64,000 nt of DNA, from contig NC_068982.1 of assembly GCF_001194135.2 (NCBI RefSeq), positions 41,308,717 to 41,372,716 of the forward strand, written 5' to 3'. Made by a program: the position numbers and the translations under genes. The DNA comes from Octopus bimaculoides. Taxonomy: Eukaryota. The notes beneath the pieces were generated by a model that was not told the origin of the DNA, did no database searches, and saw nothing but the letters and a program-made list of their open reading frames with translations. Shown here piece by piece: positions 1 through 64,000 of the stretch (positions are counted from its first letter, which is position 1; the number at the start of each line of letters is the position of its first letter).

Positions 1-1746
1 CACCACTATTTCAACAAACTCTGCTGCCACTACCACCACCTTCGAACCTGGCAGTACCAACACCACCATCAACAAATACAACAAAATCGTCGCAATGCCG
101 TCCAGAACTGTCGAAAACAAGATAAACAACATCACAACCGCTACAAAAAACATGTCTGCCAGCACCACTAAAATAAATTTTGCAGAAGCAATAAAGCAAA
201 AAAGAACAATATTAACATTCACCCAAACAAAAACAAATTAAAGACACGAAATCCCTTCTTACGAAAGAAGGTGATAACGTACAATTACACATTCCCAAAC
301 AAATAATTGAAAGCACAAACAAGAAATACATCACATACAAACTCATCAACACCAAAACCAAGCGTACGGATAACTTTACCACCGAAAAAATCGAACGAGG
401 CCTTCAGCCTATATGGGCTCATCAAGAGCATGTTACTTGGGGGCGTAAGTTCACCACTGTTCAAGTGCGCTTCCAGAGTGAAAATATAACGAAGCAATTT
501 TCGACACTCTCTCTCCACACAGATGACTTGGTGATGATACCGAGTTATCTTGGACAGAGAGTGACGAAGGTGACAATAGAAAATGTGCCTTCAGAAGTAG
601 AGATGCAATGGATAGTATCTGCCATACACCTCGAAATGGAGGAGGCAAATATACTGGAAATTGCTGCTGCAGAGGTAAAAAAAAACTGGGAAGGGAAAAA
701 ACTCGAAGTCCTCCTCCACATCACTGAAGAGGAGTCCCAAAAAATTCTCACATATATTCAACTGGCAGAGGACCACAAGTTGTATGTAGTGGTGGAAGGA
801 AGACGGCCACGCTGTTATGTATGCAGCAGCAAGGCACAACTCAAAAAGAACTGCCCAACTGCCGCAAACCAAAAACAACAACAAAAGAAACACCAGCAAC
901 ACCAACAACTGAGAAGACAACAGCAACTGCAAGAACAACAAGGGAAGAAACAGAAGAAAAAAAAAGAAAATTCAAAGACTGTTTCCCCCTCCCCCATATT
1001 ACATACACTTCACACAAATAACAAGCAGCCAACAGCAACACAACCACTCACAGACGCTCACAATTTGCCCTTACCACCTTCCGATTCCTCAGAACTCTCG
1101 TCGGAAGACGAAAGTAATGAGGAATGGCAAATAGCCAGAAAAGGAAGGAGGAAGAGGAGCAAAAAAAGAAAAGCAAACACCAACACAGTAGGGAGATACA
1201 CAACTCCCGAAAACACTCCAGACACCAACACAAGCACACACAACACCAACACCAGCAACAAAACCCCAAAAGTAAACAAACACACAATGCTCACTGCCAT
1301 CAACATAAAAAACTCAGTGTTGATGGAATACATCAACACAAAAACAAACAACAAACGAAGACATAAAAACCAGTAACCACCCGTACACAACACCGCCAGA
1401 ACACATCAAAATACTACACATAACACCAACCCTGCACCACACACTAAAATCCATTTTTCCCAAGGCAGTTGGCAAATACCAAAAATACCTGGCAAAAAAA
1501 CTGTACAGTGATCTCTTCGAGGAAAACCCGAAGGAGGAGACACAAAAAACTTTCGAACGGTGACTCTCTGTTCCTATCTTTAGAACTTAAACACTCACAT
1601 GAGGATTATGCTCAAGATTGATTGTGTGAATACGCGTGGCTTGGGGTCTCCTTGGAAACAAGGGTACCTCCTAAATGACAAAGTCACATAAACTAGAAAT
1701 CATAGCCATAAGTGAGATCAGACTCCATGATCCGCGGGCCCTATCA
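1..1746 (+). mobile_element. L1/Tx1-clade non-LTR retrotransposon 5' part: near-intact ORF1 plus the start of ORF2; 3' part missing
   Basis: Frame is open 216-1376, with a second frame open 2-238 (FAEAIK motif), so there is one frameshift. It encodes VVVEGRRPRCYVCSSKAQLKKNCP (degenerate gag-like CCHC knuckle) and a basic Q/K-rich tail. ATG 1599 gives MRIMLKIDCVNTRGLGSPWKQGYLLND, then after a frameshift KSHKLEIIAISEIRL, matching the APE endonuclease N-terminal NxRGL and IIxxxE motifs. Antisense within the TAPT1 intron downstream of exon 2. Confidence 0.8.
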
Positions 1747-1843
1747 GATTGGAGCCTGGTGTAGCCATCTGGTTCACCAGTCCTCAGTCAAATTGTCCAA
1801 CCCATGCTAGCATGGAAAGCGGACGTTAAATGATGATGATGAT
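1746..1843 (+). mobile_element. RTE-type LINE 3' terminal fragment with (GAT)n tail, abutting the truncated Tx1 ORF2
   Basis: agattggagcctggtg...caacccatgctagcatggaaagcggacgttaaatgatgatgat is nearly identical to 12864-12972, and the tail follows the RTE ORF end at 40552-40990. Confidence 0.8.
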
Positions 1844-3118
1844 ATATGTGTGTGTGTGTAAAGAGAGAGAGAGAGAGAGAGAGAGAGAATCTTATAGTGT
1901 AAATCTATTACTGGCATATAATAATTTATAAATATCTGGGAATTACAGCTTGATATACCAACTTATAAATGGTACCAATACTGTATTGTACCAATTATTG
2001 AAATTGGTCTCTAACATTTGAGTTATTAAGTCTATGTTGACATCACTTTAGAAATGAAAAAAAAAAAAACAGAAACCCCAAAAAATGACTCTTCCTTGTT
2101 CTCTGTTGTAATATATGTACACACACGTGTGTGGGTGTGTGTATGTACATGCACACACACACACACACACATCAACCTGAAAAATACAAAGAATGGAAAC
2201 ACAAAGGTATTTAACAAAACGTTTCTCAGTAAAATTTTCCTAGTGTTTGATTAACTTTCAACATTTAACATCATTCATATCTGAATAATAATGAAATCAT
2301 TACTTCTTATATAAGAACCTGTTTCATCTTTGAGAAAGCTTGTTTGTCTGGTTTGCAGAATGACCCTGAAATAATGCACTGAAGTCATACACAATTCCTT
2401 TAAAGAAATCCAACATTTCTCTCAACAGGAAGCCCAACAAAACAAGATTAAAGAGTATTTGAGACATAACTAAATCTACAGTATGAGTGAGTGTGCAATG
2501 GAATGTCGAAGTTGATTTTAAAAGACACGTATAAGTAACAACTTCTCTATCATTTGTTGATATCATTTATGATTGGAATTTATATTTAAAGTGCCTTAAA
2601 TTTTTGTCTTTGAACACTTATGAACTAGTAGTTAAGGCTCCGCATTCATGATCATGAGTTCATGGTTTCAATTCTAGATTGGGCAGTATGCTGAGTTCTT
2701 AAGCAAAACACTTCATTTCATTTTGTTTCAGCTCACTCAGCTATAAATATGTTCCAGTAATAGACATGAAGTTAACCCTGTGATATGGCATAGGGGATAT
2801 CCATGGGAAAAGTGTTGTAAACTCAGTCACTTATATTCCATGGAAATTGGATTAAGCTTAAGCCTTATAAATCCTAGGGTTCATGACAGACCTAAGCTAA
2901 ATCTTGATTTGTTTAACCTTCCAATCTTTTACTTGTTTCAGTCATTGGACTACAGCCGTGCTGGGTCATTGTCTTGAGGGATTTTAGTTGAACTGATCAA
3001 CCCTGGTCCTTATTCTCTTTTCAATCCTGGTAATTATTCTCTTTTGCTGAACTGTCAAGTTACAGGGACATAAACACACCAACACTGGTTGTCTGTTAGT
3101 TTGGAGAACAAACACAAA

Positions 3119-3164
<46 letters not shown>

Positions 3165-3609
3165 NNNNNNNNNNNNNNNNNNNNNNNNNNNNNNNNNNNN
3201 NNNNNNNNNNNNNNNNNNNNNNNNNNNNNNNNNNNNNNNNNNNNNNNNNNNNNNNNNNNNNNNNNNNNNNNNNNNNNNNNNNNNNNNNNNNNNNNNNNNN
3301 NNNNNNNNNNNNNNNNNNNNNNNNNNNNNNNNNNNNNNNNNNNNNNNNNNNNNNNNNNNNNNNNNNNNNNNNNNNNNNNNNNNNNNNNNNNNNNNNNNNN
3401 NNNNNNNNNNNNNNNNNNNNNNNNNNNNNNNNNNNNNNNNNNNNNNNNNNNNNNNNNNNNNNNNNNNNNNNNNNNNNNNNNNNNNNNNNNNNNNNNNNNN
3501 NNNNNNNNNNNNNNNNNNNNNNNNNNNNNNNNNNNNNNNNNNNNNNNNNNNNNNNNNNNNNNNNNNNNNNNNNNNNNNNNNNNNNNNNNNNNNNNNNNNN
3601 NNNNNNNNN
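3165..3609. other. Assembly gap (N); others at 17380-17788, 21526-22051, 32972-33849 and 54131-54140
   Basis: Runs of N. The four large gaps each abut (TA)n tracts, typical of short-read scaffolds. Confidence 0.99.
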
Positions 3610-3856
3610 GGGAGAAGGTGGGTAGGAGTGAAGAGAATTGAGAAGGAGAGTAGGAGTCAGAGCAAGAGGGGAGAGGTAGGTGGGAGGAAGTAGGTGTAAG
3701 GATGAGAGAGGAGAGGGGAGGAGAGTTGAGCCCATGTGGCGCAAAGGAGCGAAGAGAGAAGTCTAATCCCTGTTCACGGCGCAAGGATAATCCGAACACA
3801 GACAGGTGTTGCAAAGAGTGACCGGTAGAGCGGAAATGGCGCGAGACCGGGGTATC
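3610..3856 (-). mobile_element. Penelope-like element, GIY-YIG (Uri) endonuclease C-terminal remnant
   Basis: Minus strand reads DTPVSRHFRSTGHSLQHLSVFGLSLRREQGLDFSLRSFAPHGLNS, matching the PVAxHFxxxxHS...E..I..LxTxxPxGLN signature at the end of Penelope ORFs. Confidence 0.7.
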
Positions 3857-4070
3857 ATACATACACACACGACAGGCTTCTTTCAGTTTCCATCTACCAA
3901 ATCCACTCACAAGGCTTTGGTTGTTCTGAGGCTATAGTAGAAGATACTTGCCCAAGTTGCCGTGTAGCTGGGAAGCAAACTTCTTACCACACAGCCATGC
4001 CTGTGCCTATTATTTCTTCATAAACTTTCATCAATAAAAAGTTTTGCTTTACATACTTGTTACATATTTA

Positions 4071-4296
4071 TTAATCTTTTAGCATTCAGATTATTGTCAA
4101 ATGTAATGCTGATTTATTCAAAATGTTTTGAATTCATCATTTATTATCTTGTAGTTTTGAGATTTTCTGGCTGTGATTGCTTATTTTTAGAAGGACATTA
4201 TAGAGTTGGTGCGAGAGTCTGGATCTGGCTGGTTTGAACATAAAACAGGTAGAATATTTAGGCCGGATGTAGCCAGTTTGAATGCTAATGGGTTAA
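4071..4296. mobile_element. About 225-bp piggyBac-type MITE
   Basis: Ends are TTAA-tcttttagcatt and aatgctaatggg-TTAA. The internal sequence is shared with copies at 13126, 13345, 20147 and 23310. Confidence 0.65.
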
Positions 4297-4561
4297 AAAA
4301 ATTTTACTCACTCACGATTTTTCTTTCTTAAGCTATTACTTTTACAATTAGATGTTCTTATTACCAACTATTCAACCATGAAATAGGATTGGAACATGAC
4401 AGGCAGGTAAACTTAGTCATCAAGGTTGTGCTTTACTGAAAAGACTACAAAACAATGGTGTGATGTACTTAGTAGTCCAACACCTTAGGCATACAGCCAT
4501 TGTAGTTCTCTATTTTGAATTAGAAAATTATAGTTGCTTGTACAAAACTTTCAATTTTCAT

Positions 4562-5035
4562 GATGATCGTCATCGTCGTCGCCATCATCATCATCATCAT
4601 CATTTAACGTCCGCTTTCCATGATGGCTTGGGTTGGACGGCTTGACTGAGGACTGGCAAGCCAGATGGCTGCACCAGGCTCCAAGCTGATCTGGCAGAGT
4701 TTCTACAGCTGAATGCCCTTCCTAACGCCAACCACTTTTGAGAGTGTAGTGGGTGCTTTTCCGTGCCACCAGCACAAGGGCCAGTCAGGCCATGCTCAAA
4801 TGGTGTTTTTTACATGCCACCTGCACAGGAGCCAGTCTAGCGGTACTGGCAATGACCTCGCTCGAATGTTGTTTTTCACATGCCACCGGCAGAAGCCCCA
4901 GTAAGGCGATACTGGTAACAATCACGCTCAAATGGTGCTTTTTACATGTCACTGGCATGGGAGCCAGTCAGCGGCCCTGGCAACGATCATGCTTGGAAGG
5001 TGCTCTTAGTGTTCCACTGGTATGGATGCCAGTCA
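4562..5035 (-). mobile_element. RTE 3'UTR fragment containing 4-5 degenerate tandem units of about 65 bp
   Basis: (CAT)n tail at about 4562-4602. Units of the form ggtg(c/t)tttttacatgccacc.gcacaggagccagtc...ggcaa.ga...gctc.aat recur at about 4752, 4802, 4867, 4934 and 4999. Confidence 0.7.
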
Positions 5036-6174
5036 TGCAGATTAATTTGTTTCTGCTGACACAGGCTAGACAATTTGACAGGAGCTGGTGAGCAAGAGTC
5101 TGCACTGAGCTCTGCTATCTGCTATGACATGGCTTCTACAGCTTGATGCCCTTCCTAACACCAACATTTATACAGAGTGTACTGGGTGCTTTTTACAAGG
5201 CCAGAATTGCTAACTTGAAAGCTGTGAGGATATTTGTCATTTTATTTCTTTTTTTAAGATTATTTCCTCATGTTTGCTGTGTCACTACTGATCAGTATTA
5301 TCTCCAAGTCTCTTCAGATGATATTCCTTGAACAATCTCAAAGATTGACCCTATAACCTTTATTTTACCAACGGGGTCTGATATTCTAACCACTGGCTGA
5401 TTATCTCAAAGGATAACAATGTTGTCGTTTCAAAATATTTAAGCATTCAACTTGAGCTTTTAAGTTGCAGTAATTTTCTTAGAATGTAGAGTCCATGTCA
5501 ATAAGTGTCTGAGTTCAATCCTTTGTCTAACTCAGGAACATCACCTGAAGACTATTGGAAGTAATACAGATTGAAGGATTGCATTAATAACATCCAAAAT
5601 AAGGAAATAATCTCACTATAATAATTAATAATAAAAAAAAAGACATTAGTATGAAACTCATTAGCCTTTTGTGCAGGCAACTAACTGATTATCAATTACT
5701 TGAAGTCAGATTCAGCTGTAATAACAAGTGTCAAAGCAACAGCCAAATTTATAGGATTCTATGCAGCTCTAAGAAGCAATCTTTGCTCCTGCATAGTTTT
5801 AGTTATGTAAGTATTACAATTCTATCACACTTCCTATATCTAAACAGGTATGAAATACCATTCTGGCCACCAACAGAAGCCAACTGTCAGTGATATTTAT
5901 TACTTCAGGTAAAGTTTTTGATATATTAGCTTTTCCAGTAACAATTAAGCTTGGTGCTAAATTAATCTAATAGTCAGGAAGAAACAGTTATTTGCAGCAT
6001 CAACTATAAAATGTTAATTATCTGAAACATAGCTATAGGCAAGGCTAAGTAAAACTTAGAGAAATAAGATAGTAGCATTATAACTGATGCTAAAATTAAG
6101 AAAAGCTATTCTAACCAAATGGTTTCAAGTTAAGTCCCACTGTGTCACACCTTGCACAAGTATCTTCTACACTA

Positions 6175-6560
6175 GGTGCAGACATGTCTCTGTGGTAAGA
6201 AGTTTGCTTTCCAACCACATGGTTCCAGGTTCAGTCCTACTATGTGGCATCTTGGGCAAGTGTCTTCTACTATAGCCTTGGGGCAATCAAAGCCTTGTGA
6301 GTGGATATGGAAACCGAAAGATGCCTGCCGGATGTATGTATGTATGTATGTAAGTCTGTGTTCATCACCCACCAATGCTTGACAACCGGTGTTGTTTACA
6401 TGTCTGGAACCTAGCAGTTTGGCAAAAAAGACTGACAAAATAAGTATCAGGCTTTAAAAAATAAGTACTGGGTTCACTTCATTCAACTAAAACTTCTTCA
6501 AGGTGGTACCCCATACCCCAGCATGGCCACAGTCAAATGACTGAAGCAGGTAAAAGGAAA
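6175..6560 (+). mobile_element. SINE family A1, decayed copy
   Basis: tRNA-like head with ggttcagtcc B-box-like motif, CORE-like cttgggcaagtgtctt segment, internal (TATG)n and ...actgaagcaggtaaaag tail. Confidence 0.8.
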
Positions 6561-7071
6561 AAAAAAAAACGGTAAAAATAATCCAGGCCAACCAATGCGC
6601 TATGAGTGAATTAAGTGGATGGAAGCTGTGTGAAAGCTTGTCATGTACATGTATGTATACACTGGAAGCACATCTAGCTTTAGAAATCATGCCAAAGCAG
6701 ACACAGAACCTGGTGCAGCCCCCTGTCTCGTATTCTTCTCAAACTGTCCAACCCATGCTAGCATGGAAAAGGGGACATTAAATGATAATGATAATACGTA
6801 TGCATGTGTGTATCTGTCCCCCACCACTGTTTGACAACCAGTATTGGTTTGTTTATGTCCCACTAACTTAGTGGCTCAGCAAAAGCGACCAACAAAATAA
6901 GTGCCTAGCTTAAACTTATGTACTGCAGTTGACTAAAAGCCTTTGAAGCAGTGCCCCAGCATGATACAGTTCAATGACTGAAACAAGTAAAAGGGGAAAT
7001 CATTTAAATGCTAAACGAACTTCTGAATCAGTTTCTTTTAACTGAAATTATTAAAATATACAATTACATAC

Positions 7072-7202
7072 CTGTTCTAGTTCAAAAGGTATCTTTATGA
7101 ATGTATAAATTCTTTTCCGTTTCTCTGTGAAATTCTTCTGGTCTTTCTCCGGAACATAACCTCGAGTGAGCTCAGATGTGAAATAGCTAAACAGAGAGAA
7201 AC
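7072..7202 (-). CDS. TAPT1: TAPT1 (transmembrane anterior posterior transformation 1 / Emp65 family) coding exon 2
   Basis: Acceptor ttttttttcttgcag at 7203 and donor gtatgt at 7071; 131 nt, phase 1 to 0. It encodes (G)FSLFSYFTSELTRGYVPEKDQKNFTEKRKRIYTFIKIPFELEQ, which matches the conserved TAPT1 block that I recall from human as SLLRFLSAELTRGYFLEHNEAKYTERRERVYTCLRIPRELEK. Confidence 0.93.
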
Positions 7203-7434
7203 CTGCAAGAAAAAAAAAATGTTATACAGTTTAATGTTTCATTTTTATGTTTGACTTGCAAGATTCTTGATGTGGACTTGTATACTGAAACAGATTTTAT
7301 TATATCTTGGGAGATATAATAAGGATTTTGACAAACAACTGATTAATTGATTAACTGAATGATTAAGCAAACTATCAATTAGTTGGTTGGTTAAATAACT
7401 AACAAATTGATTAATAATAAGGTAAAAAGTATAG

Positions 7435-7760
7435 ACCCCCTTTGGTCATGAATGACAATAGGATTGCATCTAGAACGTTCTCCTTCAAGGCACAAGTCCA
7501 GGCAATATTGTTTTGTAGAAGACCAGCAAGTTGCCCATGCATACCAGCCTCCCTTCTCCACACCACTGGTGTTGTCCAAGGGAAAGTCAAAGGCTGGAAC
7601 AACTTGGCACCAGTGACGTTGCAACTCATTTCTACAGCTGAGTGAATTGGAGCAATGCGAAATAAAGTGTCTTGCTCAAGAACACAACACACAGCCCAGT
7701 CTGTGAATCGAACTCATTACCTCATGATTGTGAGTCTGACACTAACCACTGAGCCATGCA
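7435..7760 (-). mobile_element. Distinct tRNA-derived SINE (family D) with gtgttcttgagcaagacactt central motif
   Basis: Minus strand shows a tRNA-like head followed by gtgttgtgttcttgagcaagacactttatttc, typical of CORE/V-type SINE bodies. A similar head fragment lies at about 2630-2760. Confidence 0.55.
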
Positions 7761-10700
7761 ACTTCACCTAAAGAAGTGAAATCGAACCAGTGCTTGTATT
7801 TCTGAGATACAATTTAATGCCTTATCAAATCAAAACAATTTCTTCTGTTCTATTTTTTTCAGGAATCAGAAGTTCCTTTTCTTCCACCACAAGACATGTT
7901 TCCTCTGGTTGGATGCCCTTCTAGCTGTCAATCCTCACCTGTTTCCAAGCAAGGTAATATCTCCTGTAGTTAGACATGCTTTTCACAGAAGACTGAAAAC
8001 AAACAACCTTGCCTGTATGATGACGATGCTCGTTTACAACCACCCATGTGGTATCTAATGCATAAGATGGGCTTTTTAGTTTCCATCTACCAAATCCATT
8101 CACAATGCTTTGGTCAGACCAGAGCTAGAGTAGAAGACACTTGCCCAATGTGCTGCACAGTGGGATTGAACCCAAGACCACTTCATTAGGAGGAAAGCTT
8201 CTCAACCATCATATAGCTATATATATATTTATACTCTCAGGTGCACAACTCAATTCAAAATATCAGTATGTAGAGTTTTTTTCTCTAATCTAAAAATTAG
8301 CACTATGATCACCTTTTGAATATATTTATAAATGTTTGTGAGTGTGCTTGTGTGTGTGTATGAGCATGTGTGTACATATGTTGAATTCTTTTATATATTG
8401 TGAGAAATCTAAAACAAAACATCAAGGTCAAGACTGGTGGGTGGTATTATACTTGAATGTACCAAAAAAACAGGCGGATAAAATATATTACTGATTTTAG
8501 ATACAAAATGTAGATATTGCATTATATTCAAGTTCACACTGAACTCACATAAGTATGATATATACATAATGAGGGCAGAGCGAAGCAGTTCAAAACTCCC
8601 AGCATACTAAGTGTACGAAACAGGTTTAGTTCCTACTATTTTAATTATCAGTTATAATCAATGATAGCAGGTCTAGCACATTGCTTGGTTTAACACCATC
8701 ACCTGGTCATTAAGTATCTTAGTGGGAGTTCACTCTACTGCAAGTAATACAGACCATGTCTTTCTCTACAGACATTAACCATCTACATTTGGTCGGATTT
8801 GGCATCAGCTACATCAACGTCACAAGTCTGGGATGGTCTGCAAAAGATTATGAGTACTAACCCCAGATACAAAAACAATACTTTCAGCACTTACAGTTTC
8901 CCTAATGAAGTACCACAAGGATGGGTAGAAGATGTTTTGGCACATCTGTCTTGGTGTTTACATCTGACATGAAAACACATCCAGCAGCTGAGTAGGTTGT
9001 TGTCTGGAAGACCGGACACACGCACACACAGAGAATCTGACTTGGAAGCAAGTGAAAGTTGGTGACAGGAAGGGCATCCAGCCATAAAAAATTGCTCAAG
9101 TTAGTCTCAGCTGGCCCATACTAGGATGGAGAATTGGACATTAAGACAATGAAGAAGATGAATGGTTGATAACAAGACTTTGTTTACTTCTATTTCTAAC
9201 TACTATCAATTGTACAGACCATGGAGAAACTGAAGGGTCTCCATGAGGGCAATCGCCAAGAAGCTGTTTAGTCTCATTTTGATACACATTTCATCAAACG
9301 GAGAGAAGCAGAAAGATTTAATACCAATTGGTTTCAAAACATCATTGCATGGGTGTAAACAAAAATGTAGAACAGTCACCAACATGTAACAAGTCAAACA
9401 AGAGTAGAATTTTCTTAATGATCTTTCAAGGTTAAATGTAACAATTGAATCACTAAAGAAAGTCATGTCTTACATTTATAGAGGAATGGGTAAGAGTTAA
9501 GCAAAGCATTTAAATGCATTTTTTTGTTGTTGTTGTAAAGAAACAAAAAAAAAAAAAGCCCCATACTGAGATGCTTGAAACAGATAAAAAAGGCTATTTG
9601 AATTGAGTTATTAGGCCAATTCAAAGATACTACTCAGATGTTGAGAGTGAGAGCCTCTAACAAACATCTATAATGAGTGGCATCTTGTTTTGTTCATCAA
9701 TTATTTAAATCTGAAGGTTTTACAGACTTCTATAGTTCCATATATAATGATAATTTTTTAGTGTATGACTTTAGGATCTACATTCTCCCCCTATGAACTC
9801 AAGTTCAGTCATACTTTGCTCCAAACAGGTTGGTATGTATCCTGTTGCTGTGTATGTACATATAAATACATGCATGTATGTTGGCACAAGTATGGTTGTT
9901 TAGTTAAGAAGTTTGCTCCCTAACATGGTTTCAAATTCAGTTTCACTATGGCATATCTACTATAGCCCTGAGAAAAAAGACTAAGCCCTCTGAGGGAAGA
10001 CTTCCATTTAGAAACACGTCTAATCATAGCAAAGTGTTTGCATAGAAATGGGGGAGGATTGATGACAGGAAGAGTATCAAGCTGCAGAAGAATTTGTCTC
10101 AATGCATTCCATCTGACCCAGGCAAAACATGGAAAAATGGATATTCCAATGAAAAAAAATCTTTCTCCCTCACGCACGCACGTGCACACACACACACACA
10201 CACTTACATGCATAAACACATACAATCTATTGTTAGTAAGATATAAGAGATTGTATATCAATTAGAAAAACTGGCTTAAATTTTATGGGAAGGATGCATA
10301 TTCAATAGTTAGCCTTAACTCACGAAGATATTTATGCTATCAAGAATGAAATACTGTCACTAAAACCATTAATCATAACAATGGTATTAACAAGTAACAA
10401 GCCTCTATGTGGTCACTCAACATGCTAGAAATAGCAGCCAAATATTTCTGAAATCAGATCATGCCATCTTAGAAGAAAAAAAAAAAGAAAAAAAATAACA
10501 CTGGCTGTGTAGTCAGGAAGTTTACTTCACAGCCATGTAGTTTTTAGGTTCAGTCCCACTGCATGACACCTTGGACAAGTGGACAAGTGCTTTCTACTGT
10601 AGTCCAGGTTAACCAATGCCTCATGAGAGAATTTGGGAGGAGACAGAAACTGTATGGAAGCCTGCCATACAAATGTATGTGTCTGTCTCACCACCACTTG

Positions 10701-11094
10701 ACAACCAGTATTGGTTTGTTTTCACACCCATAACTCGATGGTTTGGCAAAAGAGACTGATAGAATAAGTAACAAAAATTTCGAGGGAGGGGGTAAGTCAA
10801 TTACATTGACTCCAGTACTCAACTGGTATTTATTTTCTTGACCCTGAAAGGATGAAAGGCAAAGTCGACCTCAGTGAAACTTGAACTCAGGACATGAAGA
10901 TGGGCAAAATGCTTAGCAGCATTTTGCCCAGAGAGTTAACAATTGTGCCAGCTCTTCACCTTTCTTGTGTAAATAATATAATAAAATGCAGATATTACTG
11001 AAAAAAAAATCAGATTGAATATATTCTTTCTCACTAAAGTGATTGTCAAATAATACTTTGGAAATATTTCTAACGTGAAATATTCATAAACATA

Positions 11095-11108
11095 TGAGAG
11101 AGAGAGGG

Positions 11109-11186
<78 letters not shown>
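11095..11186. repeat. (GA)n microsatellite
   Basis: Near-perfect AG dinucleotide run of about 90 bp. Confidence 0.98.
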
Positions 11187-11190
<4 letters not shown>

Positions 11191-11839
11191 GTATACGAAC
11201 ATTTACATATACACAATTCAATGGCGAAGAGGATTGTGACAATGATGATGAACCCATGCACGTGTTTATTTGTGAGAGTATTTAATTGAACACTTATTTG
11301 AATGTGAGAACAGACTCCACATCACCCCAGCAACTTTGACAAGTGCCCTATTTGTTTAATAAATGAAAAAAAAAAAACCTTCCCATTGTATTATGTAATG
11401 TAGTGGGTAGTATATCCCACAGGCATATGTACTTTTAAAAATCCTTGGGCAGACTCAGCACAACACAGTGCTTAGCAGGGCTGGATCTTTGAACTAACAA
11501 GGACAAGCTATCTGATGAGATTTCACAGTTTTTATTTACTAAATTTCATTCATGAGGCCTGGGTGTACCTAAAGCTGTGGTAGATGTTATTTGTTCAAAG
11601 TCCTGAACAGAGGAATTGAACACAGGACCTTGTAATAGCAAACCAAACTTAATCATTGAAGGAGATCTGTGCTTATGTGTATGTGCACAAAGATATAATA
11701 AAAGTATTTATATAAGTGGTAGCACAGGTAAGTTGTCATCAGAGGCTAAACATAAGACAGATGTTGTAATTCACACATCTGTAATATGGGAGAGATAGCT
11801 GAGATAGTTGACAAGATCTCAAGGGCACGACACAGAGAC

Positions 11840-12300
11840 ATAAGTAACTTGAAAAGATAGAAGAAAGAGAAAATAGCGAGAGTAGAAAAGAGACAAAAAG
11901 TAGGAAATAAAAAAAGAATGAAGAGACAATGAGTAGACAAAAAAGTGGGAGAAAGGGGAGAAAGAAGTGGTAGGGGGGGGGGATAAAAACTAGAAAAACT
12001 GAAACACAAAAAAGAAAAAGAATAGGTGAAAATTTGAAAGATAAAGCAAAAGAGATAGATAAAAAGGAAACAAGAAGTAGGGAGAGAGAAAGAAGTAAAA
12101 GGGAGCAGAGAGAAAGATGGAGAAGTAACAGAGATAAAAAGAAGAAATCAAGAGAGGGTGGGTGGGGGAGATGAAGCAGAAGAAATAAAATGCAAACCAA
12201 GGGAGAGAGTATATGAATGAAAAGTCAAAGATGGAAGAAAGGGAGAGAAAGCATACAAGAGTGTGTGTGTGTGAGAGTGCAAGAGAGAGAGGGGGGGGGG
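11840..12300. repeat. Purine-rich (A/G) low-complexity tract
   Basis: Plus strand is almost entirely A/G; it produces only spurious F/L/S-rich ORFs. Confidence 0.85.
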
Positions 12301-12416
12301 GTAATTTAAATATTGTAAAGTCATTCATTAATGATTAGAAAAAACAAAGGAACAGTTCAGACACAAAGGCAACATAATTTTCAGTCCATAGATTTCTATA
12401 CGATTGTTTTTTAGAG

Positions 12417-12691
12417 CAGCTGTCCCCAACCTTTTTAGCATCACGGACTAGTTTCATGAAAGATAATTTTCCCATGGACTGAAGCATAACATGCATAACA
12501 ATACATAATAAAGTGCATGATTTATAATTTAATTATTGCATATATAATACATCTATAGTGCAAAAAACATCCTGCAGACTGTGACAGTCAATAAAATATC
12601 AACAAAATTTTAAAATATTCTTTCTGTGCAGCCCAGTACCAAATGATCCAAGCCGTGTGTTGGTCCATGGTACAATGCTTGAGGACTTCTG
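12417..12691. mobile_element. hAT/Charlie-type MITE, decayed
   Basis: Starts cagctgtccccaacctttt and ends ttgaggacttctg (imperfect TIR of the CAG.GGTCCCCAA class). Flanks ttttagag and tcttagaa resemble a degenerate 8-bp NTCTAGAN-type TSD. Confidence 0.6.
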
Positions 12692-12714
12692 TCTTAGAAG
12701 AGTTGTTACAAACA

Positions 12715-12972
12715 TGTTGGACTGGCTCTTGTGCGGGTGGCACATAAAAGACACCATTTCGAGCGTGGCCGTTTTCGTGCGGGTGACACGTAAAAGCACC
12801 CACTACACTCTCTGAGTGGTTGGCGTTAGGAAGGGCATCCAGTTGTAGAAACTCTGCCAAATTAGATTGGAGCCTGGTGTTGCCATCCGGTTTCACCAGT
12901 CCTCAGTCAAATCGTCCAACCCATGCTAGCATGGAAGGCGGACGTTAAACGATGATGATGATGATGATGATG
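12715..12972 (+). mobile_element. RTE 3'UTR fragment with (GAT)n tail
   Basis: Shares aaaagcaccca.tacac...ggttggcgttaggaagggcatcc...caacccatgctagcatgg...gttaaacgatgatgat with 40790-40990. Confidence 0.8.
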
Positions 12973-13125
12973 TTGCAACTATTAAATAACTTCATTTTAG
13001 AGCTGAGTCAGAGGAAGAAGTGAAGTACTTATAAGTCTTACAGAAAGGAAAAAGCTGGAAAAAAAAAAAAAATAGAAATCATGACTGGCAACAAGAAGGA
13101 GTCATTTTCGAACCAGGGGGTTGAG

Positions 13126-13563
13126 TTAACCCTTTAGTATCTAGATTATTCTGTCAAATGTAATGCTTATTTAGTCACATTGTTTTGAATTAATCATGCA
13201 TTATTTCATAGCTTTGTGATATAATGTTACTGTATGATGTTGTTACTTATTTTAAACAAGGACATTGTCAGGTAGGTGTGAGAGGTTGAATATGGTGAGT
13301 TTGAACATAAAATAGATATAATAATTGGGCTGGATGTAGCTGATTTAACCTTCTAGTGTTCAGATTATTTTGTCAAATGTATTGTTTATTTATTCACATT
13401 CCTTTGAATTAATCACACATTATTTTGTAGCTTCAAGATTTCAATGGTGTGCTTCTCTATATTGAGAACGACATTGTAGGGTTGGTGTGAGAGGTTGGAT
13501 CTGGTCAGTTTTAACATAAAACAGGTAGAATATTTGAGCTGGCTATGGGTGGATTAAATGCTA
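13126..13563. mobile_element. Head-to-tail dimer of the piggyBac-type MITE
   Basis: First copy starts TTAAccctttagtat at 13126 and lacks its right end. The second starts TTAAccttctagtgttcagattatt at about 13345. Confidence 0.65.
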
Positions 13564-15794
13564 ACAACAGAATATGCTTCTTTCAATGGCTAGGTGATAG
13601 TTTTAAACTAGGTGATAGATTAAGGGTACCATTGAAGAACAAGTGCTACTCATCTCTTAAATCTTGCATTGACCCAAGATTATGGAAGATACTAAAAGGG
13701 GCTACACAGTGGGATCGAACACCTGCAACCACTTGATTATGAAGCCAAGCAGAATATGATGACCAAGATATCAAAAGTGTTTATGAGACCTCTATCAAGC
13801 AGGTTACAACGTTTGGGCTTGAAGGTGCAAAAAAAATAAATAACTGTTATAGGTGCATGATGGCAGTGTGGTTAAGAAGCTTTGGGTTCAGTCCCACTGT
13901 GTGGCAACTTGGGCACATTTCTTCAACTATAACCCTGAGCTGACTCATGCCTTGTGAGTGAATCTGGTAAAAGGAAACTGTATGGAAGCCTGTCATGTGT
14001 GTGTGTGTGTGTGTGTATGTCTTTGTTTCTATGTTTGTCCCAGCCCCATTCCTTGTTTGACAACTGGTGTTGAATTGTTTACATCCCTATAATTTAGCAA
14101 TTCAGCAAAAAAAGCCAATAGAATAAGCACCAAGCTTAAAGAAAACAAAATGTACTGGGCTTGGTTTGTTCAACTAAACTCTCTTCATAGTAGTGCCCCA
14201 GCATGGCTGCAGTTACCTGAAGAAAACATTTTTCTTCATGATGTAATATATGCATGGGTATATGTGGGAATGTCTGTATATAGTATATACATGGATATCC
14301 TGATCTCAACCCTAACTTGGTGTCCTTATTATGAAAATTCTATCAATCACTCTATCAATCAATCAGTCAATCATTCTATCAATCAATCAATCATTCTATC
14401 AATGTGTGAGAGTGTATGTGTGTGTGTGAGAGAGTGTGTGAGAGTGTGTGTGTGAGAGTGAGTGTGAGTGCATGTGTGTGCGTGCGTTTGTGAGTGCATG
14501 TGTGTGCATCTGCATTTGTTCCCCATCACAGCTTGACAACCAATGTTGGTGTATTTATATCCCTATAACTTAGTAGTTTGGCAAAAGAGATCGAAAGAAT
14601 AAGTACCAGGTTTAAGAAAGAAAGTACTGGGGTTGATTCATTAGATTAAAATTCTTCAAGGCAGTGCCCCAGCATGGCCACAGTCTAATGACTGAAACAA
14701 ATAAAAGATGAATGATAAAAGATATTTTAAATGTTTCAGCAGACTTTTCACTATGAATCTTACAAAGAAGTCTCTTTACAGAAGCCAACAGGATTTGAAA
14801 TATGAGCCCCTTACAATTACAAGCTGAATACTTTAAACACATAGTCTATTACCTTTAGAAATGTTATAAATAAACTGAAAGCTTGCTATACTAGTACACT
14901 TGTGTAGGTGTGAAACTTTGTAACTAAACTTATTCAACATTTACAATAATCTCTAGTGTAGATATACAATACAAAATGAATGCAGCAATTTTATCATTTT
15001 ATTCTTAATTTTTAAAAATACATAAATACCTGATGCTGAATATACAAACCTTAGGTGCATGTATATAATCACAAATTTGTCAGAGTGGATGATTTATAAA
15101 TGTATGACCAAATGACATCTAAGTGCCAATACTTCTGTTGCAAAGTAGCACTTGTCAGACAAGTAATGTGCAATGCCCACAGAATGTCTACATTCACAGA
15201 AACAAATTCAATAACACCTATACATGTATTATTAACACATAATAAATAGTCTTCTAATGTTACAGGTAACAAGTATTCAAGCACATGTATAGAACTATGA
15301 AATAATTTGTGTGTGTGTATTATTTATATATAATATATTATATAATATTATTATATATAGGAGTGGTTGTGTGGTAAGAAGTTTGTTTCTTAACTACATG
15401 ATTCCCAGTTCATTTTCACTGCCTGTCGCCTTGGACAAATACCTTCTGCTATAGCTTCGAACCGATCAAAGCCTTGTGAGAGGATTTACTAGATGAAAAC
15501 TAAAGGAAACCCATTGCATGAATATATGTGTATGCGTGTCTGTTCACCCCACCACACATACACCGCTTGACAACCAATGTTGGTGTGATTACATCCTTGT
15601 AATTTAGCAGTTTGGCAAGAGTCCGATAGAATATGCACCAGACTTTAAAAAAAAAATTTTTTTTTAATTCTGAGGTCAATTCATTCAACTAGAGTTTTCA
15701 AGATGGTGACCCAGCATGGTCACAGTCTAAATGACTAAGACATGTAAAAGATAAAATTTCTAGATATATATATAAATAAATATATACATACATA

Positions 15795-15827
<33 letters not shown>

Positions 15828-16164
15828 CTTATATAATACCATTATATATTTACACACACACAATAATTAACCACTGCAAAACAAACTAACCAGCAAGATT
15901 AGTTTACTTGCTTTCAACAGACAAGTGTTACTATTTCTATGTTTATTTATAACAGATATTGGACTAACTAATACTTTTCTTGGCAATCATCTTTGGTTTA
16001 TTTATTAAAACATATAGTGATCAACAACATTTCGTAATTTAATACCCACCACCACTGCCATCTACTTTTAATTGTGACTAGACAATTTTACTAGGTAGAA
16101 CAGTCACTATGGCACCTGTTCTTGAAAACAGAATACCATCCTTAATTCCAGTTGTGTTTCCCAA

Positions 16165-16600
16165 ATCATCATCATCATCATTGTATTTAACGTCTGCTTT
16201 CCATGCTAGCATGGGTTGGACGATTTGACTGAGGACTGGTGAACCAGATGGCTACACCAGGCTCCAATCTGATCTGGAAAAGTTTCTACAGCTGGATGCC
16301 CTTCCTAATACCAACCACTCCGAGAGTGTAGTGGGTGCTTTTACGTGCCACCGGCACGAGGGCCAGTCAGGCAGTACTGGCATCGGCCATACTCAAATGG
16401 TGCTTTTTTACATGCCACCTGCACAGGAGCCAGTCTGGCAGCACTGGCAACAACCAGGCTCAAATGGTGGTTTTTACATGCCACTGGTACAGGAGCCAGT
16501 CAGCGACCCTGACAACGATCACACTTGAATGGTGTTTTTAACTTTCCACTGGCACTGGTGCCAATCAGGTGGTACAGTCATCAGCCATGACAACGATTTT
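16165..16600 (-). mobile_element. RTE 3'UTR fragment with tandem units of about 65 bp (second copy)
   Basis: Same tail and same repeated unit as 4562-5035. Confidence 0.7.
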
Positions 16601-17287
16601 ACTTGCCTCAACAAGTCCTCACAAGCGTAGTTTATTAAGGAGTATTTTAAATACTCACTTATAAAAATATACATCTATATACCAAGTATCAATAAAAGTT
16701 ACCATAAATCAATAAATTTTATTACAGATCAATATTTATGTACCTATTTGTGTCAAGAAATAGAGTGTTTCAAGTTTATCAATCAAATGTGCAGCAAATA
16801 TTTCTTATTTTCATACATTTGCTACATAGATATTTCCATTATGGCTGTGTGATAAGAAGTCTGCTTCCCAACCACATAGTTCTGGGTTCAATTCTATGGC
16901 ATGGCACCTTGAGCAAGTGTCTTCTACTGTAGCTCCAGGCTGACCAAAGCCCTGTGAGTGCATTTGGTAGAAAACAAAAAAACTGAAAGAAGCTGGTTGT
17001 GTATGTGTGTGCGTGCGAGTGGGTAAATGAGAGTAAGTGCTCAACACCTCATTATTAGCCCAAATACACAAAAATAAATATACACAGAAAACAGGTTATA
17101 TGAAATTAAACATATAAAATTAGATGAATGACAAAGGAAAAGGAAATTATGCAATGTACTTCATTAGCTTAAAGCTGTTTCTGCTATAAGACATTGTGCA
17201 CTCAGAGCTATATGCTTCAGCATCCCCTTATAGTTTTCTTGAAGTTTCTAAAATGCTTGCAAGTTTATTTGTGAAAGCATATAATAG

Positions 17288-17333
<46 letters not shown>

Positions 17334-18146
17334 AATAATATATATATAATAGATAATATATATATATAAAATATTTTTCNNNNNNNNNNNNNNNNNNNNN
17401 NNNNNNNNNNNNNNNNNNNNNNNNNNNNNNNNNNNNNNNNNNNNNNNNNNNNNNNNNNNNNNNNNNNNNNNNNNNNNNNNNNNNNNNNNNNNNNNNNNNN
17501 NNNNNNNNNNNNNNNNNNNNNNNNNNNNNNNNNNNNNNNNNNNNNNNNNNNNNNNNNNNNNNNNNNNNNNNNNNNNNNNNNNNNNNNNNNNNNNNNNNNN
17601 NNNNNNNNNNNNNNNNNNNNNNNNNNNNNNNNNNNNNNNNNNNNNNNNNNNNNNNNNNNNNNNNNNNNNNNNNNNNNNNNNNNNNNNNNNNNNNNNNNNN
17701 NNNNNNNNNNNNNNNNNNNNNNNNNNNNNNNNNNNNNNNNNNNNNNNNNNNNNNNNNNNNNNNNNNNNNNNNNNNNNNNNNNNNNNNNTGAGTGCAGATA
17801 TGAATAGCATATGGGAACCGGTATTAAGGAAGGATAGGAGAATATTAGATTTATAAGCCCTAAATTTCACTCCATAATTGCCCACGGGCATATGGCATAG
17901 TGGTTAAGAGTGTGGGCTACTAACCCCAAGATTCCGAGTTTGATTCCAGGCAGTGACCTGGATAACAACACAACAAAAAAAAAATACATTAGGAATGAGA
18001 ACCCAGTTCTAAATTTCCCCAAGACACCTGATGAAGGCTGGGGGGTATATCAGCTGAAACGTGTTAACAACAAACAAGATGAGGACAAATATCCGTCAAA
18101 TGTAAATAATGTACATAATTCCTCATCTCTTAAATGTAGAAAAGTA

Positions 18147-19198
18147 TTAGGTTGTTCTGAAAATAATGGCCGCTTTATGTGTTGTGTTTTGAAATGCAAT
18201 TTTATAGTATTTTAATTATATTTGAGGTGAATTTCAACATACTTAATAATTGATGTATGCTCTTTAATAATTTTCTACTTATTTCAGACAGAAAACATTC
18301 TTGAAGCATAGGCACCCTTAATTATAAATATGACAAAAAAGGACCTTCGCTTACTTTTCTTGCATGAGTTTAAGCTTGGGCACAATGCCTCCGAAACTGC
18401 TGCCAATATCAACAGAGCATGAGGAGAGGGGTCCACAAATGATCGCACAGTACAAAGGTGGTTTCGAAGATGAAGAAAGTAGAGAATGGTCATGCAGTCT
18501 TGACAATGAACAATTGAAAGCAATTGTTGAATAAAAGTGTCAGAGAGATATCTCAGGCACTTAGTGTTGATAATGCAAAGGTCTCATGCAATCTGCAGAA
18601 GATTAGTAAGATGAAAAATCTCGATAAATGGGTACCACATGAGCTCAATGAAAATCAAAAAGTTCGGTTTTTTGAAGTTTGCTCGATGCTCTTTTTGCGA
18701 AACACAAATGATCCTTTTCTTGGCCGAATAGTCACTTGTGACAAAAAGTGGATCCTTTATGATAACCGTAAACAATCAGGTCAATGGCTTGATTGTGATG
18801 AGTCCCCCAAACATTTCCCAAAGCCAAAGTTGTGTCAGCAAAAGATTATGGTGACTGTCTAGTGGTCTACAACTGGTGTTGTCCATTACATATTTCTGGA
18901 AGCCAATTAGAGCATTACAGCCGGAGTTTACTGCAATCGACTTGCTGAAATGCATGCTCACTTGCAAAAAATGGGGCCAGCATTGGTAATTCAGTGTGGC
19001 CCATTTCTGCTCTATGATAATGCAAAGCCACATGTTGCAAGAATGACGCTGCAGAAATTCACAGACTTGGGATACAAGACTTGACCACATCCTCCATATT
19101 CTCCTGATCTTTCACCCACTGACTACCATTTTTTAAAGCATTTAAACATGTTTTTAAGTGATAAAACTTTCAGGTCCAAACCAGAGGTGGAATCAGCT
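18147..19198 (+). mobile_element. Mariner (DD34D, Hsmar1/cecropia-like) transposon relic, 3' end lost
   Basis: TA then TTAGGTTGTTCTGAAAAT 5' TIR at 18147. ATG 18330 gives MTKKDLRLLFLHEFKLGHNASETAANINRA; motifs WVPHEL, IVTCDKKW, YDNAKPH and HPPYSPDLSPTDYHF follow. Multiple stops and frameshifts; interrupted by SINE sequence at about 19199. Confidence 0.93.
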
Positions 19199-20146
19199 GG
19201 TACTCATTTATTGATCTTTTATGCCAAACACTCAGTTACAGGGACATAAACAAACCAACACCAGTTATCATGCAATAGTGGTAGACAAACACAAAAACAC
19301 ACACATGTGCACACACACAGATACACCCCTCCACACAGATACACCTCCCCACACACACAGAGAATATGCTGCTTTCAGTTTCGTCAAACAAAACCATTCA
19401 CACAGCCTTGGGTAGCCTGGAGCTATAGAAGACACCTGCCCAAGATGCCATGTAGTGGGAGTGAACCCAGAACCATGTGATTAGCAAGTAAACTTCTTAT
19501 CACATGAATAACATACAATTTTTGAAAATTCAAAACATTCATTCACACATAACTTAAATTACAAAGAATACTACAAAATATAATAAAATCTAGTGTGATA
19601 GGAACACATTTTCCCATTGGTTGCAACATACATCATAGTAATCAAGACTGGCTATCTTTTTTTCTAAAGACGTATACATCTTATTCATAACTGTTCCACT
19701 TCAATGATATTTCCATTCTGGTTCCAGATAACTGCTTGGTAACTAACTAAAAACATCAGTTCGACCGAGTTACCGATATTGCTATTATAACTAAATATAC
19801 ACACTCAGCAATAATGTGTATGTGTGTGCGCGCGTGTACATGCATGTGTAAAAACAAATATATGTACCCAGATACTAAGATTAGTTTTTGAAAATCAGCC
19901 AATTCTTAAAACAAACTAATAATTTAGCTATTTTAAGCTGAAGATACTAAACTAGCTTATTTTTTCTGCTTTGTAGCATATTAATTTAAAAAGCAAAACT
20001 TTTTAAATGTAAATGGGTTAAATTTATGAATGGAATTCTTTAAACAGATCTTCTGTATATGAATGGGTCAACAAAAATTCTTCAGCTACCAAACAAATGT
20101 TCTAAATATACAAAAGAGACAAACCAATCCCAATGTATTCCCCTCC

Positions 20147-20374
20147 TTAACCCTTTAGTATTTAAACTGGTCATATCAGGCCCAAATATTCTATTTGTTT
20201 TATGTTCAAACTGACTGAATCTGGCCTCTTATATCTATCTTAAAATGTCATATTAAAACTAAACAACCACATTGTCAAAATCTTGAAATTACAAGATAAT
20301 GCAAGATCAATTCAAAACAATGTGATTGATTAAGAATTACATATGACAGAGTAATTTGAATGCTAAAGGATTAA
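20147..20374. mobile_element. piggyBac-type MITE, best-preserved copy (opposite orientation to 4071)
   Basis: TTAA-ccctttagtatt ... aatgctaaagga-TTAA, i.e. TTAA TSD with CCCTT-starting TIR. Confidence 0.7.
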
Positions 20375-21366
20375 ATAAAATAAATTTTTGACAAACTAAT
20401 GAAAAATATGTATTTGAAAATATCCAGCTGTATATTGGCATTTAGATTTATGACAGATATTTTTCCTTGGGTAGAATTCAGTGTATGATATATTCTTTTT
20501 ACTGTAATATTTAGATTAAAAAAAAAAAAAAATAAGCATTTGTCCTGTAAAATTATGTATTGGTCCTGTCATGTTTGGAAATTATCTTTTTAAGTATGTC
20601 AATTGTATGTATATTGAGTGGCTGAATCACTGCAATTGTACTTGAAAAGGTTCATGATCTACAAATGTAATATTTGTCTATATATATATATGTTATATCA
20701 AAACGTTTTTTTAACCTCCTCTAAATCCTAAAAATGCTTTCAATTGTTCTGCACAAGTGAATACAGTCAAAATATTTGTTTTCACAGTTGATTTCTTTAT
20801 TATGCTAACCACTAAAATAAGTAAGTTCTATTTTCAGCTGAACTGAAACAAACAGTTCTATTCACACACACATATATACATACACCATTCATTTATCATT
20901 ATTATTCTGTTTGTTCCTCTTTCTATCCCCACTTGCTAACATAGTGTTGAGTTCTCTCTATGATTGACATTGAGAGCATTTTAGAATCTGGTTTCTCTAC
21001 CTATCATTAGAACATACTCAATTTCTCTTTCCAAGTACTATAACCTCCAGAGAGATTCTTTTTACCACTTGCTGTAGCCAAATAAGCTCCATCCCCTAGC
21101 TCACAGGCATGCTGCCTGGGATCACCCTCATTTCTATGATATAAACTTGCAGTTTCAAAATGAGCTAAATTAAAACCTATCAAGATTTTATGTTAACTTT
21201 TGGGCTGTGCCATAAAAACCTTGCTTCCCATCCACATGGTTCCAGGTTCAGTCTCATTGTGTGGCACCTTGGGAAAGTGTCTTCTACTATAGCTACAGGC
21301 TGACCAAAGCCTTATGAGAGGATTTGGTAGACAGAAACTGAAAGAAGACCATCACATATATATATG

Positions 21367-21525
21367 GACATGTGGTGAGAATGGATGAGGATAGCTGCGT
21401 GAAAAAGTGCCACACCCTAACAGTTGAGGGAACCCGTGGAAGAGGTAGGCCCAGGAAGACCTGGGCTGAGGTGGTGAGGCAAGACCTTCGTACATTGGGC
21501 CTCACCGAGGTGATGACTACTGACC
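21367..21525 (+). mobile_element. RTE-clade LINE ORF C-terminal fragment running into an N gap
   Basis: GHVVRMDEDSCVKKCHTLTVEGTRGRGRPRKTWAEVVRQDLRTLGLTE is the canonical RTE C-terminal GHVxRM / RGRPRKTW motif. Confidence 0.88.
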
Positions 21526-22119
21526 NNNNNNNNNNNNNNNNNNNNNNNNNNNNNNNNNNNNNNNNNNNNNNNNNNNNNNNNNNNNNNNNNNNNNNNNNNN
21601 NNNNNNNNNNNNNNNNNNNNNNNNNNNNNNNNNNNNNNNNNNNNNNNNNNNNNNNNNNNNNNNNNNNNNNNNNNNNNNNNNNNNNNNNNNNNNNNNNNNN
21701 NNNNNNNNNNNNNNNNNNNNNNNNNNNNNNNNNNNNNNNNNNNNNNNNNNNNNNNNNNNNNNNNNNNNNNNNNNNNNNNNNNNNNNNNNNNNNNNNNNNN
21801 NNNNNNNNNNNNNNNNNNNNNNNNNNNNNNNNNNNNNNNNNNNNNNNNNNNNNNNNNNNNNNNNNNNNNNNNNNNNNNNNNNNNNNNNNNNNNNNNNNNN
21901 NNNNNNNNNNNNNNNNNNNNNNNNNNNNNNNNNNNNNNNNNNNNNNNNNNNNNNNNNNNNNNNNNNNNNNNNNNNNNNNNNNNNNNNNNNNNNNNNNNNN
22001 NNNNNNNNNNNNNNNNNNNNNNNNNNNNNNNNNNNNNNNNNNNNNNNNNNNTATATATATATCATTATTAATCAAAGGGCAGCAAAAGAAATTTTAGAAA
22101 TTTAATTTACCACCAGTGG

Positions 22120-22149
<30 letters not shown>

Positions 22150-22151
<2 letters not shown>

Positions 22152-23101
22152 TATATATTCTTTTATTTTCTACTGGTTTCAGCCGGTGGCTGAGGTTATG
22201 CTGGTGCACTACCTATAGTTACTTGGTGTTGTTTTTGGTGAAGTAGCGAGTTGGACAGAGCTGCTCTTCTTTGTGTCTCCTGCCGTGATGTGGGTTCATC
22301 TGGTATCTCAGATAGAAACCTGTCCAGATGTTCCTTGAAAACTTGCACATCAACACCATGTAGATCTCTAAAGTTGCCTGGCAGGATGTTGAACAATTGC
22401 GGGCCCTTGAAACCCAGACTATTGTAGTAATGTGTCATTTTAGATGAGGAAGACGGGATCTTTAGTATGATGCAGTGCTGTCCAGTTCAAGGATTGATAA
22501 AGCTGTCAATTCCAAAATTGCAAGCTAAACCCTCCAAGATCTTCCAAATATATATCACTGCATATCTTTGTCTTCTCTCCAGGGAATAGACTCAACTCCT
22601 TTAGCCTCTCCCAGTAGCCCATCTTTTGCATCAAGTCAATCTACTTTGCGTATTGGCGCTGGATTGCTTCGAGTTCCACAGTTTGTTTCACACTCTCTGG
22701 GAACCATAGTTGGGAGCAGTAGTCCAAGCAGCTGAGAATGAAAGTCCTCCATAGGAGTAGCAGGGTCTTCCTTTTCCTTATTCTGAATGTCCTCAGAATC
22801 TATCCAGCCACTCGCCTGCACAGTATTGCCATCTTGGTAATATGCACATAGAATGTTGCATCATTGCTCGTGTGAACCTCTAGGTCATGCACCGACTCTG
22901 ATTCTGGAATCGTATTACCTTCTGGTCCAGTGTATTCCGATTTTAGCCTGGTGTTGAACTGATAGTGGAGTGCCTGAAATTTCATAGAATTGAACTACAT
23001 GTTATTTTTGTTAGCCCATTTGTATATTTCATTCAGGTCTTTCTTCAGTTTTATGATGTCCTCTGGGTTCCTAACTGCCTGTGATACTTTTGTGTCGTCA
23101 G
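22150..23101 (-). mobile_element. CR1-group LINE, 5'-truncated, RT C-terminal half and 3' end
   Basis: Starts at (A)DDTKVSQAVRNPEDIIKLKKDLNEIYKWANKNNM*FNSMKFQALH, then LDYCSQLW, LEAIQR, YWERLKEL and NSLGFKGPQLFNILP...FKEHLDRFLSEIPDEP, all typical of invertebrate CR1/L2-group RTs. Confidence 0.88.
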
Positions 23102-23309
23102 GTTAACTGGTCAGATTGGCTGACTGTACCATGGAGGGCACATCATGGGGTATTTTGGAACATAACACCTGCGATAGTTGAGGGATTACTGTACTTTGAT
23201 AATGGAAACTGGACAGATACAACATGTTTGGCACTTTGGTCTTATGTTTCACATTCAGAACATGGCTACTCTGTCATTTGTTTAAATATGTTAACTTAAA
23301 ATTGAGGAC

Positions 23310-23532
23310 TTATCTCTTTAAACATTCAGATTTGCTATTTCAAAAATGATACTTAATACTTATCTATTCACATTGTTTTGAATTAATTATGCATTATCCT
23401 GGTTTTCAAGTGATTATTTAGTTTTTTTAGAATGACATTGTAAGGTAGGTATAAGAGATAAGATCTTGTTTGAACATAAAACAGGTGGAATATTTGAGAC
23501 AGATGTGAATAGTTTAAATGTCAAAGAGTTAA
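23310..23532. mobile_element. piggyBac-type MITE, decayed copy
   Basis: Shares ttcacattgttttgaattaa, agaatgacattgt and gtttgaacataaaacagg with the other copies; ends aaagagTTAA. Confidence 0.6.
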
Positions 23533-24471
23533 ATATAGTCCCCATTTTAAAAACTACAAGTTTTACTATCATACTTTCATTTATCTCTTGTATTTCATAT
23601 TTAAGAGTTTTGCTTAATGACAGCTGTTACCAAATCAATAGAAATATGACAGAGAATACATAACTAGGACAAAGTTCATGAATAGCTAAGTATCACTCCT
23701 TATATGATAAGTAAGGAGGCTTTTCTTTTTTCTTTTCACACTGTCAGAAAATCTCTGCAGCAGAAACCTGTTTAATTTAGTATAGGCCGTGTGCTAAGAA
23801 GCTTGCTTCCCAACCTCATGGCTCCCTCAGGCCTACCAAAGCCTTGTGAGTGGTTTTGGTAGACAGAAACTGAAAGAAGCCCATTGTGTGTGTGTGTGTG
23901 TGCGCGCGTGTCTTTCTCTGTGTGTGTGTGTGAGTCTTTGCGAGTGCGTGTGTGTCTTTGCGAGTGCGTGTGTGCGTCTTTGCGAGTGTGGTGTGTGTGT
24001 GTGTCTTTGCGTGTGTGTGTGTGTCTCCGTGTGTCCCCCCCACCACCACTTGACAACCAATGTTTGTGTGTTCATGTCCCCATAACTTACCAGTCGACAA
24101 AAGAGGCTGATAGAATAAGTACTAGGCTTAAAAAAGAAAAATAGTAAGTCCTGAGGTCAATTTGTTTGACTAGAACCCTGCAAGGCAGTGTCCCAGCATG
24201 ACCACAGTCAAATGACTGAAACAAGTAAAAGATAAAAATTAAATAAATTGTAAGAAATGTCTTAACTTAATTAGTTGGATCATTAAGACACTACTGAAAA
24301 CTTTTTGTGAGGATATACTCTTTACACAAGATATGAGAAAATTAAACATATGACATCATGATAACACAAAACGGTCATCAATTATACAATGGATCTATTG
24401 GTTACAAAGAAGAATTATACTTCTTCGGAACTGAGGAACATAGTTCAGTATCAGTAACAAGATATGAACAA

Positions 24472-24886
24472 TACTCTCTTTACTCTCTTTTACTTGTTTC
24501 AGTCATTTGACTGTGGCCATGCTGGAGCATCACCTTTAGTCGAGCAAATCGACCCCAGGACTTATTCTTTGTAAGCCTAGCACTTATTCTACCAAACTCT
24601 TTTGCCGAACCGCTAAGTTACGGGGACGCAAACACACCAGCATCGGTTGTCAAGCAATGCTAGGGGGACAAACACAGACACACAAACACACACACACACA
24701 CATATATATATATACATATATACGACGGGCTTCTTTCAGTTTCCACCTACCAAATCCACTCACAAGGCTTTGGTCGGCCCGGGGCTATAGTAGAAGACAC
24801 ATGCCCAAGATGCCACGCAGTAGGACTGAACCTGGAACCATGTGGTTGGTAAGCAAGCTACTTACCACACAGCCACTCCTGTGCCT
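24472..24886 (-). mobile_element. SINE family A1, full-length young copy
   Basis: Close reverse-complement match to 30022-30424. Confidence 0.9.
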
Positions 24887-25950
24887 ATGTTCATTCTATC
24901 CAACCATGGCTACCTAGCATAATCGTTAGCACACTAAACAAAATACTAATCAGCATTTCTTCTGGCTTTACAGTCTGAGTTCAAATTCCACCACAGTCAG
25001 TCAACTTAGCCTATCATCCTCTTACGGTTGATAAAATAAGTACTAACTGAACATTGGGGGGCGATGTAATCAACTAGTCCCTTCCTACTTATTTTCAGAC
25101 CTTGTACCTGTAGCAGTGAGAAAAAATATATTCATTCAACCCACATGGCTAGCTGTGACAATCACCATATTTGATAATGTAACTCCTTATATACAGACCA
25201 TAACATAAAAACAAATGCTCCTACTGCTAAATTGAAATCATTTATTTCGTCTTTTAGATTTTCTTTTATTCTTTTGTATATTTTAGTCATTAGATTGTGG
25301 CCAAGCTGGAGTACAGCCTTAAAGGGTTTTAGTTGTAGAAATTGCCCCCAGGACTTATTCTTTGCAAAACCTAGTACCTATTCTATTGTTTTGTTTTTTT
25401 TGCCGAACCACTAAGTTATGAGGGCATAACTATACCAACATTGGTTGTCAAGTGATGGTAGGGAGACAAACACAGACACAAACACCTCAATACACACACA
25501 CATACACATATAGATGACAGGCTTATTTCAGTTTCTGTCTACCAAATCCACTTACAAGGCTTTTGGTTGTCCCAAGGCTATAGTAGATTTTAACCCAAGG
25601 TGCCATGCAGTGGGACTGAACTCAGTACCATGTGAGTGGGAAGCAAGCTTCTTACTACACAGCCACGCCTGTGCCTATTTATATAATTTTCCTGTAAGAG
25701 TTGTTCAGTTATGAGAAAACTTACATGAAAGGGATTCTGAATGTACCATATTTTCCACTATACAAGTTGAATTTTTCAGACCACAATTAGTGGAAAAAAA
25801 AAAAGGAGGGGAGGGGTAGGTTGACTTATATCCCAAGACAACTTTAAAGAACCAAAAGTTCCATGAGAAATGCAGAATGATTTGGAAAGATAGGGACAAT
25901 GTTTGAATGTTTATATTATATACTATGCTGATCCGTATGCTAAAAAATAT

Positions 25951-26003
<53 letters not shown>

Positions 26004-29000
26004 ATGCGTGTGGCCAAGAAAATCTCTATTGTGAATAAAAATTGATATGTTAATTAGATGAAGAGTTCACAAATTTATCACATAAATCTCGTTTGAGAAA
26101 AATATTACAGGCTGAAAGGTAGCCCCTCAAAACATTTTCTCCAAACAAAATAGCAAATTTTCAGACAGACAATACCAAATTTTCAGACCAAAATAGGTAA
26201 GTCAACTTATACACCAAGAGGATTTTGGAGGACCAAAATTTCTATGTGAAATTCAATACAATCAGGAAAGATAGTGACAATGTTTGAATGCTTTCATTAT
26301 ATACCATGTTTTATTTTCCCTTTTATCTTTTGTTTCAATAATTAGGCTGCAGCGATGCTGGAGCACTGCCTTGAATGATTTTCAGTCAAATATATCAATC
26401 CTAGTACTTATTTTTTTAAAGCCTGGTACTTATTCTATTGGTCTTTTGCTGAACCGCTAAGTTATGGGAATGTAAACATATCAACAACAGTTTTCAAGCA
26501 ATGGTAGGGTAGGACAAACACAAAGACAGAAACACACACACACATATACATATAAGACAGGCTTCTCTCAGTTTCTGTCTACCAAATCCACTCACTAGGC
26601 TTTGGTCAGCTTGAGGCTATAGAAGAAGACACTTGCTCAAGTTGCCACACAGTGGGATTGAATCCTGAGCCATGTGGTTGGGAAGCACGTTTCTTACCAC
26701 ATCTTTCCTGTGCTAGCATCCTATAACATTGAATGAAATGTTGAATCTTCATTGAAGGCTTTGTCATAACATAATGTGCCAAAGGTAAATTAGTCTGACA
26801 ACCTGGTACTTATTCTAAGAATTTCTTTTTGCCAAACTACTAAAAAAAATGTAAAGAAACCAACAACAGTCATCAAGCAGCAAAGGGACAAACAGAAAGA
26901 TGCACACACATACATACATACATGATGATTTTCAACTCAATTTCTATCAATCAAATTCATTTACTAGGCATTGGTTGGCCTGGGGCTCTAAGAGAACTGC
27001 ATTTGCCCAAGATGCAGCACAGTGAGGACTGAACCTGAAACTACGAGGCTGCAAAGTGAACTTCTTAACCACACAACCATGTTAGCACCAACACAGAAAA
27101 TACTGGTTGATATTTTTGGATAAAATTCAGGTGAGTAGCGAGTGTACTTTGTGATAGTAACATGCTTAAAACTATGGACTTTGAATTAGTTTGTTTTCAC
27201 TGTGCTAATTACTACACAAGAGATAAAAGCCTGGGCTGTATAAGCCCTAAACAAACTAAAAACAAAAAGTTTGCAATACCAAAAGGTTTGTTCACTGCAT
27301 ATCAAGCCTCAATCAGTGATGAAAATATGTTTACTGGTTACTAAAATATAACTTGGAATATATTTGGTGGTTACTATCAATATAATATTTCAGTTTTGTC
27401 AAGAAGCATATAGCATAAATAAATTCTTATGCTGAAACAATGGTATAATGTTCTTAAACTGATACATTTGTAAGGAAGGGGAATAGTTAAATGAATTAGT
27501 CTCAAAATATGTTTGGTACTTATTTTATCAATCTTGAATCCGAACTGGGTGACTTGCCTGGAACAATAAACCATATTGGTGTTTTTGCTAAGCTGAAGTA
27601 TCTCATCTGTGCACACCGCCATGACTACAGATGATAGCAGTAGTTCACTAACTGAACTGGTTGATCCAGGCAATAGACAGTTCATTGTCTGTTCACCTGC
27701 CCAGCATCTAGTGATATTCACCATTGATTCTAATAAGTTCATTTGCTAAAATAGTTCGCATCCATCATGCTGCATCCCATGATTTCAGTGTACTCTGGCT
27801 TCCTATTTATCCATAGCTGGGATCATGACAGGTGCTATCAAATCAGAGCAGGCCTGGGAGCAATAGTGGAGTGGCTAAGAGGTAGTTCCACACTTTTCAA
27901 AACCCAAGAAGTCCTGAACTGATGATCCACTATTAGATGCAGTTTAAAGTCATACCCAGGACACTATCAACTTCAAACAGACAAAAAGTATCAACACTGT
28001 TTATTCTACTACCTTCATATAACATAAATATAAACAAAAAAACAAACCACTGTTGACAATAACTACAATTACGTTTTTTCAAAATGTTTGTATAACCAGA
28101 AGGTGAGATGCCTAGGAATTATGACAGATTTATTTTGTTTTTTAGATAAATCATAAATTACTTGTTTTTTAACTGCACACAAACATGTTCCTAAGTTCGT
28201 TTTTTTAACACCTTTTTATAGTTAAAACAGTACTAGAGAAGTTGAGAAGTCACAATTTCAAGGCAAGGTACATTACTCTGCCAACCTCAATAACTAGCTA
28301 AAACATCCTGTTATGATCAAGTGGGTTAGCAGTTACACAAAGAATCAAATGTGAAAACATTTACTTCAACAAAATGCAAACATATGAAAAACAATCTCAC
28401 TCACCATTACCTTGCAAAATACGAATAAAAAGACTTTTAAAAATTGATAACTAATTCATATATATGGCCTTCTCTGAAATATTAGTTCCTTGTGTGACTA
28501 AGAACACAAAATTTTAATGAACTTGTTGATTTTAAACCACCTTTAATTAAACCAATTTAAGGGATCTCCCTACCAACTTTCCATCCCTCATTGCACCCTA
28601 CATTATTGGATTTGATGGTAAATAAGATATCCTTTTTTTCCCAAGAAAATATCTCCAAACAGAATCACCCTGTGTTCTATGCTTTAATGCATTAAAAACT
28701 TTTTTCCCTGAACATGTGCTACTGAAATTAGGGCGTGTTTAATATGTCCATGCATCTTTTATAATATCAAATATGGTAACTGCTGTACTGAATTCTTCAT
28801 AAATACTCCTTCTCATTCAAATTTAACCTCTAACTTTAATCTGCATCAATTCAAAAAACATTAATCATACTGAGATTCGCTTCTCATATCATTATCTCTC
28901 CATCTAGGAGAGACTAAAAATGAAGGGGTTTTGAGGATACCACCCATTTTTTTCATACCAATGAAAAAAAAAAAAACTTGAAAAACATTATTGAAATTGA

Positions 29001-29579
29001 AATTACTATATTGTGGAAGACCCACATAATAACGCATAAAGCTGTTAAATTCACTCCAAATTTTAATTTATTTCACAAGGCCCAGGTATGGCTACATGGT
29101 AAAAAGTTTTGCATCCCAACCACATGGTTTCAGGTTCAGTCCCACTGTGTGGTGCCTTTGGCAAGTAGCTTCTATTATAGCCCCAAACTAACCAAAGCCT
29201 TACTAATGGATTTGGTAGACAGAAACTGAAAAGAAGCCCATCAAATATGTATGTGCGCATGCATGTTACTGTCTCCTTGACTTGACAGCACAATTATATT
29301 CCTTTCCATATTTTGAATAAAATATACCTTACCTCCCTTGGAAACAGGAAAGAGGCATCTAACCATAGAAAACATGCCTCAACAAATTCCACCTAGCCTA
29401 CACAAGCATGTGAAGGTGGACATTTAAACAATGAAGGTGTCAAAATTTTCATTGCACAATACCTTGATCTGTGTCAGTGACCAAGTTGAAGTTTTATGAC
29501 AAAAATTTAAGCCTCATGAAATAAATTCATATTTATAGTGAATTCAACATCTTTGAGTATTATTATTACATGGCTTTAA

Positions 29580-29799
29580 GGCGGTGAGCTGGTAGAAACA
29601 TTAGCACACCAGGCAAAATGCTTAGCGGTATTTCGTCTGTCTTTACGTTCTGAGTTCAACCGCTGAGGTCGACTTTGCCTTTCATCATTTCAGGGTCGAT
29701 AAATTAAGTACCAGTTGCATACTGAGGTCGATGTAATCGACTGGCCCCCTCCCCGCCAAATTTTGGGCCTTGTGCCTAAAGTAGAAAAGATTATTACTG
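29580..29799 (+). mobile_element. tRNA-derived SINE family B (tail type B1)
   Basis: ggcggtgagctggtagaaac head, gttctgagttcaa box and central gtcgactttgcctttcatc...gtcgataaattaagtaccag domain (resembles Meta/MESC-type SINE domains, unverified). Other copies at about 10790, 24930, 30900, 36860, 50335 and 60360. Confidence 0.8.
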
Positions 29800-30021
29800 G
29801 TTTTTCGACAGGTATACCTCATTTACAACAGTAATTGGTTCTAAGACATGTGACTTTACTCAAAAATGATATATCATGGGAAAACATTTAAAAAAATTTA
29901 TTAGCTCATATCTGTTTAATAAATGGTTTGTATATATCCTCACATGTATTTTATTTCATTTTCTACTTTAGTATTGGTAATTAGGTGTCTTTTTAAATTT
30001 TATTTTAAATATGTTCACTGA

Positions 30022-30424
30022 GACGCAAGAGTGGCTGTGTGGTAAGTAGCTTGCGTACCAACCACATGGTTCCGGGTTCAGTCCCACTGCATGGCACCTT
30101 GGGCAAGTGTCTTCTACTATAGCCTCGGGCCGACCAAAGCCTTGTGAGTGGATTTGGTAGACGGAAACTGAAAGAAGCCCGTCGTATATATGTATATGTA
30201 TATATGTGTGTGTTTGTGTGTCTGTGTTTGTCCCTCCAACATCGCTTGACAACCGATGGTGGTGTGTTTACGTCCCCATAACTTAGCGGTTCGGCAAAAG
30301 AGACCGATAGAATAAGTACTAGTCTTACAAAGAATAAGTCCCGGGGTCGATTTGCTCGACTAAAGGTGGTACTCCAGCATGGCCGCAGTCAAATGACTGA
30401 AACAAATAAAAGAGTAAAAGAGAG
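30022..30424 (+). mobile_element. SINE family A1 reference full-length copy (probably related to octopus OR/CORE-type SINEs)
   Basis: A-box-like tggctgtgtgg, B-box-like ggttcagtccc, CORE-like caccttgggcaagtgtctt, internal (TA)/(TG) microsatellite and (gtaaaaga)-type tail. Many copies occur on both strands across the window. Confidence 0.9.
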
Positions 30425-32472
30425 ACCAACATAAAGTCAGATAATTCAGCTGAAGTTGGTTTATTTTCCCCACTAATTTCTTAAAATAAGACAAAGTCAA
30501 AAAAAGACCTAACTCAAAATGACATAAGTTGAGGTATGGCTGAAGATTTAATAAAATTGTAATTGCTATACTGAATTCAGTCAGGTATTAAATACACATT
30601 GAAATAAGACATCTGATGGCAATCAGAAATCAAATGCAGTATGGTGTGAATATCAAATATTCTTTTCATTTCCAAAGTCATAATCTTATTTAAAATATCT
30701 CAGACATTTAATTAATTAGCTTGGTTTTTTTTTTTTAAACACTGTAATAAATCTTACTTTACAACAGATAATAATTGGTTACTGTAAATGAAATTACAAT
30801 ACAATTCTACCAGCTGTGAGGTCAGGACTCTTGCTAGGTTGTTAGTGTTGGAGTCAATTAAAATTATCCTCATCATTCACTTTTCGATGCTTTCTTAAAG
30901 CAAAGTTGACCCTGGCGGAATTTGAACTCAGAACATAAAGATGGATGAAATGCCACTAAACATTTCACCTGGTGTGCTAACAACTCTGCCAGCTCACCAC
31001 CTTAATGCACTGCACAACAATGCCAGTACAAACTAGAAAATGTAGGATCAAGTGATGATATGCTGTACTGCAGCTCTGTTCTCGTAGCAGCATGTTAAAA
31101 TGGGTATTAAAACAATAATCATGATATTTATGACAATCATCATTAACTTCATTGCTGTTTTAATGTCCATTTATCCCTGGTTGCATGGGTCAGACAGAGT
31201 TTTGTTGAAGCAGATTTTCTAGGGTTGGATGCCCTTCCTGTTGCCAACCATCACCTGTTTCCGAGTGAGGTAGTATTTCCCCAAGAACAGACATGTTTTC
31301 ATGGAAGATTAGAAACGAACGACACCATTTGCACGACAGCAATACACATTTACAACTATCACATGATATTAAGAGGTAAGGAGACAGTAACACACATACA
31401 CACACACAATAGGCTTCTTTCAGTTTCCATCTACCAAGTCCACTTACAAGGCTTTGGTCGGCTCAGGGCTATAGAAGACACTTGACCAGCGTGCTGAACC
31501 CAAGACCAAATGATGGGAAGTAAGCTTCTTAACAACACAGCCATGTCTGTGCCTACGACAGTTATGTATAAACACACACACACACATATACAAGCAGAGA
31601 GCAGTATAGAGACACTGATAGCCAAGTAGTAAATGTGCATACATGAAGTAGTTATTTTATACCCACTGGTTGCTTGCTACAAAGTATTAAATTACAAGAA
31701 ACATATCTTTATTTATACTCCGAATGAAGTCTTTTTCTGTTAGACTTTCAACTACTTAACTAATCTTAATATATAAAAAAAATGTATGTATGTATGAATC
31801 TTTGTATGTATGCTTCAAGTTACAGGCACTGTTATGTACCAAGACAACCAAAATTTTGCATAGCGGCACCTCTTTCAAAGAGCAAGGTCACAAGTCATAG
31901 TTTTTTGTGTTTGTTTTTGGTCGGGGCTGATATTTTCTATAAAAGTAAATAAATATTCTCAGACTGAAGATTGTTAACATCGTTTTTTAAAACTATTTAG
32001 CCAAAACAATGAATTTGTGTGACTGCATGTATTTTAGTATTAATAAACCTGCACAAGGCCAGGTACTGCTGCTAGTATTATATGAACCTAAGACAGCCCT
32101 GAGCTGCAAAATTAAATTTCATGATTATTCTAGCCATGATGTTAAATATCTACTAAAAAATAGAACTGGTATTTTCTCAATAAATTTGACATAAAATAGT
32201 TTTAAACACGACATTCCTCAACAAAAGATAGACAGGTACATAAAACTGCTTTCTGCAGTAAAGGGGTTAATACCACTCCACTTTTTTTTTTTTAGATGAG
32301 TTTTCGTCATTCAAGAAATTCTTACTTGAATAAAGTTCTGTCATATATAGTAAAAGAAAATATTCTAGCTGCGTTTAATCCAATAATCATATATTTGAAT
32401 TTTTTAAATGTGCCAAAATGGATGCAAAGTGGTTAAATGCAGTAGAGCAGTTAAAAGGAGATATCCAACTTA

Positions 32473-32479
32473 GATATTG

Positions 32480-32567
<88 letters not shown>
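32473..32567. repeat. (CA)n microsatellite
   Basis: Perfect CA run of about 95 bp; a similar (TG)n lies at about 25952-26002. Confidence 0.98.
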
Positions 32568-32577
<10 letters not shown>

Positions 32578-32940
32578 CATACACCAAAGAATGACCTCAG
32601 GACACTGAACCTTTCAAGCAAGATGACAAAGAACTGAGATGCCTGGTACCTTGCTGTACTCAAGAAGACCCATAGTCTGCAGCAGATATGTTAAGACCAG
32701 TCCCTCTGGTGTTGCAAAGCACTCATGATGGTACCACGTAAAGTGCCTGTGCAGTGCCATGTAAAAGCACCTGTTCGGTGCCACATAAGTGCCTGTGCAC
32801 ACTCTGTTGGCATTAGGAAGGGCATCCAGCCATAGAAATCAAGTCAGATTAGACTGTAGTCTGGTGCAGCTCCCCAGCTCTTGTCAAACTGTCCAACCCA
32901 TGCCAGCATGGACAACAGATGTTAAATGATGATAATGATG

Positions 32941-32971
<31 letters not shown>

Positions 32972-34604
32972 NNNNNNNNNNNNNNNNNNNNNNNNNNNNN
33001 NNNNNNNNNNNNNNNNNNNNNNNNNNNNNNNNNNNNNNNNNNNNNNNNNNNNNNNNNNNNNNNNNNNNNNNNNNNNNNNNNNNNNNNNNNNNNNNNNNNN
33101 NNNNNNNNNNNNNNNNNNNNNNNNNNNNNNNNNNNNNNNNNNNNNNNNNNNNNNNNNNNNNNNNNNNNNNNNNNNNNNNNNNNNNNNNNNNNNNNNNNNN
33201 NNNNNNNNNNNNNNNNNNNNNNNNNNNNNNNNNNNNNNNNNNNNNNNNNNNNNNNNNNNNNNNNNNNNNNNNNNNNNNNNNNNNNNNNNNNNNNNNNNNN
33301 NNNNNNNNNNNNNNNNNNNNNNNNNNNNNNNNNNNNNNNNNNNNNNNNNNNNNNNNNNNNNNNNNNNNNNNNNNNNNNNNNNNNNNNNNNNNNNNNNNNN
33401 NNNNNNNNNNNNNNNNNNNNNNNNNNNNNNNNNNNNNNNNNNNNNNNNNNNNNNNNNNNNNNNNNNNNNNNNNNNNNNNNNNNNNNNNNNNNNNNNNNNN
33501 NNNNNNNNNNNNNNNNNNNNNNNNNNNNNNNNNNNNNNNNNNNNNNNNNNNNNNNNNNNNNNNNNNNNNNNNNNNNNNNNNNNNNNNNNNNNNNNNNNNN
33601 NNNNNNNNNNNNNNNNNNNNNNNNNNNNNNNNNNNNNNNNNNNNNNNNNNNNNNNNNNNNNNNNNNNNNNNNNNNNNNNNNNNNNNNNNNNNNNNNNNNN
33701 NNNNNNNNNNNNNNNNNNNNNNNNNNNNNNNNNNNNNNNNNNNNNNNNNNNNNNNNNNNNNNNNNNNNNNNNNNNNNNNNNNNNNNNNNNNNNNNNNNNN
33801 NNNNNNNNNNNNNNNNNNNNNNNNNNNNNNNNNNNNNNNNNNNNNNNNNAATAGAAATAAGAACAAAAATAATAGTATTAGTAGTGGTAATAATGGTAGT
33901 AATGGTAATGATAGAAATAAAAATTAAAATAAAAAGACAAAAATATTGATATAAAAATAATAATAAAAATATAGATACAATGGTAGTATTTAGTTTTTAT
34001 TTATTTTTCATCATGGCTTACGTTGGATTTGAAACCTAATAGTTTTAGTTACCAAACCTGCCTGACTATTCTAAAGGGTATACTAAAAAATAGATTTTTT
34101 TTTTGTTTTTTTTTTTTTGGTCTAGTCCATATTATTTATTTAAGCTTGCTCTCATAATTATAATTTTTTGACTGGTGACTTTGTTGATGTCTGTGTGTCT
34201 TTTTTACCCTGTAGAAAGGGTTATCACTAATTTGTGCTCTATTATACATTAAATACGGTGATATACCCCAGAAATGGCCATAGGTGTTCTGTGTTTGTGT
34301 TCCACCTATACTTGTAATCCACTGTAAATGATGTTTATGGTTTGACTTTACTGATGTTACCTGCGGAATGGTGAAACTTGGATTTTACTTTGCCACACAC
34401 TGGATGTTCTGTTGTTGTTTTGTCCTGTGCACTTCGGTATTCCTGTTTATGAAATTGGATTTTACCCACTAAATTTGCTGTCATGAGGGAGGTAGTTGAA
34501 CTTTCGTACTATTTATCTTGAACTTCTTTTGTTGGCTATTGGCCTCAGCAAATGAACTGTTGTGCTACATTTCCCTATGTATTATTTTTTTTCTCTATAC
34601 TTTC

Positions 34605-34635
<31 letters not shown>

Positions 34636-34953
34636 TCTACTGTATTTGTACCGGTCTTTAATATTTTAATCAACTTTTTAATCGTAGTTTATTTATTTAT
34701 GTTATTCGATTGTATTTTTAATCGATTTTTATTCTTATGTATAAAAATTTTAACTTCCCTTTACTAATTTGGCTTTGTGGTCTATGTTGTACTTCTTATA
34801 TGTGGTCATTGGTGGGCTACGGGTTTTTGAGTCGATGACCTAACGGTTTTATTCTGCAATTAACTTTGTACCCATGTCTCAACTAGTTTGAGCACTTCTT
34901 TTACAGCCTTGTATAAATTCTTGGTTTTCTAATACAAAACCGTTAATATTGAA

Positions 34954-35039
<86 letters not shown>

Positions 35040-35204
35040 TACATACATACAAAAACGTGTGTGTGTGTATGTCAATGAGGGAACCTTCCTACAGTCATAC
35101 ATCCAGCTAAAAATAGCAGCTAGATCTTCTTCATCCACATTTTTTGCCACTTTCAGTCACAACTGTCCACGAGTTATTCCTGTTGCATATTTTACGTTTT
35201 GTTT

Positions 35205-35520
35205 TTGTTGGAGTTTGACAGTCTTTGTTGCAGAGGTCACATCTATGTGTGGTCATTGCTGCACTCACACTTCTATGCTCTTTTATGCAGCAGCAACCAT
35301 CAGCAGCTCTTTTTCTCCTGTCTTGAGGTACCAGTTCAGGATATTCTATCCCACTTGGCCATCTGCAAGGCCCTCCAAAGACCCTATATTGATATCACAG
35401 GTTTTTGTGTACCTTATGCAGACATGCTTGTAGCACACCTGTGGGGATGGCTAATGAATCTCTTAGGGGACATTCTTTGCAATGTAGCTAAAATTCATGC
35501 CTAGGCAACCAGTAAAGTCC
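35205..35520 (-). mobile_element. Second RTE family (BovB/RTE-1-like) C-terminal remnant
   Basis: Minus strand fragments EGLADG, LNWYLKTGEKELLMVAAA and HRCDLCNKDCQT resemble the RTE-BovB end (LKTGEEKL...HRCDLCNRDCHS). Confidence 0.65.
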
Positions 35521-35609
35521 TTGCTGCCTGAGTAGAATATACATACTAAGTCCAACATGGAAGAGAAGCACTTCATTGGTCTTCCCATGTGCAAATACAC
35601 ACATACAGA

Positions 35610-36058
35610 CGCAGACATGGATGTGTGGTTAAGAAGTTTGCCTCCCAACCACAAGATTTCGAATTCAGTCCCACTGTTTAGCACCTTGAGTAAATGTCTT
35701 CAACTATAGTCCCAGGCTCACCAAAGCCCTGTGAGTAGATGTGGTAAATGGAAACTGAAAGAAGCTGTTGTATGCATATATATATATATATATATGTATG
35801 CATGTATATGTATGTCTGTGTCTCTTTGCCTTGAACATCAGGTGATAGTTGTAAACAAATCACCCTATCATACAAATGATGTTTGTTTCTAGTCTTCTAT
35901 GAAAAACATGTCTGGCCTTGGAGAAACACTACCTTGCTTGAAAACAGGTGAGGATTGGAAACAGAAAGGACACCACCTGCAGAAAATCTGCCTCAATAAA
36001 TTTCGTCTGATCTATGCAAGCCTGGGAAAATGGACTTTAATACAATGATGATGATTAT
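35610..36058 (+). mobile_element. SINE family A2 (A-type head with RTE-type tail)
   Basis: Same head as A1, but the 3' module ends gcctgggaaaatggactttaatacaatgatgatgat. Similar copies at about 7880-8210, 31135-31560, 62870-63300 and 63480-63875. Confidence 0.75.
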
Positions 36059-37899
36059 AATGAAATACTCAATGACACACACATTTAAATAAATATACAT
36101 GTGTTTATATTTATATACACATAAATATTCATTTTTCTTCTCCTAGAATTATATCTTAGCAAAGGTAGTGTTATACTGATGATTACTCCAAGATCAACTG
36201 CAACACAGTTGAGGGAACTTTTTCTTTTTTTGCTATTTTCCTGTCTTGCAAGTTACTTGGTGACCTTACTAGTACCAGTGCTATGAAAAAATACACCCAG
36301 CACACATTGTAATGTAGTTGGTGCTAAGAAAGGCATTCAACAATAGAAACCATGCCAAGGCTGACATTGGAGACTTGATGCAGTTATGTGGCCTGTGAGA
36401 TCCTGTCTAACCAACCTACCCATACCAGCATGGAAAATGGACATTAAATGAAGATGATGAATTTACTTTCTGGGTGAGAGCAGTAATCAAACCATAAAGT
36501 AACACTAGACTCACTCTGATGCTAGTTTATCATTGGATTACTATCACAGATACTACGTTGTGACCCAATCTAAAATTTTTCATTTTTATTGACCTGCTTT
36601 ATTTAGCTGTAAATAGGTACCAGGATGAAGTACATTTAACAAATGTAAGCAACAGAGACATAATATCAATGATGGACTACTACGTTAGCTTGCAATGCTG
36701 ACCTTATTATATTCTCCTATAGGACTGCAAAGGACAACAGAAAATCACTCTAAGGTAACTTGCCGGGAAAAATCAATTACAACTTAGTTATTTCTTGCAA
36801 GCTCATTTTTCATGCTTCTTTCTTGCATTTTGCTTTGTAATATTATTAGATGATATAAGGCAGCAAAGCTAACAGAACCGTTAGCACACCAGCAAAATGT
36901 TTAGTGGCATTTCATCTATCTTATGTTCTGAATTCAAATTCCACTGAGGTCGACTTTTCATGGCCAATAAAATAAGTACCAGTTAAACACAGGGGGTGGG
37001 GTCAATGTAATCAAAAGCTTTCAATGCTATCCAATTTGCAACAGGAAATAACTGCTCCCTGAAATGCATCAGTTGGTGCTCAGGCTGTACATATGAAAAT
37101 GAAAATTGTGGAGAAAACTTATGTTCTGTATGGTATCAAAACTTCTAACTCATACAGTAACAACAGAAGTATAACTGACTCGTACATACCCGTCTTTGTG
37201 TTTGGTATCATATCATGTTTATAGCACAAACGATGAATGCCTACCAAAGGTTAATCTAGTGTTATTTATAAACACCATCTCATAAACAGTATTAGTTCTG
37301 TAAGGTAGGAAAGGCCCAGGTTGGTATTGGCAAAGCAATTCAGTCATCTAAAAGCTGACAGTAAGGCCTAAGAAATTAGGCCTCAATGTGTTTTCCATAC
37401 AACCATGGATTGGACAGTTTGACAGAAGCTATAAGCCAGAGAATTGCACCAAACTCTGTCTTTGGCATGGTTTCTGGCTGGATGTCCTTCCTAACATCAA
37501 CCACTTTACAGAGTGTAACTGGGTGCTTTTTACATGACGTCAGCAACAGTGAAATTAACAGGTAACTTGCAAGGCAAAACCACTCAACTGCAAAGGGAGT
37601 AATATTGAGGAAGATGACTTTGTACCACACACACACACAAAATCAAACAGTACCAGTAAGTTTGTATCATTGTACTACTGTGTTGTAATAACTTTCTGGT
37701 TGACTATCTTGTTATCAAGCTTGCATTGACAGGGAGACCCCCCCCCTAAGTGGACAAGTACAATAACATTTCTGTTTGGAATCACTGAGTTTCAAGATCA
37801 CTATTCTGCAGGAATCATTGGAAAATAGTATCAAAAGACTTTTTAAATAAGCAATCACCATATTATATATATGTCTTTTGTCTGTTCCCTTGATTTTCC

Positions 37900-38900
37900 T
37901 GATCTAAAACAGAATAGGCATCATGTACTCAGTTCTATGTAGGCTCTTTAGTCTCTGCTACAAGTAGAATTGATTGTTTAGACTTTAAGTTGTAATAGAA
38001 CCTGCTCATATCATCAGTGTTAACAGCCTTTTATTGCCCATTAGCCTGCATCATTCGTAAAGATATTTCTATGTTGAAATCTTTGTAGCCTCAAGATGCT
38101 AAATTTGAATGGGAAATTCCCCCTGTGTATATTGAACACAATCTGGAACTTGTAAGGTCATAGCAGTTGAATCAATTTTGATGGCTGTATGCACTGAAAC
38201 GCAGCAGTCTTAAGAACATGTAAACAATTCATCTCCTATGTATATTTAGCATCATCTTTGATATGGATCTGTGACAGCTGTTTCTTGTACTTAGAAAGTT
38301 CACAGTAAGCTTGATGCATATTATGTACTAACTTCTATGGAATGATGACGTATTGGAGCTCTGTCTTTGTACAGAGCCTCAGAGCTAATCTGTTCACAAG
38401 CCTATTGTGTATACAGGTATGGTAACACCGACTTCAAACTTCAATATTATCAAGCATAAGCCACTCTTTGTGTTTCAGGTGTTTCCAAAACTTTTTTTTT
38501 CTGAATGATATAATCAGAAGAAAATCAATGTATAAAACCTTTCCACAGAGGTTCTGGCAGTGGGAGGCAAAGAAGCCAGGACTCAGGGGTTGCAATGTAA
38601 CTCAAAACTAATTTATCCTCAGACCAGTAATCTAGCCCGAATACTTGCAATAGAATACATTCTATTAAAGGCATCTAAGAGCCAGATGGTGGCCTTAAAA
38701 CAGAAAATGGATCAGGTTTCTCCCTGACAAGACCTAGTATTGATAGTGATGAGGTTGGGCTCACTGCAGAAACAGAAAACAGGAACAACCTTAATGTTCT
38801 TGCACTTCCAGCCATGCCAGCATTCTAGGACATTAATCACATCCAATCCTGAAGTTGAAGTTAGCAGTAAAATTTTATCCAGTACTACATCTCATTTCTT
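37900..38900 (-). mobile_element. Possible highly decayed LINE ORF2 remnant
   Basis: Non-SINE, moderately GC-rich kilobase with stop-riddled fragments such as ELSKYKKQLSQIHIKDDAK...CLHVLK, loosely like the C-terminal Cys/His region of I/R1-group LINEs. Weak evidence. Confidence 0.25.
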
Positions 38901-40551
38901 AGAGAAGTAAAGATATTTTGGACTAAACATAGCCTAAACTTTTCTGCTTATATTTCTGGAATTGGTAACCAAACTTTCTAAAAGAATTTCAAACATTACC
39001 TGAATCCAACAGTCTTATTCTAAGAGGAGTGATGTGATTATAGGTAGCATTTCCCCCGCTTAATTTTATTTTCTAAACTCCACATTATTGCATATGACTG
39101 ATTTCTTACATAGGCACAAGACCCCTAAGTATTTAACTGGTACTTGACGGTAACGACCTCAAAAGGGGGAAAGGCGAAGTTGACTATGGTACAAATTATT
39201 AAAAAGTATTATTACAATATGTGGAGACAAGGTAAATATAATGTAAAATACAGAAACTGGAACGGTGACAGTTACATTGTGAAAAATAAATTAAAAAACT
39301 CACAGCCACAATATACTGGAAAAATATTGTATAAACATACATAACACGTATGCATTTTTATAAATACGTAGACTGAAAGTAGTTTGTAGTGGATTCAAAT
39401 ATACCGTAATACTGGGACACGTATAGCCAGATAAAGCAAAAATATATACAATTAAAAACTTTTTCAGTCTTTCTTAAGAGGTGGAAAACTTTAGAGCTAA
39501 GTAAAATTGTTTAGTATGCAGCCGTATGTTATTTCAATATTGAATAACGTAAGATGTAGGTGAACAAAATCTACCACTCTTGTAATTTTAGCTAAAACGC
39601 CTAAAAAAAATCCCAAAGTTGATTACTCAAAGACTATATTTGATTACACCACATCAGAATTTAATAACACCTAAAAATTAAATGTAATTCTAATGCATTC
39701 AATTGCACGTAACGATTTGTCTCTTTTTTTTTTAAAAAAGAAAAAGATGTTAAAAAAATGTAACTGTATTTGTAGACTCAGGCGAATTGTCCACCCATTT
39801 TCGACACCCTTGATCACTTTACCTATATCACCTTGTCCTTGGAAGAAAAAAAACACGACACAACAAGCATTTTCTAGTCTTTCAGATAAGTATGGATGAC
39901 TAAACCTCACATGAAGTCAAACTAATTACCCATTAAGTGATTCTACCCCACTTGAATTAGGTGTACAAAATATCGATTTGCTAAATTGGTTAAATACTCC
40001 ACTACTTGACGGTGAATACTCCCTCTCAGGAAGTAAACAAAAAAGAAAATTATGATTGTGTACTTAGCTTTAATTAGCTTTCGTGTTTTTAATCGAACTT
40101 ATTTTTGCTAATTTGATCATTTACATTAGAATAAGATTCTTCAATCGGTTTCTAATTAGTATCAAATAGATTTCATTTTCCGTATGTATCACTAACGGGA
40201 CTAATCATGACACGTGTATGTATGTAGGTATGTGTCTAATTATTATTATTATTTTTCTAAAGACAAAACGAAGCAAATTATAAGAAATATAGTTCGATGG
40301 TTAGCACTAACCAACGATCTATATTATTTCTTATGACTTGTATTGTTTTTAGCTTAATAATAATAATAATAATAATAATAGTTTATTGCCATCAGGGCGA
40401 AGGATGCGCTGACAATACAAAACAGACATTAAGTGGGGGGGGGACATATAATGAAATGATAAAAAAAGAGAATATATACAGTATACAATGAAAAGGAAGG
40501 GAAATATACATAGTGTACAGAAGTTTAAAAAAAGTATATTATAATATTGTA

Positions 40552-40990
40552 GAAGAGGTAGACCCAGGAAGACGTGGGACGAACTAGTGAGAAAGGATCT
40601 TCAGACGTTGGGACTCACAGAGGAAATGACAAGGGACCGAGACAACTGGCGGTTTGCTGTGCTTGAGAAGACACATCAAGCTGAGTAAAACTGACGTGCG
40701 TACATACAGGAATGACCTCTACGTCCCTTTCAGCCGAGAGGTCCTTCCCTTGAGGGCTCGCGGGTGCTAGTGTCACATAAAAAAGGGACCGTGCTGGTGC
40801 CATGTAAAAAAAAAAAAAAAGCACCCAGTACACCCTGTGAAGTGGTTGGTGTTAAGAAGGGCATCTAGCCGTAGAAACCATGCCAAAATAGACAATATGA
40901 AGCTGGGGAGCTGCCAGCTGGTCAGCTCCTGTCAAACTGTCCAACCCATGCCAGCATGGAAAGTGGGTGTTAAATTATGATGATAATGAT
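40552..40990 (+). mobile_element. RTE LINE 3' end: ORF terminus, stop at 40686-40688, 3'UTR and (GAT)n tail
   Basis: RGRPRKTWDELVRKDLQTLGLTEEMTRDRDNWRFAVLEKTHQAE* is followed by the UTR found as many solo fragments in the window. Confidence 0.9.
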
Positions 40991-41836
40991 ATATATATAG
41001 CGAAGGAGAAAGAAAGAAATGATAAATATTTTCTGAGATTAATACTCCGGAAGGGGCAACATAAATAAATAAAACAGTAAAATAACATGACCCAGTTCAT
41101 TTTGGGAGGTGTGAAGTGAATAAGACCTGCTCCAAATGGAATCTGATCGTTTCACATGTTTATTTATGAGATTCGGATCTTCAAATCGAATATCTATAAT
41201 CAACAATCGCCAATTTTTCAATTTTTTTTATGGTTAGAAGTGAATAGTCGCCGATATAAACAGATTATGGAAAGTCAAAAACAAAGATATATAAAAAAAA
41301 AAACAAAGGCATCGAAGGGTGCATAGGTGATGAACAATATTGCTATTTTTTCCGGAGCAAATAAATAAATTAAATTGAAAAAAAACCTAGTCCACAGTTT
41401 TATCTTGGTGTTCTATACCCAATGTCCATAAAAATAAATATGTATTTTGATCGATGTGTGTATTTATAGCGTCTACGTTTCCCCCTTACTTCATATACAC
41501 GAATTATATATGTATGCGTATGTATACATACATATGTGTATATATATTATATACACATATATATACTACGTACATCAGTAATTACAACAAATCGAAACAT
41601 ATATATAATAAAATTGTCTTTTAATCCGTAAATGATGTAATATAGATAAAAAATGAAATTCTCAAGTACACTTGTACTATATTCATGGATGTATTTGTAT
41701 TATATATGTGTGTGTATTATATATACGTCAGTGTATTTTATATATATATATATATATATGAATGCGCGATTTTTAAAGAATTTTATCAGCATGTATTGAG
41801 TTCTATTTCTCCTGTTTGTCCTACCAAACACAAACA

Positions 41837-41871
<35 letters not shown>

Positions 41872-42681
41872 CACACACAAACATTCGTATGATATTCTGT
41901 AGCCGTGTCTACGAGTTATTTATTGTCTGTGTGTGCATGCACATTTGTCTAGAAGCTACGTACACAAATGTTGACGTAACGGCCCAATATACGGATTGCA
42001 ACTCAGTTACTAAATCTATCGTACTAAATGAAAAGTCTTTCTTTGCATTATACTTACTACTATACTGCATATTTTAAAAAAGACCAATACGGATATTGAC
42101 AGATTGACATATATAACAATATAATATAATTCGAGATCGACGGAATCGGCAGTTTACCATAAATCGAATAAGTATCATCTATAATTGATTTTTCCATTGG
42201 TAAATGAACGATGATATTATTTCGAATGTTTTGTTTTCGTCGATCTGTTACAAACGACTTCGCACACATGCAAGTTATATATATATCTGTATATGTATCT
42301 GTGCATTAACTAAAAAAGATTATTTTATTTTATAAAAATTTAACTGGTAGTATTTTAACATCAGTGAGTAAAGACATATCATTCGCAACGGGGGTTGCTT
42401 AATATTTTATTTTAGTAAAGGACATCTCACTGCAACTGTCAAACCTTATTTTATCGTTTTACCCCCACCGATTAATATAATAAAAATCTAAAAAGATGTT
42501 AATAACTCAAAGGAGCTAGAGAAATGAATATACTAGTTAATGACAACAAAAAGATAATTATACAAACATATATATATTCAAACACATTCCATATATATAG
42601 ATATATAGGTTGCAATGTATTTATTGCCTGACTATATAATAAACTAAATCACTTGGGTTAATAATTACTCAGTAAACTAAC

Positions 42682-42877
42682 CTGATCTGGGGAGCATTTT
42701 CGCACCATGATGTACTGACGAATAAACAGTCTCAACTTTATCACGTACGTCTGACGGACCAACGTTTGGACCGTTCAGATCGGTTGTCTGATGGCGATTT
42801 AGATTGCTGTTGTATCCTGATTCTGTGGGTGTTATATTTTCACTGTTGTTGATCTGTGAGGTTCCGTACGCGGCCAT
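42682..42877 (-). CDS. TAPT1: Candidate TAPT1 first coding exon
   Basis: ATG in gttctATGGcc context; 196 nt (65 codons + 1) encoding MAAYGTSQINNSENITPTESGYNS...HHGAKMLPRS; donor CAG|gttagt. Phase 1 matches the phase-1 start of exon 2. It sits in the CpG-retaining region, after a purine-rich putative 5'UTR. The N-terminus is not conserved, so the assignment is inferential. Confidence 0.72.
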
Positions 42878-43943
42878 AGAACGAAATCCACCACTTCATC
42901 CACTCTAGCTGTCTATTTCAGTCATTCTCCCTGCCACTCGTTACTTTATCTAATTTACTAACTCTTACTATACCTCATTTACTCTCACTATACGTTTATA
43001 CATTTCCCTAATTCACATTCTATATCTCTTCCAGTTACTCCACCTCCTTTATTCTTTTACTCACTCAGCATTCCTTCTCTGTACTCTATCTCTCTTCACT
43101 TTTCTATCAGTCAGTCTCTTTCTCCCCCTTCTCTCTCTTCACTTTCATATTTCTCTCTTTCTTCCTCTCTCTATCATTCTCGCTTCTCTTTCTCACTTTT
43201 TACCTGTATTAGCTGTTTTGACTACATCTCAGTAAATACTTATGTAACTTGTTATCAATTAACGAAGCTATGCTACTTAAGTTCGTCATCTCGTTCTCTT
43301 TTCTTCTTTACTTTATCTGGTCACTGTCACTCTGCATCGAAGCTTCAAGACTGTCTTTAGTTTTATACTAGTAATATAATCACGTCTCCAGTACTATTGA
43401 GGGGGAAAGCATGAATTAAACATTCTCATTTTCCTCACCCCTTGAAATATGCAATCTGAAACAATCTTATCAATTGTAATTTATTCTTGTGTTTTAATTT
43501 ATTTGTATTCTCAGATGTTTTTATTATTTCATTTATACAAGGGCTTCCTTGTAAAATCGGTTTATGTTTCATTTTCTCCACGTTCATAAAGGTTTCGATG
43601 AGTTTTTTTTTTTTTTAAATTTTATTTTTCGTTTTGAATCTTTCTCATTTGATTTCTTTTTCCGATTGCAATGTCTCTCAAATACTATTTCTTATAACAA
43701 GAGGTCTTGGACCTGTTACTTTCAACTTTATTTACATGTAAATTTTATTTTGTCCCTGTTAATTTTCCTCTTCATTCTCTGTTGTCTTTCATTTAATATT
43801 ACGTTAGTGGTTTATTTCACATTGTTTTGTTTCATAAGTGCCTATCCTAACTATATCAAACCTGCCTCTTGCTTGCTTTAAGAGACCACAGGAAGCAGAA
43901 TTGAGACTCAGTGGACAACATTTAATTTATCCGCCACAAGATA

Positions 43944-43953
43944 GTGACGTCAC
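43944..43953. promoter_or_regulatory. Perfect palindromic ATF/CREB-type site GTGACGTCAC about 1.07 kb upstream of the TAPT1 ATG
   Basis: Exact TGACGTCA core in unique sequence. Function is untested and it could be chance. Confidence 0.3.
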
Positions 43954-45623
43954 ATTCTCACTAATAATTTGCCAAAATAACGATTTCAGAATTACATCTG
44001 ATATCTCTGCCACCTTTTAAAAACTCCGAAGTACACTGTAGATCTGTGTGTTTTTTCATGCTATTAACTAATTAATTCCATTATAATGAGGAATAAATAA
44101 TTATAAATTTTCTATGTTGGAATATTAATATCATTATACAGTCATTTAAATTCAAAAGTAAAAGTAAAATCGTCTACGAACTTGACTTTATATTTTAATA
44201 TAAACTATATTAAACAGAAATGTAGATTTATTGATTTATTTGTAATCGATTAATGGTTATTATAAACCAGATATTCAAACTATTTCTATGTTTAATTACA
44301 TTCTGACTTTACAAAACTCTTTTGTAAAACTCTCAAGAGTTTATTATTATTATTATTTTTTTTTTGTATGACAAACAATAAGTGTCTTCTGTTGTCATTT
44401 GTGGAATAACTAATATCAAAATGACAAAATAGTCTTGTGGACTAGAAAATATTTTAGATAAATTACAATTTGAACTTCGTAATTTATATTTTCTCTGCAT
44501 TTGGAGTTTAAAGGGATGATAGTCTAATGAGGGATTCCGCCGAGCACGAAAGACCATGCAACTAGCATTATCCATCACCATGTTTAACTCCATTAACTGA
44601 CCCTTGGGTGCCTTTAGCTGAGCCCGCTTTGTAGCAAAGTCTCCCATCTGAGTATAATACCTTCTTCCTAACAGACTGAAAAATGTCGAGCTTGCTTCCT
44701 TTCCTGGCTAAGCCATTAAAAAGACCCCAAGGTTAAGTAATGAAAAAAATGTTACAAATGTGGTCCTTTTTTTCTTTTCATTCATACCGTATCTACATTG
44801 TGACATTGTATTATATAGATGGTAGTAAAGATATTCTCTTTAAAATGGGACATATATGTAAGTGCAGCGGCTAGTTTTCTGACAAAAACTTTGAATCTCA
44901 GTAGCAGGCAGTTTGGAAAAACATACTGTAGCAAGCAGTTTCGCTGAAGATAATCAGATTCATTTATCGACTTCATCTCGCCTGTGTTGCTGGACAAATC
45001 AATAAATCATTTTCAACATTATAAAATCTTAACTGAAACAATATTCTGCCATAAAAAAAATATATATACAGATGCAGAGATAAAAAAAAAGATCGATCAA
45101 TTGTGCGACAAGTTGGAAGTGGATCATATTTTGGAGAACGTGGTATGTGAAGAGTTAGCGTGAAAGTTCAGGATCATGAAGGTCGTATTCTTGTACAACG
45201 CGGCTAGGTGCCAATGTCAGATAGGCACAAGACTTGTGTTGCCGACTGAAAGAGGAAATCTGCGGCAAATATAGGCCTTTCGTGAGATTGGAGGTAACGT
45301 ACATCAGCAGGAGTCCAGTCGGAGTCACGTGCCGGGTTGACGATCAGAAAAGATGAAAGCAAAACCATTTTGATCTTCAGGAATTATAAAATTATCCAGC
45401 GAGACTCTCCAGACAATTCCGTGGTTCAGAAAAAAGACGTGGGAAAACAAACTGAAAGTCTGCAAATTGAGTCTAAATTAAACTAAAAATCACAAAGTAC
45501 GAAATTGCACTTCTTTTTACTAAACTATCGTTGCAGATGCAATCAAGAGCAATATTATTTTTAACGACACTATATCTAAATTATGTCTTAATGATTATTG
45601 AAATGTGACTTAAACATAACCGA

Positions 45624-45785
45624 TTTGAGGAAGCTTTCTGCCGTTTGACCGGAAAATATCATATTTTGAGAACAGATAGATCAACTGTTGTGAGCAAGAA
45701 AGTGCAGGGCGGGATTGCCCAATTGGTTTCTATTAAATATGAGATAACAATTATTCAGTCAGAAACTACCCCTGGAGTCCATTAG
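45624..45785 (+). mobile_element. APE-endonuclease remnant of a CR1/L2/Jockey-group LINE
   Basis: FEEAFCRLTGKYHILRTDRSTVVSKKVQGGIAQLVSIKY matches the Y..xRxDR....GG.A.LV endonuclease motif. Flanks (about 45100-46020) are probably the same decayed element. Confidence 0.6.
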
Positions 45786-46789
45786 ATGCATATTTCTATT
45801 ATTTTCCAAATTCTAATTATAAATTCTCATATTTTCCCTTTAAATGAATCAATATTCAGAAATTTTAGATTTTATACTTAGTGAAATATTGGAATGATAT
45901 GAATCAAGATAATCAGGAAGAAGGAGTACAAGATTTTATCAGCAATATTACGCTTATTCGGCACATTAACGGACCGACTCATATTAATTACAACACTAGA
46001 TTTAATTTTCACAAACAGTTAAGTTTCGTTTTATGATCCAGAAAGTGAAACGACTGAAGTCAGCAAAGATTAATTTACCGGAAATTCGACAATTAAACAA
46101 AAGCGAAGTAGTTTTCTTTGAAAAGAAATAAAAGTAATAAAAGTAATCCTAATATAATAAAAAAATGATTGCAGATCCATATTTTGTGAGATGCTTTTGG
46201 TTTATTTTATATTTTTTTAAATAATAAACGAAAATATAAGAATTAGAATACCACCGAAGGCATTTAATTATTAGCCAGCAATACATAGGTTCTAGAAGGT
46301 AATGCATTGGTTAATTACAGTAATCAATTATGAATCATCTCAACGATGTAAGGGAGTTTACTGCAGTTTCAACGCTCGTGCCGTGCCACGGAATTCCTTT
46401 CAGTAAGTTCATTGATTTTAATGATATCATCCACGATTCTCACGAGTAGTTGTATAAAAGATCCAGCCTCTTCTTCTATACGTAAACAATTTCGAAAATA
46501 GGTTTTCAGTTTCAAAATCAAGAAAAAAGCAGCATTTTCCAATCTAATTGCCGAGTTTGGTCAAGTATTCCTAAACATTATTTTAGTTTCATTTTAAGCC
46601 TATTTTGTGTATGATAATTATAAGTGATGTAACATTGACGTATCTTATCATTTTTGACTTTTATGAAAATATTAAATTAACACGAACATTTATTTGCACG
46701 AAAGAAAATTACAGGAGAACTCTCATCTAATTCTTCCAGATCTCTCTTAAAACTGTATTGAAACCATTTGTGGGGAATTTTTTTTTTTT

Positions 46790-48640
46790 ATCACAGCAGC
46801 CGGTCGCACACTACAAGGTCGCAGGACCTACCACAGCAGCATCTCAGTCCCCTAAAGACGTCAGCTCCCACTCTGAGTGCGATGAAGATGCGGAATTCAT
46901 CTAGACTGAGTAGACCTCTAATGTTGACCACAGGCAGGGCATCAATCCAGTCCCCTGAGAATTTTGCATTAGCTGAAAGTAGGTGACACCTTGAAAATTA
47001 ATCAGATTGGTCAAGGAGATAGTTGAAAGTGGCACCTGCACGTAGATTATCCCATGCTCTCTGTTTTCGTCTATCCTCCATTGTAACTGGAACTGACAAA
47101 GTTAGCTCTCTCCAGCGTGATAAAGCTTTATCCATCTCTCAGTTGGAATTAGTCCACGTTGGAGAGGAGAGCATGTTGCCTACTAAAGGGGAGCAAGCGT
47201 GGATGGAGGGAAGAAATAAAGACGAGCACTTGCGCAGACCTAGACCTCCAAACCATTTAACCAAAGCAGTTTGGTCGCGGGGGTCTGGGAAGAGTTTGAC
47301 ATTGACCAAGCATTCGAGTTTCCTGAAGATTAGATCGTCAAAGTATTGGGGGGACGGCAGGAATCTGTAAGAGGGACTAACTATCAGAAAATACAATAGC
47401 TTAGGAATTGACAAGTAATTCCTAAGTATAAAAAACCTTAGTGGGGTTCAATTCAAGGTTTTTAAAAAGTTGTTCGTGGTTAACCAATTTAGACCTAAAG
47501 ATGGACTCAAAAGTTAGGAGAAATTGGAGGGCACCACGCTGATGAAGGAGGAATCGCGATTGAGGAGAGGGAGTCAGCAGATAGTTTAGTAGTCTGCTCA
47601 TGCGAAGTTGGGTGGTTGAGGAACCAGAGCTCGCATTTAGTCGGCTAAAACTTCCATGAGGTCAGGCATACTTTTGCTGTGAGCCGTCGAAGAGTACAAC
47701 CAACTGCTATGGGGCGGAGGTCACCGTTGGGCTTGGTGAGACCAAATAGTTTGGCCCCAAAGAACAGGGGACGAATGTAGGCAAGGATACTCTCGGACGA
47801 GAACAAGTTTATAAACTGTGTTAGGTTCTCCAAGAGTTCGAACCCAGATCACCAGCTGACAGGGAGATACCATCCTTGAGATGCTGAGGTCGTAAGCCAT
47901 CGATCCCAGCTGGAAAAGAGTCAATTGCCCTTCTGATATTGTCAGGAGTGAAGATGGGTTGTAGAAATCTTGGTGGATCGGACCAGTGTAGGTAATCATC
48001 TGGAGGGGCCGGAGGATGTTTCTCCTTCAGTTGGACGAGGGAGGACAGAGAGAAAAGAAGGCGAACAGCCCCTTTACTGTCAAATTCGCTGAATTTAGCA
48101 TTAACAGCCTTCTTTAAGTTAGGTGGTCGAACATTGTTCGGGGTTGAGCTGATGATCGACCTGAGATGAACGGTGGTTAGGATAGATTCGAACAGCTCGA
48201 ACTGCCATTTTAGGGAAGAAGTGAAGGATCCACTATTCCCATTCGTTACGTGGAGGGAGACCAAAGGGAACAATTTCTGCCAATCCGTGTTGTTGTTGGA
48301 TAAGCAGACATTTTTCAGCAGTTTCGAGAGAACACGGGTTAGGCAAGTTCGAGCACTCTTAGAGATCCGACCGACGAGCTTCAGCTTGGACAAACCCTGG
48401 AGGGCGGCGCCAAAATCTTCAACAGGGATCTGGACTTCAGAGCAAAGTTGTCCTACTAAGGATGTCAGAGCTGAAGTGACATCAGTTGCATGTCCAAATA
48501 GAAAAACTTTCGACTTGAACCTTAGTAAGGCCGACGCAGCTCCTGTGGTAGCTTCGACTACACAACTGACATTTGATGGTCTTCAAATAACGACTTGTAC
48601 GGGTGCAGAGAATACAACTTGAAGGTGAGCTAGCATTTCT
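46790..48640 (-). mobile_element. CRE-clade (R2-group, REL-type) non-LTR retrotransposon relic with N-terminal PHD finger and deleted RT core
   Basis: Motifs in order: C4HC3 PHD (48616-48479); RISKSAR...DWQKL; KGAVRLL; LKEKHPPAP; AGIDGLRPQHLKD; LRPIAVGCTLRRLTAK; TKCEL; LRNYLSIPKLLYFL; GGLGLR; SGDWIDALP...FRIFIALRVGA...CCCG. These match animal CRE-type ORFs. Frameshifts and stops are present. Confidence 0.85.
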
Positions 48641-49265
48641 ACGAATTTATACAAAAATTTTTAATTCTTATAAATTAGTTCGCGTTAACTGGCCTTAATC
48701 TTTTTATTCTTGCATTTGTGTAGGAAACGAGAGGAACTTTTTAATCATATTCTTTCTGATTTTATAATTAACAATGCACCACTCTTCTCTCTTTTTTTTT
48801 TCTTTTCTTAAACCATTTCAAATTTCAAATAATCAAGAGACTGCAAAAATTTCATTCAATACATATATATTTTTTAAATCTCTGGAAAAACAATTTGAAA
48901 TGACTTTTACATGCTAAGAGTTGCAAGAAATTTAAGAAGGCAGTACATTTATAGTTCTGAAAATGAAATAAAACATTGAGCTTTTCTGAAATTTGTAAAT
49001 TTTAGAAAATCTATTGCTTGCTTTAATTGACGATAATCATATTCTTAATTTTAATAAACAGCAATCAACATAACAGGATCTACGTAAACTTTTATTTCTT
49101 TAAGCCATTCATTTCTGGTGAGCCTTTATACCTGGCACATATAAAGGTTATTTAACTTCTCTTCCGTATTGCAAAAAGCCCTGTCTTCATTATTCATTTT
49201 ACTTCTATATCACAATATTTCAAGCAAACTACAACGCTCTTCTTTGATAAGACTATTTTGTTTAA

Positions 49266-49770
49266 GGTAATCTTCAAGTTTACAGAGGTAAAAAAGTAAA
49301 TAAAAATATACAAGGGAAATAACTTAATGTCTTACTGGTATTATCCGTACTACTCTGAAAAGGTTTTTTTTTTTAAGCTGTTTATAAATAAATCACACAC
49401 TTTTTTTTTTTAAACAAGTTTGCATGGTGCTAAACAATCCTCGCAGGTAAACTTATTCCTAATAAGCCGACGGCGCGCACACCATTCCAACATTTTGTCT
49501 TGAACTGCTGCATAATTCATTAATATTCCAATATTCTTGTAAAATTAATTGACGAGTGAGGATTTCATTTTGAGGAACAATAAGTTGTTGTGCAGCCGGT
49601 CTTCCACGAGGCATTTTCGATCTCTCAGCCGGTACTATGATATTCAATTACGTGTGTGATTTATATATAAACAGTTAACTTCACTCACGGATAATACTAG
49701 TGAGACGTTAAATTATTTCCCTTGTATATTTTTATTTACTTTTTTTACCTCCCTAAACTTGAAGATTACC
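49266..49770. mobile_element. Mutator (MULE)-type MITE, 505 bp, TIRs of about 83 bp, 9-bp TSD
   Basis: TIRs 49266-49348 and 49687-49770 both begin GGTAATCTTCAAGTTTA and are highly similar. An exact direct repeat TTTGTTTAA lies at 49257-49265 and 49771-49779. Confidence 0.85.
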
Positions 49771-50879
49771 TTTGTTTAATATGTTTCTTCAGCTTTCGCT
49801 AAAAACATACAATAAAAAATTAATTTCCATCATTAGAACTCAACTACTCTGTGATCATATAAAAGCTTTCCTCTAAATCAGTGTTTCACAAAGTGGGAGG
49901 TACCACCGAACGACCTCTAGAGGTGGTGGAAAGTTTTATATAGGTTGTACGGACCAAAGGGAGCTGTTTATAAGGGTACGATCGATGCATCTGTGTGTGT
50001 GTGTGTGTATATTAAAATCTATTTGTCTTGTTTAAATAATAGGAAAAAATTAATAAATGTAATATGGTGAACTGCTTCGTAGTCACTGTTGCAACACATC
50101 AAACACAATTCGGAATATAAAGATAAATTTCAACTGGTATCTCTAACAAAGACGTGTTTGGGCTTTACAGGAGCCATGAGAAAAGGGTTGGGTCAATAAC
50201 TAAAGTCACGCAATGATGCGTTAAATATTCGCTTATATTAGGGCGGTGTTGCGGCAAGTAGTCGCCTGCATCAAGATTGTACTCGGAACTAAATTAGTCA
50301 ATCCTTATATTACGTATATGTATATTAAAAGAAAAGCGGCAAGCTGGCATTATCGTTAGCACATTGGATAAAATGTTTAGCGGCAATTAACCGGCCCTTT
50401 ACATTCTGAGTTCAAATCCTACCGAGGTCAACTTTGTCATCCCTTCGAGGTCGATAAAATAAAGTACCAGTCAAGCACTGGAGTCGATGTAAGAGTCTTC
50501 TCTTCTCAAAGTTGCTGGCTTCGAACCCTGCAACGAACTAGTGTCCCGTTCAAAGCGAATGTTATGATCTCGATCTCGCCATAGAAACCAAGTAACCGAC
50601 CTTATGAGTGTTAGGGCTCAAGAAATAATAAAAATAATAAAAGGAACATTGGCAGAAAACAAATGGTGAAAGTTGAAAGAAATTTGAGAAATATCAACTT
50701 TTGGTGTCGATGGCTTTCTACACAAACAATTTAGCTTCTGATGTAAAACATAAAAATAAAAATATATATCGATTAATTTATGGACAGCGTATAGAACGAA
50801 ATATTTCGTTGAATAATTTATACAAACGAAAAACAAAAACAAAAAAAGGAGAAAGAAAAACAAAAAAAACACATCAATG

Positions 50880-51352
50880 CAGCACCAAGTGCTTTATTTA
50901 GTCCCACATCCGAAGGTTCAACAGAACCTAATGAAACAAGCCAACACGCTCGTGGCATTACTATGGGTGATGGCTAGGCTAAGGTGTTGGAAAAGCCAAG
51001 CATCCTTACGGGCATCACCTGACACCTCAGTAAGGCGAGCCGCCAACAATGGCAAGAACATCGTCGTTAGCGGCCCAGCCCCTCAAAACGCCACAGACTA
51101 GATTGGAAGAGATAGTTCATAGCCAGATCCCGATACTTCAGGGTTTTGTTCCGTTCAGCTACGGAAGCAGTGACTCTCCTATTAACCGTCTGGGCAAAGC
51201 AGCCTGGTTGCGGGACTCTGGAAAGAGTCTAACACTGACCAAGCAAGTATTCGAGTTTCCTGAAAATTAGGTCGTCAAAACATTGGAGAGACAACGATAA
51301 TCTATGAGGGACTAACTCTGAGAAAATAAAACTTAGGAATCGACATTCCTGG
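50880..51352 (-). mobile_element. Second CRE-clade fragment including the C-terminal end
   Basis: About 51205-51352 aligns by eye with about 47270-47422. The distal part reads ASVAERNKTLKYRDLAMNYLF and ARLTEVSGDARKDAWLFQHLSLAITHSNATSVL, like the REL-domain C-terminus of CRE elements. Confidence 0.75.
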
Positions 51353-51586
51353 AATCTTTAATTGGAGAAATCATTATTTTAAATCAGTGGAGCTGTGTAA
51401 TCAGGCCTTCAGTTGAGCGGCGACCAAAATTCTGACGCCTCAGTAAGTAAATGGAAAAATGAATTTAACAGTTTTCGTGTTTTTAAATGACTAAAATGGT
51501 TTTTCCGTGATGTCATTGCTTTACCTACAATTCACTGTCTCAACTTAAGCTATTTGCTCGCCGAGTACAACTCCAATATTTCACAT

Positions 51587-51815
51587 TACTCTTTACTCTT
51601 TCATTTGTTTCAGTCATTTGACTGCGGCCATGCTGGAGCACCGTCTTTAGTCGAGCAAATCGACCCCAGGACTTATTCTTTGGAAACCTAGTACTTATTC
51701 TATCGGGTGTCTTTTGCCGAACCGCTAAGTTACGGGGACGTAAACACACTACCATCGGTTGTCAAGCGATGCTGGGGGGACAAACACAGACACACAAACA
51801 TACACACACACTTTA
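51587..51815 (-). mobile_element. SINE family A1 3' half, CpGs intact
   Basis: Near-consensus tail half ending at the internal (CA) tract. Confidence 0.85.
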
Positions 51816-53657
51816 ACACATACTTTTTTTCTTTTTAATGAATTTATCAACAGTAGCGAGATCCGTGAATATAAATCTATTAGGTTATTTCTGAAAAAGA
51901 AATCCAACAAAATCGGACCAGAAGTGTGTATGGATGGGGGTGGCTTAATAAATTTTCTAAAAATTTTTTACCATAAAAAGCTCTCCCTCGTCATTTGTAA
52001 GGGTATGGAGAGAAAAAAAATTTGATCCCCATCAAAACAGAAAAAATCCAACTCATGTGGGTGGGTGTGTTATTCCGAAAAAGTCCGCTAAGGTTATTCT
52101 ATTGCGAAATTTGCCCGGTGACGACGGGATACTCAGCTAGTGCATGTGTGTGTGTGCGTGTGTGTATAAACAAGTAGAAGTGTGTATATTTATATATATA
52201 AACAAGTATAAACATGCATATAATATGTATGCATGTACATTTTTCCTTCCGTTGTAAAAAAAAAAAACGCATGGGCGCATGGATTTCGACTGAGGTTTTC
52301 AACAATGAAAAGTGATCTATTTGATATTGGATTTGCGGAAAACACTAAAAACTGAGGTTAATGTTATTAATAATTATATTCGCAGTTTAGGGTTTTTCCG
52401 AATTTATCGAAACCAGCACTATTAGTCACAGGAATGATCGAATAGCAATTTTGACCCAATTCAATTAAATCAACTACCAGTCAGTTAGGTTACTAAGCCG
52501 GTTATTATGCATTGTTGCAAGCAAATTTCACTACATTTCAAACTGCACTCTCCCCAAAACTACTTGCACTACAATGAATCAACAACAAGTGATCCTTAAA
52601 CAATATATTGAAAAAAGTATTTTAAGGTGCGGCAAAGAATTAAGATATACAATTTAAGGCTTTAGGAAATCGATGCTAATGGTTCGGTATCTTGAAAAAC
52701 GAGTTGTCCCTAATGTTGTTACATACATCAACTATGCTTAATAGAACAAGACAAACAATAATTTTCCTATGTTCTTTTTTTCTGAATTATGACTCTATCT
52801 TTTATTTGTTTGTCATAGAACTACGGCCATGTTGGAGCATAGCTTTGAAGGGTTTAGCCGAACAAATCGACCCTAGTACTTCTTTTTTTTTTTAAAGTCT
52901 GGTACTTATTCTCTTGATCTCTTTAAAAAGAGACCAAGAGAATAAGTACCGAATCGATAAAATACGGGGACGTAAACAAACCAACACCGGTGTGTTAAGT
53001 GGTGGTGGGGGACAAACACACATGACAGGCTTCTTTCAATTTCTGTCTACCACATCCACTCACAGGACTTTGGTCAGCCTGGAGCTATAGTAGAAGTTAC
53101 TTGTCCAAGGTACCACGCAGTGGGACTGAACCCGGAACTATGTAGTTGGGAAGAAAATTTCTTGTCACGCCTAAACTTTTTATACAAAGTGCGCCAGTAA
53201 GTTTTAAATTTCTATGTACTAGTGACTTTTTTGTTTGATCTTCAATATGCAACGAATTCAAAAGTATTGAAAACTATTGCTCTAAACCGTCGTTCGACCT
53301 GCTACAGTCTTCCTAAAAGCTAAAATCTTCATAAAAGTATACCCTTCCATCTTGAAAAGAGAAGGAAATATTGGATAAGAGGCATAGCGATAGAAGTGCC
53401 CCCCCCCCACATCCGAATTTGTTTCCTTATGACTTTCTGAGAATGGATTTTTTTTAATGAAATTTTCTACAAATATCTTCAAGATGGTATAGATTACGAT
53501 TATATCGAATATTTGTCGTGAAAAACTTTTTCAGAGTTGGGTAGGTGGAGACGGAGTTTTGAATAATTCTCGTGCTTCGGCTTTGTTTGATCATAACTTT
53601 CAGAAAAGTGGGTATTTATTTAAAGATATTTTCTACAAATACTTTTTTCAGATGCTA

Positions 53658-55214
53658 TTAGGTTGTCAAGAAAGTTCTTGCGGTTTTTAACCTTTAAATT
53701 CAGATGCACATATCTCGGCTCAAACAAAACTTTATTAATCTAAATAAACACCATCAGAATCAACCCACTTTTACCAACGCGAAACAAGTTTATATATTTC
53801 AGTAGCGTAAAAATCCTGCGTTCTGGTGGCGATGAAGTCGTTGAAGGCGTGTCCGACATCGTCTTGGTTTTTGAAGCATTTCTCACGCAGGAAGTTGTCG
53901 AGATGCATGAAAAAGTGGTAGTCGGTAGGTGAGAGGTCTGGTGAGTATGACGGATGAAGCAGTTTCGTAGCCCAATTCGTTCAACTTCTGCAGGGTCAGT
54001 TGTGCGATGTGTAGCCGAGCGTTGTCGTGGAGAAGAATTGGTCCTTTTCTATTGACCAATGCTGGCTGTTGTTGTTGGAGTTTCTTATGCATTTCATCCA
54101 TTTGCTGACAGTACTTCTCCGCTGTAATGGNNNNNNNNNNTGGCTTCGGGAAGTGCTGTGGAGCTTCGTCGGCGTTGCCGGTTGTTGTAAAGAATCCACT
54201 TTTCATTGCAAGTCACAGTCCGGTCAAGAAACGGGTCGTTCTTGTTGCGTAGAAGGGAAGACGACACTTCAAAACAGCGTTTTTTTTTGTTTTGTTTTTT
54301 TGTCGTTCAATTCGTGCGGCACTCATTTCTCAAGTATTTTTGTTTTTCCAATCTCTTTCAAGTGGCTGGAAATCGTCGTACACGTTACGTCTGTAGTAAC
54401 GCCGTGCGCATGCGTAGTCTTACGCATGCGTGGAATTCAACAACCAAGCTTTCCCGCTTTGATTGATCTTTTTCTTGCTGGCCAGCGATTGAGCAAGGAC
54501 GTATCTAGTTGTCTCTCCATCTTTCGAACTCACGCTGGACAGCTCACATCAATATACCAACGTCCCAACAACCATGTTCTCACACACCGAAGACGTCTCA
54601 ACAAACAAGATTAAAGATGTATATTTTCCACCATGAATAAATATTATTTGTGCTGATAGTCTGGAGTTCAGCGTTCCGTTCAATACTTAATTTAATATAG
54701 GAAAGTCAGGTGTACATCTAATGATGTATAACCCACTTTCCTATACGTCTAATTCAGAAGCAGGCTCTCAAACAGTTGTGTGTGGATTGGCTTCGACGAA
54801 GGCTCTTAGTTGATCGTTGTCAACATCCGATGGCCGACCACTACGCTTATCACTTTCAAGACTCTCGTCACCGCTACGAAATTTCTTGAACCCCTATTGT
54901 GCTGTACGTTCATTAGTGGTTCCTGGGCCAATCGCATCGTTGATATCGTGAACTGTTTCAGCAGCTTTTTGGTCTAGCTTGAACTGGAATCAGAAAATTG
55001 TGCGAATTTGCTTTTTGTCCATGTTGTATTCAACGTTCCGGAAAAAAAAATGGCCTAATTATTAAAAAAGAAAAAGAGTAACACGATTAGATAGAGCGAA
55101 AAACAGGATTTAAAATTATATATAAAGTCAAAGTAATTTAATGAAAATTAATTTGAAAATACATCATTTAAAACCAAAATTAAAAATTCCGCAAGAACTT
55201 TCTTGACAACCTAA
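53658..55214 (-). mobile_element. Complete-ended mariner (DD34D) relic with a nested insertion
   Basis: Perfect 26-bp TIRs TTAGGTTGTCAAGAAAGTTCTTGCGG (53658-53683 and 55189-55214), TA on both sides. Transposase MDKKQIRTIF..., VPHEL, LLHDNAR, SPDLSPTDYHFF. Contains stops, a 10-N gap and a 351-bp insert. Confidence 0.95.
54393..54743. mobile_element. Unclassified 351-bp insert in the mariner, 7-bp TSD, hairpins at both ends
   Basis: TACGTCT at 54386-54392 and 54744-54750. Removing the insert restores ELDV|TCTTISSHLKEIG. Stem cgcatgcgta-gtct-tacgcatgcg at 54407-54430; inverted repeat taggaaagt / actttccta at 54698-54706 and 54735-54743. Confidence 0.75.
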
Positions 55215-58200
55215 TATTATATTGGAATTTAATGTGAAAAAAAAAAATGGAGGCAGGTGTGGATATTTCTTGCACTTTAACTTTGTTTCCTCATACGTTT
55301 TGATGATGTAGTTTACAATTATGTCGAGAAAATAATTACATTCGTATCGAGACGTGTGAATTATTCGAAACTCCTCGTCTCCCTCGACACCTTCCGCAGA
55401 AAATTTTCACCACGATATAATCGTCATCGACACCACTTAAAAGATATTTGGAGAAAACTTCATTAAAAAAAAAAATTTTTTTTCAGAAATTTATGAGGAA
55501 ACAAAGTCATTGGGGCTCAATTCTGTAGTTGTGTCAGATGAGGTAGTCAAAGATACATAGTATCTGAGAGTTGGACGGGATGCTTATCATAGCTATGCTC
55601 ATTAGGGCTTACCTAGAGTTAAAGAACAATACGAAGATTTACTAGAATATAATATACAGAACTATTTGACTATATCCAGTTAATTCGAACAGTGTTACAT
55701 AATTTGTTGTTTTCATTCATAACGAAGAGCCTGTGAATTTAACTATCACTTTAAATTAATAAACCTTAAAACACTAACTGTATAAATGCGCGCATGTTGT
55801 GTGTGGATAGGTTTGTGAGTGTTTATGTGTATGTTAGCATATATTTTCGTTGCAAGTAAGAATCAATTCATGGACACATTGACTTCAACTTCTCCACGCA
55901 TTGAACTGCATAACAAAATGTAATGGAACTAATGTCTTTCATAGTTCTTCATAACAATGTTGGGATCTTTCTGATTTGGCCGGCGCCACTTTTTATTTAT
56001 GTTTTATTTAGTGTGTTTTCTACCGAAACACTTTAAAACTTATCGTAGCAAAACATTTTTTTTGTAATGTTTGAATACAAATTCGTTTTAGATTGGAAGA
56101 CTTTTGTATTATTGCGGACCTTAACTCGCTGTTGTTGTTTAACCATAGTTTATTCCTCACCATAACCGATCTAGGAACTTAAGGCATTCCCGCCGTGACG
56201 ATCCGGGTTTTTTTCTTTCTCCGGGCATAGTGCCCTATTGACATTATTTATATGTGTCCTTTTATAAGGCGGTATGATGACTTGAGAAAAAGTTATCGCA
56301 GGAGGAACGACCGCATAAAAGTTGCTATCGTTGGTCGGAGGACTTTGTTCTTACTGTGTAGCGGAAATCAGTTTTGATCGAGCATTGACTGCGACACGCG
56401 AATGGTCCACAGAACGGCAATCTGCAACTCAGCGCCTTGGTATCGAAGACCGCTTATGATACTGCTTCCCCTAGAATAAAGATGACGAACTTCTTTAGTT
56501 CTGAAGCGAAGGTACAAAATAGAGGTATAATCTAATTAAGGGCATTGAACTTATTATATTCACTAAAACCACAAAAAGGATACTGAGAACTTAATATAAC
56601 AGTAGTGAAGGGCGAAAGGGAATCTCCATCCTCGAGCGCATATGTGAAAGATCGCAAAATATCCTCTTGCTTATCAAAATTATCATCACAGGGTGTTTGA
56701 GAACCCTTGCCACGCCACTGCTGAGGATCTAATTAAGGTGTAAAAAAATAACTGAATGCTAAACCTCTTAATCTCTAATATAGCAATCTCACATATCTAA
56801 TATTACTGAAGCTCTTATCACAAAAACTAGGTAGGCTTCCTCCTTATCGAAGCTTTGTCTTATTGAAAATATTTCCACCCTGCTCTGTTGCAGAAATTTT
56901 ATGAAACTCAATACAATGGAGTACAGCTAATGTTAAACAAGTAAACATCTTGGACTGCAAACAAAAGTCTATTCAACTGGCTGGTAAATTTTCGTTCATG
57001 AACACTCTCCAACCACGAGCTCTTCTACCTACATGGATAACTGCACCTCTAAACTAATGTCTATTTCTTCATCCAGTCAACTATACTGTGCTGTATAATT
57101 AAAAATTTAAAGCGGAATAAATTGTATTGACTTGTACGTGCTGTTTTTGAAGGAGTTACGAAAAGTTATATTGTAACTTCTCGACATGCCAAAATGTCTG
57201 CTAGGAATATATAGACAAACCGGGATTTTTTTTTTTTTTTTTTTTACTAATTAGTTACAAAAAATTATTTTTTCTATGTGCCGGCCAAAAAGAAAAGATC
57301 CATTTTAGTATTTTTATTTCGAATATGGTGTTAATTTGGATTTGGAAACTTGAATGAGAACATGAATCTATGGCAATTATTAACGCGAAACCCACCCCTC
57401 TCAAAACTGCATCATTCTAGAATTCTCTGTCTTCCACTTCCACAATATTTTGTCTTTCAAATTACCATTAAACCATTCCAATCATATGCATCCATTCATC
57501 TCCTACCTTTCACTTCAGGAAAGCTATCTCAGACTGTGTGAAACGTCCTTTTTTCTGGTTCATCAAAAAGTTATGATTCGCATTCGGAATTTGGTTGTCA
57601 ACAAATGGCTAAAAATGAGCGACCTAACCAATACAAGTTATTAAAACATGGGGATTTTTCACAGTTTAAGAATTGCGACACAAATGTCTACTCATATATT
57701 TGTTGGAATCTTAATTCTTTGTTTTTTTTTTATTCCTTATCTCTTACTTGTTTCAGTCATAAGATTGCGGCTATACTTGGGTATCGCCTTGAAGGGTATT
57801 AGTCGAACAAATCGATCCCAGCATTTATGGTTTTTTAAAGTCTCGTATTATTCTATTTGACTTTTTTGCCTAATTGCTAAGTTACATGGACGTAAACAAA
57901 CCAGCACCGGTTGTCAAGCGGTAGTGAGGTACAAGCAAGTATACACACACACTCGACGGCTTCTTTCAATTTCCATCTACCAATTCCACTCACAAGACTT
58001 TAATCGGCCCGCGGCTACAGTAGAAGTCCTACTGCGTGGTCTAAGTTGCCACGTAGTTGGACGGAGCAGTAAATTATTTCGAACCAAAAGTTAAGTACAT
58101 TTGAGGAGAAATGTTTGGAAAATAGTTTGTATTTATCATTTTTATTTCTAGAAACAGGCTATTTCGAGAAGCGCAATAAGATCTCTTGCTTTCTCACGCG

Positions 58201-58660
58201 ACTGAGGAATATGTTGAGTTCTGTAACGTGCTCATAAGTCATTTGACTGTCACATTCAAACTGCCATCGACTTCAACGGTTTATTGTTTTATAGTTTAAT
58301 ATTAATGATGACTGCTTTTGATATTTGTATCAGTTTTACATTGATTTCAAGCGAGAACCAGAGAAAAGCAAAACGAAAAATGTCAAGAATGTAAACGATT
58401 CTCTAAAATACTAAAACGTTAAAAAAACGCAAAAACAAAACATACAAAAATCAAACGATTTTACTTTTAAACAACAAAACGAATTTTTATATCTATTATT
58501 ATTTTGTTTTAGTAATTCTATACATCGTCATAAACCTTTCTTCACATGTACGCATACTTTTTAATACATACATAATATACATATTTTATATATAAATATT
58601 ATTGCACGCCCCAAAAAGATCGTCCATGTATTTTCTATTATAAACAATCGACTTTAATAT

Positions 58661-58871
58661 ATGAAAACGACACAAAACATGATTCATCCTATTCACGGAA
58701 ATACACAATTTGAAACGAATTCGACTTCAGAATCTCTGAATAATCAACATCGACTGTACATTGATGACATTAATACTCAAACATCGATGCGAAAGTTTCG
58801 GAGGAAACAACGTTCTCTGTCTGTTCAAATGAACAAGACAGAGAAAGCAATTGACGATAAATATGTTCCTG
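58661..58871 (+). CDS. Candidate first coding exon of an unidentified neighbouring gene
   Basis: ATG 58661; 70 codons of non-repetitive hydrophilic sequence (MKTTQNMIHP...RKFRRKQRSLSVQMNKTEKAIDDKYVP), then CCTG|GTAAAT donor followed by pyrimidine-rich sequence. Lies near the right edge of the CpG-retaining domain. No homology recognised. Confidence 0.4.
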
Positions 58872-59117
58872 GTAAATATATTTATCATTTCCCTTCCCTA
58901 CCCTTTTTTTCTCTTTTGATTTCTTCATATTTTTTTCTTTATATTCTTTCACAAAACCCAAACTTCTATAGAAATAGTGAAATTTTTTTCCGTATGTAAT
59001 TTAAACCTCCACTATCTATGGAAGTGGACAAAGAAGTGCTGTGACCGAGAGGTTAAAGTACTAATTGGGTAAAGGGGAATTTAAAAAAATAATCAATTGC
59101 TTTGTTTTAATAGTTCG

Positions 59118-59527
59118 GCACAGACATGGCTGTGTGGTTAACAAGTTCGCTTTCCATCCACGTGGTTTCTGGGCCAGTCCCATTGCGTGACATCTTGGGC
59201 AAATGTCTTCTGCTATAGCCATGAGCCAACCAAAGCCTTTTGAGAGGATTAGTAAGACAAACTGAAAGAAGCCCGTCATATACATATATATATATCTATG
59301 TGTTTGTGTCTCCTTGTCTTGATATCGTGATAGTTTTAAACGAGTGTCACTACCATACAAGCGATATCATTGTTTCCAATCTTCCATGAACACATGTCCA
59401 GCCATGGAGAAATATTATCTTGCTTGGAAAGAGAAAGGATATACGTCCATAGAAATTCTGCTTTGACAAATTCCGTCTGAGTACGGAGAAGTGAACATTA
59501 AAACGACGAGGACGATGATGATGATGT
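59118..59527 (+). mobile_element. SINE family A2 full-length copy
   Basis: A-type head and CORE-like segment, (TA) tract, distinct 3' module ending attaaaacgacgaggacgatgatgatgatg. Confidence 0.8.
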
Positions 59528-61212
59528 TTTTTTCTACAGTGCCATTTAATTTAAACAAACAGGATTATGTAACTTGTCCAAAGGTAGGTTACAGGGTTTG
59601 AAGTCATGGCCGTTTAACCAGTTGCCCACCATCTGAATCTCATTGCCTTTTTATTGCTCATTGTTTTTTTGTTTTTTTTTCCATCGCACACGTTATATTC
59701 GATGGGAGAGTTAAATGAGAAGTTTTGACGTGTCTGCCTTTTCCTATGCCATTAATCTTTGTTACCATTATTCCTGTTAAAATACACTGCCATAATTTTT
59801 GACTTTGAAAATAATGAAGTTAGTAAAATAACTTTGTCATTATTAAGCTAGTATTTGAAACATAAATTAGCATGAAATATTGATGGAAGTTTTGAATTTC
59901 GATCATTTTAAAACAAGCAGTTTGTATCATAGAATCGGGAGCAGTCTCAAGTTGCTCGGCATCATAAATGGTAACAGCATGAGTAATGGATTTGCGCGAC
60001 ATTTATTAGCTATCATACATTTGTGTCTCAAAGACAACAAAGGACAGATAAGATAGATGGTATATGCCATGAAAACAAAAGGGAGGTAATTGTGCTGAAC
60101 ACTGGGAAATAACAGCTTTGATGTAAAGGAATCATACATTTACTATTGATTGCTCATTAACCTCATCAGTGAACAGAATGTTCTTACAAAGTATTGATTC
60201 TAGGGGCAGGAACACAAGCTGCATAATTTTCATGTACATACTTTTACTTCTATAATAAAATGAATTATTATTTAAAAGAAATAGCTTCTGTGGCCCCCCA
60301 TTCTAAATTTAGTTGTAGAAATTTATCAGAGAAGCAGACATCATGTGATGATTAGTAACGGTTTCAAAGTTTAGCACAAGGTCAGCAATTTTAGTGGGAT
60401 GGGATTAGTTGATTACAGAGATCCAGTGCTCAACTGGTCCTTATTTTGTGACCCTGAAGTGATGGCAAAGACGACTTTAGTGGCATTTGAACTCAGAACA
60501 ATAAGAGTTGGAAGAAATGCCACTAAGCATTTTATCCAATGTGGCCTTGTGTGAAACTTTGAAACTAATATGATTATCTACCTTATTAGCATGGTCTGAA
60601 CTTTGATTAGTGTTCTTGCTGTATTTATCCTGACTGTTGTGAGGCTGATGTCTTCTATTTAAGCACCTTTCATATGTAGTTCTTGATTTGGAGATGGTAC
60701 AAGGATATTTGAAATATACAGAGTGTCCATAAATTACCTTTACAATTTGAAAAATTTAGAAAAAAAAATTTTAAATATGGATAACTCAGCAGAGTATTGG
60801 TAAACAAACAAATAAAGTTCTATTAGAAATATCAGAACACTTCTACATGGGGTTCATTGGTTCCACACAACCAGTGATACAATACACTTTGGAAGTTGTA
60901 AAGATAACTTATGGAACCCTGCATTTAGTAGCTTCATTGGAATTGGTGATCTTTTATCTTTTACCTTTTCTTTTACTTTTTTCACTCATTTGTCTGCGGC
61001 CACCTTGAAGGGTTTTAGTTGAACAAATTGATCCCAGGACTTATTTTTAAAGTCTAGTACTTATTCTATTAGTCTCCTTTGCCAAATCAGTGTGTTATGG
61101 GTATGTAAACACACCAACACTAGTTGTCAAGTGGTGGTAGGGGACAAAAACAAGCTCAAAGACACACACACATAGCTATAGACACACACACAACAAGCTT
61201 CTTTCAGTTTCT

Positions 61213-61437
61213 TTCTTTATTGCCCACAAGGGGCTAAACATAGAGGGGACAAACAAGGATAGACAGAGGGATTAAGTGGATTACATCAACCCCAGTGCGT
61301 AACTGGTACTTAATTTATCGACCCCGAAAGGATGAAAGGAAAAGTCAACTTTGGCGGAATTTGAACTCAGAACGTAACAGCAGACGAAATGCCGCTAAGC
61401 ATTGCGCCCGACGTGCTAATGTTTCTGCCACCTTGCC
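61213..61437 (-). mobile_element. SINE family B (tail type B2) nested in a family-A SINE, 16-bp TSD
   Basis: GCTTCTTTCAGTTTCT occurs exactly at 61197-61212 and 61438-61453. Confidence 0.9.
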
Positions 61438-62228
61438 GCTTCTTTCAGTTTCTGTCTACCAAATTCACTCACAAGGGTTTGGTTAGCACAAGGCTATAGT
61501 GGAAGACACTTGCCCAAGGTGCCATGCAGTGGGACTGAACCTGGAACCATGTGGTTGGGAAGCAAGCTTCTTACCACACAGTCACGCCCTGTGTTGAGTA
61601 ACTATGAAGAAATTCTCTTGTTTGCTCAAGGTGTTCTGGTGGAAGACTCTGGTGCTGTTCAGGAAATGCAAGCACAGTGGCTCCAGTGTGTACAATTATT
61701 TGGCAGTGTGTTCAACATTTTTTTTCTTGGCCAACCTGCTAGAACATGCTGAAAGTAATTAGTTGTCTCCAATGTCTTTTATACAACTAATAAGCTCCAA
61801 AACTTGTTCAATGAAATCACCATGAGCAATAGCTGCATGGCAGTGAATACAACAGAGCTCCAAAACATTGAAATGAGTGTATTTGGTATACAAAAGTTAC
61901 GAGCTGCTCCTGTGCATTTAACTTGGTACCTCCATATAACAGGCCTGCTAAAGTAGATGTGATCAAGGATTACCTTTTACTTGTTTACTTTAGACTGTGG
62001 TCATATTGGGGCACTGCCTGGGGGTGTTTCTAGTCAAACATATTAATTTTATATCTGTTGTTATGTCTCATTTATTCTGTTGGTCTCTTTTGCCAAAACT
62101 CCAAGTTATGGGGACTTAAATAAACCAATACTGTTTGTCAAATGGTGGTAAGGAATGGAGACAAACACAATATGTGCGTGTGCGCACACATACACACTCA
62201 CACACACGATGCTCTTCTTTCAGTTTCT

Positions 62229-62458
62229 TATTTCTTTATTGCCCACAAAGGGCTACACATAGAGGGGACAAACAAGGTCAGACAAACGGATTAAGTCGAT
62301 TATATCGACCCCAGTGCATAACTGGTATTTATTTAATTGACCCCGAAAGGATGAAAGGCAAAGTCAACCTCGGCAGAATTTGAACTCAGAACATAGCGGC
62401 AGCCGAAATACCGCTAAGCATTTTGCCCAGCCTGCTAACGTTTCTGCTAGTTTGCCGC
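62229..62458 (-). mobile_element. SINE family B (tail type B2) nested at the same site of another family-A SINE, 15-bp TSD
   Basis: CTTCTTTCAGTTTCT at 62214-62228 and CTTATTTCAGTTTCT at 62459-62473 (one mismatch). Confidence 0.88.
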
Positions 62459-64000
62459 CTTATTTCAGTTTCTGTCTACCAAAATCATTCACAAAGCTTT
62501 GGTTTTCCTGGGGTTATATTACAAGATACTTACCATAGGTGCCATGAATCAAGGACCATGTCGTTGGGAACCAAGCTTCTTACCATGCAGCCACGTCTAC
62601 AATTACCAGTCACTAGTATCAGAAAGATTTAAGTCAAACTCAACTAATTCAAAATATTAAATGCACCATATTCTGAAATCTGAATGATTTTAAAACATTC
62701 AAAACAGGTGGTTTATTTGATAACAGAGAATGGCAATAAAAATGTAAGAGATATATTTGTTGGTGTGCTGTAAGACAAAAGAGGTATTGATGTTCAGCTG
62801 AGGTCTTTTATTAGAAAAGATGATGTAATGTCAAAATGAAGATGGTGATGACCATCATCATAGTATCATCATCATCATCATTGGTTTGGCATGAGGTTTC
62901 ATTGTTGTCACCACCCCCACCACCATCATTACCATCTTCATCATTATGTAACATTCACTTTTCCATGCTTGCATGGGTCTCAAGGAGTTCATTGAAGTAG
63001 ATCTTCTATAGCTGGATGCCTTTTCTGTTGCCAACCCTCATCTGTTTCCAAGCAAGGTAATATTTTCCCCATGGCTGAGGCATGTTTCCCATGGAAGAGT
63101 GGAAATGAACAACACCTCTTGTATGACAGTGATGCTCATTTTACAACCATCATATGATATCAAGGCAAACATACAAACAAACATGTGTATGTGTGCATGC
63201 ATATATTCAACAGTTCTATGCACTATGTCCTCTCATAAGGTTTTCGCTGGCCCAAGGCTATAACAGAGGGCAAAGCTTCTTAACCACACAGCCATTCCTG
63301 CATCTGTAGGCAGGCCTGTCTGTCCTCCCAGTGGGGTTGTGAAATCATAGTTTTAATTTGAGAGGATTATTTTTGCCTTCTAATTATATGTATGACAAAT
63401 ATTAATTTTTTGTTCCCCAAAATATTAATACAGCTATAGTTAAAGCAAGTTATTGTGATTTATTGATAAAAACTAGATATTGTCCCTCCTAGCAACTACT
63501 AAACTGGACTCTTGCACTATGGCCCTATGCTGATCGAAGCCTTGTGAATGGATTTGGTAAACAGAAACTGTTACGTGTGTGTGTGTGTGTGTGTGCGCAT
63601 GTGTGTGTGTGTGCGCATGTGTGTGTGTGAGTGTGTGTATCTTTGTTTATAAATCACGTGATGGTTGTAAATGAGCATTGTTGTCATACAAGTAAGGTTG
63701 ACCATTTCCTGTCTTGCATGCAAAACATGTCTAGGTCTGAGAAAATATTACCTTGTGTGGAAAGAGAAGGTTGGCAACAAGGGGGTCATCTGTCAGAAGA
63801 AAATCTGCTTCAACAAATTCCATCTGACCATGCAAGCATGAAAAAGTGGACATTTAATGACGATGATGATGACAACATATATACATGCATACATATATAT
63901 ATATATATATATGATCACATCACACATGCATGCATGCATGCACACACAAACTACTTACATACATACACACATGCACACTTACATGCATACATGTATACAC

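What the first reader, a model, noticed from the sequence alone, without database searches (positions are those of the whole stretch)
48479..48616. PHD finger at the N-terminus of a CRE-clade (R2-group) retrotransposon ORF
Seen: the minus strand reads CILC-TRTSRYLKTIK-CQLC-SRSY-H-RS-C-VGLTKVQVESFSI-W-T-C-N-*-C. This is a full C4HC3 PHD signature, and the single TGA could be a CpG-decayed CGA. It lies about 85 nt upstream of, and one frameshift away from, the CRE-type ORF (RISKSAR, GLRPQHLKD, RPIAVG..LRRL). The ORF track misses it. Established: PHD fingers occur in ORF1 of CR1/L2/Jockey-group LINEs and some Ingi/Vingi-group elements, whereas R2/CRE-group N-termini typically carry C2H2 or Myb DNA-binding domains. 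Inference: this may be a lineage of REL-endonuclease retrotransposons that uses a histone-mark reader for chromatin-guided targeting. Its location here in the CpG-retaining region about 4-6 kb upstream of TAPT1 would be compatible with that. I am not aware of a description but could not search.
Basis: partly seen in the sequence, partly recalled or inferred. Interest (0 to 1): 0.8.

Follow-up and report, generated by a model that had tools for sequence, protein, structure and literature searches.

The report
Dead retrotransposon copy starting with PHD finger
The PHD zinc finger is real and belongs to a decayed copy of an R2-type (restriction-like-endonuclease) LINE retrotransposon whose intact relatives in many eukaryotes begin their single protein with the same finger, but nothing shows that it reads a histone mark.

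Summary
Observation confirmed. The minus strand at 48616-48479 encodes a complete C4HC3 PHD finger (Pfam PF00628, 29.2 bits against a cut-off of 24). It is the only such pattern in the window, and none appeared in 200 simulated windows.

It is not a chance neighbour of the RT. The PHD, the N-terminal region and the RT fingers line up in the same order and spacing as the best database relative, P0001. Fifty of the 120 best-scoring relatives carry PHD, RT, CCHC and a PD-(D/E)xK endonuclease in one 950-1100 aa ORF on ~3.5 kb contigs. Two 99.5%-identical intact copies sit on different Diaphorina citri chromosomes.

The window copy is dead: an out-of-frame ATG, an in-frame TGA, at least two frameshifts, about 230 aa of RT palm deleted, and no endonuclease.

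R2-group membership is well supported. R2 proteins are the best solved relatives, aligned from the RT through the endonuclease. CRE-clade placement is only indirectly supported, by a barnacle homolog deposited as 'SLACS protein'.

The histone-reader idea is not supported for this PHD type, which is strongly basic and lacks the cage Trp in the window copy. A TAF3-like PHD does occur in a sister lineage. I found no paper describing PHD fingers in endonuclease-type LINEs. Verdict: a new variant of a known kind, of moderate interest.

The parts
48634..48636 (-). Candidate start codon of the element ORF, now out of frame with the PHD
   Evidence: ATG lies 20 nt upstream of the first Cys codon, in the other reading frame. 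Intact relatives start 7-8 residues before the first Cys (P0004, P0121).
48479..48616 (-). PHD finger (C4HC3), basic 'type A', interrupted by one stop
   Evidence: Pfam PF00628 scores 29.2 bits against a cut-off of 24. The pattern is unique in the window and absent from 200 simulations. tblastn aligns P0001 residues 17-63, P0004 3-53 and P0121 7-53 here. All eight ligands and the Trp before the last CxxC are invariant in alignment A1.
48482..48484 (-). In-frame TGA inside the last CxxC of the PHD
   Evidence: Read directly from the sequence.
47848..48417 (-). Family-specific helical N-terminal domain (IPKGAR-like RISKSAR, W..L..F, KHPPAP) and RT motif 0 (DGLRPQHLKD). It sits in another frame than the PHD.
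   Evidence: tblastn aligns P0001 residues 82-291 here. The AlphaFold model of P0001 shows helices 80-235 at pLDDT above 90. Motif 0 aligns to the GSAPGPDGI of R2.
47606..47848 (-). RT fingers (LTKPNGDLRPIAVGCTLRRLTAKV), after a further frameshift near 47848-47839
   Evidence: tblastn aligns P0001 residues 292-353 and P0374 residues 139-214 here.
47436..47605 (-). Site of the internal deletion. About 230 aa of RT palm, including the YLDD box, are missing.
   Evidence: P0121 residues 344-575 have no counterpart; the next match starts at residue 576, window position 47435. P0061 residues 228-447 are likewise missing.
46818..47435 (-). RT thumb (GGLGLR) and linker, up to the first Cys residues of the CCHC motif (CCCGRSCD), with stops and frameshifts
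   Evidence: tblastn aligns P0121 residues 576-782, P0374 439-649 (119 bits) and P0283 680-889 here.
46778..46793 (-). End of recognisable element: TGA, then T, then A12. The endonuclease domain is absent.
   Evidence: Sequence read. No tblastn match to residues beyond about 782 of P0121 lies downstream.
50918..51345 (-). Second, more heavily deleted relic of the same family: a thumb piece joined to the C-terminal end of the endonuclease domain and its stop
   Evidence: 78% nucleotide identity to 47262-47413 over 156 bp. tblastn aligns P0374 residues 772-817, P0283 1013-1057 and P0191 911-985 here. The translation reads AERNKTLKY ... SGDARKDAWLFQHLSLAITHSNATSVL.

Best explanation
The window holds a dead, internally deleted copy of a single-ORF non-LTR retrotransposon of the R2 group, the LINEs that carry a restriction-like endonuclease (RLE). 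It spans about 48636 to 46778 on the minus strand.

The element's native protein is ordered as follows: PHD finger, a family-specific helical domain, RT, thumb, CCHC knuckle, PD-(D/E)xK endonuclease. The PHD is therefore part of the element. It is neither a host exon nor a neighbouring insertion.

Intact elements of this family would move by target-primed reverse transcription. The C-terminal endonuclease nicks the target and the RT copies the element's own RNA from that nick. This is inferred from homology to R2.

The N-terminal finger occupies the position where relatives in the same RT family carry C2H2 fingers, RFX or other modules. It is therefore most likely the interchangeable target-engagement module.

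For the PHD type found here, which is basic, has a conserved N-R-K-K/R loop, and lacks the cage Trp in the window copy and in most relatives, I think sequence-independent binding is the most likely role. The ligand would be nucleic acid or an acidic chromatin surface, not methyl-lysine reading of the basic H3 tail.

Confidence in the identity and architecture is about 0.95. Confidence in the targeting-module role is about 0.5. Confidence in the specific ligand class is about 0.35.
For: - **The PHD is real and non-random**.
- **Same order and spacing as intact relatives.** P0001 residues 17-63, 82-291 and 292-353 map to 48622-48479, 48417-47848 and 47848-47663. The PHD-to-domain linker is about 20 codons in both.
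- **Single ORF in relatives.** P0001, P0004 and P0082 have PHD and RT in one ORF. P0121, P0128, P0145, P0153 and others add CCHC (CxCG..D..G.H.LSC..RH), KRPDG, WDaTC.DT and E..K..KY.
- **Frequency.** 50 of the 120 best full-length clusters are PHD+RT+RLE.
- **Whole elements recovered.** L001 is 3615 nt with one 972-aa ORF and an A-rich tail. The two D. citri copies are 99.5% identical over 3.78 kb on different chromosomes, each with an intact 1010-aa ORF.
- **R2-like.** The family profile hits R2 proteins at E 1e-24, aligned from the RT to the endonuclease. That is ahead of L1 ORF2p (7e-11) and group II RTs (5e-9). No AP-endonuclease domain appears in the Pfam scans.
- **Module swapping in the same RT family.** C2H2 (P0290), PHD+RFX (P0333), PHD+C2H2 (P0153, P0146), and a CCHC-like finger (P0101, P0027).
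- **Basic character.** Net charge +5.3 +/- 2.1 (n=63), +6 in the window. 42 of 63 fingers have three consecutive K/R residues in loop 1.
Against: - No copy from the window's own genome with an intact PHD-RT ORF was available. The closest relative is only 38% identical overall (P0001). A 184-aa fragment, P0020, is 56% identical.
- The ligand of the PHD is pure inference from composition. Some type-A fingers do carry Trp at H-2 (P0304, P0310, P0320, P0331), so a histone-reading ancestor or subset is not excluded.
- The basic loop could equally be a nuclear localisation signal.
- The helical domain between the PHD and the RT gave no significant structural match, so where DNA or RNA binding resides is unknown.
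- Two relics of the family lie 2.3 kb apart in the same orientation inside an unmethylated-looking 20-kb domain. That would be compatible with a regional insertion preference.
Confidence: 0.75

Rival explanations
1. The PHD reads a histone mark such as H3K4me3 and steers the endonuclease-type LINE to promoter-proximal, unmethylated chromatin.
For: - The domain family is best known for reading H3 tails.
- Structure and sequence matches of the finger include PHF2, PHF8, CFP1, BPTF and AL1.
- A sister lineage carries a TAF3-like PHD with the cage Trp (P0158, E 3.5e-11). P0146 and P0153 have acidic W-F-H fingers.
- Both relics in the window lie inside a 20-kb CpG o/e ~1 domain.
Against: - The window finger has Ser at the cage position (S-Y-H). 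Most type-A fingers lack Trp there.
- Type-A fingers are strongly basic, whereas TAF3 PHD is about -6. That is unfavourable for binding the basic H3 tail.
- One or two dead copies cannot establish a preference.
- The D. citri copies sit in AT-rich, unrelated flanks.
Confidence: 0.15
2. The PHD has nothing to do with target choice. It acts as a nuclear import signal carrier, a protein-protein interaction or ubiquitin/SUMO-pathway module, or an RNP assembly zinc knuckle.
For: - The conserved N-R-K-K/R loop resembles a monopartite nuclear localisation signal.
- Relatives of the same family have captured deubiquitinase domains: UCH/USP at the C-terminus and OTU at the N-terminus. This hints at interplay with the ubiquitin system.
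Against: - The finger sits exactly where other members of the same RT family, and R2-group elements generally, carry DNA-binding fingers (PMC4640811, PMC12278014).
- No direct evidence exists either way.
Confidence: 0.2
3. Chance juxtaposition. The PHD is a host exon, a fragment of another element (for example a CR1/L2-type ORF1), or a random Cys/His pattern next to an unrelated RT relic.
For: PHD fingers are known in ORF1 of CR1-like LINEs (cited in PMC8557442, PMC3708506). The window is full of other transposon debris.
Against: - The order and linker length match PHD-RT relatives.
- The window's PHD itself aligns to the PHDs of those relatives at 36-54% identity.
- No pattern appeared in 200 simulated windows.
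- The finger carries a stop and is not in any long ORF.
Confidence: 0.02

Closest known systems
CRE clade of non-LTR retrotransposons (SLACS, CZAR, CRE1, CRE2 of trypanosomatids; MoTeR/Cnl1-like elements of fungi)
   Same: A single ORF with the RT followed by a CCHC knuckle and a restriction-like endonuclease, zinc finger(s) at the N-terminus, and an A-rich tail in some relatives (PMC12278014). Two barnacle homologs were deposited as 'Retrotransposable element SLACS protein'.
   Different: Classical CRE elements insert site-specifically into spliced-leader genes and carry 1-2 ordinary zinc-finger motifs. Here the finger is a PHD, and copies sit at unrelated loci. No RT phylogeny with CRE references could be made.
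R2 elements (R2Bm, R2Tg; solved TPRT complexes)
   Same: The best solved relatives. The family profile aligns from RT motif 0 through the thumb to the CCHC/PD-(D/E)xK endonuclease (E 1e-24).
   Different: R2 has N-terminal C2H2 plus Myb and targets 28S rDNA. No Myb-like match was found in the modelled N-terminus. A single family member is about as similar to a bacterial group II RT as to R2 (2.9e-5 against 6e-5), suggesting a branch outside R2 proper.
PHD fingers in other transposons: ORF1 of CR1/L2-type LINEs, Rehavkus DNA transposons, Chlamys Penelope-like elements
   Same: A transposon-encoded PHD finger, thought to act on chromatin (PMC8557442 citing Kapitonov and Jurka 2003; PMC3708506).
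   Different: In those cases the PHD sits in a separate ORF1 of AP-endonuclease LINEs, or is inserted inside RT/EN of Penelope-like elements. Here it heads the single RT-RLE polyprotein of an R2-group element.
NeSL/Utopia elements with accessory N-terminal domains
   Same: RLE-type LINEs with variable N-terminal zinc fingers and captured accessory enzymes, such as the Ulp1-like cysteine protease (PMC4640811). This parallels the UCH and OTU domains seen in relatives here.
   Different: The accessory domains differ, and no PHD is reported there. The relationship of the RTs was not tested.
TAF3 / BPTF / ING-type H3K4me3-reading PHD fingers
   Same: The same fold and ligand pattern. The PHD of sister lineage P0158 is 46 bits, E 3.5e-11, to TAF3 with the cage Trp kept.
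   Different: The window's finger lacks the cage Trp and is basic rather than acidic.

Membership tests
PHD finger (Pfam PF00628) | C4HC3 ligand pattern with canonical spacing | tested here: met
   C-x2-C-x11-C-x2-C-x4-H-x2-C-x17-C-x2-C at 48616-48479, with one stop in the last x2.
PHD finger (Pfam PF00628) | Score above the curated Pfam threshold | tested here: met
   29.2 bits against a cut-off of 24, E 9e-7, covering profile positions 1-47 of 47.
PHD finger (Pfam PF00628) | Conserved Trp two residues before the last Cys pair | tested here: met
   I-W-T-C in the window. Trp occupies this position in 26 of 28 family fingers.
H3K4me3-reading PHD subclass (TAF3/BPTF/ING type) | Aromatic cage including Trp two residues before the zinc-binding His | tested here: not met
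   The window has S-Y-H. Only 5 of 28 and 11 of 74 family fingers have Trp there. TAF3 has D-W-Y-H, aligned to P0158.
H3K4me3-reading PHD subclass (TAF3/BPTF/ING type) | Binding of methylated H3 tail | not testable with these tools
   Needs peptide binding assays. Composition (net +6 in the window against about -6 in TAF3) argues against it.
[quoted passage not shown] | Single ORF with RT followed by a CCHC motif and a PD-(D/E)xK endonuclease; no AP endonuclease | tested here: met
   Met in intact relatives: CxCG..D..G.H.LSC..RH, KRPDG, WDaTC.DT, E..K..KY. Pfam finds RVT_1 and no Exo_endo_phos. In the window, copy 1 keeps the RT ends and the start of the CCHC, and copy 2 keeps the endonuclease tail.
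[quoted passage not shown] | RT most similar to R2-type RTs among characterised RTs | tested here: met
   Profile against PDB: R2 1.2e-24, 3.4e-24 and 4.8e-24; R2Bm 1.4e-12; L1 ORF2p 7e-11; group II 5e-9.
CRE clade | RT groups with SLACS/CZAR/CRE1/CRE2 in an RT phylogeny | not testable with these tools
   No CRE, NeSL, R4 or Hero reference sequences could be obtained (Repbase is not available; the supplements of PMC3708506 and PMC4640811 lack them). The only indirect pointer is the deposited names: homologs KAF0306974.1 and KAF0290112.1 are named 'Retrotransposable element SLACS protein'.
CRE clade | Site-specific insertion into spliced-leader RNA genes with target-site duplication | tested here: not met
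   The two D. citri copies have unrelated AT-rich flanks. The window copies lie in an intergenic-looking region among other transposon relics. Non-specific CRE-like families may exist, so this does not exclude the clade.
CRE clade | One or two N-terminal zinc-finger motifs | tested here: inconclusive
   Some relatives have C2H2 fingers (P0290, P0347, P0153). The window lineage has a PHD instead.
R2 clade proper | N-terminal C2H2 plus Myb, and a 28S rDNA target | tested here: not met
   No Myb in Pfam or in the Foldseek search of the modelled N-terminus. The copies are not in rDNA.

The most novel reading that the evidence does not exclude
A large, so far undescribed lineage of CRE-like endonuclease LINEs, spread across animals, red algae and marine protists, treats its N-terminus as a plug-in targeting socket. 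Modules seen include a basic PHD, a TAF3-like H3K4me3-type PHD, PHD+RFX and C2H2. Several branches have also captured deubiquitinase domains (USP/UCH, OTU). PHD-bearing branches would then choose insertion sites by chromatin state rather than by DNA sequence. That would explain how a normally site-specific group became dispersed.
Probability: 0.3. Interest if true: 0.65.

Novelty: new variant of a known kind. Interest (0 to 1): 0.4.

Why it matters
R2-group LINEs are the model for target-primed reverse transcription. They are being engineered for gene insertion, and their N-terminal DNA-binding modules set where they land.

A natural, widespread series of the same RT-endonuclease chassis fitted with different N-terminal modules would serve two purposes. 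The modules seen here are a basic PHD, a TAF3-like PHD, RFX and C2H2, and at least one family (in the psyllid D. citri) looks recently active.
- It would be a ready-made comparative system for asking how these elements choose targets.
- It would test whether chromatin readers can replace sequence readers in that role.

For the window itself the feature is only a dead repeat with no expected function.

Tried and rejected
- **Literature.** Seven full-text searches for PHD in RLE/CRE/R2-group LINEs, for CRE in metazoans, and for the family's peptide motifs found no description. Kapitonov and Jurka 2003 and Kojima's 2020 review are not held.
- **Clade reference RT sequences from paper supplements.** None are held, so no RT phylogeny was made.
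- **Foldseek of the modelled N-terminus against PDB.** Only weak matches (E >= 2e-3) to L1 ORF2p and R2Bm, plus PHD hits. The helical domain at residues 80-235 remains unassigned and no Myb was found.
- **Neighbour-joining tree of the N-terminal region.** PHD-bearing sequences are concentrated in one part, and the window groups with P0001 and P0002. Branches are long, and many 'no PHD' labels are N-terminally truncated proteins, so I draw no conclusion on the number of acquisitions from it.
- **'Trp at H-2' as a type-B marker.** This proved imperfect. Several otherwise type-A fingers have it.
- **Target-site duplications of the D. citri copies.** The AT-rich flanks make any short duplication ambiguous.
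- **TAPT1.** It was not verified. No exon was recognisable among ORFs of at least 95 aa, and I ran no further search on it.
Full report
**1. The observation**

On the minus strand, 48616..48479 translates to CILCTRTSRYLKTIKCQLCSRSYHRSCVGLTKVQVESFSIWTCN*C. This is C-x2-C-x11-C-x2-C-x4-H-x2-C-x17-C-x2-C, with TGA at 48484..48482.

- Pfam's PHD model (PF00628) matches end to end at 29.2 bits, against a curated cut-off of 24 (E 9e-7).
- A PHD regular expression that tolerates one stop finds this site and no other in the six frames of the window. It finds none in 200 second-order Markov simulations of the window.
- The finger ends 86 nt upstream of the listed ORF 48393..47821(-), and in another frame.

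**2. What surrounds it**

Three-frame translation, and tblastn of database relatives back onto the window, show one element on the minus strand. In the coordinates of the intact relative P0121 (972 aa):

| P0121 residues | Window position | Content |
|---|---|---|
| 7-53 | 48619-48479 | PHD |
| 82-280 | 48381-47836 | helical N-terminal domain and RT motif 0 |
| 277-343 | 47848-47642 | RT fingers, RPIAVGCTLRRL |
| 344-575 | no counterpart | RT palm with the YLDD box |
| 576-782 | 47435-46827 | thumb GGLGLR and linker, up to the first Cys residues of the CCHC knuckle |

The sequence then runs into TGA-T-A12 at 46793-46778. The endonuclease domain is absent.

An ATG sits 20 nt upstream of the first Cys codon, in the wrong frame. 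Intact relatives start 7-8 residues before that Cys.

The copy therefore carries an out-of-frame start, an in-frame stop, at least two frameshifts, a deletion of about 230 aa, and a 3' truncation. It is dead.

A second relic of the same family lies at 51345..~50918 on the same strand. It is 78% identical at nucleotide level to 47262-47413. It consists of a thumb piece joined to the last ~50 residues of the endonuclease domain and the stop. It lacks the 5' part, so it says nothing about the PHD.

**3. Is the PHD part of the element?**

Yes.

- A search with the stitched peptide found 385 relatives. The best, P0001 (38% identity, 97% coverage), and also P0004 and P0082, carry a Pfam PHD at the N-terminus of the same protein that continues into IPKGAR ... 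DGLRPQHLKD ... RPIAVGCTLRRL.
- In the four-way alignment, all eight zinc ligands and the Trp before the last CxxC are invariant. The linker between the finger and the next conserved block is about 20 residues in P0001 and about 20 codons in the window.
- A profile search of 1.84 billion cluster representatives found 17,052 family members at E <= 1e-3. Among the top hits are long proteins that match from the PHD onwards.
- Pfam finds PHD plus RVT_1 in them. Their C-termini read CxCG..D..G.H.LSC..AGR.PRH ... KRPDG ... WDaTC.DT ... E..K..KY, which is a CCHC knuckle and a PD-(D/E)xK endonuclease.
- In a second search with a profile of 28 full-length members, 51 of the 120 best clusters have a PHD upstream of the RT. 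Fifty of those also have the endonuclease.
- These ORFs of 950-1100 aa sit on contigs of 3.3-3.7 kb, so the contig is essentially the element. One example is L001: 3615 nt, one ORF at 434-3352, and an A-rich tail.
- In the psyllid Diaphorina citri, two copies on different chromosomes are 99.5% identical over 3.78 kb. Both keep the 1010-aa ORF, so a PHD-bearing member was active recently.

I could not obtain other copies from the window's own genome. The argument therefore rests on cross-species relatives and on the shared order and spacing.

**4. What kind of element**

The family profile finds R2 proteins as the best solved relatives (E 1.2e-24 to 4.8e-24). For R2Tg the alignment runs from RT motif 0 through the thumb to the CCHC and endonuclease. 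L1 ORF2p (7e-11) and group II intron RTs (5e-9) follow. No AP-endonuclease domain is present. Membership of the R2 group, the LINEs with a restriction-like endonuclease, is therefore tested and met.

No reference sequences of CRE, NeSL, R4 or Hero were reachable.

- Two barnacle homologs (KAF0306974.1, KAF0290112.1; 49% identical to P0121) were deposited as 'Retrotransposable element SLACS protein'. SLACS is a CRE-clade element (PMC12278014).
- If that name came from a best hit in a curated protein set that also holds R2 entries, it favours CRE over R2. That provenance is my assumption, not a result.
- A single member is about as similar to a bacterial group II RT as to R2. That would fit a deep branch.
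- The classical CRE hallmark, insertion into spliced-leader genes (PMC12278014, PMC3636483), is not seen. The D. citri copies have unrelated AT-rich flanks.

**5. What the PHD is likely to do**

Within this one RT family the N-terminus is a variable socket:

| Module | Members |
|---|---|
| PHD alone | window, P0001, P0121 |
| PHD followed by a C2H2 finger | P0153, P0146 |
| PHD plus an RFX DNA-binding domain | P0333 |
| C2H2 fingers | P0290, P0347 |
| a CCHC-like finger | P0101, P0027 |
| nothing recognisable | others |

In R2-group elements N-terminal fingers are the usual feature (PMC4640811, PMC12278014). From general knowledge of R2, those modules bind the target. By position, then, the PHD is most likely the target-engagement module. 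This is an inference.

Two kinds of PHD occur.

- **TAF3-like type.** P0158 carries a finger that is 46 bits, E 3.5e-11, to the H3K4me3 reader TAF3, with the DxWYH cage Trp kept. P0146 and P0153 have acidic W-F-H fingers.
- **The window's type.** Its signature is C-x2-C-x3-N-[RK]-[RK]-[KR]-x3-4-C-x2-C-x4-H-x-[ST]-C-V-G-L-[ST]-x2-Q-A-x2-L-x2-W-x-C-x2-C. It usually has no Trp at the cage position (Ser in the window). It is strongly basic, +5.3 +/- 2.1 over 63 distinct fingers and +6 in the window. The TAF3 finger shown is about -6.

Readers of the basic H3 tail are typically acidic. I therefore rate methyl-lysine reading as unlikely for this type (about 0.15). I favour sequence-independent binding of nucleic acid or an acidic chromatin surface, with a nuclear-import or protein-interaction role as the alternative.

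Some type-A fingers do carry the Trp, so the question stays open.

The AlphaFold model of P0001 (pLDDT 83.7, pTM 0.78) shows a small PHD followed by a confident helical domain (residues 80-235) packed onto the RT fingers. Foldseek gives only weak matches for that domain, and no Myb.

**6. Genomic setting**

CpG o/e is 0.71-1.15 between 40 and 60 kb, and 0.12-0.53 elsewhere. The 'CpG-retaining' description therefore holds.

Both relics of the family lie in this domain, 2.3 kb apart and in the same orientation. That is a faint hint of a regional preference. It is equally explained by a local rearrangement or by chance. Other transposon debris lies there too, including a mariner fragment at 53883-54206.

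TAPT1 was not verified.

**7. Comparison with what is known, and novelty**

PHD fingers are documented in ORF1 of CR1-type LINEs, in front of the AP endonuclease of some CR1/Crack elements, in Rehavkus DNA transposons, and inside Chlamys Penelope-like elements (PMC8557442, PMC3708506).

Variable N-terminal fingers and a captured Ulp1-like protease are documented in NeSL/Utopia (PMC4640811).

Seven full-text searches found no description of a PHD heading an RT-RLE polyprotein. Repbase and Dfam could not be consulted, so consensus sequences may already be deposited without comment.

I classify the finding as a new variant of a known kind. It is an R2-group, probably CRE-like, LINE lineage whose N-terminal finger is a PHD. 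The window's copy itself is an ordinary dead repeat.

**8. Verdict**

- Observation: confirmed.
- Interpretation: partly supported. The architecture is right, the CRE label is plausible but untested, and the histone-reader mechanism is unsupported for this PHD type.
- Interest: 0.4.

Noticed in passing
window 50918-51345 (-): A second, heavily deleted relic of the same LINE family: a thumb piece fused to the C-terminal end of the endonuclease domain. It is 78% identical to 47262-47413 over 156 bp. It lies 2.3 kb upstream of the PHD-bearing copy, in the same orientation, and is followed by a T-rich tract.
   Followed up: partly
relatives P0125, P0126, P0129, P0279, P0280, P0284, P0351, P0379, P0160; locus L004 (ORF 286-4473): Several distinct clusters of the same RT-RLE family carry a full ubiquitin carboxyl-terminal hydrolase (USP, PF00443; 195 bits in P0126) fused after the endonuclease. 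It is one uninterrupted ORF on contigs barely longer than the ORF (Tara Oceans marine metagenome). A full-text search found no report of a deubiquitinase in a LINE.
   Followed up: partly
relative P0352 (1271 aa): Another member of the family has an OTU-like cysteine protease (PF02338, 31.5 bits) near its N-terminus, after a C2H2 finger. This is a second, unrelated deubiquitinase fold captured by the same LINE family.
   Followed up: no
relatives P0333, P0153, P0146: Combined N-terminal modules occur. P0333 has a PHD plus an RFX DNA-binding domain. The D. citri element and P0146 have an acidic W-F-H PHD followed by a C2H2 finger.
   Followed up: partly
loci L002 3278-7049 and L003 3269-7049 (Diaphorina citri GCA_024506315.3): Two 99.5%-identical 3.78-kb copies with an intact 1010-aa PHD-RT-RLE ORF lie on different chromosomes, so the element looks recently active. 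Near the 3' end there is a poly(T) run of variable length on the sense strand, followed by a shared AATATGTACCTACCTATGT.
   Followed up: partly
window 40001-60000 versus the rest: CpG o/e steps sharply. It is 0.71-1.15 between 40 and 60 kb and 0.12-0.53 on both sides. This looks like an unmethylated domain flanked by methylated, CpG-depleted sequence.
   Followed up: partly
window 18524-18862 (+) and 53883-54206 (-): Mariner-type transposase fragments (Pfam Transposase_1, 30.9 and 23.8 bits). The second is interrupted by a 10-N assembly gap.
   Followed up: partly
window 465-1376 (+) and 21372-21526 (+): A 303-aa ORF with a gag-like CxxC...C knuckle and a low-complexity basic tail, with no Pfam hit. 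Separately, a short ORF (…TVEGTRGRGRPRKTWAEVVRQDL…) resembles the C-terminal tail of another LINE family and runs into an assembly gap.
   Followed up: no
window 3165-3609, 17380-17788, 21526-22051, 32972-33849, 54131-54140: Five runs of N (assembly gaps), several flanked by (TA)n/(TATATA)-type simple repeats.
   Followed up: no
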